A stretch of DNA of 64,000 nucleotides. Origin: Ascidiella aspersa (lineage: Eukaryota). A program made the position numbers and the translations under genes. The stretch lies in the NCBI GenBank assembly GCA_963924565.1, contig OZ004615.1:8184001-8248000 (forward strand), written 5' to 3'. Under the pieces are notes generated by a model. The model was not told where the DNA came from, did no database searches, and saw nothing but the letters and a program-made list of their open reading frames with translations. Below are positions 1 through 64,000 of the stretch, one piece after another (within the stretch, counting starts at the first letter, position 1; every line of letters starts with the position of its first letter).

Positions 1-234
1 AAGGATTGGACGAATTGTAGCCGGCGGGTTGGTTAATGGAAACCTTCATATCTGGTTTTGTGCATGTAGCTTTCGTTTCTTGGTAACCGGAGCAGAGGTT
101 TTTAAGCTCTTTCATATCATTACTACACAAACATGTGTAGTTTTTGTGACATTTTGTCTCCTCCGCCAGGGTTAGATTCTCACCGGGATAAGTGCAGCTG
201 GGTTTGGTCTCGGCAGACATGGTTTTGTTGCACT
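1..234 (-). CDS. Repeat unit 5, exon A (partial)
   Basis: Acceptor tttag|AG TGC AAC AAA; ECNKTMSAETKPSC... as in the other units. Confidence 0.9.
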
Positions 235-3200
235 CTAAACAAATATGAATAAATTATGAAATGATAACAAATAATTTCAAAGCGCTTATTCAAATATAGG
301 GAAATATATTATCCACATGGGTAAACAAACTTCAAAAATACGTTTTTTTGGCATGATACTAATGACTATGGGTCTCCGATGCTTGTCATTTTATTTAGGA
401 TACCGATATGCGATATTTTACGCAAAAAGTATCGCGATTCTTCCCAAAACCAAATGACGACATTAGTAAGGTTAAAAAAGTAAAATACAAAACTTTAAAC
501 GTACAATGCTCTTATTGTCCATGTAATTTGCTCAAAATAAACTTTTGTCTTAAAATTTAGGTACCTCTAGCTGTTTAGCTAATATCTTTTGATAAGTGAT
601 TCTTTTAATGTAAAAAGCATTGCGTTGGATTTGAAATCAAAGCTGAAATCCACAAATTAAGTTAGTATTAGTTAGGCACCGATAACACCCGAGCATCGGA
701 CGAGCACCAATAATATCACTTGGCTTTTGGCATCAGGTCTTATCCGATATTTTCGGACATCATCCCTATTAATGAATTTAGAATCCTTACCGTACGAAAG
801 ATATGGCAGTATGGATCCACAATCGACGACTTACCACATGTGTATTTTTGGCAACAAGATGTTGGATCATCGACTTCGTATGCTAATTCGCCTTCTAAAA
901 CATTACATTTGCTTTCTTGGTATTCGTCCTTCGATTGGCACACTTCAGTGGTTTTGTTGATTTTATAACAACCAAGGTTCGATAGCCGTTCGCTTGTGCA
1001 AAAATTATCTACCTGGCAATTTCCGTCTTTGCTTGTCCAGCGTGAACCAGGCTGCAAACAATTAATTGCATTAAAACTTTTGGGTTTAATAACCTAAATA
1101 GCAATTATATCATTTAAACAGGTTTCAGAATGATTGATTAAAATGATCACTTACACTCTTCAGTTCTTTATCTGCTGTAATGCAATACCGACATTCAATA
1201 GTATAGTTGGAGCAACACGACGTCTGTCCAGTTTCCAGGTTTGGCTGAAACACTTTCTCGTGACCAAGAGGTATGTTGGTGGTGTTATCACTTCTAAGAC
1301 ACAGCTTGTTTAGTTCCGTTTCGTTCTTACACTTGCATTGGAAGGTTCGCGGACAGCATTTGTTGTCCGCCGTGGTCTCCACCTTGGCGTGATAGAAATT
1401 GTTTAGTTCGGATAATAAAAATTAACATAGCACGATATAAATAAACTGTTTAAACAACCACAAAGCAATACACAAACAGTGTAGTTTGTTGAACTGAGTC
1501 AAATTAAATAAACCATGAAAAATAGTAAAATGTTCGTGAAATATAGAATGGAATAGAATTTTCACAATTTAAGTGTTTAACTTACGGTGTCTTGATATAG
1601 CGAACAACTGTCAATGCCGTCCGTTTGATTGCAAGCGCTACGATTACAAATGCACTCTATTTTAGGACAGCATCCTTCATAAAATGTCTCGTTGACGACA
1701 TTTTTTGTATACCAAACTTGACTACAAGTGGATTGAGGAAATTCTGTTTCGCATTTCGAGGAGTCACATTCGCAAACTGTTGACTTGCATCCGCATTCTT
1801 TTGGATATTCATCACTGAAAAATTGTAACAAAATATGAAATTGTAGTTTAAGTTAATGATGAAAAGTACGATATACACTCATAACATTCCTAACTAAAAA
1901 CTTTTGCCAGGAAAGTTATACATTTTGAAACTCACTTGTCAATTACTTTTGGCGACCAAGACTGTTTATCACATGTTTGGTTGGTTTCTGGGCATGAGGG
2001 GCATACGCATTTGTACTGTGGACAACATTGGTCGTCTGGGTTGGTTCTTACACGGATCATGCCTTTCACTGAGCAATTGTAATTTGTCCTGTATAAAGAA
2101 ATTAGACGTTGATTAAATACGCTAGTCACTTACAAATTTTAAATAAAATTAGAATTTCGCCGCTAAATAAACCGATAAGCTTTCGCTAAGTTTTTAATAA
2201 TCTAAATACATTACACTGTATGAACCAAAATGTTTTTCAATGTAAAGCAATTAATTATCTAAGCGTTATTCTAAAGGAAAAATGTATAATTTACTTGTAC
2301 CAATAAATTCTCAAAATACTCACCAATAATCGCAATGCTTAGACAGCATTGTGTCATTATTACACACGCATTGGAAATCATCACAGCATTGACCCGGAGG
2401 TTTTTCCGTTTTAACCGCATGTTCTATGTTAGCTAAACAACTTTTCGTTTCGTACTCTTCTAAAGGTTGGCAATTATCTTCTGTGTCGTGGATGGTTTCG
2501 ATCGAATAGCAAGAAGTCACGTCATTGACGTCGGTTTTGATAGAGGAGCATGTCTTAGTTTCCATACATCCGTTTGATTTGGCTTCGGTAAACGTATCAC
2601 CTCTGGAAATAATGTGATTCGTGCTGTTTATACAACCATTGCATGCACAGGTCCAATTACTGCAACAATCCTCTTCATTTTTTACATCCACTTTGGAATA
2701 GCCCGTCTCGCAAGATTGATTTCCAACTTTGCACTCTTGGCACACACATTTGTACGAAGGACAGCAAGGATCGGAAGCATTGTAACCAGCAACCTTGTCG
2801 ACGACCACCTCCATATCTGGTTTAGTACATTTAGCTTTCGTTTCCTGGTAGTCGGAGCAAAGGTTTTTCAAATTCTCCATGTCGGTGCTACATGTGCAGT
2901 TGTACTGAGGATAGCAACTTGTTTCAATGTTGTATTCTTGGGCTTTTTCGCCTGGATGTAGGCATTTATAAGGGGGCGAAGTTCCGCTCGTGTTGCAAAC
3001 TGCGGAGGAAAATAACGAAAACAAAAATTAAATTTTAGCATTTTCATTATATATAAACCAATATATATCTAAAATGTAGTCGTAAGATTTGTTAAAACCA
3101 TTAAAATTACCCAGTAGATAAATAAGGTATATTCAACGTTTTACATAATTAAGAAAAATATTGTGAAACTAAAATGGATTAAAAAAATCACTTGAAACTA

Positions 3201-6200
3201 ATTAACTTACCACATCGATATGTCATGCAACATCCAACTCTTCCGTTTTCCACTGCAATTTCCCCTTCTTTAACGCAATTGTTATCCTGGAAACTCTGTA
3301 ATGTCGTGCAGGTTGTGTTTTCATTAAATATTGTCATTATCAGCCGACATGAGTCATCTGACGCGGAAACTCTGTTCTTTGAGCAAGTTTTCGACAAGTG
3401 ACATTGGTCGGATGTTTCATCATACACTGTTCCAATTGGAATGTAAGTTCCGTTTTCCATTTTGCAGCTGTTGCAAACGCACGTCCAACTAGAACAGCAA
3501 TCTCCTTCGGTCTTAAGATCCTTCTCTTCGTAACCTTCTATACACGTGATGTTCTTTTCAGCACAAGTATCGCAAACACATTGGTACGATGGGCAGCAAG
3601 GATTGGACGAATTGTAGCCGGCGGGTTGGTTAATGGAAACCTTCATATTTGGTTTTGTGCATGTAGCTTTCGTTTCTTGGTAACCGGAGCAGAGGTTTTC
3701 AAGCTCTTTCATATCATTACTACACAAACATGTGTAGTTTTTGTGACATTTTGTCTCCTCCGCCAGGGTTAGATTCTCACCGGGATAAGTGCAGCTGGGT
3801 TTGGTCTCGGCAGACATGGTTTTGTTGCACTCTAAACAAATATGAATAAATTATGAAATGATAACAAATAATTTCAAAGCGCTTATTCAGATATAGGGTA
3901 ATATATTAACCACATGGGTAAACAAACGTCAAAAATACGTTTTTTTGGCATGATACTAATGACTATGGGTCTCCGATGCTTATCATTTTATTTAGGATAC
4001 CGATATGCGATATTTTACGCAAAAAGTATCGCGATTCTTCCCAAAACCAAATGACGACATTAGTAAGTTCAAAAAAGTAAAATACAAAACTTTAAACGTA
4101 CAATGCTCTTATTGTCCATGTAATTTGCTTAAAATAAACTTTTGTCTTAAAATTTAGGTACCTCTAGCCGTTTACCTAATATTTTTTGATAAGTGATTCT
4201 TTTAATGTAAAAAGCATTGCGTTGGATTTGAAATCGAGGCTGTAATGCACAAATTAAGCTAGTATTAGTTAGGCACCGATAACACCCGAGCATCGGACGA
4301 GCACCAATAATATCACTTGGCTTTTGGTATTGGATCTTATCCGATATTTTCGGACATCATCCCTATTAATGAATTTAGAATCCTTACCGTACGAAAGACA
4401 TGGCAGTATGAATCCATAATCGACGACTTACCACATGTGTATTTTTGGCAACAAGATGTTGGATCATCGACTTCGTATGCTAATTCGCCTTCTAAAACAT
4501 TACAGTTGCTTTCTTGGTATTCGTCCTTCGATTGGCACACTTCAGTGGTTTTGTTGATTTTATAACAACCAAGGTTCGATAGCCGTTCGCTTGTGCAAAA
4601 ATTATCTACCTGGCAATTTCCGTCTTTGCTTGTCCATCGTGAACCAGGCTGCAAACAATTAATTGCATTAAAACTTTTGGGTTCAATAACCTAAATAGCA
4701 ATTATTTCATTTAAACAGGTTTCAGAATGATTGATTAAAAATGATTACTTACACTCTTCAGTTCTTTATCTGCTGTAATGCAATACCGACACTCAATAGT
4801 ATAGTTGGAGCAACACGACGTCTGTCCAGTTTCCAGGTTTGGCTGAAACACTTTCTCGTGACCAAGAGGTATGTTGGTGGTGTTATCACTTCTAAGACAC
4901 AGCTTGTTTAGTTCCGTTTCGTTCTTACACTTGCATTGGAAGGTTCGCGGACAGCATTTGTTGTCCGCCGTGGTCTCCACCTTGGCGTGATAGAAATTGT
5001 TTAGTTCGGATAATAAAAATTAACATAGCACGATATAAATAAACTGTTTAAACAACCACAAAGCAAAACACAAACAGTGTTGTTTGTTGAACTGAGTCAA
5101 ATTAAAATAAACCATGAAAAAAAGTAAAATGTTCGTGAAATATAGAATGGAATAGAATTTTCACAATTTAAGTGTTTAACTTACGGTGTCTTGATATAGC
5201 GAACAACTGTCAATGCCGTCCGTTTGATTGCAAGCGCTACGATTACAAATGCACTCTATTTTAGGACAGCATCCTTCATAAAATGTCTCGTTGACGACAT
5301 TTTTTGTATACCAAACTTGACTACAAGTGGATTGAGGAAATTCTGTTTCGCATTTCGAGGAGTCACATTCGCAAACTGTTGACTTGCATCCGCATTCTTT
5401 TGGATATTCATCACTGAAAAATTGTAACAAAATATGAAATTGTAGTTTAAGTTAATGATGAAAAGTACGATATACATTCATAAGATTCCTAACTAAAAAC
5501 TTTTGCCAGGAAAGTTATACATTTTGGAACTCACTTGTCAATTACTTTTGGCGACCAAGACTGTTTATCACATGTTTGGTTGGTTTCTGGGCATGAGGGG
5601 CATACGCATTTGTACTGTGGACAACATTGGTCGTCTGGGTTGGTTCTTACACGGATCATGCCTTTCACTGAGCAATTGTAATTTGTCCTGTATAAAGAAA
5701 TTAGATGTTGATTAAATACGCTAGTCACTTACAAATTTTAAATAAAATTAGAATTTCGCCGCTAAATAAACCGATAAGCTTTCGCTAAGTTTTTAATAAT
5801 CTAAATACATTACACTGTATAAACCAAAATGTTTTTCAATGTAAAGCAATTAATTATCTAAGCGTTATTCTAAAGGAAAAATGTATAATTTACTTGTACC
5901 AATAAATTCTCAAAATACTCACCAATAATCGCAATGCTTAGACAGCATTGTGTCATTATTACACACGCATTGGAAATCATCACAGCATTGACCCGGAGGT
6001 TTTTCCGTTTTAACCGCATGTTCTATGTTAGCTAAACAACTTTTCGTTTCGTACTCTTCTAAAGGTTGGCAATTATCTTCTGTGTCGTGGATGGTTTCGA
6101 TCGAATAGCAAGAAGTCACATCATTGACGTCGGTTTTGATAGAGGAGCATGTCTTAGTTTCCATACATCCGTTTGATTTGGCTTCGGTAAACGTATCACC

Positions 6201-9200
6201 TCTGGAAATAATGTGATTCGTGCTGTTTATACAACCATTGCATGCACAGGTCCAATTACTGCAACAATCCTCTTCATTTTTTACATCCACTTTGGAATAG
6301 CCCGTTTTGCAAGATTGATTTCCAACTTTGCACTCTTGGCACACACATTTGTACGAAGGACAGCAAGGATCGGAAGCATTGTAACCAGCAACCTTGTCGA
6401 CGACCACCTCCATATCTGGTTTAGTACATTTAGCTTTCGTTTCCTGGTAGTCGGAGCAAAGGTTTTTCAAATTCTCCATGTCGGTGCTACATGTGCAGTT
6501 GTACTGAGGATAGCAACTTGTTTCAATGTTGTATTCTTGGACTTCTTCGCCTGGATGTTGACATATACGAGGGGGCGAAGTTCCGCTCGTGTTGCAAACT
6601 GCGGAGGAAAATAACGAAAACAAAAATTAAATTTTAGCATTCTCATTTTATATAAACCAATATATATATAAAATGTATAGTCATAAGATTTGTTAAAACC
6701 ATTAAAATTACCCAGTAGATAAATAAGGTATATTCAACGTTTTACATAATTAAGAAAAATATTGTGAAACTAAAATGGATTAAAAAAATCACTTGAAACT
6801 AATTAACTTACCACATCGATATGTCATGCAACATCCAACTTTTCCTTTTTCAACTGCAATTTCCCCTTTTTTAATGCAATTTTTATCCTCGAAACTCTGT
6901 AATGTCGTGCAGGTTGTGTTTTCATTATATGTGGTCTCTATCAGCCGACATGAGTCAACTGACGCGGAAACTCTGTTCTTTGAGCAAGTTTTCGACAAGC
7001 GACATTGGTCGGATGTTTCATCATACACTGTTCCAATTGGAATGTAAGTTCCGTTTTCCATTTTGCAGCTGTTGCAAACGCACGTCCAATTAGAACAGCA
7101 ATCTCCTTCGGTCTTAAGATCCTTCTCTTCGTAACCTTCCATACACGTGATGTTCTTTTCAGCACAAGTATCGCAAACACATTGGTACGATGGGCAGCAA
7201 GGATTGGACGAATTGTAGCCGGCGGGTTGGTTAATGGAAACCTTCATATCTGGTTTTGTGCATGTAGCTTTCGTTTCTTGGTAACCGGAGCAGAGGTTTT
7301 CAAGCTCTTTCATATCATTACTACACAAACATGTGTAGTTTTTGTGACATTTTGTCTCCTCCGCCAGGGTTAGATTCTCACCGGGATAAGTGCAGCTGGG
7401 TTTGGTCTCGGCAGACATGGTTTTGTTGCACTCTAAACAAATATGAATAAATTATGAAATGATAACAAATAATTTCAAAGCGCTTATTCAAATATAGGGA
7501 AATATATTATCCACATGGGTAAACAAACGTCAAAAATACGTTTTTTTGGCATGATACTAATGACTATGGGTCTCCGATGCTTGTCATTTTATTTAGGATA
7601 CCGATATGCGATATTTTACGCAAAAAGTATCGCGATTCTTCCCAAAACCAAATGACGACATTAGTAAGTTCAAAAAAGTAAAATACAAAACTTTAAACGT
7701 ACAATGCTCTTATTGTCCATGTAATTTGCTCAAAATAAACTTTTGTCTTAAAATTTAGGTACCTCTAGCTGTTTAGCTAATATCTTTTGATAAGTGATTC
7801 TTTTAATGTAAAAAGCATTGCGTTGGATTTGAAATCAAAGCTGAAATGCACAAATTAAGTTAGTATTAGTTAGGCACCGATAACACCCGAGCATCGGACG
7901 AGCACCAATAATATCACTTGGCTTTTGGTATCAGGTCTTATCCGATATTTTCGGACATCATCCCTATTAATGAATTTAGAATCCTTACCGTACGAAAGAT
8001 ATGGCAGTATGGATCCACAATCGACGACTTACCACATGTGTATTTTTGGCAACAAGATGTTGGATCATCGACTTCGTATGCTAATTCGCCTTCTAAAACA
8101 TTACAGTTGCTTTCTTGGTATTCGTCCTTCGATTGGCACACTTCAGTGGTTTTGTTGATTTTATAACAACCAAGGTTCGATAGCCGTTCGCTTGTGCAAA
8201 AATTATCTACCTGGCAATTTCCGTCTTTGCTTGTCCAGCGTGAACCAGGCTGCAAACAATTAATTGCATTAAAACTTTTGGGTTTAATAACCTAAATAGC
8301 AATTATTTCATTTAAACAGGTTTCAGAATGATTGATTAAAAATGATCACTTACACTCTTCAGTTCTTTATCTGCTGTAATGCAATACCGACATTCAATAG
8401 TATAGTTGGAGCAACACGACGTCTGTCCAGTTTCCAGGTTTGGCTGAAACACTTTCTCGTGACCAAGAGGTATGTTGGTGGTGTTATCACTTCTAAGACA
8501 CAGCTTGTTTAGTTCCGTTTCGTTCTTACACTTGCATTGGAAGGTTCGCGGACAGCATTTGTTGTCTGCCGTGGTCTCCACCTTGGCGTGATAGAAATTG
8601 TTTAGTTCGGATAATAAAAATTAACATAGCACGATATAAATAAACTGTTTAAACAACCACAAAGCAAAACACAAACAGTGTTGTTTGTTGAATTGAGTCA
8701 AATTAAAATAAACCATGAAAAAAAGTAAAATGTTCGTGAAATATAGAATGGAATAGAATTTTCACAATTTAAGTGTTTAACTTACGGTGTCTTGATATAG
8801 CGAACAACTGTCAATGCCGTCCGTTTGATTGCAAGCGCTACGATTACAAATGCACTCTATTTTAGGACAGCATCCTTCATAAAATGTCTCGTTGACGACA
8901 TTTTTTGTATACCAAACTTGACTACAAGTGGATTGAGGAAATTCTGTTTCGCATTTCGAGGAGTCACATTCGCAAACTGTTGACTTGCATCCGCACTCTT
9001 CTGGATATTCCTCACTGAAAAATTGTAACAAAATATAAAATTATAGTTTAAGTTAATGATGAACAATACGATATACACTCATAAGATTCCTAACTAAAAA
9101 CTTTTGCCAGGAAAGTTATACATTTTGGAACTCACTTGTCAATTACTTTTGGCGACCAAGACTGTTTATCACATGTTTGGTTGGTTTCTGGGCATGAGCG

Positions 9201-12200
9201 GCATACGCATTTGTACTGTGGACAACATTGGTCGTCTGGGTTGGTTCTTACACGGATCATGCCTTTCCGTGAGCAATTGTAATTTGTCCTGTATAAAGAA
9301 ATTAAACGTTGAATAAATACACTGGTCACTTAAATTTTAAGTAAAATTAGGATTTCGCCGCTAAATAAACCGATAAGCTTTTGCTAAGTTTTTAATATTC
9401 TATATACATTACACTGTATAGACTAAAATGTGTTTTTTTTGTAAAGCAATTAGTTATCTAAGCGTTATTCTAATGGAATAATATACAATTTTCTTGTACC
9501 AATAAATTCTCAAAATACTTACCAATAATCACAATGCTTAGACAACATTGTGTCATTATTACACACGCATTGGAAATCATCACAGCATTGACCCGGAGGT
9601 TTTTCCGTTTTAACCGCATGTTCTATGTTAGCTAAACAACTTTTCGTTTCGTACTCTTTTAAAGGTTGGCAATTATCTTCTGTGTCGTGGGTGGTTTTGA
9701 TCGAATAGCAAGAAGTCACATCATTGACGTCGGTTTTGATAGAGGAGCATGTCTTAGTTTCCATACATCCGTTTGATTTGGCTTCGGTAAACGTATCACC
9801 TCTGGAAATAATGTGATTCGTGCTGTTTATACAACCATTGCATGCACAGGTCCAATTACTGCAACAATCCTCTTCATTTTTTACATCCACTTTGGAATAG
9901 CCCGTTTTGCAAGATTGATTTCCAACTTTGCACTCTTGGCACACACATTTGTACGAAGGACAGCAAGGATCGGAAGCATTGTAACCAGCAACCTTGTCGA
10001 CGACCACCTCCATATCTGGTTTAGTACATTTAGCTTTCGTTTCCTGGTAGTCGGAGCAAAGGTTTTTCAAATTCTCCATGTCGGTGCTACATGTGCAGTT
10101 GTACTGAGGATAGCAACTTGTTTCAATGTTGTATTCTTGGGCTTCTTCGCCTGGATGTGGGCATTCAAGAGGGGGCGAAGTTCCGCTCGTGTTGCAAACT
10201 GCGGAGGAAAATAACGAAAACAAAAATTAAATTTTAGCATTCTCATTATATATAAACCAATATATATCTAAAATGTAGTCGTAAGATTTGTTAAAACCAT
10301 TAAAATTACCCAGTAGATAAATAAGGTATATTCAACGTTTTACATAATTAAGAAAAATATTGTGAAACTAAAATGGATTAAAAAAATCACTTGAAACTAA
10401 TTAACTTACCACATCGATATGTCATGCAACATCCAACTCTTCCGTTTTCCACTGCAATTTCCCCTTCTTTAACGCAATTGTTTTCCTGGAAACTCTGTAA
10501 TGTCGTGCAGGTTGTGTTTTCATTATATGTGGTCATTATCAGCCGACATGAGTCAACTGACGCGGAAACTCTGTTCTTTGAGCAAGTTTTCGACAAGCGA
10601 CATTGGTCGGATGTTTCATCATACACTGTTCCAATTGGAATGTAAGTTCCGTTTTCCATTTTGCAGCTGTTGCAAACGCACGTCCAATTAGAACAGCAAT
10701 CTCCTTCGGTCTTAAGATCCTTCTCTTCGTAACCTTTTTTACACGTGATGTTCTTTTCAGCACAAGTATCGCAAACACACTGGTACGATGGGCAGCAAGG
10801 ATTGGACGAATTGTAGCCGGCGGGTTGGTTAATGGAAACCTTCATATCTGGTTTTGTGCATGTAGCTTTCGTTTCCTGGTAACCGGAGCAGAGGTTTTCA
10901 AGCTCTTTCATATCATTACTACACAAACATGAGTAGTTTTTGTGACATTTTGTCTCCTCCGCCAGGGTTAGATTCTCACCGGGATAAGTGCAGCTGGGTT
11001 TGGTCTCGGCAGACATGGTTTTGTTGCACTCTAAACAAATATGAATAAATTATGAAATGATAACAAATAATTGCAAAGCGCTTATTCAAATATAGGGAAA
11101 TATATTATCCACATGGGTAAACAAACGTCAAAAATACGTTTTTTTGGCATGATACTAATGACTATGGGTCTCCGATGCTTGTCATTTTATTTAGGATACC
11201 GATATGCGATATTTTACGCAAAAAGTATCGCGATTTTTCCCAAAACCAAATGACGACATTAGTAAGTTCAAAAAAGTAAAATACAAAACTTTAAACGTAC
11301 AATGCTCTTATTGTCCATGTAATTTGCTTAAAACAAAGTTTTGTCTTAAAATTTAGGTACCTCTAGCTGTTTACCTAATATTTTTTGATAAACGATTCTT
11401 TTAATGTAAAAAGCATTGCGTTGGATTTGAAATCGAGGCTGAAATGCACAAATTAAGTTAGTATTAGTTGGGCACCGATAACACCCGAGCATCGGACGAG
11501 CACCAAGAGTATCACTTGGCTTTTGATATCGGATCTTATCCGATATTTTCGGACTGAATCCCTATTAATGAATTTAGAATCCTTACCGTACGAAAGACAT
11601 GGCAGTATGGATCCATAATCGACGACTTACCACATGTGTATTTTTGGCAACAAGATGTTGGATCATCGACTTCGTATGCTAATTCGCCTTCTAAAACATT
11701 ACAGTTGCTTTCTTGGTATTCGTCCTTCGATTGGCACACTTCAGTGGTTTTGTTGATTTTATAACAACCAAGGTTCGATAGCCGTTCGCTTGTGCAAAAA
11801 TTATCTACCTGGCAATTTCCGTCTTTGCTTGTCCATCGTGAACCAGGCTGCAAACAATTAATTGCATTAAAACTTTTGGGTTCAATAACCTAAATAGCAA
11901 TTATTTCATTTAAACAGGTTTCAGAATGATTGATTAAAAATGATTACTTACACTCTTCAGTTCTTTATCTGCTGTAATGCAATACCGACACTCAATAGTA
12001 TAGTTGGAGCAACACGACGTCTGTCCAGTTTCCAGGTTTGGCTGAAACACTTTCTCGTGACCAAGAGGTATGTTGGTGGTGTTATCACTTCTAAGACACA
12101 GCTTGTTAAGTTCCGTTTCGTTTTTACACTTGCATTGGAAGGTTCGCGGACAGCATTTGTTGTCCGCCGTGGTCTCCACCTTGGCGTGATAGAAATTGTT

Positions 12201-15200
12201 TAGTTCGGATAATAAAAATTAACATAGCACGATATAAATAAACTGTTTAAACAACCACAAAGCAAAACACAAACAGTGTTGTTTGTTGAATTGAGTCAAA
12301 TTAAAATAAACCATGAAAAAAAGTAAAATGTTCGTGAAATATAGAATGGAATAGAATTTTCACAATTTAAGTGTTTAACTTACGGTGTCTTGATATAGCG
12401 AACAACTGTCAATGCCGTCCGTTTGATTGCAAGCGCTACGATTACAAATGCACTCTATTTTAGGACAGCATCCTTCATAAAATGTCTCGTTGACGACATT
12501 TTTTGTATACCAAACTTGACTACAAGTGGATTGAGGAAATTCTGTTTCGCATTTCGAGGAGTCACATTCGCAAACTGTTGACTTGCATCCGCATTCTTTT
12601 GGATATTCATCACTGAAAAATTGTAACAAAATATGAAATTGTAGTTTAAGTTAATGATGAAAAGTACGATATACACTCATAAGATTCCTAACTAAAAACT
12701 TTTGCCAGGAAATTTATACATTTTGGAACTCACTTGTCAATTACTTTTGGCGACCAAGACTGTTTATCACATGTTTGGTTGGTTTCTGGGCATGAGGGGC
12801 ATACGCATTTGTACTGTGGACAACATTGGTCGTCTGGGTTAGTTCTTACACGGATCATGCCTTTCACTGAGCAATTGTAATTTGTCCTGTATAAAGAAAT
12901 TAGATGTTGATTAAATACGCTAGTCACTTACAAATTTTAAATAAAATTAGGATTTCGCCGCTAAATAAACCGATAAGCTTTCGCTAAGTTTTTAATAATA
13001 TACATTACACTGTATAAACCAAGATGTTTTTTTATGTAAAGCAATTAATTATCTAAGCGTTATTCTAAAGGAAAAATGTATAATTTACTTGTACCAATAA
13101 ATTCTCAAAATACTCACCAATAATCGCAATGCTTAGACAGCATTGTGTCATTATTACACACGCATTGGAAATCATCACAGCATTGACCCGGAGGTTTTTC
13201 CGTTTTAACCGCATGTTCTATGTTAGCTAAACAACTTTTCGTTTCGTACTCTTCTAAAGGTTGGCAATTATCTTCTGTGTCATGGATGGTTTCGATCGAA
13301 TAGCAAGAAGTCACATCGTTGACGTCGGTTTTGATAGAGGAGCATGTCTTAGTTTCCATACATCCGTTTGATTTGGCTTCGGTAAACGTATCACCTCTGG
13401 AAATAATGTGATTCGTGCTGTTTATACAACCATTGCATGCACATGTCCAATTACTGCAACAATCCTCTTCATTTTTTACATCCACTTTGGAATAGCCCGT
13501 TTTGCAAGATTGATTTCCAACTTTGCACTCTTGGCACACACATTTGTACGAAGGACAGCAAGGATCGGAAGCATTGTAACCAGCAACCTTGTCGACGACC
13601 ACCTCCATATCTGATTTAGTACATTTAGCTTTCGTTTCCTGGTAGTCGGAGCAAAGGTTTTTCAAATTCTCCATGTCGGTGCTACATGTGCAGTTGTACT
13701 GAGGATAGCAACTTGTTTCAATGTTGTATTCTTGGGCTTCTTCGCCTGGATGTGGGCATTCAAGAGGGGGCGAAGTTCCGCTCGTGTTGCAAACTGCGGA
13801 GGAAAATAACGAAAACAAAAATTAAATTTTAGCATTCTCATTTTATATAAACCAATATATATATAAAATGTATAGTCATAAGATTTGTTAAAACCATTAA
13901 AATTACCCAGTAGATAAATAAGGTATATTCAACGTTTTACATAATTAAGAAAAATATTGTGAAACTAAAATGGATTAAAAAAATCACTTGAAACTAATTC
14001 ACTTACCACATCGATATGTCATGCAACATCCAACTTTTCCTTTTTCAACTGCAATTTCCCCTTTTTTAATGCAATTTTTATCCTCGAAACTCTGTAATGT
14101 CGTGCAGGTTGTGTTTTCATTATATGTGGTCTTTATCAGCCGACATGAGTCAACTGACGCGGAAACTCTGTTCTTTGAGCAAGTTTTCGACAAGCGACAT
14201 TGGTCGGATGTTTCATCATACACTGTTCCAATTGGAATGTAAGTTCCGTTTTCCATTTTGCAGCTGTTGCAAACGCACGTCCAATTAGAACAGCAATCTC
14301 CTTCGGTCTTAAGATCCTTCTCTTCGTAACCTTCCATACACGTGATGTTCTTTTCAGCACAAGTATCGCAAACACATTGGTACGATGGGCAGCAAGGATT
14401 GGACGAATTGTAGCCGGCGGGTTGGTTAATGGAAACCTTCATATCTGGTTTTGTGCATTTTGCTTTCGTTTCGTGGTATCCCGGACAATCCTTTTCCAAC
14501 TTCGTCATATTGGTTCCGCATATGCAGTTGAAGGTAGAGTAACAATCAGATTCACTCCTTGATTCATTCACTTCTTGTCCTGGGTAATTACAGTTTGGCT
14601 CCTTCGGATTTGGTGATTCATTGCATGCTGGCGAAAATAAGACAAGTTTTTATGTGAAATAAAACAACACTGAATTATTTTATTGGTTGTCGTCAACGAG
14701 ACATTTTATGAAGGATACTGTATTAAAATAGAGTGCATTTGTAATCGTAGCGCTTGTAATCAAACGGACGGCATTGACAAGACGAACCAAAATGCCTTGA
14801 TTTTTTACTGGATCAAAATTTATGAAATATTACGCCTTTATGCTAAATGAATTATAATGGGAATTGGAAATTTATTGGATGGAACAAACTGAGAAACTGC
14901 GCTTGTGAACAACGCATGCGGACTGTACTTTTTTCAAAAAAGTTTTGGTTGCCCTAAAGCAGGGGTCGGCAACCTGCGGCCCGCCAATGTAATTTTTCCG
15001 GCCCGTCGCTTCTTCGGCACGAGTCCAAGTGCATAAAAATTTCGCGCTTTTTCATCTTTCTACGTCCGGTTACGTTTGAAGCTGTCATTTGAACTAGATC
15101 ATCGCTTTTTTCCGTTGCCGGTATACTAAAAAACGCTCGTTCGCTCGCCAGGTGTGCCCTAACTTTAAAAGGTTGAAAAACACTGCACTAGGTTAACATT

Positions 15201-18200
15201 TAAACTCAACGCATTTCCTAAAGCAGTTTTATTACACTTTTCATTAGCAGTATGGATGTCTCGTGCGGACTCGAATTTTAAACCAAACAATCACTTTTTT
15301 TCGCGCTTTGCGCCAATACTTTACTGCCTCCCTAATTGCGCGGCCCGCAGAGACCAGTCTGGGTTTGGTTTTGGCCCGCGATTATAAAAAGGTTGCCGAA
15401 CCCTAACCTAAAGTAAAAATTTTGTGGTCTATGGGACGATACATCCTTTTAAAACAGTCATTGAACATGTCTTGATGTGCTTTGTCGAATACCAAATGAC
15501 GTGATAAACTGTTTCAAACGTACAGCGCAACACACGTAAGCCGACACGTAGGCCTAACAGCACTTACAGCAGGTGTAGTTTTTGCAACACGGGTTCGTCG
15601 AAAGCACCTCGGTCGCGTGCTGGTCATTGTTGCAGTTATAATCCTCTTCGGCTTTGCAGTTGTACTGCGTGTCGTTCTGGCCGGGACAGACGCACTGTTT
15701 TGTCGGACAGCAGTTGCTTTCTGTTCCCGGGACGACACTCAACACTTTAGGAGGTTTACAATCGGGATCTGCCGAACAGCTGCAGCCTGTAAATGAGTAT
15801 GGTTGGACGTTATGCATTTGGCTACTATTGTCGGAACCACCCTTGTTCGTAAGTCGGCCTTATATTATTAGAGCGAGAAGTTCAAATTTTCCAATTTCGA
15901 AGCATGGAAGAGTCGAATTGCCATATTTTTAAAAAACTGGAATTATTGAAAAATTATTTCTACTTTGGCCTGATTAAGCACGCTAGTCAAGATATTCACG
16001 GAAACGACATTAAGAACAACTCGAATCGCGCGAAGCGATCTTATCAGCAAATATATATCGTTCTGGAAAACGCGATATCACATAATGCGTATAGTTCAAG
16101 TATAATGGCATGAGACAAAAACTCACAATCGGTCTTTATGCACTCGGTGGATTCGGAATGGCGGAGAACGTATCCTTCCTTGCAGAAGCAGCCACTGACT
16201 TGTTTGGTACTTTGGCAGGTCCTATCTAAAGTCTCATAATTGCCACACGTCTTTGTCACCTGACACTGACTGGCACAGGCTGTGTATTGCGTGTTAGCTG
16301 CGGAACACGTTGGCTCTAGAAAATTAGCAGGGATATATATTGTTGAGCATTTGATTTTGCGCCTTATTTAAAATAATTCAAAACCACCAAGAATTATAGT
16401 GGTAAATTTTTACTTTTGCTCACTTGTCACAAGAATAATACATTACACATGTTGTTTTTTTTGAGAAACAAATTTCACATAGGTTTACTTTATATATAGT
16501 TTAACAGTATTTACAAAAATAAAATCAATTGAATCTTGTATTATATACTATATATTCACTTACACGTACTACAAATATAATGTTAAAATAACGATCACAT
16601 ATAGGAAACCCTAACAAAATAAAATCTAATACACAAATAAAACAAACATTTTTTTTATTTTTTTTTTTTATCCTGAACAATAAGAGAATATTTTAAAAGT
16701 TGTGAATCAAGCTTACCCGAGCAGTTGGCTGCCTTCCTCCAATCGACGCAAATTCCGTTCATCTCACATAGTTCTGCATAGCTTGAAGCAGCGCTGGAGT
16801 TGCATATGCTGCACTACAATAAAAATAAAAGTGTTAAATACTACTGGAATTGGTGACGTCAAGAAAGTTAATAACATTTTGGTCGGATATATACGTAATA
16901 AGAATATCAACGCCCATACAGAAGTAGGTATCATTTTGGACGTTTCGAATAACTCTTTATTCATTTTCAACATCTGATGTTGAAAATGAATAAAGAGTTA
17001 TTCGAAACGTCCAAAATGATACCTACTTCTGTATGGGCTTTGATATTCTTATTACGTGTTACAACAACCTCCAACCATTATGCTCCAAGGTCGGATATAT
17101 GTTTAACTAATTGCTCGTTAAAACACTCGGGCTCATTTTTTCCTAAATAATGATGAAGGTAAATAGCGATTTGCATTCGAGTACAATTTTGTTGATGTTA
17201 CGTAGCTTTATATAATTTTTTGCTATATTAGGCATAATATTAATTGTCTTTGATCACACAAAACCACCAAAACTGCCCTTCGGAACGTTATTTAAACGTA
17301 GAATTTTTTCACAGAATAACTAAATTCATAAAAAACTCAAAACAATCTGATGTTCTCACTAAAAATGGAATGTTGAAGGGGGAAACTGTAATGTGACCTA
17401 GAAGCTACGCCGAGTGAAAACTTTTTTTCATTAACCCGCCTTATAAACATGATTATAAACTCTTTCAAAGATATATATATAGGCCTATATATGTGAGTAT
17501 TTTTATAAAATTGTCAGCTCTCCGGTTGGCCTTTTATTATTTTCGTTGTTGTTTTATCAGCTTAATGGTTATACCCAGAATGCGATTCAGAATCTCCGCT
17601 ATTTTATTCTTGCAACAACAAAAGATATTTGACAGTTCAGAGATTAATCAATTAACAAGTAAACCTTATAGGCAAAATAGGAGCATGTAAGGTAATGGCA
17701 GCTCTTAAAGAGTCATTTTTTGTTCTTGGTTGATTTGTTTCTAGGTATAGTAAACGTTATTATTTTTAATTTTTCAAAGACGGAAAACATTCGCTTGCAG
17801 CATAAAAAAATGCCTTTATAGTTTAAGTTGCCCAAAGGTACAGCAAATAAGGACTAAACCGATTTCAACAAAATTGGCTATGGTAAAGTACAAACATAGC
17901 GGTAATCCGCGCAAAGGCAAGTTGTTTTGCATTTACAAAGTTAAAATGGGCAAAAAGCACGGTTTGGGGGCAGGGGGCATGGTCACTCTTCAGAATTTTA
18001 TCTTTTAACCAAGAAAAACGCCGTGTTGGGTCGCAAACCGTAGGTAAAATTTCTATATCGTCGGGCATTAAATCGGCACCGATGAAAACCACGTCATACC
18101 AGACGAGTACCGATATAACCTCCCAGTATGGGGACTTTGATGATATTATCATCAACATATAGCAAAAGACGAGTAACACTGCAATAACGCGCGTGTCGGA

Positions 18201-21200
18201 TACCGTCGCCAAACCAAAACCACCGGTTATTCTGAATGGGGGTCTTCTTAAGACTAACCACTTTCGTCCTGTTGGCGTCGAAAATGCAATTGTCCCGGTG
18301 ATCTTTGGCGGTGCTGATTGTCTGGCACTTTTCGAACAGAGACGACGTGAGCAGATCGCACACATCCTCTTCACAAGTCTGGTTTCCGCAGACGGACGGC
18401 AGCGGTGTGACACCTTCCCCGATCAACCTTCCAAAGTATAAAGGTTTGCCGTAAGTGCTTGATTGGTCCTTGCCGTCGTATTTCGTTTGAAATCGTGAAA
18501 GTTGGTCGCGCTGGCGACGAGTAGAAAACGTTACGAATCAGGATGTAAAATATTTTATTGTAGAACAGCAAAACAGGATATGGGTTTCTTTATTGGGGAG
18601 GCCACGAATCGAATACCGTCGTTATCAAATACTCGACCGAGTCAAGTAATTTATCGGTTCAGACGTTAGTTAAGCAAATAGTTGTGTACGTTTTGAATAT
18701 TACACTTTTTAGCCAAGGTGTGCGTAAAGGTAGACACTCATTTTTATCACAAGGAAGGTATGCCCCATGGAAAAGAAAACATTGAACGATCTAAATCTCT
18801 GTTCTTCTTTTTACTTGGCGTGTAAAATAGTAACATTATCATTCAATGTAATTTGTTAAACGTGGTCAATATCACTGGGTTATCAGTAAACCAAAAATCG
18901 CGATAAGCATTCCTCTCGAAGTAGAGTATTACGAGAATTTGCCCATCCCAAATATTTATTTACCAACCAACTTAATTAGAAATATATAAGGCCACTGACG
19001 TATATTTTCTTAAAAATTAAATAAATGTAATAATTTAACAACATTGGAATAATATCGGGGGAAACTTTTTTATAAAAGGGCGGCCTACGTGTTTTCTTCA
19101 ATTCCCCAAATGGACGACGAACATTTCTGTATTTATTATACAGCAATCTACCTTCTTAGGTTATAGTTAGCAATAATCCTGTGATGCCTAGTAACGAAAG
19201 CAGTCTACAGTTCGGCAATTATTTAAAAAAAAACATGGTTGAGCTAAAGAAGGCCACGATTAAAGCAAATTGAAAGAGAAACTTTTATCCTACGCTGCGC
19301 AGTCGGTGACGTTCGGCTTTTTGCATTCGTTGATTCTCCAACTGTGTCCGAAGTCATTCACGTCGTCAATGATCGTCTTATTGCTGCCCTCGAAGTCGTC
19401 TTGCTTGTCGGCGGAGCAGGTACCTGGGCAAACCGCGCTTGTTGTTTTTAAACGACAGTGTGTATTTGCAAGGTCAGAACTTATCAATTTTCAATTTTGC
19501 TTTCTCGGCGAAATTTTATTAAAGTACCGACGTTTCGACAACCTATTAGCGCAATCTTCGGGGCGAGAAATACGAGATAAACAGTTCACAACCAAAAAAC
19601 AGCCTGCGCGAAAAACGAGGCTTTTCGTTTTGTGTTTCTCGCCTTTTGGTGTAGTACGTTGTCCATCGATTTTTCCTCTTTCATTGTTTGTCTGGTATAT
19701 ATGCATTTTTTCGCCTATAGTTTCAATAACATTAGCCCGAAGAAGATTGCCCGAATTGGTGGTCGAAAGGTTGGTGCATCAATAAATCTTGCCGGATGAA
19801 TAATTTTACAATTGAAACAATGCCTGCCACCCACAATATTTTCCTTCGTGGGAATTTATGTTGAAAAACGCACACTTTCACTTATCCAAAAGCGATAAAA
19901 ATATAATATGAAAGAATTGTCCCAGAATAATTGTCAAAGTAACAATTTAAAAAGGGTTCTAACCCAATTTCAAGTTATAGAGTTGTGTCTAACTCCAAGT
20001 GATGTCCTCTCATTACAAACATGAAGTCGCGGTCTCAAGTCTCAATAATTAAGCTCAGTGAAAGACACACACAAACAAATGTGTTTAATAACATTTGTGA
20101 TCTAGCCCCTCGGAAGTTGCTTTATGACCAACGATTACGGCTTCCGTATCAATAGTACACCGAAAAGCCATCGCAGACTCGCCGAATCTGTCGATCTATG
20201 ATGCAAGCAGAGCAAGCCAGAAAAACAACTGGCCTGCAGTGAGGTTCGAACTCACGACCTCCGGTCAAGCCGGGACCGTCGCTCTACCAACTGAGCTATG
20301 CAGGCTCAGAGAGGAGCGAGTCGAGAAACAACCATGCGCCAATACTTGCACATTTTGTTAGTACAAGCAACTTCACACTGGGGGATCATCAGTCCGTATC
20401 AATCAATGAAAGACACACACAAACATATGTGTTTAATAACATCTGTAATGTGCAAGTATTGGCGCATGGTTGTTTCTCGACTCGCTCCTCTCTGAGCCTG
20501 CATAGCTCAGTTGGTAGAGCGACGGTCCCGGCTTGACCGGAGGTCGTGAGTTCGAACCTCACTTCAGGCCAGTTGTTTTTCTGGCTTGCTCTGCTTGCAT
20601 CATAGATCGACAGATTCGGCGAGTCTGCGATGGCTTTTCGGTGTACTAATTAAGCTCAGCTGTCATTATTACATATCAAAAATGTTGAACTGGGTGGTCA
20701 ACAAACCAAGTTAAAGGTTTTGAAATTTACGTCTCATGAGAATACAAATGTATTTTTACAAAAACTTAAACTGTTTCAGTATGTAATGGTCTAAAATCGG
20801 GTAGCGGCGACACTTATCTATAAAGGGGCTCCAACATAACGATTGGAACAAGAAAATTGTGCGAAGGTGGTAACCATTCTTAATCTGTTTAAACTTACCG
20901 CAGAGGCCGACTGTTTTATTAAACATGGTCGAGACTGGTATCATAATGACGACGAAGGGGGAGGTGGCGAGGGTGACGTAAAACAGGTTCAGGTTGATTT
21001 CGGGAATACGCAGGTTGACCTTGCTATCGGCCATCGATATTGTCATTCCTGCCCCAGACCACATAAGCGTAACACTGCTGCCGTTTACGAAAACCTGCGA
21101 CAAAAATATTCTTTAGATTAGATGAGCGCTTTCTTGTCAGCCCGAAATTGCTTTAAATGAAAGGACAACTTGGTTTAAGTGTCGAACTAAACGCCGGTTG

Positions 21201-24200
21201 CCTAGCCTTCAAAACAAATTGGAAAACAATGTATTAAATATCTGCAAACGTGTTTCGCCATTCACCGAATTAGACAGGGAGATGCCGTCAGCTTGATACA
21301 ACTCGACTGTTGTATAGTCCCATCGGACAAACACCTTCTTCAGGCAAGTGAGCGGTCCGCTTGGTGAGGTGGAACACACTTCGTTTTCGCTAAACAAAGC
21401 AAATGTCATTAATTGCCTGGTTCGCAGTAGTTCGTCGTTATAACTGGCCATGTTTCATTTTCTTTTAGATGCATTTGCCTTATTCCCTTGTTATGAGTAG
21501 CAACAAAATTGACCTCTTTTTTATTTAGTCATCGCAAGTTTGCGGTGTTGACTTAGTATTTGAGGTGCTCAGCAGTAATTATAAAAGTCTGCACCAATTA
21601 ACAGCGACATCTTGATTGCCCATTTTTAGAGGAGACTGCAATTAGTTTTGATGTTTTAACATGAGCAGGGGGTGAGTAGAAGAATGCCATTGCAAGATTG
21701 GTGCCATATAGTTTTAAACATAACCTAGGATAAAAAAAGTAATTTTTAGAAACACCATACCTGTAGATATGGAGGCGAGATGGTGCAGTTCGGTAGGTGA
21801 CGAGAGTGTACTGACATTGACCCATGAAGCTATATGGCCTGCTATCGAAAGTCATGTAATGGGGGTCTCCATAAGCAACACAAGCACCTGCGAATACACA
21901 AATCACGTGAGCATGTGAAAATCGCTTGGTATCTGATGACAAGAAAGTGTTAAACAGAGGTCCGTTGTAAACTAATAATCTCGAACTGAGGTTTTGGCAA
22001 TTTGACTGGTCCCTGCATTATTCGAAGGAAACAAAAGATGTAACAAAGTTAACCTGTTTAAACATTACTGCTGTAATAAGAGCGTTTTACTTTTTTGTCC
22101 CCCCAAAAAAGTTATATAACCTAATGAATAAATTGTTGTCGACCCCACTTTGCGATCAGGTGATATAATTTATCAACCAAGAACTTTACGTATAGCAATG
22201 AGCTTATTGTTGAGTATATCAACTCACATTGGCATTCCACGTTGGGGCAGCAAGGGTCGTCGGGGTTGGGGATATCAACTCGGCTCTGTCCTATCGCGCA
22301 GGTCTTCTGTGAGTTTGTGCAGTACTTGGGGTGCTCGACAATCTCGCAATCGCCGTCGCAAGAGCATTGACAGCTCTTGGTCATGCAAGTGCCCGCTTTC
22401 CATGTCGAGCCGGCCTGTGCGCAAGCGAAACAACTTCGGTTTATTATGTCCCGGTTTCCCGCTTTGTCACGAACGTTCGCTCCAGCACGCAAAATACAAC
22501 AAAATGGACGGATCAACGCGACGGCGGAGGGGGATGTTTCATGGCTACCATCAACCCGAAAGGCAATCGTGTGGAAAACGATTTATACTTAATAGGATAA
22601 AACTATAGAGAGCTTGGTGTAATACAGTATCCATTTGCCGTGTCGCACAATAAGGGCAATCATTGAAAAACAGTTAATCTAAAGCCACCTTTGAACGTTT
22701 TAGTGCGAATTTCGCAGACTTGTTTTTGCTATTTCCAGCAAAAATAATTGAGGGTTTGGCGATTCATTTTTAGCACAATTTAACTCTTCTGACTATAGCT
22801 AAATATCGAACTAAATAATCGTAAATTATAAGTAACCTATCCCCAGTCCTAGCTGACGGGTTTACAGCTAAAGCATATGACTGTGTCTCCTATAGTTTAA
22901 GGCAGTCAATACATTCTGCACCAATTACAGATACTTTTATCATTTCGTCAAGGGCATAAAATATGTTTAACTATTGAATGTACAACACAATATAACCATA
23001 TAGGGCTGTTATGCATTAGCATTTTATGGCAACGTGTTCTGCACATGTTAATGTCACTCAAAATTGATATCCGATAGTTGGTTTTGGAAGTATAAGTAGA
23101 TTGTAGACATCAGATGGAATAAAGGTGGAGCCGTTTATCTTATTATTTTAGGATTGATTTAATACAAACAAAAAGAGAACTAAAAACATACAGCGCTGCG
23201 TTAGTTTAGCGTTGTTCTTTACCGAATAGCTTTGGCCCTGGTCGTAACAGTCCGATACACAGCAAGTTGCGTTGCAACACGGCGTACTACTTTTCGTGTT
23301 CGGTAGGCTGGTTTGGCCGGTGGCGCAGACCTCTTTTGTGCAAACGCTATCGTCTTGGTATAACTTCACCAGCGGACAGCCGCTTTCTTGCTCGAGACAT
23401 ATCTGTAACAAAATTAGCTCTCACAGTTACGTTTTTAATCAAAAGTAACCGTTATTGTAAACGGGTGGCAACAACACAAATTGCCGTTGCAAAATTATTT
23501 TTGTTACTAGTTTGACATATGTCTTACATACATGTGTTGCAGTATCGTAGCATGACGTATTTAGTCGGTAAAATGTTTACTGGTAAAACAACTGTTTGTT
23601 AAATGCTGAAAATATATAACAGGAAAACACCCAGGTAAAGCAATATGCTACTTTACTGGCTTGTTGTAAATATTTTTTTAGACTTAAACTAATTTAAAAA
23701 ATAAGGCAAAAAAATGAATGCAACACAAGTTTTGGTAAAACGCGATAAACCTGGGTAACGCATTCAGAACTCTTCCAAGTTTCGTTGATCGCTCTCAAAT
23801 TTTCTTCTGCGTCAAGGCACTTTGTACAAACGCACGTTCGGTTTGCGCAGCAGGGATTAAGCATACCGTCCTGAAGTAATGTGAAATAAAACAGTTTGTA
23901 AGCTAGTTAGTTGTAAATAAGGCAGGGTTGCAACGTTAATGACAATTTGAATTTAAATTTACAATTGTGAAAACGTAAATATTTTCAGTGCGCAGTGAAA
24001 CATCAGAGATTTTTAATTCGGTAATTTAATTGTGCGCATGTGCTTCATAGGTAAATTTAGCTAATCGTGTTTTTTTTTTCTAAACCAAAGTGGTCCATAA
24101 AAAGCACCTATATATTTCTCTGATTGAATTTCTTAGTTGTGAACAATGTTTACCTGCGAAAGCTCGACTTGGCGCGACTTATCTGTAATGCATTGCCCGG

Positions 24201-27200
24201 CTTAGCTATACACAACAACGTTATTTCAAACGCGTTACCGTAAAAATTTCCTCCGGAATGCCGCACTCTGGTTTAGAAGCGGCGCATTGCGTTTCGTTGC
24301 AAGAGCAGTTGTAGGACGGACAGCATTCATCTCCGGTAGCTGGGTATTCCTACAACACACCGAATAGTCAAGAAAAACTTTGTTTTGGTTCAAATTTGCG
24401 AGGTATGTTTGTTACCCTCCTAATCTTGGTTTAGATTTGGTTTCCTACTTTTTATAAGCGACAACGTCTTATTATTTGCGAAAAAGTGTGTTGTGCAGCC
24501 ATTTTTAATGTTTAAACAGGGTGTGGCCAAATAAAAAATACCTAAAAGACAAGAAATACTAGTTTAGTTAAAAATTGAAGTTAAAGTAATGTCATCTAAG
24601 TAAGGAAGAGGGATGAATGTCGTAAAAATAATTTTTGCGTTATCGCGGTCGAAAGACAATTGGTTTTCAAAAGACTGGATGAAGTTCTTTTACAAGATTG
24701 TGTGCAACAACTTATCAAAATAGTTAAAATCACATTTGTTTCGCCAAAAGGTTCATTTAGAACAGGGGTTCTAAAACTGGGGTCCATAGACCCCTTGGGG
24801 AACGTGAGCTCGTTTTAAGGGTCCATGAATGCCCAATTAAAAGACTAGTGTATATTTAGAAGTAATCAAACTTTCAAAGAAAAAGTTTAATAAAACTAAA
24901 ACATTCTTGCACTGAATGTATTCAGACTTCATTTCACTTTCACATTTTTTGGACCGAAACTGCAGATTTTCTAAGTTTATTTGTATTGTGACGCGAATTT
25001 ATGACGTCATCTCAAAAAAATTCTTCACTAACGTGGTCTATGGATAGCGAAAAAATTCTTTAGGGATCCGCGGTAAAAAAAAGTATAAGAACCCCTGATT
25101 TAGAAGGTTTATTGTTTGGGGTGGATTTTTTCTGTAGTTACCTTCACTTCTTCGTAGTCTTGGCAAGTGGGCTTGGCCACGTTGGTGCAGTCGACAGGCT
25201 CGCACTCCACTCGAGAGCAGCAGGTTTCGTGTTCGCACCGGTAAGCGTCGCTTTTGTCTGGTTCGGCTGGAACTGTGACTGTTTTTTGACATGGGTCGCA
25301 AGGGAGGGGCTCCGGGCAAATTTTCGGGTCGCAAGCTGCAAATAAAAAAGATTGCGAACGGTCATTATGGCTGAAGACAGAAGCATACAACGGTCCGCTC
25401 GCCCAGCCTTCGTGAAGTAATCCATTCAGCCATTAGACCATGGGTTGTTGACTCTAATGTAGTCTAATACACCTTTGGGATGTTACCTCTCATGCCTATT
25501 TATAGCCTATTGATATGCCTATAAATAAGTTACTGCAAAAGAGAGTTACACCTCTTTAAACTATTAAGCTTATAAGACACTATATTTGTACCAAACACAT
25601 GTGGATGTGGTTGTAAAGGGAAATTGACAATTCATAAAAATGAATATTAATATTTTTTTAATATTTTTTTCTAAAAGTGTGATTGCTGGATTGCTGAAGC
25701 TATTATAAGGCGTGTGTGAAAATTTCAGATCTCTAACGTGAATATTAGATGGTATTTGGGGCATTTGAAATCGAAAGGCCATATGTCGAATTTGAGCAGT
25801 TATGAAATTTTTGATCGCATATTAAAGCAAGGCCCGATTGATATTGACTACAAGCGATGGCTCATTTTGAAGAGTATGTCTTGTAGTTTATTTCGTGAAA
25901 AAATTAGCGAGAAAGTTTGAAAATTAGGTGTTAATATAGCTGAATATTAATATTCATAAAAATGAATATTAATATTTTTTCGTTAAAAGTGTGATTGCTG
26001 GAAAGATGTAAGCAATATAAGGATTGTGTAGAAATTTCAACTTTGTATCGTCACAACTTTTGGAGATATTGCCCAAAACCAATCCAGCGCGCCAATTTCG
26101 CCCAGGTCTTAATTTGCGGCCTGAGGTCAAATGTTGGACCCACCTCCATGGTTCAGACCAAATTTAAAAAGTTTTAAACAGGGTGGTCTAAGCGTATACT
26201 CTTTTTAGTTCAATATTAGTCTACTTAAGCCCATTCATGCTAATCATCAGAATGTTTAGGTCAAACCCTCGGGCTTTATTTTATTTAATAGCCTGGTAAA
26301 AAACAGATGCCGTTTTGATTTGCTTGCGTTACCTGTGCTTTTTTGGTATCCAGATACAATTTTAAATTAAAGGTAACCCAGTTTACAGCCTATATAGGGC
26401 AAGGTAATGGAAAACCAACCGCATGTGCTTTCAATGGGGCATCCGCAGGCATGTGTGTTTTTTATATTGCAGCCGGGCGCTGGGCAAGAGGTGCTGTTAA
26501 CGCAATGCTGGTTGGTCATGTTCTTCTCTCCAGGACACACGCATTCGCCCCTCTGGCACTTCAGAGAACCGTTCACCAGATCAGTTACTTTTAGAACTTC
26601 GGGGGCTGTGCAGTTGATGGTGGCCACCCTCTCTGGGGTGAAGTCCTGCTCGCACACTGTGGAGCAAGAACAAACCATTAATTTCTTGCACTGCAGAAGA
26701 TAGGCCTCCGAACAGAAAGGTTAAAAATTGTGAAACGAAAGGGTCGGTTTTGATATATGCAACAGAGTATACTGTTAGGCATTGAGAAATATTTCGGCTG
26801 CAGGCTTAAACTGTTGTTTTCTTTTACTTTTATAGAAACTGATGACGGCACTTTGGCCAAAAAAATATTTTCTTTAACATATGTTTGATACACAACTTCT
26901 GTTATGTTTTAAAGATTTTAATGTATCTATTGACAGATGGTCGTTATTGTTTAATAACATAGCAAAACTAAATTCTGCAAAACTGTTTTAGGTTTTATTG
27001 TGACGGATTTGCAATCAGCAATTGAAAGCTTAAACAAACCAGTTTCTGAAAACAGAAAATTACCAGTATGTCTCGTAGGTCATTGACCTAGCACATGGGT
27101 TTTTGGAAGCAAAATCTTTTACCACAAGTAAAGGGCATTGCCATTAGGTAAATATGCCCATAACGACTGGTATAGCTTTTGATTGGAACTTATAATAGCC

Positions 27201-30200
27201 AAACAGAGCGTCTAACGCCGGGGTAGGTAAGTATTTTTAACCGCGGGCAGGATGAGAAACTTAAATGTTGTTGTGGGCCGGGTTCATAGTAGGATCTCAA
27301 ATACAGGCACCATGACGTCATACTCTGACGGTATAAAAAAAACCAACGAACTTGTTATTACGTTTTGAGTTGTGCGCAAATATGCAATTTAAGTCTAATT
27401 TAAAGAAGGCTACAAGACGTCGTGCGAAGCGCGAAAAAATTGCGACTATATTTGTTTTGAAATGCAAAGTTTAATTTAGATTTAGAGGAGGGTGTGACGC
27501 ATTGAGCACACATAAAATAAATGTACATTGCTTGATATATTGGCGTTCATCAAGTTCTGCTGACCCAAAAGTTAAGATTAAAAACTTAAGATTAAAATAC
27601 GTAAAAAATTTCGCACAAAAAACTTTTTTTTGCTTTTTGTGGCTTTTAGTTACAGATGTGTTATCTGCGGTACGACGGTCATATTGCAACGACGATATAA
27701 ATCGGGAGAAACACATACTATGGAATTAACTAAATTAGGTTGACAAAATGTGAATCGGTATATTAGAAAACGGTCGGTATTTCGTTCATATTTTAAAAAC
27801 GGAATACTTTCGACCGAACAATTTCCGTTTTTGTTTATAAAACAGGCTAAAAATCCAATTTAGCGGGATCATGACTAGATCCGTCCATGAAAAAATATAA
27901 TCAAACATGTAGGAACTCGCTCTTGTTTTTGCTTAGCTTATGTGTTTTAAGAAAAATAAGCCGCGGGCTGGTTGCCAGACCAGATCTGGCCCGCGGGCCT
28001 CATGTTGCCCAGGTCTGGTCTAACATCAACAACTATAGCACTCTTTGTTAAGTATAAATCTAGAGACCACCGTCATCAACTTGGTTCAAATTGTGATGTA
28101 GAAACTCAGGAATCTAATGTAGCGTTGCGTCACAAAAAAATCACCAGCCTTCGAAAAAAATGATATGCTCCGGAACGTTCATAAATAACATAGCAGTTGC
28201 CAACGCATTTTGTAAAGAAGCGAAAACCGTACCGCACGTCTTTGTCGGGCAGCATTCGCCTGTATCCGTTGTTTCCAACGAGGCATATGTGGGACAGCTC
28301 TTTTCGGGGCATGTGATGGGTAAGGCGTTGACCTTGTAGCAGCCGGCGCCGTCGCTGACACAGGTGTAGTCAGTGCAATTCTCCCTCCATGATGATTCGG
28401 GATCCTGCGGCGCAGATTCGGCACGAAAACGTACTTTAATAATCCGTAATGATTTGGCGCATAATTATTTTGAAGGTTAAACATTTACAGATTTTACACA
28501 CTATAAATCTGACGACTAAGCGTTGTTTAAGTGAAAGCTTTTTGACATTACGTTTTGAATTATATGTTTTTACGTTAAAATTTGTCAAAAATTGCTAAAG
28601 AGAAAATCTCGTTTCTTTTAAAGAGAAATCTCGTTTCTTTTGGGTAAGAAAATAATCGTCCTAGTTATAACCTATAGTACCAGTAGTAGACTACAATACA
28701 ACTTTCGTTCTTAAAATGTTTGTTTGCTTAAATTCCTTCTGCAGTAAACTAACCCGTAGCTCCCCTCCCGTGTAGCAACCGATGCATTCGCACGAGTACT
28801 CTTTGCAGCAGGCAGTCTCGTTCACAAGCGTCTTGTTTTGGTGGGGCTGACAAGTAGGTTCCTCCTTGCAAGTAACTGTGCAGTTCGGCAGCACGCAGTC
28901 GCAGCATTCCAAGCTTACTTCGTAGTCGTCACAGGTGTTGTTTGGCTGCAAATCCGGCGTTGAATCAAAATTTAAAGTCACTTTGTAATGACAAACCTAT
29001 ATTAAATGACTTTTGAAGTACTGGGTCGGTGGCTTTGTTTTGTCTTGCACTAATAGAATTTGAAATATTTGTAACCTCGCGAGTTTCAACAAAACAAAAT
29101 TAGGCAGTTTTACTTTCATAACAAAAACATAACTTACCAGTTCCCGTAACCGAACAAATGTCACTAGAACAATTAAAGGCATCAATAATCAGTATCTATT
29201 TAAAAAAAGATTTAACTAGAAACTATACCCATTTAACCAAACCAGACGTTGTATCTCGTAGCCATATACTGTATTAAAAGCCTCAAAAGTTAATTAGAAA
29301 TCTTACCAACTAAAGTTTTTTTTAGACATGTTTTTCTCTTTGCTGTTCATTCGATTATAATATGGTTGGTTTTGGATTTTAGGATAAAATATAGGAATAA
29401 CCAGATTCCTGCAGCTCCATTTCAAGTTTGTTTATTCTTAATTTATAAGCGATTAATATCAAGTAAACAAAACCTAGAATCCGCATTGATAGAAAAAAGC
29501 TAAAAAGAATAAATTACTTTCACTCCTTTCCTTCCCAGTTTTCGAAAGTAATCAAAGGCGTTACAGTTACGTCATAAACCAAACAACGTAAGTTTTTGTT
29601 TGTTTATTCCAAGCAAATTTAAAATTCTATCGCATTGTCTTGAAATTGCTGGACTTACGTAATTTTCCAGATTTATTTGGTGCTTAGCTTAGCTGGGCGT
29701 TAAGTTGTGATACTCTTTTAGTTTCAGAATTTCTTACTTGTTACAATTCGTAGCAATAAGGAACATAAATATTCGTAACAAACTGCGACCTTGCGCAGCA
29801 AACAGACTGCATCCGTCACTCGTAGAATTAAACTAATTTTACTTAGAATAAAATAACTATATAGGCCTAGGGGGTTAAGCAGTATTTCCTGTAAACCATT
29901 TTCACTTTCATACCGAGTCATTGTACTTTAACTGGATTTTATGTTGGTGTATATTTGAATTTTAATCATAGCTAAAACGCAAATGCGTAAATGTCTATAG
30001 TGCTCCGGTTTCCAAACTTAAAAAGAAATTACGTGAGGTGCCCCCGTTTATGTCGCTTTGCTATAAAAATAACCTGTAAGGAAAAATCGACACTACGTAA
30101 AGACCGACGTAAAACCGTAAACAACAAACATATTTATTATCTAATAAATGGAGAAGCTGGATGAGATCTTCTTTTTATTTGTCGAATTTGGGTTGGGTTG

Positions 30201-33200
30201 GGACAAAAATTTTTCCAACACAAACCCCAAAACAGCTTCACGGACTCAAATGGAGTCCAGTTTGGCCATAACTTGTCTATTGGTTCTGTGTACTTGCCCA
30301 GTTTGGAAATCTAAAGGGTGCGTTGGGCTTAAGAATAAGAAAACCATAAGTAATTATAAAGCACACATCTTTAGCCTAATAGGTTCGGAACAGTTTATAT
30401 TTTAAAATTGTACCAAACCCTGTTTTAAAACAATTTCGGTCATGCTGAAGCTAAAGCAGTAAGTTTGAACGCCTCGAACCGAAACCTGATTCTTAGAAGT
30501 ATGTTAACACGAACCGAACCTAAACCGGAAAAGGTAAACGTTTATATTCCATTTTTAAGGTGCGCATTCTACGTAATGGTCATGAGCTCATGAGGTATAC
30601 TTTACCAACGGTATTCCTATTTGCATTTCTAATCTGTGCGACACGAGCAATTTTGTATACGTCGAATGACTTGAAGCGGCGATGGCGGTAATCAGCGCGC
30701 TGTACTGTCGAGTTCAGCAATCAGTTTTTAACTTACCGTATTGGTACAGCTGAGTCCTGTTATCACGTCGCATGTGACTCCGGCTGGTAGCGGGGCCAGC
30801 GGGTTGTTCAGGCTTCGACACTTTATTCCGGTGTAATAACCACAAGCTCCGATCGCCTTTGCCACGTTCTCGGACGATTCGAAGTCGCCACCCTTTTCTT
30901 CGGACGAGTAGTGGGTGTTGACCCACTTGTTGTACTTGCACACCATCTCGTATTCTTCCCCACATTCGGCTGTCGACACAAATCGGTTGGCAAATAAGGT
31001 TACTTGCTGATAACGCTGTCCGTTATACAGTTAAAGCTTGTTGCAACACAATTAAATCGGGTTGAAATTGAGAATTGATAAGGCTTAGTAAAAAAAAGTC
31101 ACTGCCTATTAACCCGAAATTAAACCATCTATTGTTACACATAACGGTCTAAAAATAGTTATGTTTGACGGAATTCAACTTACGCGGTTCCAGTGTTGGT
31201 TTAAGGCAGTCGCACTTTTCTTTGGGGACACAGGTCCCGCTTTTGCTGTTATACTGGGTTCCTTCGGGACAACTGTAAAAAACACGCCATTTTTATTCGC
31301 AGAAGCTTTAACGACAGACCTAAAGACACAATGCTTGTCCACTTAGGTGTGTTATGTAGACCAACAACTAAGGGGAAGCAGTTACGAACTTTAGATGGTT
31401 TTATAATGAAACTGTAGACCAACATATGCCAACTTGTGGCAGCTTTCACGAATATGTATTAAGCTGAATTACTTCGGGGCACGAACCGTTATCTTACAAC
31501 TTTCCCTCTAATTGTTTGTCAATCGTCCTGTAAAAGTAGTGGGACAAAATATCGAATGATACGTAATAATAACAAATGGCACCGAATGGCACCAAGTGGC
31601 ACCAAATGGAACCCTGTGATACAAACAAATCGTGTGCCATTTTGTGTTCATTGCATCCTCCGTTACGTCTCCTACAATACATTTTGAAATGCTCTTATAA
31701 GACATGATATGTTTCAGTGTATAATAGAAGTGGATTCAGGAGTAAAACAGCGATTTAGTTTGGTGCTATTTGTTAGTATTCGATCCAATGTGGTTGCATT
31801 CGTGCAATTGAGTTTCGTTCTGTATTTAGTCCCACCGCTATAAAAGTCGGGACAGGTACTTCGACGTGCCATGGAGTGCCAAAAAGCAAAAAAACTGTTA
31901 AAAAATCCAGGCGCACTCACTCAGGGTAGCAACCTTCGTAACACCCGCCGAGACAAACTGGAGAAACGTCGCAGCAGAATGTGGTGCAAGGAACGCATGG
32001 CTTGTACTTCCACACGCATTGGTCGTCGTTGACGTTGTTGGCTTGGCACATGCGCGCTGTTGAAACAAAGGGCAAAGTTATCAACAAACAATGCTTTGCT
32101 CGATTTCTAGCAAACTGGTAAAAAACAGGTCGGCGTGTCTGGTTGGGTTGCAGAGATTCTTTGAATGGGTCTAGTTCTAAAATAATCTAAATAATGTTCA
32201 GAATCTGTAGTATGTGGTAGACATGTCCAATACTTTTTTTAATTCCCTTACTACTACCAGATGTTTTGATATTACCGAATACTCCTTGCGATGCGTTATA
32301 TGCAAAACAAGTCAGGCTCCTTGATATTAGAACTCCATATATAAATAATCCTAATAACTACACAAGTAAGTTTCCCGACAGGCTGTATTGTTGTTTGAAA
32401 ATAAAATGTCGTATCATGGCTGTTATTATTGGGTTAAAATTTGTTTTTTAAGGTTACCAGTTTGGAAGAGATTTAATTTTTTCAGTGCCCAACTATGAAT
32501 GCAAATGTTTCGCAGAAATTTCCAGAGGTAAACTGCCCCTTCGACGGATAGCAACATAGCACATCGTCTTACGGCAAAGGTCGGCGCTCCGCCATTTTAC
32601 GGCGATCGACATTTCTCCGCATAACTTGGCGTAGTCGGCCACGCTGTCGCAAAAGCACGAGCAGTCGCCACCGGTGTCGCAAGTGCAAGTTTCCCTGATG
32701 CACTTTTCGTAGAAATAGGTCACGTCCACCTAAAACAAAACGAAGCCGGATAATCTCTATTTTTTAGTTCCATTTTCCATTCGAAATTTCGATCGCATTA
32801 CACTGAACGCACGCTTGCAAAAATAACCATATAGTTTTTTTTGTCGGAGGGATGCTAAATTCGAACAAGACGATCTGTAACTTTCGTCATTATTCACTTG
32901 GAAAATATACGTAAATTGGGCGGATTAATTTTTAAATAAAATATTTTAGTACAGATTGTTGGTGATAAAATGCATACAGCAAAACTCTATAAAATTTGTA
33001 GCAATAGTGTTGGACTTTTTTCCCAGAATTAAGCAGTAGGAAATACTTCTTGTCTATTGGACACATAGTTTTAAAATTAATGCAGATTGGCTGTGATTTT
33101 GTATCATCGGGTCAACCTAATCATGTGCATAAAGAAACAAATGAGAACACATAAAACGCACAGGTAGTGAAATTTGTGTAGTATTTTTTGATCTAAATCC

Positions 33201-36200
33201 GTACATTTTCATTGCATTCTTTAAACTGGGAGCTTCGCAGAACAGCGCATTGGCTTTCGGCCCATTTGCGTTTCTTAGGGTCGCACGTAGGAGTGACCGA
33301 CTCGACCACGTCCGGACAGCTGTCCACTTTCCAGCTATTGCCAAAGTCCACCGCCGAAGTCACTAGGTTGTTGGTAGCTGTGGTAAAGTCGTCCGCAGCG
33401 TCGCCGTTTTGCAGCCCGCACAAACCGCACGTCGATTTCTGTGACGAAACAGAGTCTAGCAATTCGGAGAAACACTTTGAATTTACAAGTTTAACTTTAC
33501 TTATGTATTTTTTTTTGTAAAGGCTAAACGGTAAAAAAATAATACTTTTATCAATCAGACCCATTTATCAATCATTTCTAGAAAAGGAGTGGACGGCTAT
33601 ATGTAATATATTCATAGATGTATGTGTGTACGTTAGATATATATAAAATATATATTTAATATCAAATTCAACGTTAGTTTATATCATAAGGGCTGCATCA
33701 TTAAACCTTTTCTTCTAAAATTGTGTAAAAATATTACCGAGCCCAAAGACAAGCGTTACTCTTAAAACGTTAAACTATGGAAAGCTTTGCCAATACAGAA
33801 ATAAGTTATAGGAGAATTGCAAACCTCGACGGTCTTTTTTATTTCTATGTAAACGGAGGCTTTTCTGTCCCACGTAATCTTTATGCCATTTTTTAAGTCA
33901 ACAACGCGGTAATCGCCGATGTCCACCGTTGTTATGGCTCCCGTGAATAGAATGTTTTTCGTTTCAAGTGTCCTCGAATGGATCACAGTGGGCTGGGGTT
34001 TCTCTGTTTGGTTCGAGGTCAGCGTCAACTCTTGGACCTGTGCAATAAAGACGAATGCTCGGCAACCTTTTTTTGACTTGCGGCCGCAATCAAGGTATAA
34101 ACGAGAACAGCGAAACATATGGAAACTCTTGCTACCAGGAATAATATTAATGCCAAACAGCTCCTCTAGTAATTCCATTTCTTTTCCAATGTTTTGGCGA
34201 TCTATTTAAGTCTTCGCCCTCTTCAGGGAGAATGACGTCGCGTTTATGCGATTCACATGTTACTGTAGGTGTGTAACACGCACGATAAAATGTTACTGAG
34301 CCAAGGTTCACACAAGATTTGGGAAGAAAATGTTTCTATAACTATATACCCACGCGTAGTATGTGTTTTTTCGCGGTTAAAAACAAAAAAAGGCTACAGT
34401 AGGTATACTTGGTATCTGACTGTTTGATCTTTACTGTCATGATTACAATCGGAAGGTATGGATTACAATCGGAGGTAAACCCAACCACTTTTATAACACC
34501 ACTATATGGCTTATTTCTGTTTTTATAGAAAATAAAAAATCCTTTACATTTTGCTTGATATTTTGGAATATTCTATCGAATAAATTACACTTGAAGGCAT
34601 CGCCACATTTTCGTGCTCTTGTCAGCTTGTAAAAAAAACGGATATTTGCAGAGTTTTTTTGTACGAAATCACTATTTTATGTGCATCTCAATTCCCACTT
34701 TTTACCCAAGCTTTGAAAACATTTACTGTTTCTAGGGTGTGGTTAGATAAGAAATCTGCTATTGGAAAACGGTTAAACACACAATAGAATGGATTGTATA
34801 TTTGAAACGATTTAAAGATTTGCTGCTTTAGACGTTATGTTGCGCGACAGTAATACCTTTATAAAATGTTTCGGCGATTTTTCTAAACAAATACATTTAT
34901 GGAAAGAAATACTGATGCATTGGATTTATTCAAATCGCTGATTGCCATGTATACCATGCGCATCAAATCGACACAGGCACAATATAGTCTTACAATCGGA
35001 CTCAATACCTAATCACCTAGCACCCAGGTGTCGACTTAGTTCTAAATTTTAGGAGGGACCCAGGCGCTTTACTTACACCGGCAATGATATGGATGGTCGA
35101 CTGGCACATAGCCTGGTTCGAGCCTTGGCAGTCCTTGCTCTGCATAGTGATGCGGTACAGGAAGTTCTCGCCGGTTTTACACGAGTCTGAGGCCAGTAGG
35201 TACTTGCAGGTGCCGCGGAAGTCGTAGCGCTTCATATCAAACGTGGTGATGTAGGCGCCGGCCGCTACACGGCACTGACGGTAGCAGCTCTGGTTCGACA
35301 CCTTCCACACGCTCCTCGGCATGCAAGTCCTGCGGAAATGCGCATAGAAATAAACGACAACGCCTCGCGGTGCACAAATTGCCACCATATCCGAGGAACC
35401 GGCACTTTCGGGCCGAATAACGAGTGTGGTCAAGTTTGCCGTATGGGATTTTGACGACGGTCAAATGAAAATTGTTAGTTTTGGTTAACTAAATTCTATA
35501 TTAAAATAAGTCTAGTGTCTATTTGTAGCTTGGTTTAGGTGCTTTTAAATGTTTCGGGATTTAGCTCCAATATGGAATATGGATGTACGGAATATACGCG
35601 AACTACAATTATTTTACTAATTTGTTTTCATGCTGATTGAAAAAGGATATTTAGTCAAGAAAACTATACCAATTGTTAGGATGTGTAGATGTCTGCCTAA
35701 TTGTTTGACATTTACATTATCCTAATTCATGCCCAATTACTTTTATTTCATGTTTCCGTACGTTTATAAGAATCAAAAGCATAAATGGATCTGAGAATCC
35801 GCTGTCAAGCTGCATTTAATAGTCGGCGCGTTCAACCGTCTATAACTTGAAAATTGTTGCACAAATTTAAAAAACGAACATTCACACAGCGTGGTCATAC
35901 TACTGCCACGAGGACTTATTAAGTGTCACTTACATTGTCTTGCATCCTTCGGTCACGGCTTCTCCAACTTGATACTCCTGGTTGTTGTGAAAGCACGGGC
36001 ATTCTGATGCATTGATGCAATTGTCGCCATTTCGTACCAGCCCGCCTTCGCAGACGCAACCTGAAAAAAAAAATATATAACTTTGCCAAGTCATCAAAAG
36101 TTGAATTTAATTCTGCAGTTTTGATGCTTCGTACTATAAATCCTTTAAACCTTTCGATATGAACCTGAAAAAACCAAGCTTTAGTAGGTCTCAAGTATTC

Positions 36201-39200
36201 TAGTGTGACAAAAGTTAGAAAGCCGGTAAAAATTGTAACATATCAAGAAAGCCGAAAACGAAAGTCAAAAAAAAATAACCCAAATCAAATACAGATAGCT
36301 TTTGTCAATATAACAAATCCAATAAAATAGAATTCTGTTTATAACAAAAGTTTGTAAATGCAACTTCAAACTTGTGAAGTTACGATAAATTACAGCGCTG
36401 AATTGTTAAAGTTTGTTATAGACTAGCGAAAATGACCGCATGGCGATGTAGTGTTGCAAAACCGATCAAGCAACTTACAAGATTTGACATGTTGTTTTGA
36501 GGAGAAATAGCACAAACTGGCGTTTTTTTGCATTCAATTGGACTTTGTCACGTTCAAATGTGAAGTATACGAATATGAGCACGTGTTATTAAACCGCAAA
36601 AACACCGTAATCCAGATTTACGTAAAATTCTATTCACTACATTTCATCACCCAGACACAATATTGACGTGATTGACCAGAACCGATTATTTTGACTTGGT
36701 CTGTTACGGATAATCCACGTATTTACGACATTCAATAACGGACCCGCAGATGTAAATTAGGAATTTTGGTGACGGGTCGTGTGTTTAGTACAACTGTGTT
36801 TAAGGTGACAAATCGTTTACTGGCATAAGTTGTTATTATCACGTTTTTCAAGCCCACGTAGTTGAATGACAAATCGTGGATTTTGAAGAAAAAATGATCG
36901 TTCACACTTTAATAAAGCGTAATAACGTGAATACACATAAACCCCTGCTATTTTGTTATTAAATGTATGACAGCTTTCAAGCTTCACAACACAGAGGCCT
37001 GAGAAGGCTGAACAATAGGGGCCTTTCATATATATACTACGAAACTATTTGGTTGAAAGAGGCTGCGCCACGAAAAAAAAACAAATTACACGAGAAGCTT
37101 TTTCTCAATTACCAATAGGATGTCCTTTAATATGATTAAGGTTTACACTTTGTCTATAATAATAATAATAATAATGATATGTCTATAATAATACCTTAAA
37201 AACGTTTACAGCGTAAATTTATTAAAATACTTCATCATTTATAGTTTTAATTTACAAAAAGTAAAACAGCAGATTGAAATTTAATTTCAACATAAAATCA
37301 AACGTCGCAAACAGTTAAATCTTTAAGCCAAACCAGGCGGATCTTATAGCAAAAAAAAAACATAGTTTGCGAAACTCTTTGTAATACAGAACTATTGCGA
37401 TTAGAATCCCGGAAAGAATAGAGTGTTATGAGATTTTTTTTACTTCTAGGCGTACAAAAGACGTTTGTTTGTTGGGGACGTGCCGAACCCACAATATGGT
37501 GCTTTGTACTGCGAACAATTCGGGATCATGTTTCGGTGGAAAAATGTAGATACCCTTCAAAGACAAAGCACAATGACCCGACAAATATGCGATCCATCTT
37601 TAGCGACAGAAAATGGGAAAAACCCGACCGTAATAAAAGTCGATCTTGGTGTGTGTGATAAGCTGGGTACTGTGGATATCATCAACTGACGAAGCGTCTC
37701 TACTTATGCCTTTTTAAAATCCACAAAACGCATTACCACCAAATCGTTCCCAGACAAGTCACGAGAGTTTAGCTCAGTGGTCGGCAAACTTTTTTTTGTC
37801 GCGCCCAAAGTACTCTTTTTCAGAGTTATTGAAGGCCCACTACAAACCAAAACGGAAACAGTGGCGGATTCAGGCCATTTGATTTTAAAGTGAAGTATTA
37901 GACGGCGCCTTGTTGCCCAAAACATTGCCATGCCATAATGTAAAACATACTATAAAATGAAATTTTTTTCGTTTACATAAAGTTAAAGTTGTCAAAAATA
38001 GTTCGACAGGCACTCTCAGGGTTACATTTGGCTTGTGGGCCTTTCCAAGCTAAGCCAATTTAATAATTCTATGCCACACCAACTGTTAAAATAAAGTACA
38101 ATAATTGTACGGCTATTACGCGGCCCACAAATACATGATAACACTAATCTATTCAAAAGTAACTCGCGGCCCACTAAAAATGGCTCTGCGGCCCACAGTT
38201 TGCCGACCACTGGTTTAGCTGAAGGGGGCGCTACTCTTTGGAAAGAGGTGAAGAAAGCATTTAAACGAAGGCTTTGTGTCTAAGCAAGGTTCGAGAGACG
38301 GAGGCTAAACCTTACCTGGAATACACTGAGTGATGGGACAGGTCCTATCCAGAAAGCCGCAAACTGGAGCGCATTCGACTCCCTTTTCCATCGGATTGGA
38401 GCAGTCACGTCTAGTCATGCCTGAGGTGCAGTTGATCGCTTCGGCAGTCAGCTCTGAAATGTTGGCAAATTGAAAATTTCGGACTAGATTACATCGTCGC
38501 TTAGAAAATCATACATGGTGTGGGTTTTCACTCTGACTTTCATTTTTTGTGACCAATCACATAAGCAAAAAGGAAATGCATTAATTCTAAAAATGTAAAA
38601 TATCCTTGTGGCGAAAGACATTAACCTTTAGCAAGGGTAAATAAGTCAACAAGCCTAAAGTTAAAGTTAACACAAATGGTATATTTATTATTGAAATTTT
38701 ATGGGAAACAAAACGGCACGGACTCTTCGTAACCGAAGCATTCCATCACCCCAAAGGTCGAACTAGGAGACGGTGCGTTAAGCCCGTGTTGGCGCTCCTT
38801 GAAAATGAGCGTGCGTATATAGACTTATTGTTATCTTTCGTTACGCGTCCTTGATGGCATGCGATGCGAAAATCCTACGTTAGTTTCGCTTGGCAAAAGC
38901 GACTTAGACTCGTTGTATTTCTTTGGCTTAGGGTACTTTCCAATCCGAAGCTAATTTGGGAGACTGTGGGTAGAAAAACAAAAAATACAAAAACCTTTTA
39001 CGAAACCGAAACGTCCTAAACCTGAACGTGAAGCGCTGATTCTCGCGTTTTAAACTTGTAAGTTGGAATTGACCTTGTTTTGCATTGCTGTGTGACTGTG
39101 TTATTAGCAGCGTTTCGTTTCTCGCATTTCACAGAGTGTTTTCAACGAACAGAGATGCCTCTACTTTTCAGCGGAACGCAACCTCTCAGTTTCGGTTTGG

Positions 39201-42200
39201 TTCAAGTTTATTCACAAGTGGTGGCACTAAATACATTTCCAGTGCCCAGTGTTATTAACATAAGTATTTTGAAACAAAGGGCAGTTTTGATATTTCGTAC
39301 AAAACGCCTCAATGTTTTTTTTTATTTATGTCATGGTATACGCTCTTCGTTGAAGCACCATGTTCATTTGTTATACATTTTTGATTTATTTAACAAGGTT
39401 TATAGGATTTCCGTTATCTTTTTGCTGACAATGAACGTCTGAAATAGTATAAGCGTTGAAAATAAGTGTCAAGGTATACGAAGAATTACAACCGTTTTGA
39501 TAACAGCATTAGACTGACACCAATAACCACTAAACGTTTTCGTGGAATTTTTCTGTAAGCCCTTGCCACAATTTATACCTCACTGTGCAATTTTCAGGTT
39601 CGATGAATACCAAAAACATAAGCGCATGGGTTCATAGATAATCCTCAGGAGGTAGGTAGCCGGATAAAAGTCTAAAGTTAAAACTATGAAGCGAGAGGCA
39701 GAAAATTTGCTTAACCGAAGTAAACACCGCCATTTTGAGATACGTGGAAAAAACGAATATTTGAGGTCAGAAAAAAGGGCGTGCCGCGTAACGCGTGCAA
39801 AACAATATATTACTTCATTTTATGTTGTCTCGTGTAAATTGCAACCTATCTATTTTCTTTCCGTACATTTCCCTTTATATAGACAAGGTTAAACGTCAAA
39901 TGTAAAACAAAATTCTTTGTCTAAGTCGTTGCCCCGCTAGTGACAGTAGAGAGCTGCAGTTTGCTTTAGTGCCCAACTTAATGGTATTCGATAAAAGTGG
40001 TATCCATGCTAGATAAGTGTCCTTCCGTACATACATTTATTTGTCGGCCGTGTTCTTGAATTAATTTAAACTTTAAACTTAAGCGTATATGTTTATTGTC
40101 TAGGCTTGCGATTCATCGGGATTTAGTAAAGTTCAGAGCGTTTAAAGTTGCTGAAAAACTTCAAATGTGTGTAAAACGTTGTGTTTTTTCAGACACGGTA
40201 TAACATGGCGAAAATAAACACACATTTAGTAGCTTAAGTTATTACCCGTAAAAAATATGACCCGTGAGAGCGATCCAAATGCTTTATTTTTACAGTAGAT
40301 CTGTCCACTTTGCCGTGGTGCCATAAAAATTGTATTCATCTATCACTCAATGCGATACTAAGCCAAGCATTTCCATTAAAAAAGGCGCCTTGTGGAAAAC
40401 TAGTCCGCGGACCAGAAGCAGAAAACGCATCGCAAGCTGGAAATTAAGGAAACCAATCCCTTTGGAGCCCTTTCAGTTAAATAATACCACATAATCGAGT
40501 CTCCCGATCTGTTTTAATTCGTTTCGCGAGCGACACAAAGGTGTAGGAAAGCACAGCTTCAGGGACAATCCCTCGCGAAAGCCGCAAAAAACGACATTCG
40601 AAGACTTATTGGAAGATCTCACGCAACGTGGAACGTACGTGTGCTACGCCTTCCATTATATTGTACCGGTTTGTTTTGGCACGCAACAGAACCACTGACT
40701 TACTCTATTGGTGGCACGCCAACCGCGCTTCAAAACATACGCGACAAGGCAATAATACAATCCATGATTCCTTTTGCTGCGTATTATCAATATCCGGTGG
40801 AGGAAATCGAAAAGCTTTAATTGGCTAAACGTTAGACGAAACACCCAATTTATTATTTGGGCGCGGCGTGGCAGTGTATTCATGGCAGTATTACCGAATT
40901 ACAGATGCGAAATGAACAATAACGTATCATCAGATTAAAAAGCTATTAGGGAAAATTAGAATTGGTTACTTAACCGCATATACAATTATGACGTACCTGT
41001 GATATCATTTTGGGTGCTTTGAAAATATATATTTTTTATACTGAGAAAGCCGTTGAAAGAAAACCTTGCCTATTTCAGACAAACAGGAATACAGCTCACA
41101 TTTTCGAACGCAACTTTGCACGGACTCTTCGTAACCAGTATTTAGGGCAGAAAAAACTTTGGGTTATTCCAGGAATTAATATGCGTTTTTTTTTCGAAAT
41201 ATACATTGAACATCACCGAAATCCAATATGCGAAAACGAACATTTCAAATTAAGCTTTAGACGTTAGAGAGTTGAGAAAGCTTAGTTTGAGGGGTAGGTA
41301 AGTGTAAAATGGCCGACAAATTACAAAATCCGAAAAGTCAAGTCGGCAAATTTAGTAGTTTTCAGGTCACAAACTAATAACAACAGGGTTGAATAATGCT
41401 CATAGTCTTTCTAGAAATGCATAAACTATGACCAGAAATTCTTAAGGCAACGTCTAAAGACCCTCTCCTAGATCCTATATAGTACAATCAATAAAGCCAT
41501 ATAATCTCTGACGCTCAAAACATCCCCCAAAAGCAACCTGATGTGCAGAACCGTTCATCCGGTTAAGCCAGCGGTTCTTAACCTTTTATGTCTCGTGGCC
41601 CCCTTAGAAAGGCTTTTAATCCTCGTGGCCCCCCTCGATTATAAAAATATTAGCTAGAATTTGTGACGGTATTAGTCTTTCTTCGGGGATGCTTTTTTGA
41701 ACTTGCCGTTTACAAACTATTTAAAATGCTGGGTAAACGTTCCAAAGAAATACGGAGTAAACTAGAAAAACACAAATGTTGGTTGTAAGTGACTTAACAA
41801 TGTTTGGCTATTAGGCGACAGACAAATAATTGCAAGCTTGAGGTCGACTGTTGCAAAACTTCTCGCAAATAGCAGGTAGTAACATGTAAGAAAGCTCGTG
41901 GCCCCCCAGGGGGGCCGAGGGTCACGGTTGAGAAACCCTGGGTTAAGCTATGGCTAAATTGGACTGAAAAACAAAACAAAAAAAAACTTACCGTCTTTAC
42001 GATTGCATTTTAGAACTCCCTTTTCACAAATGCTGCAAAGCAAAGTACAAAACAATTATAAAGGGAATCGGAACTATATTCCAAGACAGGGATGTCCAAC
42101 CTGCAGCCCGCGGGCCACATTGCGGCCCGCCTTAAATTTTTGTGCGGCCCGCTAGTCATTTTCACTCCCAAGTAGTATTTTAAACGTTCAATATTAGACT

Positions 42201-42248
42201 AATTAAAATGTGCCTGTCAGCTTTTCGGGCGCACTAATAGTATAGTAT

Positions 42249-42285
<37 letters not shown>

Positions 42286-45200
42286 TAACTCTAAAGGCCC
42301 GTTAAAACTCTAAAGGCCATTATTTAATCTTGATACTTAATAGGTTCCGCGGCCCATTAAATTATTTCAAGTGTCAATGCGGCCCACTATAATAAAATGT
42401 TGGACATCCCTGTTCTAAGACCTAAGTGCTACGTGACAATTTTAAAATACAAAGTCTGTATATCTTACCACTGGACATTCTTCGTCGGCTCCGACTGGTG
42501 ATTGGCAAGCTGCCAGTCATTGTTAACGTAACAACCGCATTGATTGATGTCAACACATTTATTGTCTTTGTCAAGATATTGACCTGTACAAATCGAATTA
42601 CATAATAAAGCGTACAGAAAACCACCATAATAGATTAAAGTAAGATTTAGTACAAACTACCAGTTGGAAGCGTCGTAGACATTTACTTATATAAATTTGT
42701 TTATTTAATTCACATATGGGCTGGACTCCAGCCATAAGACCAAAATAAGAACAACATCAACTTCGGAATAAACCACACTTCGAAATAAGACAAAAATAGC
42801 ACTAATACCTAATAGTCGTTATACAAAAAAAATTGGATGAAGACCTAAACCCGTCGGAATAGCACCTAAATGGCCTGAAACAGGCTTATACAATATTTTA
42901 GCTAGCCCCAAACCCCATACCTAAGTACATTACTAACTCCCCTCATAATTTCAACCCCAAAACATTTTCTAACCTCACCCATTACCCATCAATAACCAAA
43001 ACATTCTGGTGCACAAACAGCGGCGCCCTAACGGCCATTCAAACTAGAGTGTCAAAACGTGGACACCTAAACGGCAGATGCCAGACCTATGACCCCCGAT
43101 CGTCCTATACCCTCTCCATACAGTCTGAGGCGTTATTTTGACCTATTAGACCTTATTCCGCTTATTTCCACAGGTTTATGTTTTATTCAGACGATTAAGT
43201 TCGTATTCTGTTGCAGATATTACAGCGTATTTGGCTTTATTATGTCGTTGGTTTTAATAGAAGTTTCTGCTTTGTAGGTCTTATTGTGTGTTCCCTCTAG
43301 GCTTTATCAAACCTCTTTAAAAGTTAACTTGCCCACATGCTGTCTTTATATCATAGCGAACGGATAAACTAGAACATAATGGATATATGAATACAACTAA
43401 TTATTATTGACCTTCATGGCATCCGCATCCCTCCACCATTTGGCTTGGCGAGCAGACCTCTGTCTCCATCAGGGAGCGACACGTCCGTCCGCACAATGTT
43501 CCATTGGTCATGTAAACTTGGCCAGTTGGACACAAGTTAGCTGGTGGACAAAAAATAAGGTTATAAATCGTTCGATCGCACCGAATTCGAGTGAAAGCAG
43601 AACATTGCGGCAACCAATACGCTGTAAAGCTTTCAATACTGTTGTCTGGATACTAGCAAGATAAACGAACGTTTTTAATTTACCCTGTTTACTGTTTAGT
43701 TTAAAAAACTCGTTGTGACGCGTTGATGTAATAATTAACCAAAGTATGTTTTTTAAGTGCGATTTTTTATAATTGACCTTCATGTTTTCGACAAGCTAAA
43801 AACAACACCGTACTGGTCCTGTATTTAACCATTGTATTGATTTAGCGCCTTAAAACCAGAACTTACTAGTCCCATAAGTGTGTATGGTTTGCCATAAAAG
43901 TCAAGTGGAAAATCTTGCCGCACCAAAAGTGTTGGTGTTACTAGTGTTACATATAACTTGCTCTCAACAATTTTTAATTGTAAATTAGGTAACCGAATCG
44001 AATAAAAAAACGTGATTTTTGTCAATTACTTGAAGAGGATATAACAAAGGGAAAAAATAAAGGTGTATTTTTGAGTCGAAACACAAGGACTGTTCGAACA
44101 GGTCCATTTTTATAGACAAAGTATAAATCTTATAACTTCCAAATTGGTAGACATGACGTAGAGTGGTGTTATACAGTTCTAATGAGTAAGATGTCTGACC
44201 CCTTAGTGGACTCTAATTAGGAGATAAAAAAGCAAAATAAAGGCGCCGTTATTGAACAGTTCTCGATCAGTATATAGTTATTGATGGCGTTTATATCTGT
44301 ATTTCGGAACCGCAAATGCGATGGCTGTGGTTACGCGAACAGCACAAACGATGTACTCACGACATGTAGCATTGGACCTCCAGTCGACTACGACGCCAGC
44401 CTGACGACAGGCCTGCGCGAAATCGTTGACGGCCTCACAGTAGCATTTCTTGTCCGCTTCGCAGGCACAGGCGTCCTTGCGACAGTTCTTGTAGAAAGGT
44501 AGATACTCGACCACGTTGCGGCAAGCCTCGAATAGCTTTCCATTCATTATGCCGCAGTCGGTGGCTGCCTTGACCTCTGAAAAACCAGTGGCATATACGG
44601 TCAGTTACCCGGCGTTTAGGAAAAAGCCTGTCGGCTACATTTGTTTCGCCCTGCTTGTTTCCTGTTTTGCAACTGGGTATGATGTTAAAATTACGTGAAA
44701 GCTGAAAGTTGGTTGAAAAGGATAAATTAGACGAGTGTTTTTAAAGTAAAAGATTGACTTGGATACTTGCAAAGGTTGAATATTGAATATAGCAATAAAG
44801 CCTTGATTGAATAGGGCGTTTAAAATATGTGCTACTGACTAATTTGTCTACTACGTAGAGACGCTTTTTAAGATCAGGATTTATCCAGATCTCGGAATCT
44901 TCTGTATGAACAAACTATAAAAAAGGTATGAAGAAACTATTTATCGATAACTATTCCTATGCGAACCGCTTAGTGGAATTTTGGAAGTAAGTTGAAATTC
45001 ATGTTTTTTAGTTTGGTGGGTAAACCGATTCAATTGAATAATCCATGCACCTACACACAACCTAAACGAAAAGCTGAATTAAAACAATGAAAACTGGAAT
45101 TTCCGTGATTTCCTTGATTTCCCGTAGGCGTGCATCACATTTGGAATGGCAGTTTTGCTCTCGCAAAAGGTCATTTCAACATACAAAGGTACGGTTGATT

Positions 45201-48200
45201 AATGGACTCCTCTGCCATTGTAGCAGAGTGTTTATACGTTATTCGCAGCCAAAGACCGTAACATTCAATATAGTATAGACGCTACTTGACTCAAGAAATT
45301 GGGTATCGCCCTGTTCCTAATTAAGCGCAACAGAGCGTCGACGGATCAAAATGTCATTTGCATACTTCGTTAGCTCTCAATTGCGATTGTAAAGGTTAAT
45401 ATTTAATCAGATTTTCGATAATTTATTGACAGTATTTGGTCGAAGTTGTGGAGCCTTCGGCCTAACCAACAGGTATATTTTATTCAGAAAATGCAGTAAG
45501 TTGATAATAGTGCTAGGAAAACATTCAAACGAAATAATTTTAAGTGAAAATAAGAAGCTGTTAGTGTATGGCGTATATATGTTTAACAAAATTTGCAAAT
45601 TATGCCTTACATTTGATATGTAAAATGGTAAAAAATAATACTCGAAGCACATTATAATTTGCTAAATGTTGGACTATGGAAGTTAATGAGTAATAACAGT
45701 TTCGAGAAATCCCTACTTAGATGTTGTTATATTGATTTTGTGTATTTTTATTTGTGTAGGTATGTCGTTCCATTGTACGTATTTCCTTTTATATTTTCCT
45801 GCATTTTGCATTTGCTTATGTTTTATTCGTGCTGTTTGTCTTAAGTATTGTTTAACCTTCACGTCTGTTTTTCGTATTGTTTATGAGTACGTCAATTTCG
45901 TCTACCTTGAGGATATCTATCTAATATTTGTTGATTTTTGCTACTTTTGTTCGTTTTTTAGGCGTAAAAGGAACAGCATTTTTTTCGTATTATGTACATT
46001 GCTTAATAGTCACCCCAATTTGCAAAATTAGGAAAACCTTACAAAGGGAGAAAAGCTGGGTGCTACGGCTCAGCGACAAATAAAAATCAGCGACAAAAGC
46101 AGTAAAGAATGTGAATGCAAGGAGTCATTAACATCAATCTACTCTACACTATACATTATGTACTTACCGGCCTGTGCGTCGTGATTGCACATGTCGCTGG
46201 CAGCCATCGCGTCCGTGACGTCATCGCACAGCGCCGGGTATTTGTACGAGTTGCCGAAGCCGAGCGTGGTCTCATCCAGTCCGCCCCGCGTACGGAAGTC
46301 GTCGGTTGTCCTGGAGTTGTACGTGCCGGCGAGCCCGCAGATCTTGCCTGCAGGCGAAACGCGACGCGACAGGGTTACTTGGGGTCAGGTAACGCGCGCA
46401 ACTGAGGGTTACTCTGGGTCGGTTATCGCGTACCGGCTTAAGTTTGGCGGTGTTAGGCGAGCGTACAGTCGCACATAAATCACTCTAACGAGTGGTAATC
46501 CGTATACGGCGCATTTTAAAGTGGAGAACTCCGCAAAAACAGAAGCACCCAACGCACTCTACGCACCTTTGTAAGCTGTGGGAACGCTGAGTCTGGCGGT
46601 CGCGCCATCCCACAGAATCGACACGCCGGTGTCGGCTATTACAGCTTCAACGTAGAGCGAAGACAGTTTGTGCACGGTGATGGCACCTGGGAAAATAAAT
46701 GTGATTTAATGAAAGTGAGATTGGCTTTTAGAAGTACCTGTAAGGACGGCTAGAAATCGCCTGAAAAATATATGACTATAGGGTGAATTGTCAGGAGAAA
46801 ACCTAATTGCGTTTTCATTTTTTGCTTGATGGTATTTAGTTGCTCATTAAGATTTTTTTCTTTACCAAATTTAATTGCTCATTAGGATTATTTTATTTAT
46901 TTATTTCACCTATAGGGGAAGTCTGGAATTTATCTCATATATCAAATCCTTTACGAAAACAATAATTAAACTTATAAAATGTTTTAAGAACGAGGATTAC
47001 AAATGCCACATTTTCAACAGCTGTATTCACGGGTCGACGGAGCGAAACGAATTACTTTAATCCCAATAAGTAAAATTAGGTGAGCCGCCAAACGAGATAA
47101 ACCCGTCAAATGAAGCCTTGCCACGATACCGCGCATGTCTTCGAAAAAGGCATTTTTTTGTACAGTAATAGATCAATTTAGTTGTTGTATCAAATCGTGG
47201 TAATCAGTATTCTGTTATGTATAACTTTTCATGCGAACTTGTAATAAAAAAAAACAAGACAAAACAAAGCTTTAACAATTGCTACAACCAGAAGCAGGGC
47301 TGCGGTAAGAAGATTTGATGAGTTTATAAAAGGCCTGAGAAAAAAACGCCAGCCTGCAATAAATTGTGATTATGTGTATCCGGAGAGGTAGCACTGTGGA
47401 AAATTGTTATTACGGTCTCAATCTCTACTTCAGATCAAGAATTTCCTAGGTAACCGAAAAGTTTTGCATAACACAATTATACTTAAAATACATTTTACGC
47501 CGGCTTGCTTTTCAAACAATGACCTTTTTCTAGGAAGTTGTTAGATTTAAGGGAATCTCAAAAGACAAATCCCATGATAAAACCCTGGCGTTTACTTAAT
47601 CAAAATAGAAATCTCCGACGGCCAACGATTATTTATTTCCAGCTAAGGCCTTGGTAGCAGTTGGTTAAAGGGCTTGGTAACAATGCTATCGGTAAAATTT
47701 CTGTCAATTGGGCGATAGAATTTGTTGCCGAAATATAATTATTATTAAAAGCTAAATATAAGATTTAAGACATAACCCTTAACTTACCTAATTCCATAGC
47801 AATTTATTGGTTGAAATAAATTGCTTGTAAAGTGCAAAACTTTGCTGTTAACCGCTTTATAAATTTATACAACATAAAGCAAATGTTTAAATGCGCGTTA
47901 CTTACCATTTGTTACTGGCAACACGACTACTTTAGTTTCCGACAACACCTTCCCTTCTTTCAAAACGACGGTGTAGGTTTTGGTCGACGAGACTTTGTGC
48001 AGAATTTTTATGTTTCTGTTGCGCAAAAAAATCTGATGGTTACAAATCGAAGTTGGGCAGAACAATCCAAATGAAGGTGTGAATAACGTTAAACTGGTTA
48101 AGCATATTTTGCCCGCTTGATTCACAATTTGCATATTTGCGTAATAAAAAGTAAACAAGCCAACAAAGGACAACAAAAGAATCGTTTATTTTAAGTGTTA

Positions 48201-51200
48201 AAGTTGTGCTTCAAACATGTGTGACACCGTTTAATATAAAAAAAAACATCAGCGGTTATTTTTAGGGTCAACGTTGAAAAACAAACTCTCTCCAAGAAAA
48301 TTATCAACCGTAAAAAAACATGCAGTTACATTAGTCAAATGTGGCGCCCCTGTTATTGTATTTACCGAGCAAATATATGGTTAGCAGGAAAGCGAATCAT
48401 GTCTAAACCACCAGCAAACTGTGTTTACACTAGCATTAAAATTTGGCACGCTTGATCGCCCAGAACTTAAGAGCAGGCTTATACAACTTGAGAGATGATC
48501 TCCCGTCTACAGTCTGTAGATCGAATGTAAACTCTGTTGGGGGCATTTGCCTTCATTTAACCTGTTAGATGACACTATGCAGTAAAGCAACGTCACGAGT
48601 CACGAAAGTATACCATATTTTAGATTTTAGATTAATGAACGACAATGGGCGGCTCCCAATACCTATGCTTGGAAATTACATAAAACCAGTATTTGTAGAT
48701 ATTTAAACATATCTGGAGTGCTGTGGACATATTACTAAAACTATTTTGCCAAACCAATGTTAAAAAAAACTGGGTGTGTGAGTATGTGGCGCTGAAAGAA
48801 GTTTTGGCCGCAATAAACCTTAAGATTAAAAATACTGCTTTTACGTAGAAAATAGAGTCGCTAGATTTCAGTTGTAAACACACATGTGTGTTCATGTTTC
48901 ATTGCAAAATAGAGTCACTTAATAATTTTGAACTTACTGAAATCAAAACTACGCTTATTTGTGGACCAGTGTGTTGTGTGCGACAACAAATCTAGTTGAC
49001 TGCGTGAAAAAGCCTAAATTGCAACTGACTTACTGGCCTTAGTTTTCGTATTGGCGCGTTGAAAGCATAAAGTCAATGTCTCTCAACCAGTGTGCCCCAA
49101 AATAACCGAAAAAGCGTTACAGTTCCACAACTGTTTATGAAAACCCAAATGCGCTTGGAAGTGTTTGAAAAGCACATTGTAGACTCAATTCTGGTCAACC
49201 CACCGAATGCAAGGGTTCGGGTTTCTTCCGCATTCCTGAACTTCAACGAAGACAGAAAAACTCGGTGTCACCGAACCACAGTCCTCAGCCAGCAGGTAGC
49301 TGCAAGTGCTACCGGGAAAGTCGTACCAGGTACCGTCCAGAGTTCGATAGTGAGAGAAGCTACTAGCGACGGCGACACCTGTAAAAAGGGGGGTTACTAT
49401 AGGTCTAAGGCCGGGATGGCGAACCCTTTTTTATCGCGCGGGTCACAAACCACAAACACGACCTTAATCCTTACAAAATGCACAAGTGGATCATATATTT
49501 AATTATTATGCTACTTTTTATGCAAAACTTTGCTGCTGCATCGATTTAAGTGATATTGTTGGACCATTTCCAAATTCGTACTCCCGCGAATATTTAATAC
49601 CTAAATAATTAACAAATGCTGCAGCATTTTTTATAGGATTACAGGAGTTCATCCATAAACAAAATGCTTTTAGTTGTCTGCTTTTCTGCGCGCATTTGTC
49701 GAAGTGCAGTTAATGTAGGCCTGGACTCGTCACACCTAAAACACTGATAAATTTTAGTGACGAGTCAGTATTCATTTTGTCGGTGTGAAGTTGTACTTTA
49801 TCGTTTTAAACAAAGCAGACAACAGAACACTTAATTTATTTTTAGAAAAACTTATAATGACAAAGTCTTGTTTCTCATCTCGTTTACACCCAATAACTAA
49901 TGGTAGTTACCTGCGCAATCCAGCTTTTCATTTTGCCACGTAGCTCCCATACACGTTCTGTAGAAAAACACGGAGGGTATATTACAAAATGAGATTGTAC
50001 GTTTAGGATAGGGCACCAAAAAGCGTCTTATTCATTAATGGGTAAATGGGGAAGGAGTTAAGAAAAAGTATTAAAAAAAATTTTAAATATCATTTCAGAT
50101 AATATTTTTTGAGAAATGTTAGTAGAATCTGGAGTCTCTGGTAAGGAATATAACTTATACGCGACTGGTTAATTACTAACCATCCATACCATTAGCAAAT
50201 AAAGATATTTAACATAAACCACAATAAAAAGTAAATCAGGGTCCTAATTATACGCAACCAATAAATCTAAAATTGAGTCATAACTTTTTTAATTAAGATG
50301 TTTGCTCTAAGGGTGATTGCTGGCTGCAAACATCTTAGTTGATAGCGGTAAAAGCTTAACCATAAATAGAGAAGATTTTCTTACCGCTTTGTACAGCCAT
50401 CGTTTATTGTGGCCCCAGGTGCGTATTGTACCTTGGCGTGTGTGCATGGACAAGCCTCCTGCGCTACGCATGACTTGCCGCTCCAGAAGGTTGCTGCAAA
50501 GTCAAGTTACAAAGTCGTAACACAACTAACTCTACTTTAGAATTGAAATAACACAACTTTAGCACGGTGTGTTTCCTAAGTCAAACAACATTAAAACACC
50601 AAAAAAAAAAAAAAAAAAAAAAAAAAACATTAAAACACCAAAAGCCGCTCGTAGTTTCTGTGCAGGTATATTACGCTTTTCTTTAACGTTTAATTTTCGT
50701 TACAATCTAAAGCACTGATGTAAACCGATTCGAATTAATGTACTAACGTCTAAGCCTCTCCTGTTCCTATGTGTTACTAAAATATTCGCATTTCTCCAAT
50801 AGTAATATTTTTACGAAATACATTAACATGGATGTTCAATAGGATACGATCTTTATTTTTCGCTGGTTCTGTTACACTGTGGTGCATCAAAAGAGCCATT
50901 TCAAACATTTCCACCACCGCGGTGTTGTGCACTGCCTCTTATATCTTTTAAAACAGGGTTTGCAACGGAGTTGAAACCTTGTAATACACACTTTAAAGTA
51001 CAGATGACAACTTAACCAACTAAACAATGCAATTTAATTACTAAGCAAAATTCTTGGCGACAAAGCAAATACTTTGCAAAATACATTATAAGTATCAACT
51101 GATATGAAAATGCGATGACCCACCTTCGGGACATTGGCACCCATCAATGCACTGTCGTTCACAGTAAGCAGTGTCCAAAGTATCGCATGTGGCCAGACAT

Positions 51201-54200
51201 CCGCTTCCGCAGTCCTTGTAGATCTGGTTGCCGGGACAGGTACGGCCTAAAACGATTTTTTTCCTGTTATGCACTGAACGCTTCTACAATTTTGTTGTCA
51301 AGTCTGTTACAAAAGTAGTAAATCGAAGGTGTTCGTAATATAATTGCCGCATTACGTGGTGATAAGGAATCGGAAGATCTGTAAGTGGAGGAAAGTAGTT
51401 ATGCCGTTACCTGACAGTGGCATCAAACTTGGTACTACTTTTGTACAGTAATGACTTATAAAAACAACCCTAATCGCTTCAGGTTAGCACAGGGGTGCCC
51501 CGTGTCCGACATGAGACAACCTAATCAAAAATGGCACGCAAGCCCCCAAAAAATGCAGCCAATTGTCAAAGACGCTAAATTTGTTATCTAGCCAATTGTC
51601 ATTGTTTATTCACAATACAAAACAGTCCCAGGAATTACGACAACAAACAATTCCTTCTAATTTTATAACATTATACTGTTTTTATTTTTTGTATAAAAGC
51701 GTGTTTAATATTTTAAAAAAATAGTTGGGTTAGCACTATGCTTAAACTCTACCCGGTCATATGCTCACACAGCAAGATCAGAACCGCCTCGGCCTTTTTA
51801 ACCTTCCAGACACACAACAACAACAGAGGGGCCTTACCGCATGACGTCGGTGTCCGCCAATTCCCGACCTCGAAGCCAGCAAGCGTACAGTCACGAGCGT
51901 ACTTGGCCACCGCCGAACAGTGGCAGCTGTCCACCTTATCCATTCCGCACTGGCACAGCGCGTCCAAGCATTCGGCCCTGTAGCTGACCACGCTAATGTT
52001 GGCGCGACAGTCTTCGAAAGCTGTCGTGTCGAGGACGTTGCAAATCGAGTCGCGTGCTACCTGTGTATTCACAAAAAAGAGACTAAAATACTTGGGTACA
52101 TTATGCACGGATCTGTAATGTAGCTTGATAATAAATTGTAAAGCCAAAAAGGTCAAGTAGATCGACATCATCTTGATTATTAAGACGCTTCGATACGAGC
52201 TTGTATCATCTTCAGTTAATGTGACATTAACTAATAATTAAGATGATGTCGATCTACTCGACCTTGTTGGCTTTGCAATTTAGTATCAAGAGACTAAAAT
52301 CATTTCGGAAAACTTACTCGAACAGCAGACAAGGCGCAACGTTGCCAAAACACATTGAGATATGCTTCTAGGGTGTTATTTCGAATTAGTGTTCTCACTT
52401 TTTGTGCGAATTCAGTTTGGAAAATGTTTCACGTTACAAGCTTACACGATTTCAATATTTTAATATGGTACTTGAACATTTACACTCTTTACAGAAGATA
52501 AGATGGTTTGTTTCGCGTTGAAACGCACGCCAAATAAATTGCATTTTCATTTATTTTTTTAATAAGAACATAAGGGATACAAATGTGTTTTTCACAAAGA
52601 TTCTTGAATGCCTAAAAAAACTTGAATGCCTAAACAAACTCGTATTAAAAAAATAATTGTAAGAGTTGATTACTAAAAGTACATTAAAGTCTAGGGGTTG
52701 TTCTCGTTTCACTTTTTCTTAAAGCCACTTTGAACACGTGTTTCAAAATTTTATGTGTTAAACTTACAATTGATTCCCTGTGTCTCAGGATCTCTCGCGT
52801 CGAAGGGCCTACTCCATATTGTTCATTGTAATCAGCGATAAATTTCTGAAAAATCATTCATTATCTTTGGTTAAGGAGGCAGTACTGGTTAAAAAGTAAC
52901 ATAAAATCTAATTCATTTTTGATTTTCCTGCGCAAACAACAATAAAAGCTACGCGTTTCGATTCAATATTAGACAAGAGTTAATCTAAATCTCAGATATT
53001 AAATAAGCAACATACCTAAGCAACAGTAAGACAATATGATATAATGAGCGAATTGTTAATCGCGCGAAGCACCGAAAAAATACGTTTGTTTGTTTTCAGT
53101 TGGGTAAAGTGTAGGAAACACGGCGGATTTGACACACAAATCGATTTTTCGTGCTTGGTATATTGTTTTTTAATCTTTTGTTTAGGGCTGCAAAAAACGA
53201 TAACAGTTTCTTACAAAAATATCATACCTCGATTTGGCTCTCGTTACCACAAAAGGTCTTCGGTGTTGTAACAGATGTACAGGCGGTGTCTACTGGGTTC
53301 TTCTGCCATGTCAAGTCCACTGGGTTAACTAAAACATAAATACAAATATTTAAAGGCTTTATCACATTAAGTATATCGACTTTTTTTTAATAAATAACAG
53401 TTCTACAACCAGGGCCGTGGAGTAAAATTAACCGAAGTCCGACTCCCGAGTCCAGCCTTGACTCTACAGCGTACATTCCGTCAATTTATGTAACTAAAAT
53501 AGCGTGGATATTCCGAAATCCATTTATAGAGGTGCCGTATAATTCACATACTCACAATACACGGTTTAAAACATTCCACCATATGCTTTTCGATTTCCAG
53601 TTGGTGGCCATATCAGTTTAAAAATTTGGTAGTAGGCATGCGCATGTCGAACTCGGGACTCGGGTAGTTTTACGTGGTCTTAATAGATTCCCGAGTCCAA
53701 CTCCGACTCCGCAGCCCTGGCTACAACCCACATTGCGAATGAATGTCGCATATACGCCAGTCATGCCAGAAGCCCATTAAATATATTTGTTTGTCTTAGT
53801 AACGTAGCTCTTCGAGTAGATCTATATGACGTAGGCTACTAAAATGGATCGACAAAAGTAAATGCAGAAGCCACCGTTTACAGTGGTATCATTGTTACAT
53901 CTATAACATCATTATACATCTATAATGAAGCATAGGGGATAACTTTATGTGATGATTCTGATGATTTTAATCTGCTATCTACAGTGACGTGCGTTGAGGT
54001 TCCTAGATGGTGAGGCACAAATTTTTTCGAGTCACGCATTTCTTTAACAACCACAACACAAACACGGTATAGTACTAATAAAAACAAAGTTTGAACTTTT
54101 TGTTTAGCTTTTGCCATTGTATAAACTGCGTATCGAACACAAATAAATATGCTAGCAAACCGTTTCGAGAAGCAATTGACTGAGTTTTTGCGCAATACTC

Positions 54201-57200
54201 AAAAAGCATTCAGAGAGCAAAAAGAAAATGACTTGAAAGTAGTAAAACTACATTAATAAAGCAAACTTAATAATGTCAACGTCGTTTATGACGTAACTGT
54301 GCATGACAATTGAAGGTGGTGCATGCCTATTGCCTGTGAATGACTGTTGTGGTAGGCTACTGCTCATAAAAGCTACAAAACAAATTATTATTAAGAGTAC
54401 AATATTTATAAATTTTCTGGCTACGCCCATGACATCCACACAGTCACTATTTTTTTATCAATCTCTTTGAAAGTTGAGTGTTATTTTTTTTTCCAGTCGT
54501 CTGATGCAAAACTTTTAAATTTGCAACAGGTCTGCCTTTATATATGACTTCAACTTTAGAGCTTTACACTACAAGAAGTGAATGTACACGCACTATGCGG
54601 GAATTCAAGCTGGACAAAGAAAGGTTTCATAGCTTGGACGTCACAATTGAGGCATGCCTCAAATCATAGCCGGATTGTTCATCATGTTTTCCGAGAGAAT
54701 TCGCAAAAGAAAAAGGCACGCATAAAGCAGTGTATGGAAGTTTTGTGATCTGAAGAGAGGCACGGCTTGACGCTGCCTCACTTTGCGTATTTCAACGATT
54801 TTGACCGCGTGAACGCTTGATGCGAATAACGCAACAGAAATAGAAGAAAAAATAAAGCCGCTTTAGGTATAGAAACATAAAATTTGCGGTAAAGATATAA
54901 CTGATATATCTTTTGCTTTTTCAGATGTTGCCAGGAGAGGCAGTGCTTCACCTGCCTCCCCTGACTGCACGTCCCTGGTTATCTAGTAATAAAAACGCAG
55001 ACTAACTGTAACAGTACAATGCAGAATTTCTAATGCGTTTTCTAAATCTTGGTGATCTTAACTTTTACATTCACATACGTGTAAAGGATTTTTTTCAAAA
55101 TGGTAGTTCGTGTGAACACACAATAAAACTATATAAAGCAAAATCATGTGTGATGCCATCATACTATTAAGACGATTGACATAATAAAGACAAATATGCA
55201 GTAATATCTAAATAGGAATAAGATCAAGAATATGCGAAAAAAAACTAAATTATTCACACAGTCCTAAACCCGTCGGGTTAAGACCTAAATCGGCTAAATA
55301 ACACCAAAAACATTAGACAGAATATGCCGTTTTGGTGCCGACTTTTGGGCGCCTTAGTCCAGGGATGTCTAACATTTTATTATAGTGGGCCGCATTAAAA
55401 CTTGAAATAATTAAATGGGCAGCAGAACCTATTAAGTTTCAAGACGTATTGGCCTTTAAAGTTATTACTACTTGGGAGTGAAAAGGCCGCACAAAAATTT
55501 CAAGCGGGCCGCAATGTGGCCCGCAGGCCGCAGGTTGGACATCCCTGGTTTAAACCGTTGGAGCGCCGCTCTTTTGGCACAGGACCATGTTTGGTGTTAG
55601 TGGTGGGCAATGGATGGGTTTATACTTTAGGTTAGGGTTAAAACTATTAGGTGACTTAGTGATGGAGTTAGTTATTGGTGCAGTTTGGGCTCAGATAAAA
55701 CGTTTCTTTAGACCTCATTTAGGTCTTATTCGGATTTGCACTGTATTTCCACCATTATTGGTATTTGTTCGACTATTTTTTTATTTTTTTCCAATTTTGT
55801 TTTATCCCTACGTTGATGTGATTCTCATTTCTGATTTATCTCTAGGGCCCAAGTTGTTTTTTAATTAAAAGTTCTTCATATTGTAGTTTAATTTGTAGTT
55901 TTTACGAATTATAATTCCAATCCGATTTGCTAAAACAACGAATTACGAAATCCTGAAAAAAATTAACTTATTTCCGGTAATATCCAATTAGAATTCGCGA
56001 ACTTTCGTTTTTATTAGATTCCGGTATATGATTGGTGCTATGCAAAACAGCATGAAATCGATAGCCAGTTAAACTGTAAGGAACGCAAAACACTGACCAT
56101 TATTGTCGGCCTCTGATTGACCGATGTCGCCGCACAAACCCTCCAGCTTTCCAGACAGAATGTTGTTAGCTGCAACGAACACTGTGAAGTCCTTCTTGTC
56201 GATAACGACGTACAAGTCAGAGAGCGCAACGAAAATGGTCCATTTCTTCTCGGTCACTTGCATGCCGTACATGTTTATCGGTAGAGAAGCACTGAAAACA
56301 AAAAGTAGGACCTGGTTGGGTTTTTATTTGATTTTGTAGCTTTGGCATTTAATTGTTGTTTTTTTTTGCTTAAATAAAATCGGGATGATGTATTCTTGGT
56401 TATTTATTGCTATACAGACATCCGATTTTTTTTTTTTAAAACGGTGCCTTATCTGATGTCAAATCGCTTTATTGCTATTTTCAAACATGCAAAAAGTTAA
56501 TTTCTTTCAGGATATGGGGATAAAACTTGCTGGTGAAAAAACGTTTATAATTACCAATTTCTGATTTTTTGAGAAAAATTAACTTTTAAGTGGACAGGCC
56601 ACTTATATATTTTTGTTTCATACAGGCATCGCTACTAACCCGACATCTAGCAATTAACAATATTACAAATTAGCACATCGAGTACCCGTCCCATCCAATA
56701 TTAACGTCATCCTTATAAACAAAACACAAAAATTACAAACTATTGCTAGCGAAAACGTACGGTTTTCCGTTAATCTCGACCGCGTAGTTGTGCTTGATTG
56801 TAACGGTGATGTCGGAGGTGATTGTTATCTGCTCGAGACAAGAACCAGAGTCGACTGGGCATGTGTCGTGCCTTTTGATCAGCACCTGGAAAGTCAAAAA
56901 GCAATATTTTTGCGATCAGCGGATGTCACGGTGAAACTATTAAAACGTTTATAAGGCTGAAATGCGGTGGTAGCAGGCAAAGAGGAGTGGAAATGCCTTT
57001 ACTTACACATGAATACGGAAACACGTAAACTGTATAGCATTTGCTAATACCTATTAAATCTAGTGAATCGCAGGAAAATGTTTCGATTTGACAAAAGCCA
57101 TCTCGAAATTTTGTATGGGACTATAATACCATCGGAAAAGGATACTACGAGGCATGCAGATTCGGGGTAATCAGGGCGCTTTGAATATTTCAATCAACGT

Positions 57201-60200
57201 CGTACATTTGTCTGTTTTATCACGCCTGACTGCAGCCCAATGCATGGTTGAATGCTTGTGTCTGCGGTTAGCGCAAGTGTTGTCAAAGTTTTTACAGGCG
57301 TTCGCTTTTCATTGACCTGTATTGTATGGTGTACCCCAAGTAGTGAATGGAAAAAGCAAAACTAGTGTTTAGGATTGCCTGACAAAACTTTTGTTTATCT
57401 ACAATAAAAGTATAAACTTAATTTTAGCGCGTTAAGAAATTTACTAAAAAAAAACTGGCTTACACCATTAGCACGCTAGTGGATTGACTAAAAGTTATAA
57501 CAGTTACTGTATTTGCAACCAGTAACGCCACAAAGCAATGTAAAACTCATTTTTTTACAGAACAGGCATTGCCAATTACCAAAAATAATGTCAAAACAAA
57601 TTTTATTCAAGCAGTGGTTTTCAAACTGTGGACCTGGAGGGACGTTTTAGGGGGTTCGAGAAGCATATTTTAAATTCATTGATTGATAAAGTATAAAAGC
57701 TTTTTACTAGAAATGGTTCGTCTTTTAATTAGGTTTCACGCCTTGAAGTAAATTTTTTACAAATTTCTCTTTTTTACAAATTGAGTCTAGAATCAATTTG
57801 TATGAGCCCATACAGCGATTGTTTAACCTAGCCTAGCAATTCTGTATTGCACTGTTTTAAAATGACAAAACAACTGTTGCTTGTTTAGATTTTATGTATT
57901 GACGAGGTATGGACATTGCTGTTTAAAAGCATAACCTGTAGCCAAAATTGGGTGTTATTGTAAATACGTAAACAACAATACAGGTTGGTTTGTAGGGGCT
58001 TTACTCAATTCGATTTTGGAGCAACAGCCAAATATGACGTAAAGCTAAATCCAATCGCCTATTACATTAGGTAACGTGAGAAATTAACTGGTTGCTTTGC
58101 AGGGGCTCTGAACATCACTTTATATTAGCAAGTTGAAGATCATATCATATGGCAGATTTCTTACACAAGACCAAGAATAAAAAAAAATGTGTCCTAAATG
58201 TGCACGCGGTTGGCCTACGCTAAAATGTTTTAGCAACAATTGCTTACGGAAAATCGTTAGAGTGCTAGCAAAATGAACCTAATCGCGTTGACCTAAATTT
58301 TTCTCGCTTACCCCTGTGGGTACGCATACCCCGTTTGAGAAACTTTGAGTTGGTATTAACAACTTCCACTTTGTTTGGGTAACTTTTTTTTCTTCTTGAC
58401 ATGCTCACATTCTAGGAAAGTTATGCTATAAGAATTACTTAAACAATGTTTTGTGATGATGTTAGTGGCAAATGTCTACTTTTTGCGCTGTTTTTTGCTT
58501 TTGTTTTAGTTAAATCGGCGCTATGTACCTTTATTACGTATTTATTTGTTAAAATATTTGTGTCTTTTAAAGTATAACGACGCAATGCTTACAATTACTC
58601 ACCGTAATACTTCAGAAAGCCCTCTGAAATTAGTCGAAAAGGGTAAACTGCGGTTGAGATTTGATATCACAAACTTAACCTATATACGTGCAACTCAGTT
58701 ACACAAGCCCAGGTATTTGCAACCCACAAAAAAAATTTACACCTGCTGCAACTTTATTAAAGCACGGCTACGATACAATTACCTTGAACATTTAAACGTG
58801 CATTATTGTAAATGAAACAAATCCTTGCCTAGTAGACAACACAAACTTGTGATTTTATGACAGTGCTTCTCAACCAAAAATGTTGATTGGGTCACCGACT
58901 GCAGTTGTTCGCAAGGTTAGATTGTTTTGTCTCATTCTTTGCAGGATTTTTCCAAATTTGGCAAAATCGCCAAAGTGTAACGTGAACATGTCTCATTGAA
59001 TTTAGATTCGAACTTATTTATGCCATTCTTTACAACTTTTTTTTTCACTTTAAGCTTAAAGCAATGCCAATGAAGACAACTAAGTTTATGCTTAATGTTT
59101 GGGGCCCCTTGAAAATAGGTTGCAAAATACCGTTAAGTCGATGGTGACATGTGATGATTTTTTCTTTGTAATGGAGTACGTACAAACAAACAATTGTGCA
59201 AAAAGTGACATTCAAACAGACATACTTTGCGTGTATTTTACACTCACCTCGAAAGCTCCCCGCGCCAATTGGTCCGAGGTCTTAGTTAGAACGAACTGAC
59301 ATGAACGAAGAAATAGTCTGGGGCTTTGGGAAAACTTCTGGATTAGGCCTCTTGTGTACGTACAAGTCCCCATAGGAATGTTGTAATTCCCAGAAGCCAC
59401 CACGGGCGTAGTTTGGGGGTGGTAGCCAACTAAAACGTTATGACAATGAAAAGAACTTCAACACTTTCATTTTGCTAGCTTTTTTGTTTTTTTAAGAAAC
59501 ATTTTCTCAAGGAATGTTTGATGTTAACAATAAAGCATAGTGGATGTTTATAATGTAACAAGGGCGACATTACGAACACTTGTCCCCTCTCTAATTTACC
59601 AAGTTCGGTTTAGCAAGGGATAACTAGCAAGAATCTCACAACCCGTTTGACGATGTTAGCCAGTACCTTGCTAAAACGACACACAAGGGCGAGAATTGCG
59701 TCAGGAAAGGTCGCTTACACTTTTCAGGATGTTTTGTTGTTTTTGACTGTTAAAGTTATTATGATATTTTAAAGGTGAACAGCGTGTTTTTTTTAATTCT
59801 GAAAACATTTTAAGATGAATCACCCAGTGCATCGTTTACAGCACTAGCAGTTGGCATTGGAAAACTGTAGTCATTAGTGCTGGTGTTACCCGTAAGATCA
59901 TATCACAAAACTGTTAAACTGAATTGTCAACAGGCTGATTTAAAAATTCATCAGCAAGGTGGTGAAAAACAGTTTCCTCAAAAATGATGAAATTTAGGCA
60001 ATAGAAATAGAAGGAAACACTGGCATTTTAAAATTCGTGAAAAGTCGATGTGAATGCCGTCTGGAGATCATGCATGGTAACCATTGGCAAAATTATGTGG
60101 ATTAATTGTTAAAATAAAAGTTTGTTTATAACTAAGCAACCTATCATCTTACTCAAAAAAACAACATCACAACAAAAACATAGAGAATGGAATATTTGGT

Positions 60201-63200
60201 ATGCAAGAAATTTTTCTAAAGTTAAACCGAACTATTACAATGCCGGTTGTTCAAGCTTTACTGAAATTATCTTGGAATGAAGAGTATTGGAGTATTAATG
60301 TGAGAAATGATGCAAATTGGGCTGCATTCAACCTTTCTAAATGTACCTTATGTATTTATTTCTGACGTTTTGCATTTGCTAATAATTAAAATACTACTTT
60401 GTTTTAGCATAACTAAGTTTCCATCAACTAAACAACATTATTTTTGCGTTGTTTATATGTTTGGCAACCCTGATAATTTGACCTGTTAACAAATTGTTAT
60501 AATGTAGTAATTTTCAAATTTATTAACAATAGTTCGGATTTAAACTGAGAATTAGATGTTACTGATTGGTCTAAGTTGCTCGTTAGTCAGCTAGGAGAAT
60601 TGGTTAACGATAATTTGGTCCGTAACACCAAAATACAACGAGCTCGTGCGTAATTACCGAGCTACAGGTGTGTTCAAAATTCCGCCCAGGTAACTTTAAT
60701 ATCTTTCTATCTACACATTCATGGCTATCTCTATTTATCAACTTTTCAACAATCGAATGAGCTTTTCCAAACAGTACAAACTGTTAAAATTAATGAGTGA
60801 AAGCGAAAATTCGAAACTATTATGAACAAAAGCTTACCATAGGCGCATCTGTATTCCAGGTATCCATTCGCACAATTACAAGTGTCCACCCCTGAGCAGG
60901 TTCCTTCGTTGTAGCAAAAGTCTTTCTGGCAGTTGGCTGTGAAAGCGGTAAAAACGGTAAAGTGGGGATAAGTAACTTTGTTACTTAATTGTGACGTCAA
61001 GTACTGAAATTCTGAGTGGAAAGTTACATTTGGCAGGAAACGATTACTATTTAAAATTTGTTTGAAGCCAATCAAGATTAATGTACATTTAATTGTACTA
61101 TTTCTCTTGCCATTCGTTCGCAACGTGTTTTGATAGGACTTTATCAACAGTGTAAATCCATTTCCAAGTTCGCTACGGAAGTTAAACGAATTCCAATTCT
61201 TAGACTATTACACGTGACTTAACATGTTTGATTAAGTCAGATAAAATTGTGTTATACTCTTAGTGTTGATTTCTCTTTACAGAAGTGTACAAAACTATAG
61301 ATTAGCTTAATTCTTTACAAAGTAAATCTAGACTAGCAACGTAGGAATCTCTATTTCTTTCAGAATCTCTAAAAATATTTAGATTCGCAATTCATGCCGA
61401 CCTTGATATATAACCATTGGGCATGTTCCCCTTAACAATTATTTTGACCATGTATGCATACTACACTACGCACGAATATTACGTGATTTCCATAAAGTTA
61501 TAAAGCTGTTTCAGTGTAGCTCCAACCTGAACAACACGTTTTGCCAAAATATTACAGATAATTGCCAATATATTTAGTATGTGTATAAATCTATTTCGTT
61601 GGGCCAATGCTATGTCTCCTACCATATTAACGTTTTTAGTTTTCAATACAAATTTTAAGAACTTCCCTAGTTGTTTTTCAGGTATCGCTATTTCGTCATT
61701 CTTTAAATTTTTATTGGTACCCTAAACACTAATCCTGAATCCGCCACTGTTAGACTGCATCTTTTTTAATGAAATATTTTAAATTTAGTTAAGGCAAAAA
61801 AAACTATACGATATTCTTACACACAATAGATGTTTTTTGTCTTTTGGTTTGATGACACATTTTAATTCGTTATTGTGATTGGTAATAAAAAAATAATGTG
61901 GAAGAATCACTATATAGTGTTTCAAGAGATACCATCTTACAGTATAAAAGACAATTCAGTTTTTTAATTTTTATCCGTTATTATTATTGATGGATCGAGA
62001 CAAGTTCTCGACAAAAAAAAGTTAACCGCGAAATAAAAAAAAGTTTGTCGTGAATTGCATCACAATCGAGTTCGCACTCACGCTTGACTTTAAAATTGTA
62101 GTGTATCTCAAACCCTTCGTTGAGAGCAGTCGACACCATATTCAGGGTAAGAGTGTTGCTAGACGAATCGTAGGGGTAGTTCGGGAAGAAATTGTCCCCG
62201 CAGAAGCTCGATATTGGGTAGACAAGACCCAAGATCTCCAAATGATTTGCACTGCGTAGATTAACGAGAAAAAAAACAAAACGTATTAGAACTCGTGCCA
62301 GAAAGATAGTATAGTCATGTGTATAAGGGGTGGTTATCAATTTAACGACCGGTAGCCGTTCCGCTAAACTTCGATCTGACTAGAAGTGATTTAAATTAAG
62401 AAGCGGAACAAACTCAGTACGCTTTGGTTTTTAATAAAAGGGGCTTTGTTCACCCTTATCCATTTTGACAGCCGTGATATCCCCGGAAAGATGCTTTACA
62501 CAGCATACCCGCTTTTCTTTACAATAATACGGAGCGCAACCCAAATTTTTAAAACACCAGATCTCGCGATGACCTGGCCACGCGCCTCAAAAGATTAAAG
62601 CATTAGTTAAAGAATTTCAGAAAACTGTGGGCGGTAATATACCAAATATAATTTTCGGTGCGCTCTTCCTTTATAGCAAAGACACGCTTGTCAACAAATT
62701 GCATGAAAAAATCGAATCATAGATAACCAAAACACTGGAAATTAAAAAAAAAATTGTCTCCTACTTGCAATTGCCGTTAATTTCTTGCATCGAAAACTTT
62801 TTGGGTAAAAGCTCGATGTACTCCCCCTCTTTGGCTTGAATCACCCAGGTGCAGTTTACATTCGCAGGGGTACTACTGGTGGGGTATCCTGGCGACTCGA
62901 TGACGGCTTCTTGAGCAGAATAGATGCCGCCGCACTCTGCGTGAAAATCATTAGCAAAAATTTGTGTGTTAAAATGTTAAGTAAATATCTGCCAACTTAA
63001 CCGTTAACAACGCCAACACAGTAATAAACCCCCATTTCAATATTAAGATTAAATTACGATTTTGAATACTTAGCTGTCGTACGGCAGATGCGAAAAAAAG
63101 AAACCCCAAATTAGTCTGATTTTCGTATTAACACTGAATGTTTCATTTTATTTTTGATATGTCAACTTTTATTTGTCTAAAAAAAATTATGCGCTTGCGT

Positions 63201-64000
63201 GCCGTAGAGCAGTGCATTTCAACCTTTCTGGATCCACGAAACAGTTTATGCATTTAAAAAAAAATATTTTTTGAACACCCAACGAAAGTTTATATAATGC
63301 ATTTAAATAAGCAAAACGCCGAGAGTTTGTTACACATTTTTTATCAGTGCGATACACTACACTAAATTAAACAAACCGCGATGTATTATTTAAACTGACA
63401 ATAGTTTTCATAAAATTTAAGCCGGCGGCTATACAAAAAAATAATTTAATTTTTATTACAGCAAAATGGAAACCATAATAATCTGTCCAAACATATTTGT
63501 CTTGACGTTTTGTTGTTGTTAGTTTTAATTAATTCTAACTAGTTAAAACCAAACACGTATCCTTCAATATTGATAGGCTATTACATTTTACGCCAAACAT
63601 AGTTTAGTCTTTTTGGAAAAATCTTGAAGAGTGTAATAGTATTATCCAATATTCTTATTCCGTGAACGAAACCAATTTTGGGCTAAAATTTGACCGTTTA
63701 AATAAGCAGCAGAGTATTAATACTCGACAATCAAGTTCGCACTCATGCTTCACTTTCAAATTGTATAGTGTATCTCTTTTTTTATTTATTATTATTTTTG
63801 GGACCCTTTTGACCACTTAAGTGCAACAGCGTCCACGCCCAAGTGCGTTGCTTACCTCCGATTGGACACGTCGTCACCGTGCACGTTTCGGCCTCGAGTT
63901 TGTCGACCGAACCCTTCGGACACCCGGGAGATTCGCCGATTGAGGCGGATCTACAAATCCGCGAACGTAATCTCGTGCCGGTGCCGCAGGACTTGGAGCA
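1..64000 (-). CDS. Partial multi-exon gene (71 exons traced, ~5,270 aa in window): secreted gel-forming mucin / von Willebrand factor-like protein, TSP1-CUB-EGF-D1-D2-D'-D3-CysD-VWC-like-D4-(Cys-rich repeat)n
   Basis: Manual splicing of GT-AG bounded exons gives one continuous reading frame with matching phases. It contains VWD motifs (GLCG, TFD, FGNSW/Y), C8, TIL, CUB, EGF and TSP1 cysteine patterns. Both ends lie outside the window. Confidence 0.93.
835..3831 (-). CDS. Repeat unit 4: six Cys-rich exons, 708 aa
   Basis: Exons A 3211-3831, B 2324-2999, C 1936-2088, D 1586-1814, E 1155-1382, F 835-1051 (621/676/153/229/228/217 nt). All GT-AG with consistent phases. Confidence 0.92.
4432..7432 (-). 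CDS. Repeat unit 3: six Cys-rich exons, 708 aa
   Basis: Exons A 6812-7432, B 5923-6598, C 5535-5687, D 5185-5413, E 4753-4980, F 4432-4648. Confidence 0.92.
8033..11030 (-). CDS. Repeat unit 2: six Cys-rich exons, 708 aa
   Basis: Exons A 10410-11030, B 9523-10198, C 9136-9288, D 8786-9014, E 8354-8581, F 8033-8249. Confidence 0.92.
11631..14627 (-). CDS. Repeat unit 1: six Cys-rich exons, 708 aa (5' part of exon A divergent)
   Basis: Exons A' 14007-14627, B 13118-13793, C 12734-12886, D 12384-12612, E 11952-12179, F 11631-11847. Confidence 0.92.
14688..14779 (+). repeat. Inverted 92-bp copy of part of repeat exon D within an intron
   Basis: tgtcgtcaacgagacattttatgaagga...ggacggcattgaca is the reverse complement of ~12407-12498 (and of the matching region in each unit), with 4 mismatches. 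Confidence 0.93.
14960..15405. mobile_element. hAT-type MITE
   Basis: TIR CAGGGGTCGGCAACCT / AGGTTGCCGAACCCTA; 8-bp TSD ccctaaag/acctaaag. Confidence 0.8.
15568..15786 (-). CDS. Cys-rich linker exon between D4 and the repeat array
   Basis: CCSCSADPDCKPP...NCCPTKQCVC...NPCCKNYTC; phase 1/1; tttacag and gtaag sites. Confidence 0.88.
16127..21887 (-). CDS. D4 assembly (VWD with GDPH, C8, TIL), 7 exons
   Basis: Exons 21761-21887 ([27 protein letters not shown]), 21266-21389, 20899-21094 (TVGLCG), 19294-19423 (DDF...FGHSW), 18259-18427, 16717-16813 (YAELC...CVDWR), 16127-16315 (TIL). Confidence 0.9.
16893..17088. mobile_element. Foldback insertion (82-bp palindromic arms + 31-nt tail), Penelope-like remnant
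   Basis: Arms 16893-16974 and 16976-17057 with one mismatch. 12-bp direct repeat ggtcggatatat at 16881-16892 and 17089-17100. The Penelope-like assignment is an inference. Confidence 0.7.
20231..20305 (-). pseudogene. tRNA-like module (repeat-borne, probably not a functional tRNA)
   Basis: GCCTGCA acceptor stem, A box TAGCTCAGTTGGTAGAGC, B box GAGTTCGAACC. The anticodon loop CCGGCTT lacks U33 and purine 37. Confidence 0.75.
20496..20570 (+). pseudogene. tRNA-like module (inverted twin of 20231-20305)
   Basis: Same sequence with one acceptor-stem mismatch. Confidence 0.75.
22228..28404 (-). CDS. Cys-rich VWC-like spacer between CysD and D4, 7 exons
   Basis: Exons 28233-28404, 26420-26656, 25142-25335, 24239-24349, 23751-23870, 23223-23402, 22228-22414. 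Recurrent CC-P-x-Y-x-C-x-C and W-x-x-x-x-C motifs; phases consistent. Confidence 0.87.
24763..25097. mobile_element. hAT-type MITE
   Basis: TIR CAGGGGTTCT / AGAACCCCTG; perfect 8-bp TSD atttagaa. Confidence 0.88.
27218..28017. mobile_element. Degenerate hAT-type MITE
   Basis: Ends CCGGGGTAGGTAA / TTGCCCAGGTCTG with subterminal ccgcggg motifs; TSD gtctaacg/gtctaaca. Confidence 0.65.
28754..30969 (-). CDS. CysD (Mucin2_WxxW-like) domain, 2 exons
   Basis: Exons 30737-30969 (CKYNKWVNTHY...GGDFES...IKCRS...VTCDVITGLSCTN) and 28754-28945 (CDDYEVSLECC). This matches the mucin CysD pattern. Confidence 0.88.
31184..38453 (-). CDS. D'D3 assembly (TIL', E', VWD3, C8-3, TIL3), 8 exons
   Basis: Exons 38316-38453, 35934-36060, 35077-35329 (YITTFDMKRYDFRGTCKY), 33825-34037, 33205-33438 (TCGLCG...FGNSWK), 32573-32729 (CTCDTGGDCSCFC), 31921-32056 (QCVWKYKPC), 31184-31272. 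Confidence 0.92.
37775..38212. mobile_element. hAT-type MITE
   Basis: Perfect TIR CAGTGGTCGGCAAACT; perfect TSD gtttagct. Confidence 0.92.
41569..41940. mobile_element. hAT-type MITE
   Basis: TIR CAGCGGTTCTTAACC / GGTTGAGAAACCCTG; perfect TSD ggttaagc; subterminal ctcgtggccccc x3. Confidence 0.88.
41992..49378 (-). CDS. D2 assembly (VWD2, C8, TIL, E), 8 exons
   Basis: Exons 49204-49378 (SHYRTLDGTWYDF), 47906-48015, 46567-46686, 46168-46347 (ICGLAGTYN...DDF...FGNSY), 44361-44576 (C8), 43412-43540 (TIL), 42469-42583, 41992-42032. Confidence 0.9.
42087..42412. mobile_element. hAT-type MITE with internal (TA)n
   Basis: TIR CAGGGATGTCCAAC; TSD ttccaaga/ttctaaga; same family as 55360-55547. Confidence 0.9.
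42718..43262. repeat. Unclassified interspersed repeat, second copy inverted at ~55163-55852
   Basis: Both ends align by eye with the reverse complement of the 55 kb copy (gacataataaag.caaata.gc.gtaatatct; gttgatgt..ttct.attt). Shared cctaaacccgtcgg motif. Confidence 0.6.
49911..59429 (-). CDS. D1 assembly (divergent VWD1, C8, TIL, E), 9 exons
   Basis: Exons 59248-59429, 56761-56885, 56098-56291 (KLEGLCGD), 53228-53328, 52768-52845 (less certain), 51838-52060 (C8), 51124-51246 (TIL), 50385-50493, 49911-49957. Confidence 0.86.
50587..50643 (+). mobile_element. Poly(A) insertion flanked by target-site duplication
   Basis: aacattaaaacacc - A27 - (aa)cattaaaacacc. Confidence 0.55.
52090..52290 (-). 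mobile_element. Foldback insertion with hammerhead-like core and 34-nt tail, Penelope-like remnant
   Basis: Arms 52124-52182 and 52232-52290. Direct repeat aagagactaaaat at 52077-52089 and 52288-52300. Minus strand reads attaa CTGAAGA T GATAC aagctc GTATC GAAG CGTC ttaat. Confidence 0.72.
53410..53719. mobile_element. MITE with GGAGTC subterminal repeats (8-bp TSD, hAT-like)
   Basis: TIR CAGGGCCGTGGAGT / ACTCCGCAGCCCTG; TSD tctacaac/gctacaac. Confidence 0.8.
55360..55547. mobile_element. hAT-type MITE nested in an older repeat
   Basis: TIR CAGGGATGTC(T/C)AAC; inverted and internally deleted relative to 42087-42412; TSD not preserved. Confidence 0.82.
60838..60936 (-). CDS. EGF-like domain exon
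   Basis: CQKDFCYNEGTCSGVDTCNCANGYLEYRC; phase 1/1. Confidence 0.92.
62082..62936 (-). CDS. CUB domain, 2 exons
   Basis: 62765-62936 (CGGIYSAQEAVIESPGYP...NCTWVI) and 62082-62251 (FCG...SSSNTLTLNM...GFEIHY). Confidence 0.93.
63856..64000 (-). CDS. Thrombospondin type-1 repeat exon (5'-truncated by window)
   Basis: CSKSCGTGTRLRSRIC...GC...EAETCTVTTCP followed by a gtaag donor. Not in the ORF track. Confidence 0.92.

What the first reader, a model, noticed from the sequence alone, without database searches (positions are those of the whole stretch)
1..14627. Coding macrosatellite: six-exon, 708-aa module duplicated with its introns
Each 3.6-kb unit has exons of 621/676/153/229/228/217 nt (2124 nt). 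It starts and ends in phase 1, so whole units can be gained, lost or skipped in frame. By hand count each unit has 90 Cys (an even number, 12.7%) and about 24 N-x-S/T sequons. Introns are about as similar as exons, which implies recent expansion or concerted evolution and probably length-polymorphic alleles.
Basis: partly seen in the sequence, partly recalled or inferred. Interest (0 to 1): 0.8.

Follow-up and report, generated by a model that had tools for sequence, protein, structure and literature searches.

The report
Six-exon cassette repeated five times
A 3.6-kb block of six exons and their introns is repeated five times in a row inside a giant secreted, cysteine-rich, von Willebrand factor/mucin-like gene of a marine animal; it is real and recently homogenised, but it is an ordinary kind of intragenic repeat.

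Summary
A 3.6-kb unit is repeated head to tail 5.06 times, at 97-98% identity. The array runs from 3.7 kb before the window start to 14485, and the gene is on the minus strand.

- **Unit structure:** each unit has six AG..GT-bounded exons of 621/676/153/229/228/217 nt. That is 2124 nt (708 codons), in phase 1 at both ends, with 90 Cys and 23-24 N-glycosylation sequons.
- **Similarity:** exons are 97.7-98.7% identical and introns 95.6-97.4%. Variant blocks support conflicting groupings of units, which points to gene conversion or unequal crossover.
- **Independent reads:** array depth is 3.4-4.9 times that of the flank, and the reads carry the units' distinguishing letters. It is therefore not an assembly artefact.
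- **Polymorphism and expression:** copy-number polymorphism is only hinted at. RNA evidence is a handful of reads on the correct strand.
- **Host gene:** several VWD-C8-TIL assemblies lie upstream and cystine-knot-like exons downstream, with no PTS region found in the window.
- **The module:** it matches no Pfam family. Only six related protein clusters turned up among 1.84 billion, and it folds partly like VWC/fibronectin type I.
- **Origin:** a tandem paralog carries the same cassette once, so the five-fold array is a recent amplification.

It is a new member of a known kind (LPA KIV-2, nebulin triplicate region). Other scan notes on this stretch concern this same DNA, not another locus.

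The parts
1..14485 (-). Part of the tandem array that lies in the window (the array continues to -3733, i.e. 3.7 kb before the window start); 3.6-kb unit, 5.06 copies in all
11031..14627 (-). Unit U1: hybrid exon A0 14627-14007 (first 142 nt diverged, array identity begins at 14485), B 13793-13118, C 12886-12734, D 12612-12384, E 12179-11952, F 11847-11631
7433..11030 (-). Unit U2: exons A 11030-10410, B 10198-9523, C 9288-9136, D 9014-8786, E 8581-8354, F 8249-8033
3832..7432 (-). Unit U3 (reference unit): exons A 7432-6812, B 6598-5923, C 5687-5535, D 5413-5185, E 4980-4753, F 4648-4432; 2124 nt, phase 1 to phase 1
235..3831 (-). Unit U4: exons A 3831-3211, B 2999-2324, C 2088-1936, D 1814-1586, E 1382-1155, F 1051-835
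1..234 (-). Start of unit U5 (exon A begins at 234; the rest of U5 and the hybrid sixth A exon lie before the window, -386..-3984)
3957..4367 (.). Dispersed repeat (SINE/MITE-like; at least 43 diverged copies genome-wide) inside the intron between exon F and the next exon A; present in every unit, so it predates the amplification
14688..14779 (+). Inverted 92-nt copy of part of exon D, 61 nt upstream of the acceptor of exon A0; 4 mismatches to all five D exons
15557..15859 (-). Cys-rich exon just upstream of the array; its donor leaves phase 1, matching exon A0
16047..16367 (-). TIL-domain exon of the same gene
   Evidence: PF01826, E 9.5e-6
21601..22017 (-). VWD-domain exon (most array-proximal D assembly)
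   Evidence: PF00094, E 2e-8
32496..35460 (-). VWD (35020-35460, 33196-33564) and C8 (32496-32729) exons of a further D assembly
43407..49430 (-). VWD (49188-49430), C8 (44281-44604) and TIL (43407-43652) exons of a further D assembly
51098..56323 (-). TIL (51098-51283), C8 (51752-52237) and weak VWD end (56072-56323): most upstream D assembly seen in the window

Best explanation
This is a genuine, recent intragenic tandem amplification at the DNA level. A 3.6-kb cassette of six exons with their introns, including an older transposon copy in one intron, was multiplied to five full copies. The host is a giant minus-strand gene for a secreted, disulfide-rich, N-glycosylated protein of the VWD-C8-TIL ... 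cystine-knot type (VWF / gel-forming-mucin / otogelin superfamily). The breakpoints lie within paralogous A-type exons.

Shown: the copies have since exchanged sequence by gene conversion or unequal crossover, and they remain under purifying selection, with every cysteine kept. Because the cassette begins and ends in intron phase 1, any whole number of units keeps the reading frame.

Inferred: each unit adds 708 residues, made of about nine to ten small disulfide-knotted VWC/fibronectin-I-like modules with about 24 N-glycan sites. The units extend a stalk between the multimerising N-terminal D assemblies and the dimerising C-terminal knot. The array would then act as a length and glycan-load module of an extracellular polymer, and unit number is the parameter that unequal recombination can change.
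For: - **Array geometry:**
- **Intact exons:** 30 of 30 exons have AG..GT, there are no stops, and phase is 1 to 1.
- **DNA-level duplication:** introns are 95.6-97.4% identical, and a dispersed repeat sits in the same intron of every unit.
- **Sequence exchange between units:** 74 informative sites form blocks grouping {U2,U4}, {U2,U5} or {U1,U5}, and these groupings are incompatible with one tree.
- **Selection on coding sequence:** dS is 0.017-0.045, close to intron divergence of 0.026-0.045, while dN is 0.008-0.018, giving dN/dS 0.2-0.8. None of 37 variable residues is a Cys (P = 0.0065), and sequons number 24 against 9.7 +/- 2.7 in shuffles.
- **Independent reads:** raw DNA reads of X9 give depth about 24 on the array and about 7 on the flank. 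Contig word depth in X1 is 233-312 against 63. The 'other letters' in X9 are the letters of the other assembled units, at about the expected fractions.
- **RNA strand:** the few RNA reads on the array lie in the bins that hold exons A, C, D, E and F, and all have the first mate on +, which fits a minus-strand RNA.
- **Host gene:** VWD, C8 and TIL exons lie upstream, and cystine-knot-like exons lie downstream.
- **Fold:** the AlphaFold model has pLDDT 84. Residues 121-175 resemble fibronectin type I (Z 5.5, rmsd 1.3 A over 41 residues), and residues 118-214 resemble the CCN3 and collagen IIA vWC domains (Z 4.2 and 3.6).
- **Recent amplification:** the tandem paralog has the cassette in the order A/B-C-D-E-F once, at 26-40% identity. 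D- and E-type exons occur in this gene only inside the array.
Against: - No splice-junction read and no full-length cDNA was seen. RNA coverage is about a dozen reads, with none on exon B although about five were expected.
- The protein's function is inferred from domain content only.
- The VWC assignment rests on modest structural scores. Pfam and PDB sequence profiles find nothing.
- The cystine-knot match is weak (E 0.011, below the cut-off).
- X1 may be the same individual as the assembly, and the origin of X9 is unknown. Copy number in independent individuals is therefore not established.
Confidence: 0.85

Rival explanations
1. Assembly artefact: a single-copy or two-copy cassette was over-expanded by the assembler, for example by stacking haplotypes or read errors.
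For: Tandem arrays of 97-98% identity are hard to assemble. In X9 the depth ratio is 3.4-3.9 rather than 5.
Against: Depth over the array is 3.4-4.9 times the single-copy flank in two data sets. Raw reads of X9 carry at least three different unit-specific letter combinations at intermediate frequencies, for example 36-43% where two of five units differ. More than two unit types therefore coexist in one sample, which two haplotypes of a single-copy locus cannot give.
Confidence: 0.04
2. Decaying or silent repeat: the array is real DNA, but its exons are no longer part of a functional transcript (a pseudo-exon array).
For: RNA support is very thin and exon B has no read. dN/dS reaches 0.8 for some pairs.
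Against: There are no stops or frameshifts in 10.6 kb of coding sequence across five units. All 30 splice-site pairs are intact and all 450 Cys codons are kept. dN is below dS and below intron divergence in every pair. Sequons are enriched 2.5-fold. Some RNA reads lie in the exon-bearing bins in the strand orientation expected of the gene.
Confidence: 0.07
3. Ligand trap rather than structural spacer: the VWC-like modules bind BMP/TGF-beta-type growth factors, as in chordin, crossveinless-2 and kielin/chordin-like protein. Amplification would then multiply binding sites.
For: Part of the module resembles VWC domains structurally. That VWC domains of chordin-type proteins bind BMPs is established knowledge, recalled from memory and not tested here.
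Against: No sequence-level VWC match was found. The context of multiple D assemblies plus a cystine knot is that of polymer-forming VWF/mucin proteins (PMC4948705). Heavy N-glycosylation potential suits a structural or barrier role.
Confidence: 0.1

Closest known systems
LPA kringle IV type 2 repeat (human apolipoprotein(a))
   Same: A kilobase-scale unit (5.5 kb) containing whole exons and introns, repeated in tandem inside a gene. It is in frame, near-identical between copies, and encodes a disulfide-bonded extracellular module (PMC11515395, PMC4378929).
   Different: KIV-2 has two exons and 114 residues per unit, and its copy number is proven to be highly polymorphic. Here a unit has six exons and 708 residues, there are five copies, and polymorphism is only suggested. 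The protein family is unrelated.
Nebulin triplicate region (NEB TRI)
   Same: A multi-exon cassette (eight exons) repeated a few times (three) as an intragenic segmental duplication, and prone to copy-number change (PMC9109913).
   Different: Nebulin is an intracellular muscle protein made of helical repeats. The present cassette encodes secreted Cys-rich modules.
Gel-forming mucins / VWF / otogelin / ovomucin (VWD-C8-TIL proteins with C-terminal VWC and cystine knot)
   Same: Several VWD-C8-TIL assemblies on the same strand upstream, VWC-like folds, and cystine-knot-like last exons. This is the architecture described in PMC4948705. MUC2 C-terminal domains gave the best, though weak, structural match to the module's first half.
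   Different: No PTS (O-glycosylated) region was found in the window, as in ovomucin, which is 'mucin-like without PTS' (PMC4948705). The centre is instead filled by dozens of Cys-rich N-glycosylated modules that match no Pfam family.
Kielin/chordin-like protein and other multi-VWC proteins (from memory)
   Same: Long runs of VWC-type modules combined with a VWD domain.
   Different: Those VWC domains are recognised by Pfam PF00093, and the modules here are not. Domain order is reversed, with VWD C-terminal in KCP. High-identity exon-cassette arrays are not known to me there.

Membership tests
Coding macrosatellite / intragenic exon-cassette tandem repeat (LPA KIV-2, NEB TRI kind) | Head-to-tail units of 1 kb or more with high identity | tested here: met
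   3.6-kb unit, 5.06 copies, 97.3-98.2% identity
Coding macrosatellite / intragenic exon-cassette tandem repeat (LPA KIV-2, NEB TRI kind) | Each unit holds whole exons, and a whole number of units keeps the frame | tested here: met
   Six exons, 2124 nt, phase 1 to 1, no stops, AG..GT at all borders
Coding macrosatellite / intragenic exon-cassette tandem repeat (LPA KIV-2, NEB TRI kind) | Introns duplicated with the exons (DNA-level, not retro-copied) | tested here: met
   Introns 95.6-97.4% identical; the same transposon copy sits in each F-A intron
Coding macrosatellite / intragenic exon-cassette tandem repeat (LPA KIV-2, NEB TRI kind) | Copy number differs between individuals | tested here: inconclusive
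   Array-to-flank depth ratio is about 4.6 in X1 and 3.4-3.9 in X9. U1-specific letters appear in 0-16% of X9 reads against 20% expected. No spanning reads.
Coding macrosatellite / intragenic exon-cassette tandem repeat (LPA KIV-2, NEB TRI kind) | Units are transcribed and spliced into the mRNA | tested here: inconclusive
   About a dozen RNA reads in the bins holding exons A, C-F, in minus-strand orientation; none on exon B; no junction read. Indirect support comes from dN below dS and from conserved Cys.
Gel-forming mucin sensu stricto | Three N-terminal VWD-C8-TIL assemblies | tested here: met
   VWD at about 49.2k, 35.1k and 21.8k (plus a weak one at 56k); C8 at 52.0k, 44.4k and 32.6k; TIL at 51.2k, 43.5k and 16.2k, all on the minus strand
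Gel-forming mucin sensu stricto | Central PTS domain (at least 40% Ser+Thr, Pro-rich; PMC4948705) | tested here: not met
   No minus-strand open frame of 60 aa or more with S+T+P at 38% or above in the window. The unit has 22.8% S+T+P. Not filed as a mucin.
Gel-forming mucin / VWF superfamily (VWD-C8-TIL ... CK) | C-terminal cystine-knot domain | tested here: inconclusive
   The exon at -10947..-10630 hits Cys_knot at E 0.011 (16.4 bits, cut-off 24). Both last exons match the paralog's terminal exons at 38-45% identity.
VWC domain (Pfam PF00093) | Sequence match to the family profile | tested here: not met
   No VWC hit at E up to 1 on any unit exon. A profile of the module finds no PDB sequence at E up to 10.
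VWC domain (Pfam PF00093) | Two-subdomain VWC fold (fibronectin-I-like sheet plus a CC...C hairpin) | tested here: inconclusive
   Residues 118-214 of exon B against CCN3 vWC give Z 4.2 (68 aligned) and against collagen IIA vWC Z 3.6. Residues 121-175 against FnI give Z 5.5, rmsd 1.3 A. All are below the Z of about 8 that the tool calls safe.

The most novel reading that the evidence does not exclude
The array could be a tunable 'ruler' on two levels.

- **Between individuals:** unit number would differ through unequal recombination.
- **Between transcripts:** the 92-nt inverted copy of exon D lies 61 nt ahead of the first array exon and can pair with any of the five identical D exons (predicted duplex -156 kcal/mol). 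Pairing would loop out whole units and bias which in-frame unit-skipping isoform is made, a docking-site/selector logic like Dscam but acting on a macrosatellite.

In addition, the module would define a new Cys-rich domain family that is almost absent from current protein databases.
Probability: 0.06. Interest if true: 0.7.

Novelty: new member of a known kind. Interest (0 to 1): 0.35.

Why it matters
It is a clean, well-resolved case of concerted evolution inside a coding region. Five 708-residue cassettes are still exchanging sequence, with introns and synonymous sites as an internal neutral clock and every cysteine preserved.

If unit number varies in the population, the locus would be an invertebrate counterpart of the human LPA or mucin length polymorphisms. 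It would then offer a natural experiment on how the length and glycan load of a VWF/mucin-type polymer affect its function.

The module itself is almost unrepresented in public protein data and has no Pfam model, so it is a candidate for a new domain definition.

For genome annotation, the array is a warning: short-read assemblies collapse it, as Logan contigs did here, and gene predictors may truncate the gene.

Tried and rejected
- **TRF:** it found nothing because its longest period is 500. The array was shown by self-BLAST instead.
- **Exon F donor:** my first guess gave 261 nt and broke the unit's frame. It was replaced by the donor 44 nt upstream, giving 217 nt.
- **Pfam on the six unit exons:** no family. 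The only hits were chance-level Dickkopf_N, Spectrin_3 and similar, all below cut-off.
- **Pfam on the downstream module exons:** nothing.
- **ESM Atlas:** only weak leads at 0.76-0.80 to VWC/NELL2-like clusters. I used these as a lead only.
- **phmmer of exon B against 1.84 billion cluster representatives:** six hits only.
- **Profile word-search of 5.8 billion proteins:** one hit, already known.
- **Profile against PDB sequences:** no hit.
- **Foldseek against PDB:** nothing at E up to 0.001 for either model.
- **First 120 residues of the module:** no convincing solved counterpart. The best match is the MUC2 C-terminus at Z 3.3.
- **Relatives' contigs from metagenomes:** no comparable array in the 12-21 kb that were available.
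- **Assembly-artefact reading:** rejected on depth and on paralogous variants in raw reads.
- **Pure 7.2-kb higher-order-repeat model:** rejected as a full explanation. The alternating {U2,U4} pattern holds only in alignment columns 298-790 and partly in 3023-3403, while columns 1493-2030 group {U2,U5}.
- the joined 708-residue spliced model was not sent to any search or folding tool, because it has no reference. Exons were searched and folded one by one by reference. Joined coding sequence was used only inside scripts, to count frames, Cys, sequons and dN/dS.
Full report

Yes. Self-BLAST of the window aligns 1-10887 with 3598-14485 at 97.6% identity. It aligns 1-7289 with 7199-14485 at 98.2%, and 1-3688 with 10797-14485 at 97.3%. 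TRF was silent only because its longest period is 500.

The window is C9:8184001-8248000 of a 308.6-Mb animal genome. I fetched the 40 kb before it and found one more full unit there. The array runs from window -3733 to 14485, which is 18.2 kb or 5.06 units of about 3,598 bp.

**2. Exon structure.**

The coding strand is minus. On that strand each unit has six open stretches bounded by AG and GT. In unit U3 the exons are:
- A 7432-6812
- B 6598-5923
- C 5687-5535
- D 5413-5185
- E 4980-4753
- F 4648-4432

Their lengths are 621/676/153/229/228/217 nt, 2124 nt in all. My first donor guess for exon F gave 261 nt and a broken frame.

All 30 exon borders in five units are AG..GT, and no unit has a stop. 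The cassette enters and leaves in phase 1. So do the exon just upstream (15859-15557) and the hybrid sixth A exon, which means any whole number of units is in frame.

Each unit encodes 90 Cys and 23-24 N-x-S/T sequons. Sequons are 2.5-fold enriched over composition shuffles, 24 against 9.7 +/- 2.7, with 0 of 2000 shuffles reaching 24.

**3. Edges of the array.**

Both edges lie within A-type exons. The first A exon (14627-14007) is diverged for its first 142 nt and joins the array at 14485. The sixth A exon (-3364..-3984) follows the array for 369 nt and then diverges. This pattern is what unequal exchange between paralogous exons would leave.

**4. Exons against introns, and concerted evolution.**

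Among U2-U5, exons are 97.7-98.7% identical and introns 95.6-97.4%.

By the Nei-Gojobori method, dS is 0.017-0.045, which is indistinguishable from intron divergence of 0.026-0.045. dN is 0.008-0.018, giving dN/dS of 0.2-0.8. None of the 37 variable residues is a Cys (P = 0.0065 by chance).

The 74 parsimony-informative sites fall into blocks:
- {U2,U4} against the rest in alignment columns 298-790, an alternating pattern with two-unit periodicity.
- {U2,U5} in columns 1493-2030.
- Interleaved {U2,U4} and {U1,U5} in columns 3023-3403.

These partitions cannot fit one tree. The units have therefore exchanged tracts by gene conversion or unequal crossover. A 7.2-kb two-unit step explains only part of the pattern.

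The intron between exon F and the next exon A carries a dispersed repeat in every unit. This repeat has at least 43 diverged copies genome-wide. The duplication was therefore at the DNA level and is younger than that insertion.

**5. Is it an assembly artefact?**

No. I laid reads on window 10400-16399, which covers one unit plus 1.9 kb of unique flank.

- **Raw DNA reads of X9.** These give a mean depth of about 24 over 11000-13999 and about 7 over 15400-16399, a ratio of about 3.4. The ratio is 3.9 against the 6.3-fold coverage expected from the letters read.
- **Logan contigs of X1.** These total 300 Mb, which is genome-sized, and they cover introns, so the run is DNA. The array is collapsed there, at word depth 233-312 against 61-64 on the flank. 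The ratio is 3.7-4.9, or about 4.6 summed over bins.
- **Variant letters.** The 'other letters' in X9 reads are exactly the letters that the other assembled units carry at those positions. Their frequencies are roughly as expected: 36-43% where two of five units differ, and 68-78% where three of five differ.

Several unit types thus coexist in one sample.

**6. Length polymorphism.**

This is only suggested. In X9 the depth ratio is below 5, and letters private to reference unit U1 appear in 0-16% of reads rather than 20%. That would fit fewer units or other units in that sample. However, the flank depth rests on about 47 reads, and no read spans the array.

A sample labelled as another organism (X4) holds near-identical unit contigs at two to three times its flank depth. 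It also holds one contig with an inversion junction inside a unit. I leave this unexplained.

**7. Expression.**

The RNA run X10 was read to 6% and gave few reads. Those on the array lie in the bins that hold exons A, F, E, D and C. All have the first mate on +, which in the usual stranded libraries means a minus-strand RNA.

No junction reached the listing threshold. Exon B received no read although about five would be expected. Transcription is therefore likely, and the exact splicing is unproven. The selective signature in section 4 is indirect support that the exons are translated.

**8. The host gene.**

On the same strand, upstream of the array, lie:
- VWD exons at 49188-49430, 35020-35460 with 33196-33564, and 21601-22017, plus a weak one at 56072-56323.
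- C8 exons at 51752-52237, 44281-44604 and 32496-32729.
- TIL exons at 51098-51283, 43407-43652 and 16047-16367.

CUB (62764-62976) and TSP1 (63785-64000) exons lie further up and may or may not belong to the gene.

Downstream of the array come more module exons, including one of 591 codons with 68 Cys. After these come two exons that match the terminal cystine-knot exons of the paralog at 38-45% identity. One has a sub-threshold Cys_knot hit at E 0.011.

No PTS-like open frame exists on this strand in the window. The architecture is that of the VWF / gel-forming-mucin / otogelin group described in PMC4948705. Like ovomucin it lacks a PTS region, and its centre is filled by Cys-rich modules.

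**9. The module.**

No unit exon matches any Pfam family. phmmer of exon B against 1.84 billion cluster representatives found six proteins:
- Open frames on eukaryote-like contigs in metagenomes, the best at 40% identity.
- Three short Logan contigs.
- One named protein, XP_029440310.1, an uncharacterised 3,883-residue protein of the caecilian Rhinatrema bivittatum. It has VWD domains and 28 matched stretches.

A profile word-search added nothing, and a profile search of PDB sequences found nothing.

AlphaFold models of exon B (pLDDT 84) and of its first 120 residues (pLDDT 85) are confident.
- Residues 121-175 superpose on fibronectin type I modules (Z 5.5, rmsd 1.3 A over 41 residues).
- Residues 118-214 superpose on the vWC domains of CCN3 (Z 4.2) and collagen IIA (Z 3.6).
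- The first half has only a weak match, to the MUC2 C-terminal domains (Z 3.3).

By Cys pattern, the ends of exons A and B and the E/F pair look like three VWC-like domains per unit. The remaining parts are short 'C...CC....C.C' hairpins. I therefore say the module works like VWC-type stalk modules, but I do not file it in PF00093.

**10. Origin.**

In the whole genome the module occurs only at this locus: in this gene and in a tandem paralog at window 71-127 kb on the same strand.

The paralog has the same overall layout. It carries the cassette once, in the order A/B-C-D-E-F, at 26-40% amino-acid identity, with the A/B part fused into one large exon. In the present gene, D- and E-type exons exist only inside the array.

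The sequence of events was therefore an old gene duplication, followed by a recent five-fold amplification of one cassette in this copy.

**11. Mechanism.**

Shown: the DNA array, intact frames, sequence exchange between units, and purifying selection on cysteines.

Inferred from the family: the protein is secreted, multimerises through its D assemblies and dimerises through the C-terminal knot. The array supplies 3,540 residues (5 x 708), 450 cysteines and about 120 N-glycan sites of extended stalk, so unit number sets the length and glycan load of the polymer. A role as a BMP-type ligand trap is a less likely alternative.

**12. Comparison and novelty.**

As a genomic phenomenon it is the same kind of thing as the LPA KIV-2 repeat (5.5 kb, two exons; PMC11515395, PMC4378929) and the nebulin triplicate region (eight exons, three copies; PMC9109913). 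It is a new member of a known kind, in an unusual and nearly unannotated module family.

Noticed in passing
window 14688-14779: An inverted 92-nt copy of part of exon D lies in the intron 61 nt upstream of the first array exon. It has 4 mismatches to all five D exons, which are identical to each other over this stretch. The predicted RNA duplex is -156 kcal/mol. It may be a template-switch scar of the rearrangement or a pairing site; its effect on splicing was not tested.
   Followed up: partly
window 14800-15400: A very high-copy transposon lies in the intron upstream of the array. Depth in X9 is up to about 219 against about 7 on the flank, and word depth in X1 is up to 78,700. Many inversion-type joints and loose ends appear there.
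   Followed up: no
C9:8255000-8311000 (window about 71,000-127,000; loci L008-L014): A tandem paralogous gene lies on the same strand with the same VWD/C8/TIL, Cys-rich module and cystine-knot layout. Its modules sit in large exons (open frames of 664, 496, 333 and 319 aa). It has one 88%-identical 480-bp internal duplication (77418-77890 against 78693-79169) and no high-identity array.
   Followed up: partly
L002 7923-8111 (window -12077..-11889) and L004/L003 (window -29657..-29469): The presumed last (cystine-knot) exon of the gene exists twice, about 17.6 kb apart and nearly identical. It appears to have been copied along with the neighbouring duplicated gene that other notes call a TIR/SAMD9-like STAND gene. 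Which copy is the real terminal exon is not settled.
   Followed up: no
window 13118-13793 (exon B of U1, where reads of all B copies should pile up): The RNA run X10 gave no read here, although the bins holding exons A, C, D, E and F each had some. About five reads would be expected. Skipping B alone would shift the frame.
   Followed up: no
window 11867-12221 joined to 13900-14115: One contig of run X4, labelled as another organism but near-identical in sequence, joins these two places on opposite strands. It may be an inversion inside a unit in that sample or a graph artefact.
   Followed up: no
unit residues 183-228 (end of exon A, start of exon B; e.g. window 6890-6841 and 6566-6541 in U3): Fifteen of the 37 variable residues cluster here. 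In exon A they form two alternating haplotypes, {U2,U4} against {U1,U3,U5}. At the start of exon B there are three to four different versions of a short loop before the second Cys.
   Followed up: partly
window 62764-62976 and 63785-64000: CUB and thrombospondin type 1 exons lie on the minus strand upstream of the first D assembly. Whether they belong to the same gene is unknown.
   Followed up: no

What the first reader, a model, noticed from the sequence alone, without database searches (positions are those of the whole stretch)
14688..14779. Single antisense copy of repeat exon D just upstream of the array: possible docking site
A 92-nt, 4-mismatch reverse complement of exon D lies 60 nt upstream of the first array acceptor. 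In the pre-mRNA it could pair with exon D of any unit, giving mutually exclusive duplexes reminiscent of Dscam docking/selector pairing. The upstream exon (15568) ends in phase 1, like the acceptors of exons A and B, so looping out whole units would stay in frame and could tune polymer length. The simpler alternative is a neutral templated insertion from break repair, possibly linked to the array's origin.
Basis: partly seen in the sequence, partly recalled or inferred. Interest (0 to 1): 0.7.

Follow-up and report, generated by a model that had tools for sequence, protein, structure and literature searches.

The report
Backwards exon fragment in mucin intron
A 92-base backwards copy of part of one exon sits in an intron of a mucin-like gene just before a five-copy exon array; it is likely a harmless DNA-repair scar, since most of the shortcut splices it was proposed to direct would create stop codons.

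Summary
Observation confirmed. Window 14688-14779 is an 88/92 reverse complement of the middle of exon D, 60 nt before the first array acceptor, and the only non-exonic match found in the genome. The Dscam-like reading fails. The upstream exon ends in T and all 5 later A exons begin AG, so those joints make a TAG stop; joints to C, D, E and F also hit stops. A duplex with exon D loops out A-C and leaves E next, which is out of frame. One of 4 differences keeps pairing (32% expected by chance) and none is compensated. RNA contigs show the unit's exons joined in order, with no skip or back-splice joint listed. Best reading: a young templated insertion from replication or break repair, complementary to five sites only because exon D is arrayed. 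Open point: the RNA contigs have a hole over the A1-only segment, and U1 to B is in frame, so A1 skipping is not excluded. The scan has noted similar inverted exon copies in other genomes (unchecked AI notes).

The parts
14688..14779 (+). Inverted 92-nt copy of the middle of exon D (reads in exon sense on +, so it is antisense in the pre-mRNA). Differs from exon D at 14717, 14722, 14723, 14757.
12407..12498 (-). Donor or partner arm in exon D of unit 1 (nearest copy, 2.19 kb away)
8809..8900 (-). Same arm in exon D of unit 2 (identical to unit 1)
5208..5299 (-). Same arm in exon D of unit 3 (identical)
1609..1700 (-). Same arm in exon D of unit 4 (identical); a fifth copy lies left of the window at C9:8182011-8182102
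15568..15786 (-). Upstream exon U1, 219 nt, ends in phase 1 with T
   Evidence: splice sites and open frame; its joint was not seen in RNA
14007..14627 (-). Exon A1, 621 nt, phase 1-1; its first ~146 nt (14482-14627) are unique to A1, the rest is array sequence
   Evidence: donor joint A to B seen in RNA contigs
13118..13793 (-). Exon B1, 676 nt, phase 1-2, paralogue of A
12734..12886 (-). Exon C1, 153 nt, phase 2-2
12384..12612 (-). Exon D1, 229 nt, phase 2-0
11952..12179 (-). Exon E1, 228 nt, phase 0-0
11631..11847 (-). Exon F1, 217 nt, phase 0-1
10410..11030 (-). Exon A2, 621 nt, begins AG, so a joint from U1 reads TAG
   Evidence: F to A joint in RNA contigs
1..14481 (-). Tandem array of ~3.6-kb units (2124 coding nt, 708 codons each); 5 units, running on to window-equivalent -3733; borders inside exon A
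   Evidence: depth ratio 4.6 in raw DNA reads

Best explanation
The element is a 92-nt inverted copy of exon D coding sequence in the intron before exon A1, likely pasted by a template switch during replication or break repair and likely decaying without function. Shown: the copy, its uniqueness, intact donors, no target-site duplication or poly(A), four uncompensated changes, and stop codons in all shortcut joints from U1 except those to B. Inferred: the nearest exon D in cis was the template (a cDNA patch from this well-expressed gene is also possible); the changes arose in the insert; complementarity to five sites follows simply from exon D being in a homogenised array that likely grew by unequal crossing-over between paralogous A exons. 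A duplex is predicted (-155 kcal/mol) but likely forms late, after about 2.2 kb more transcription, and changes the mRNA little.
For: Single non-exonic copy with unique flanks. No target-site duplication found. Read in the donor frame, the changes turn GCCPK into GYCIK, while the paralogous gene's D exon keeps CCP, so they are on the insert side. One of 4 keeps pairing as G-U, against 32% expected; none is compensated; all 4 are GC to AT. Joints from U1: TAG at 5 of 5 later A exons, TGA at 5 of 5 C exons, early stops at D, E and F. RNA contigs of run X3 show 5 canonical joints at similar depth (3212-4724), exon D joined on both sides, and 0 other letters on a piece covering 69 of the 92 arm positions. 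The paralogous gene has no antisense copy of its D exon within 25 kb upstream (49 of 50 shuffles score as high). The locus holds other recent copies, such as a 7.7-kb piece at 99.84%, and the gene's introns hold other long near-perfect inverted repeats (202 nt at 100%, 82 nt at 99%).
Against: Such copies are not common here: none other was confirmed in 1.09 Mb sampled (58 local pair rows, 11 inspected, 4 searched genome-wide, 4 of 4 were dispersed repeats). The arm is identical in 5 of 5 units and lies in the array's longest invariant run (229 columns), although 337 of 2033 exon windows of 92 nt are also invariant. The position, 60 nt before an acceptor, is one where a duplex could matter. The insert is in more than one haplotype-like contig and no empty allele was seen. 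No joint from U1 was observed in any RNA run. Contigs drop rare isoforms.
Confidence: 0.78

Rival explanations
1. An accidental insertion with a real side effect on RNA processing: the duplex with exon D weakens the A1 acceptor (A1 skipped, U1 to B1, in frame, 207 residues shorter), or promotes back-splicing from a C donor to the A1 acceptor (circles of 1450 nt plus multiples of 2124), or attracts A-to-I editing.
For: Predicted duplex of -155 kcal/mol. U1 to B is open at 5 of 5 B acceptors. The arms bracket A1-B-C as reverse complementary matches bracket circularised and skipped exons (PMC8330042, passages). The duplex ends 61 nt before the acceptor, about 30 nt from a branch-point-like TTCAC (motif recalled).
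Against: No back-splice or skip joint among the 9 joint rows. T>C places in the RNA contigs (12) do not exceed those in DNA contigs (13). The loop would take out A, B and C together, not A1 alone. A1 has an intact frame, all cysteines and an ordinary acceptor, and the paralogous gene has the same exon order. The downstream arm is coding, not intronic.
Confidence: 0.15
2. A Dscam-like docking site: it pairs with exon D of one unit at a time, loops out the units before it and sets the number of repeats in the protein.
For: One element is complementary to five competing sites downstream, the layout that duplication of one arm of a stem is proposed to create (PMC6071210). U1 to B joints are in frame.
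Against: The partners are inside a coding exon. The exon after the pairing (E) is out of frame with U1. U1 to A2-A6 reads TAG. Reaching the next B needs three unlooped exons skipped. No compensation, no counterpart in the paralogue, and exon D is joined to C and E as deeply as the other joints.
Confidence: 0.03
3. The insert is a breakpoint scar of the very event that made the array (a replication-based complex rearrangement with a templated insertion).
For: It lies about 207 bp from the array's 5' border and is copied from inside the unit. Its divergence (4.3%, 95% CI 1.2-10.8) overlaps that of unit introns (mean 3.07% pairwise).
Against: Both array borders fall inside paralogous A exons that share a 224-bp tract, which fits unequal crossing-over; the insert is not at the junction. 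Gene conversion blurs unit ages.
Confidence: 0.12
4. Assembly artefact (a chimeric read or misjoin at the edge of a repeat).
For: It sits beside a collapsible array; the runs that cross the junctions are one study and may include the source sample.
Against: It has 4 differences from all five exon D copies; contigs of three runs, one of them RNA, cross the right junction and one crosses the left.
Confidence: 0.01

Closest known systems
Class 2 templated sequence insertions (TSI/TSIP; PMC5110952, abstract and passages read)
   Same: Short copy of genomic sequence, donor intact, no target-site duplication, no poly(A) tail; thought to be a patch at a double-strand break.
   Different: The donor is local (2.2 kb) and inverted rather than distant; junction microhomology and polymorphism could not be read without an empty allele.
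Template-switch mutations: four-point model and FoSTeS/MMBIR (PMC5453318, passages read)
   Same: [quoted passage not shown]
   Different: The four-point model covers short-range switches; a 2.2-kb jump falls under FoSTeS/MMBIR, which that paper names but does not model.
Dscam1 exon 6 docking site and selector sequences; duplication model for competing structures (PMC6071210, parts 1 and 3 of 5 read; PMC1431710, abstract read)
   Same: One upstream intronic element is complementary to one site per duplicated unit, so only one pairing can form at a time.
   Different: There the selectors are conserved intronic elements and the exon directly after the pairing is included in frame. Here the partners are inside a coding exon, the next exon is out of frame, units are six-exon blocks joined in series, and no conservation or compensation is seen.
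Reverse complementary matches that promote back-splicing and exon skipping (PMC8330042, passages read)
   Same: Complementary arms bracket a block of exons, with the upstream arm close to an acceptor.
   Different: The downstream arm is exonic; skipping of the bracketed A-B-C block frameshifts; no circle or skip joint was seen.
Gel-forming mucin / von Willebrand factor superfamily, e.g. Ci-GFM1 (PMC6109156, passages read)
   Same: Host gene has VWD and TIL domains and matches FCGBP, VWF, MUC5B, MUC5AC and MUC2.
   Different: It carries a long cysteine-rich repeat region (90 Cys and 24 N-glycosylation sequons per 707 codons) with no Pfam match above cut-off and only unnamed homologues; orthology to Ci-GFM1 was not tested.

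Membership tests
Dscam-type docking site / selector system | One docking element complementary to several competing sites, one per duplicated unit | tested here: met
   five identical partner arms
Dscam-type docking site / selector system | Selectors lie in introns upstream of the alternative exons | tested here: not met
   Partner arms are inside coding exon D; feature from PMC6071210 and PMC1431710
Dscam-type docking site / selector system | The exon directly after the pairing joins the upstream constitutive exon in frame | tested here: not met
   U1 to E stops 18 codons after the joint; U1 to A2-A6 reads TAG, 5 of 5
Dscam-type docking site / selector system | Mutually exclusive or alternative use of the units in mRNA | tested here: inconclusive
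   RNA contigs show only in-order joints, but the five units collapse on one another, rare forms are dropped and no U1 joint was seen
Dscam-type docking site / selector system | Compensatory changes that keep the pairing | tested here: not met
   0 of 4 changes compensated, 1 of 4 G-U against 32% expected; only four sites, so low power; no counterpart in the paralogue
Dscam-type docking site / selector system | Conservation across species | not testable with these tools
   No related genome is held; runs under other labels did not cover the site
Class 2 templated sequence insertion | Copy of genomic sequence with the donor left intact | tested here: met
Class 2 templated sequence insertion | No target-site duplication, no poly(A) tract, not part of a mobile element | tested here: met
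   no duplication of 2-15 nt found; flanks match once
Class 2 templated sequence insertion | Microhomology, microdeletion or added bases at the junctions | tested here: inconclusive
   Only 3-6 nt shared words at the junctions; needs the empty allele
Class 2 templated sequence insertion | Presence/absence polymorphism | tested here: inconclusive
   No empty-site joint listed; run X9 depth 1.9 on the insert bin against 3.7 on both flanks, about 2-3 reads
circRNA-promoting reverse complementary match | Complementary arms in the introns flanking the circularised exons | tested here: not met
   Upstream arm intronic, downstream arm inside exon D
circRNA-promoting reverse complementary match | Back-splice junction in RNA | tested here: inconclusive
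   None among 9 joint rows; library type not on record, contigs drop rare forms, and the A1 5' part has no coverage in that run
Gel-forming mucin / VWF superfamily (host gene) | VWD and TIL domains | tested here: met
   PF00094 40.9 bits, PF01826 30.6 bits, both above cut-off; PDB matches
Gel-forming mucin / VWF superfamily (host gene) | C-terminal cystine knot and a PTS domain | not tested
   The 3' end of the gene was not annotated

The most novel reading that the evidence does not exclude
A competing-RNA-structure switch caught at birth: one repair accident gave a mucin pre-mRNA an antisense arm that pairs with five coding exons, and it already shifts splicing so that exon A1 is skipped in frame (U1 joined to B) or A1-B-C circles are made, which would explain the hole over the A1-only segment in the RNA contigs.
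Probability: 0.1. Interest if true: 0.65.

Novelty: new member of a known kind. Interest (0 to 1): 0.2.

Why it matters
If neutral, it is an ordinary repair scar, and a clear case of how a one-to-many 'docking' layout arises for free once one arm sits in a tandem array, so such layouts alone do not show regulation. If it does shift splicing, it would be a young, testable example of the proposed route from partial duplication to competing RNA structures, in a gene where isoform length can be read directly.

Tried and rejected
Whole-unit skipping through A acceptors: rejected, TAG at 5 of 5. The acceptor pattern also caught 5 AG sites 112 nt inside A2-A6; these are out of frame and were set aside. 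Skipping of exon D alone: frameshift. Capture by a transposon: flanks match once in the genome. Flanks as further templated pieces: 0 of 6 flank tests beat shuffles. Antisense copies of other array exons upstream: none, 5 of 5 tests at shuffle level. Base rate of such copies: 1.09 Mb sampled, one 200-kb block was almost all repeat; 7 of 11 inspected pairs were not searched genome-wide. First read-laying run (14) was swamped by two abundant repeats; 599 joints were hidden, and raw RNA run X10 had about 1x depth and none on U1. One search listed no holder on record as RNA; X3 is read as RNA from its exon-only depth and splice joints. The hole in X3 over 14482-14627 is not counted as evidence: the tool filters records and says a hole proves nothing. 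The first unit alignment mixed A and B anchors and was redone. Protein searches with B, a VWD exon and U1 found nothing at E 0.001 among longer proteins; the Atlas gave no answer. Paper searches for a described case of an inverted exon fragment that causes skipping gave nothing relevant, nor did those for 'doublets' or tandem exon arrays; this does not show that none is in print. No supplements were read.

Full report
Setting. The window is C9:8184001-8248000 of a 308.6-Mb, 75-contig genome. The minus strand carries a large spliced gene with VWD and TIL domains whose VWD exon matches FCGBP, VWF and MUC2/5AC/5B chains, so it belongs to the mucin/VWF superfamily. Its cysteine-rich middle holds a tandem array of five ~3.6-kb units, 97-98% alike including introns, from 14481 to window-equivalent -3733. 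Each unit has six exons (A-F; 2124 nt, 708 codons). Both borders lie inside exon A, and the first and last A exons share a 224-bp tract, which suggests unequal crossing-over between paralogous exons (inferred). Raw DNA reads of run X9 give an array-to-unique depth ratio of 4.6, so the array is real.

The observation. 14688-14779 is the reverse complement of the middle of exon D at 88/92, 60 nt before the A1 acceptor. A genome search gave 6 matches: the site and five exon D copies. Both flanks match once. Contigs cross the right junction in runs X1, X2 and X3 and the left junction in X2. These three runs are one study and may include the source sample, so they rule out an assembly error better than they show spread in the population. 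The X2 piece on the left has 3 other letters and one unlaid end letter at 14717, so it is probably another haplotype that differs at the first of the four sites (inferred from piece ends). Run X9, from another study, has depth 1.9 on the insert bin and 3.7 on both flanks, and no empty-site joint is listed; that is 2-3 reads and decides nothing.

Test of the docking idea by reading frame. U1 ends with a phase-1 T. A1 begins CA (TCA, Ser), but A2-A6 begin AG, so each joint from U1 reads TAG (5 of 5). C exons give TGA (5 of 5). Joints to D, E and F of unit 1 stop at codons 124, 90 and 87, with U1 ending at codon 72. Only A1 and the B exons (TTT, 5 of 5) are open. A duplex closed on exon D of unit n loops out everything from A1 to C of that unit, and the next free acceptor is E. 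To reach an open acceptor, E, F and the next A would also have to be skipped. In the Dscam model the selectors are intronic and the exon right after the pairing is activated (PMC6071210, parts 1 and 3 of 5 read; PMC1431710, abstract read). That is not the layout here.

Test by sequence change. The four differences turn GCCPK into GYCIK, plus one silent change, when read in the donor frame. A paralogous gene 60-90 kb from the insert has the same exon order in one copy and keeps CCP, so the changes are on the insert's side. One keeps pairing as G-U and three break it; 32% would keep it by chance, using the array's own substitution spectrum. All four are GC to AT (chance about 0.06). Four sites give little power, but there is no sign of selection for pairing. 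The paralogue has no antisense copy of its D exon within 25 kb upstream or 7 kb downstream, while the same test finds the insert at once. Against neutrality, the arm is identical in all five units and sits in the longest invariant run of the array (229 columns); yet 337 of 2033 exon windows of that length are invariant too. The insert's divergence (4.3%, CI 1.2-10.8) overlaps the mean intron divergence among units (3.07%), so the order of insertion and expansion cannot be told.

Test by RNA. Run X3 behaves as RNA: depth in the thousands on exons, 0-60 on most intron stretches, and GT-AG joints. Five joints are listed (A-B 3936, C-D 3930, D-E 4357, E-F 3212, F-A 4724) and B-C shows as a loose end. 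The joint table has 9 rows for four runs, none hidden, and none is a skip or a back-splice. A piece over 12430-12612 of exon D, covering 69 of the 92 arm positions, has no other letters at depth 3930, and T>C places number 12 in X3 against 13 in DNA contigs X2, so there is no majority editing. Limits: the units collapse on one another, contigs drop rare forms, U1 lay outside this stretch, and 21 loose-end rows were hidden. X3 has no depth over the A1-only segment (14482-14627). The tool filters records and warns that a hole proves nothing. Skipping of A1 (U1 to B1, in frame) would give the same picture, so this stays open. Raw RNA run X10 was too thin (about 1x, none on U1), though its strand fits a minus-strand transcript.

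Origin. No target-site duplication or poly(A) is present, and only 3-6 nt words are shared at the junctions. This fits class 2 templated insertions (PMC5110952, abstract and passages) and reverse-complement template switches (PMC5453318, passages). 'Doublets', short paired duplications in mammals, are a similar class; that paper was not held and is recalled only. The insert is about 207 bp outside the array border, so it need not come from the same event. The locus is prone to copying: 17286-24971 recurs at 99.84% some 75 kb downstream. Unique-sequence copies of this kind are not common in this genome: none other was confirmed in 1.09 Mb (58 pair rows, 11 inspected, 4 searched, all 4 dispersed repeats). 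Long inverted repeats in this pre-mRNA are common, however (6 pairs of 40 nt or more in 14628-64000). The one-to-five complementarity needs no selection; it is what duplication of one arm gives (model in PMC6071210).

What the duplex might still do. It is predicted at -155 kcal/mol (perfect copy -174). The geometry suits back-splicing from a C donor to the A1 acceptor better than docking; reverse complementary matches promote both circles and skipping in C. elegans (PMC8330042, passages). I give 0.15 to a measurable side effect of any kind, and 0.03 to Dscam-like length control.

Earlier notes of this scan list several inverted exon copies in introns of other genomes, mostly read as copying scars. 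These are unchecked AI notes and are not used as support; two of them led me to papers that I then read. Nothing was noted near this place or by sequence.

Verdict. A real, uncommon but known kind of feature: a young inverted templated copy of coding sequence, most likely neutral (0.78). One cheap test, counting reads that leave the U1 donor, would close the remaining question. Interest 0.2.

Noticed in passing
window 17286-24971 and G000:C9:8125701-8133386: A 7.7-kb piece of the mucin-like gene, with several exons of a VWD region, is copied at 99.84% identity into a different tandem array of 14-15 kb units about 75 kb downstream.
   Followed up: partly
window 1-14481 and beyond the left end: Five-unit, six-exon array in a mucin/VWF-like gene, with borders inside paralogous A exons. 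Depth ratios differ between runs (4.6 in raw reads X9, about 3.2 in contigs X1), a weak hint of copy-number variation; 39 codons vary with an amino-acid change and 26 silently.
   Followed up: partly
G000:C9 about 8259000-8289500 (window-equivalent 75000-105500; L011-L013), minus strand: Paralogous cysteine-rich gene region with the same exon order (A/B-C-D-E-F-A) in a single copy, 25-45% protein identity.
   Followed up: partly
window 20153-20648: Head-to-head pair of a repeat that ARAGORN calls tRNA-Ala(GGC): 202-nt arms, 100% complementary, 92 nt apart. The repeat occurs at many loci as tandem 348-bp units of near-identical sequence, some ending in the same inverted pair.
   Followed up: partly
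window 16893-17057: Near-perfect 165-nt palindrome (82-nt arms) from a very abundant repeat; about 1000 times unique depth in DNA reads.
   Followed up: no
window about 14958-15404: Abundant repeat with terminal inverted ends (MITE-like; label from recall) in the same intron as the insert, 180 bp from it.
   Followed up: no
window 14482-14627: No depth in RNA contigs of run X3 over the A1-only segment, while the shared part of exon A is at about 3500; filter artefact or A1 skipping, unresolved.
   Followed up: partly
G000:C7 about 14164800-14171100 (L106-L107): A 190-bp tandem array that switches orientation in the middle, forming two inverted halves.
   Followed up: no
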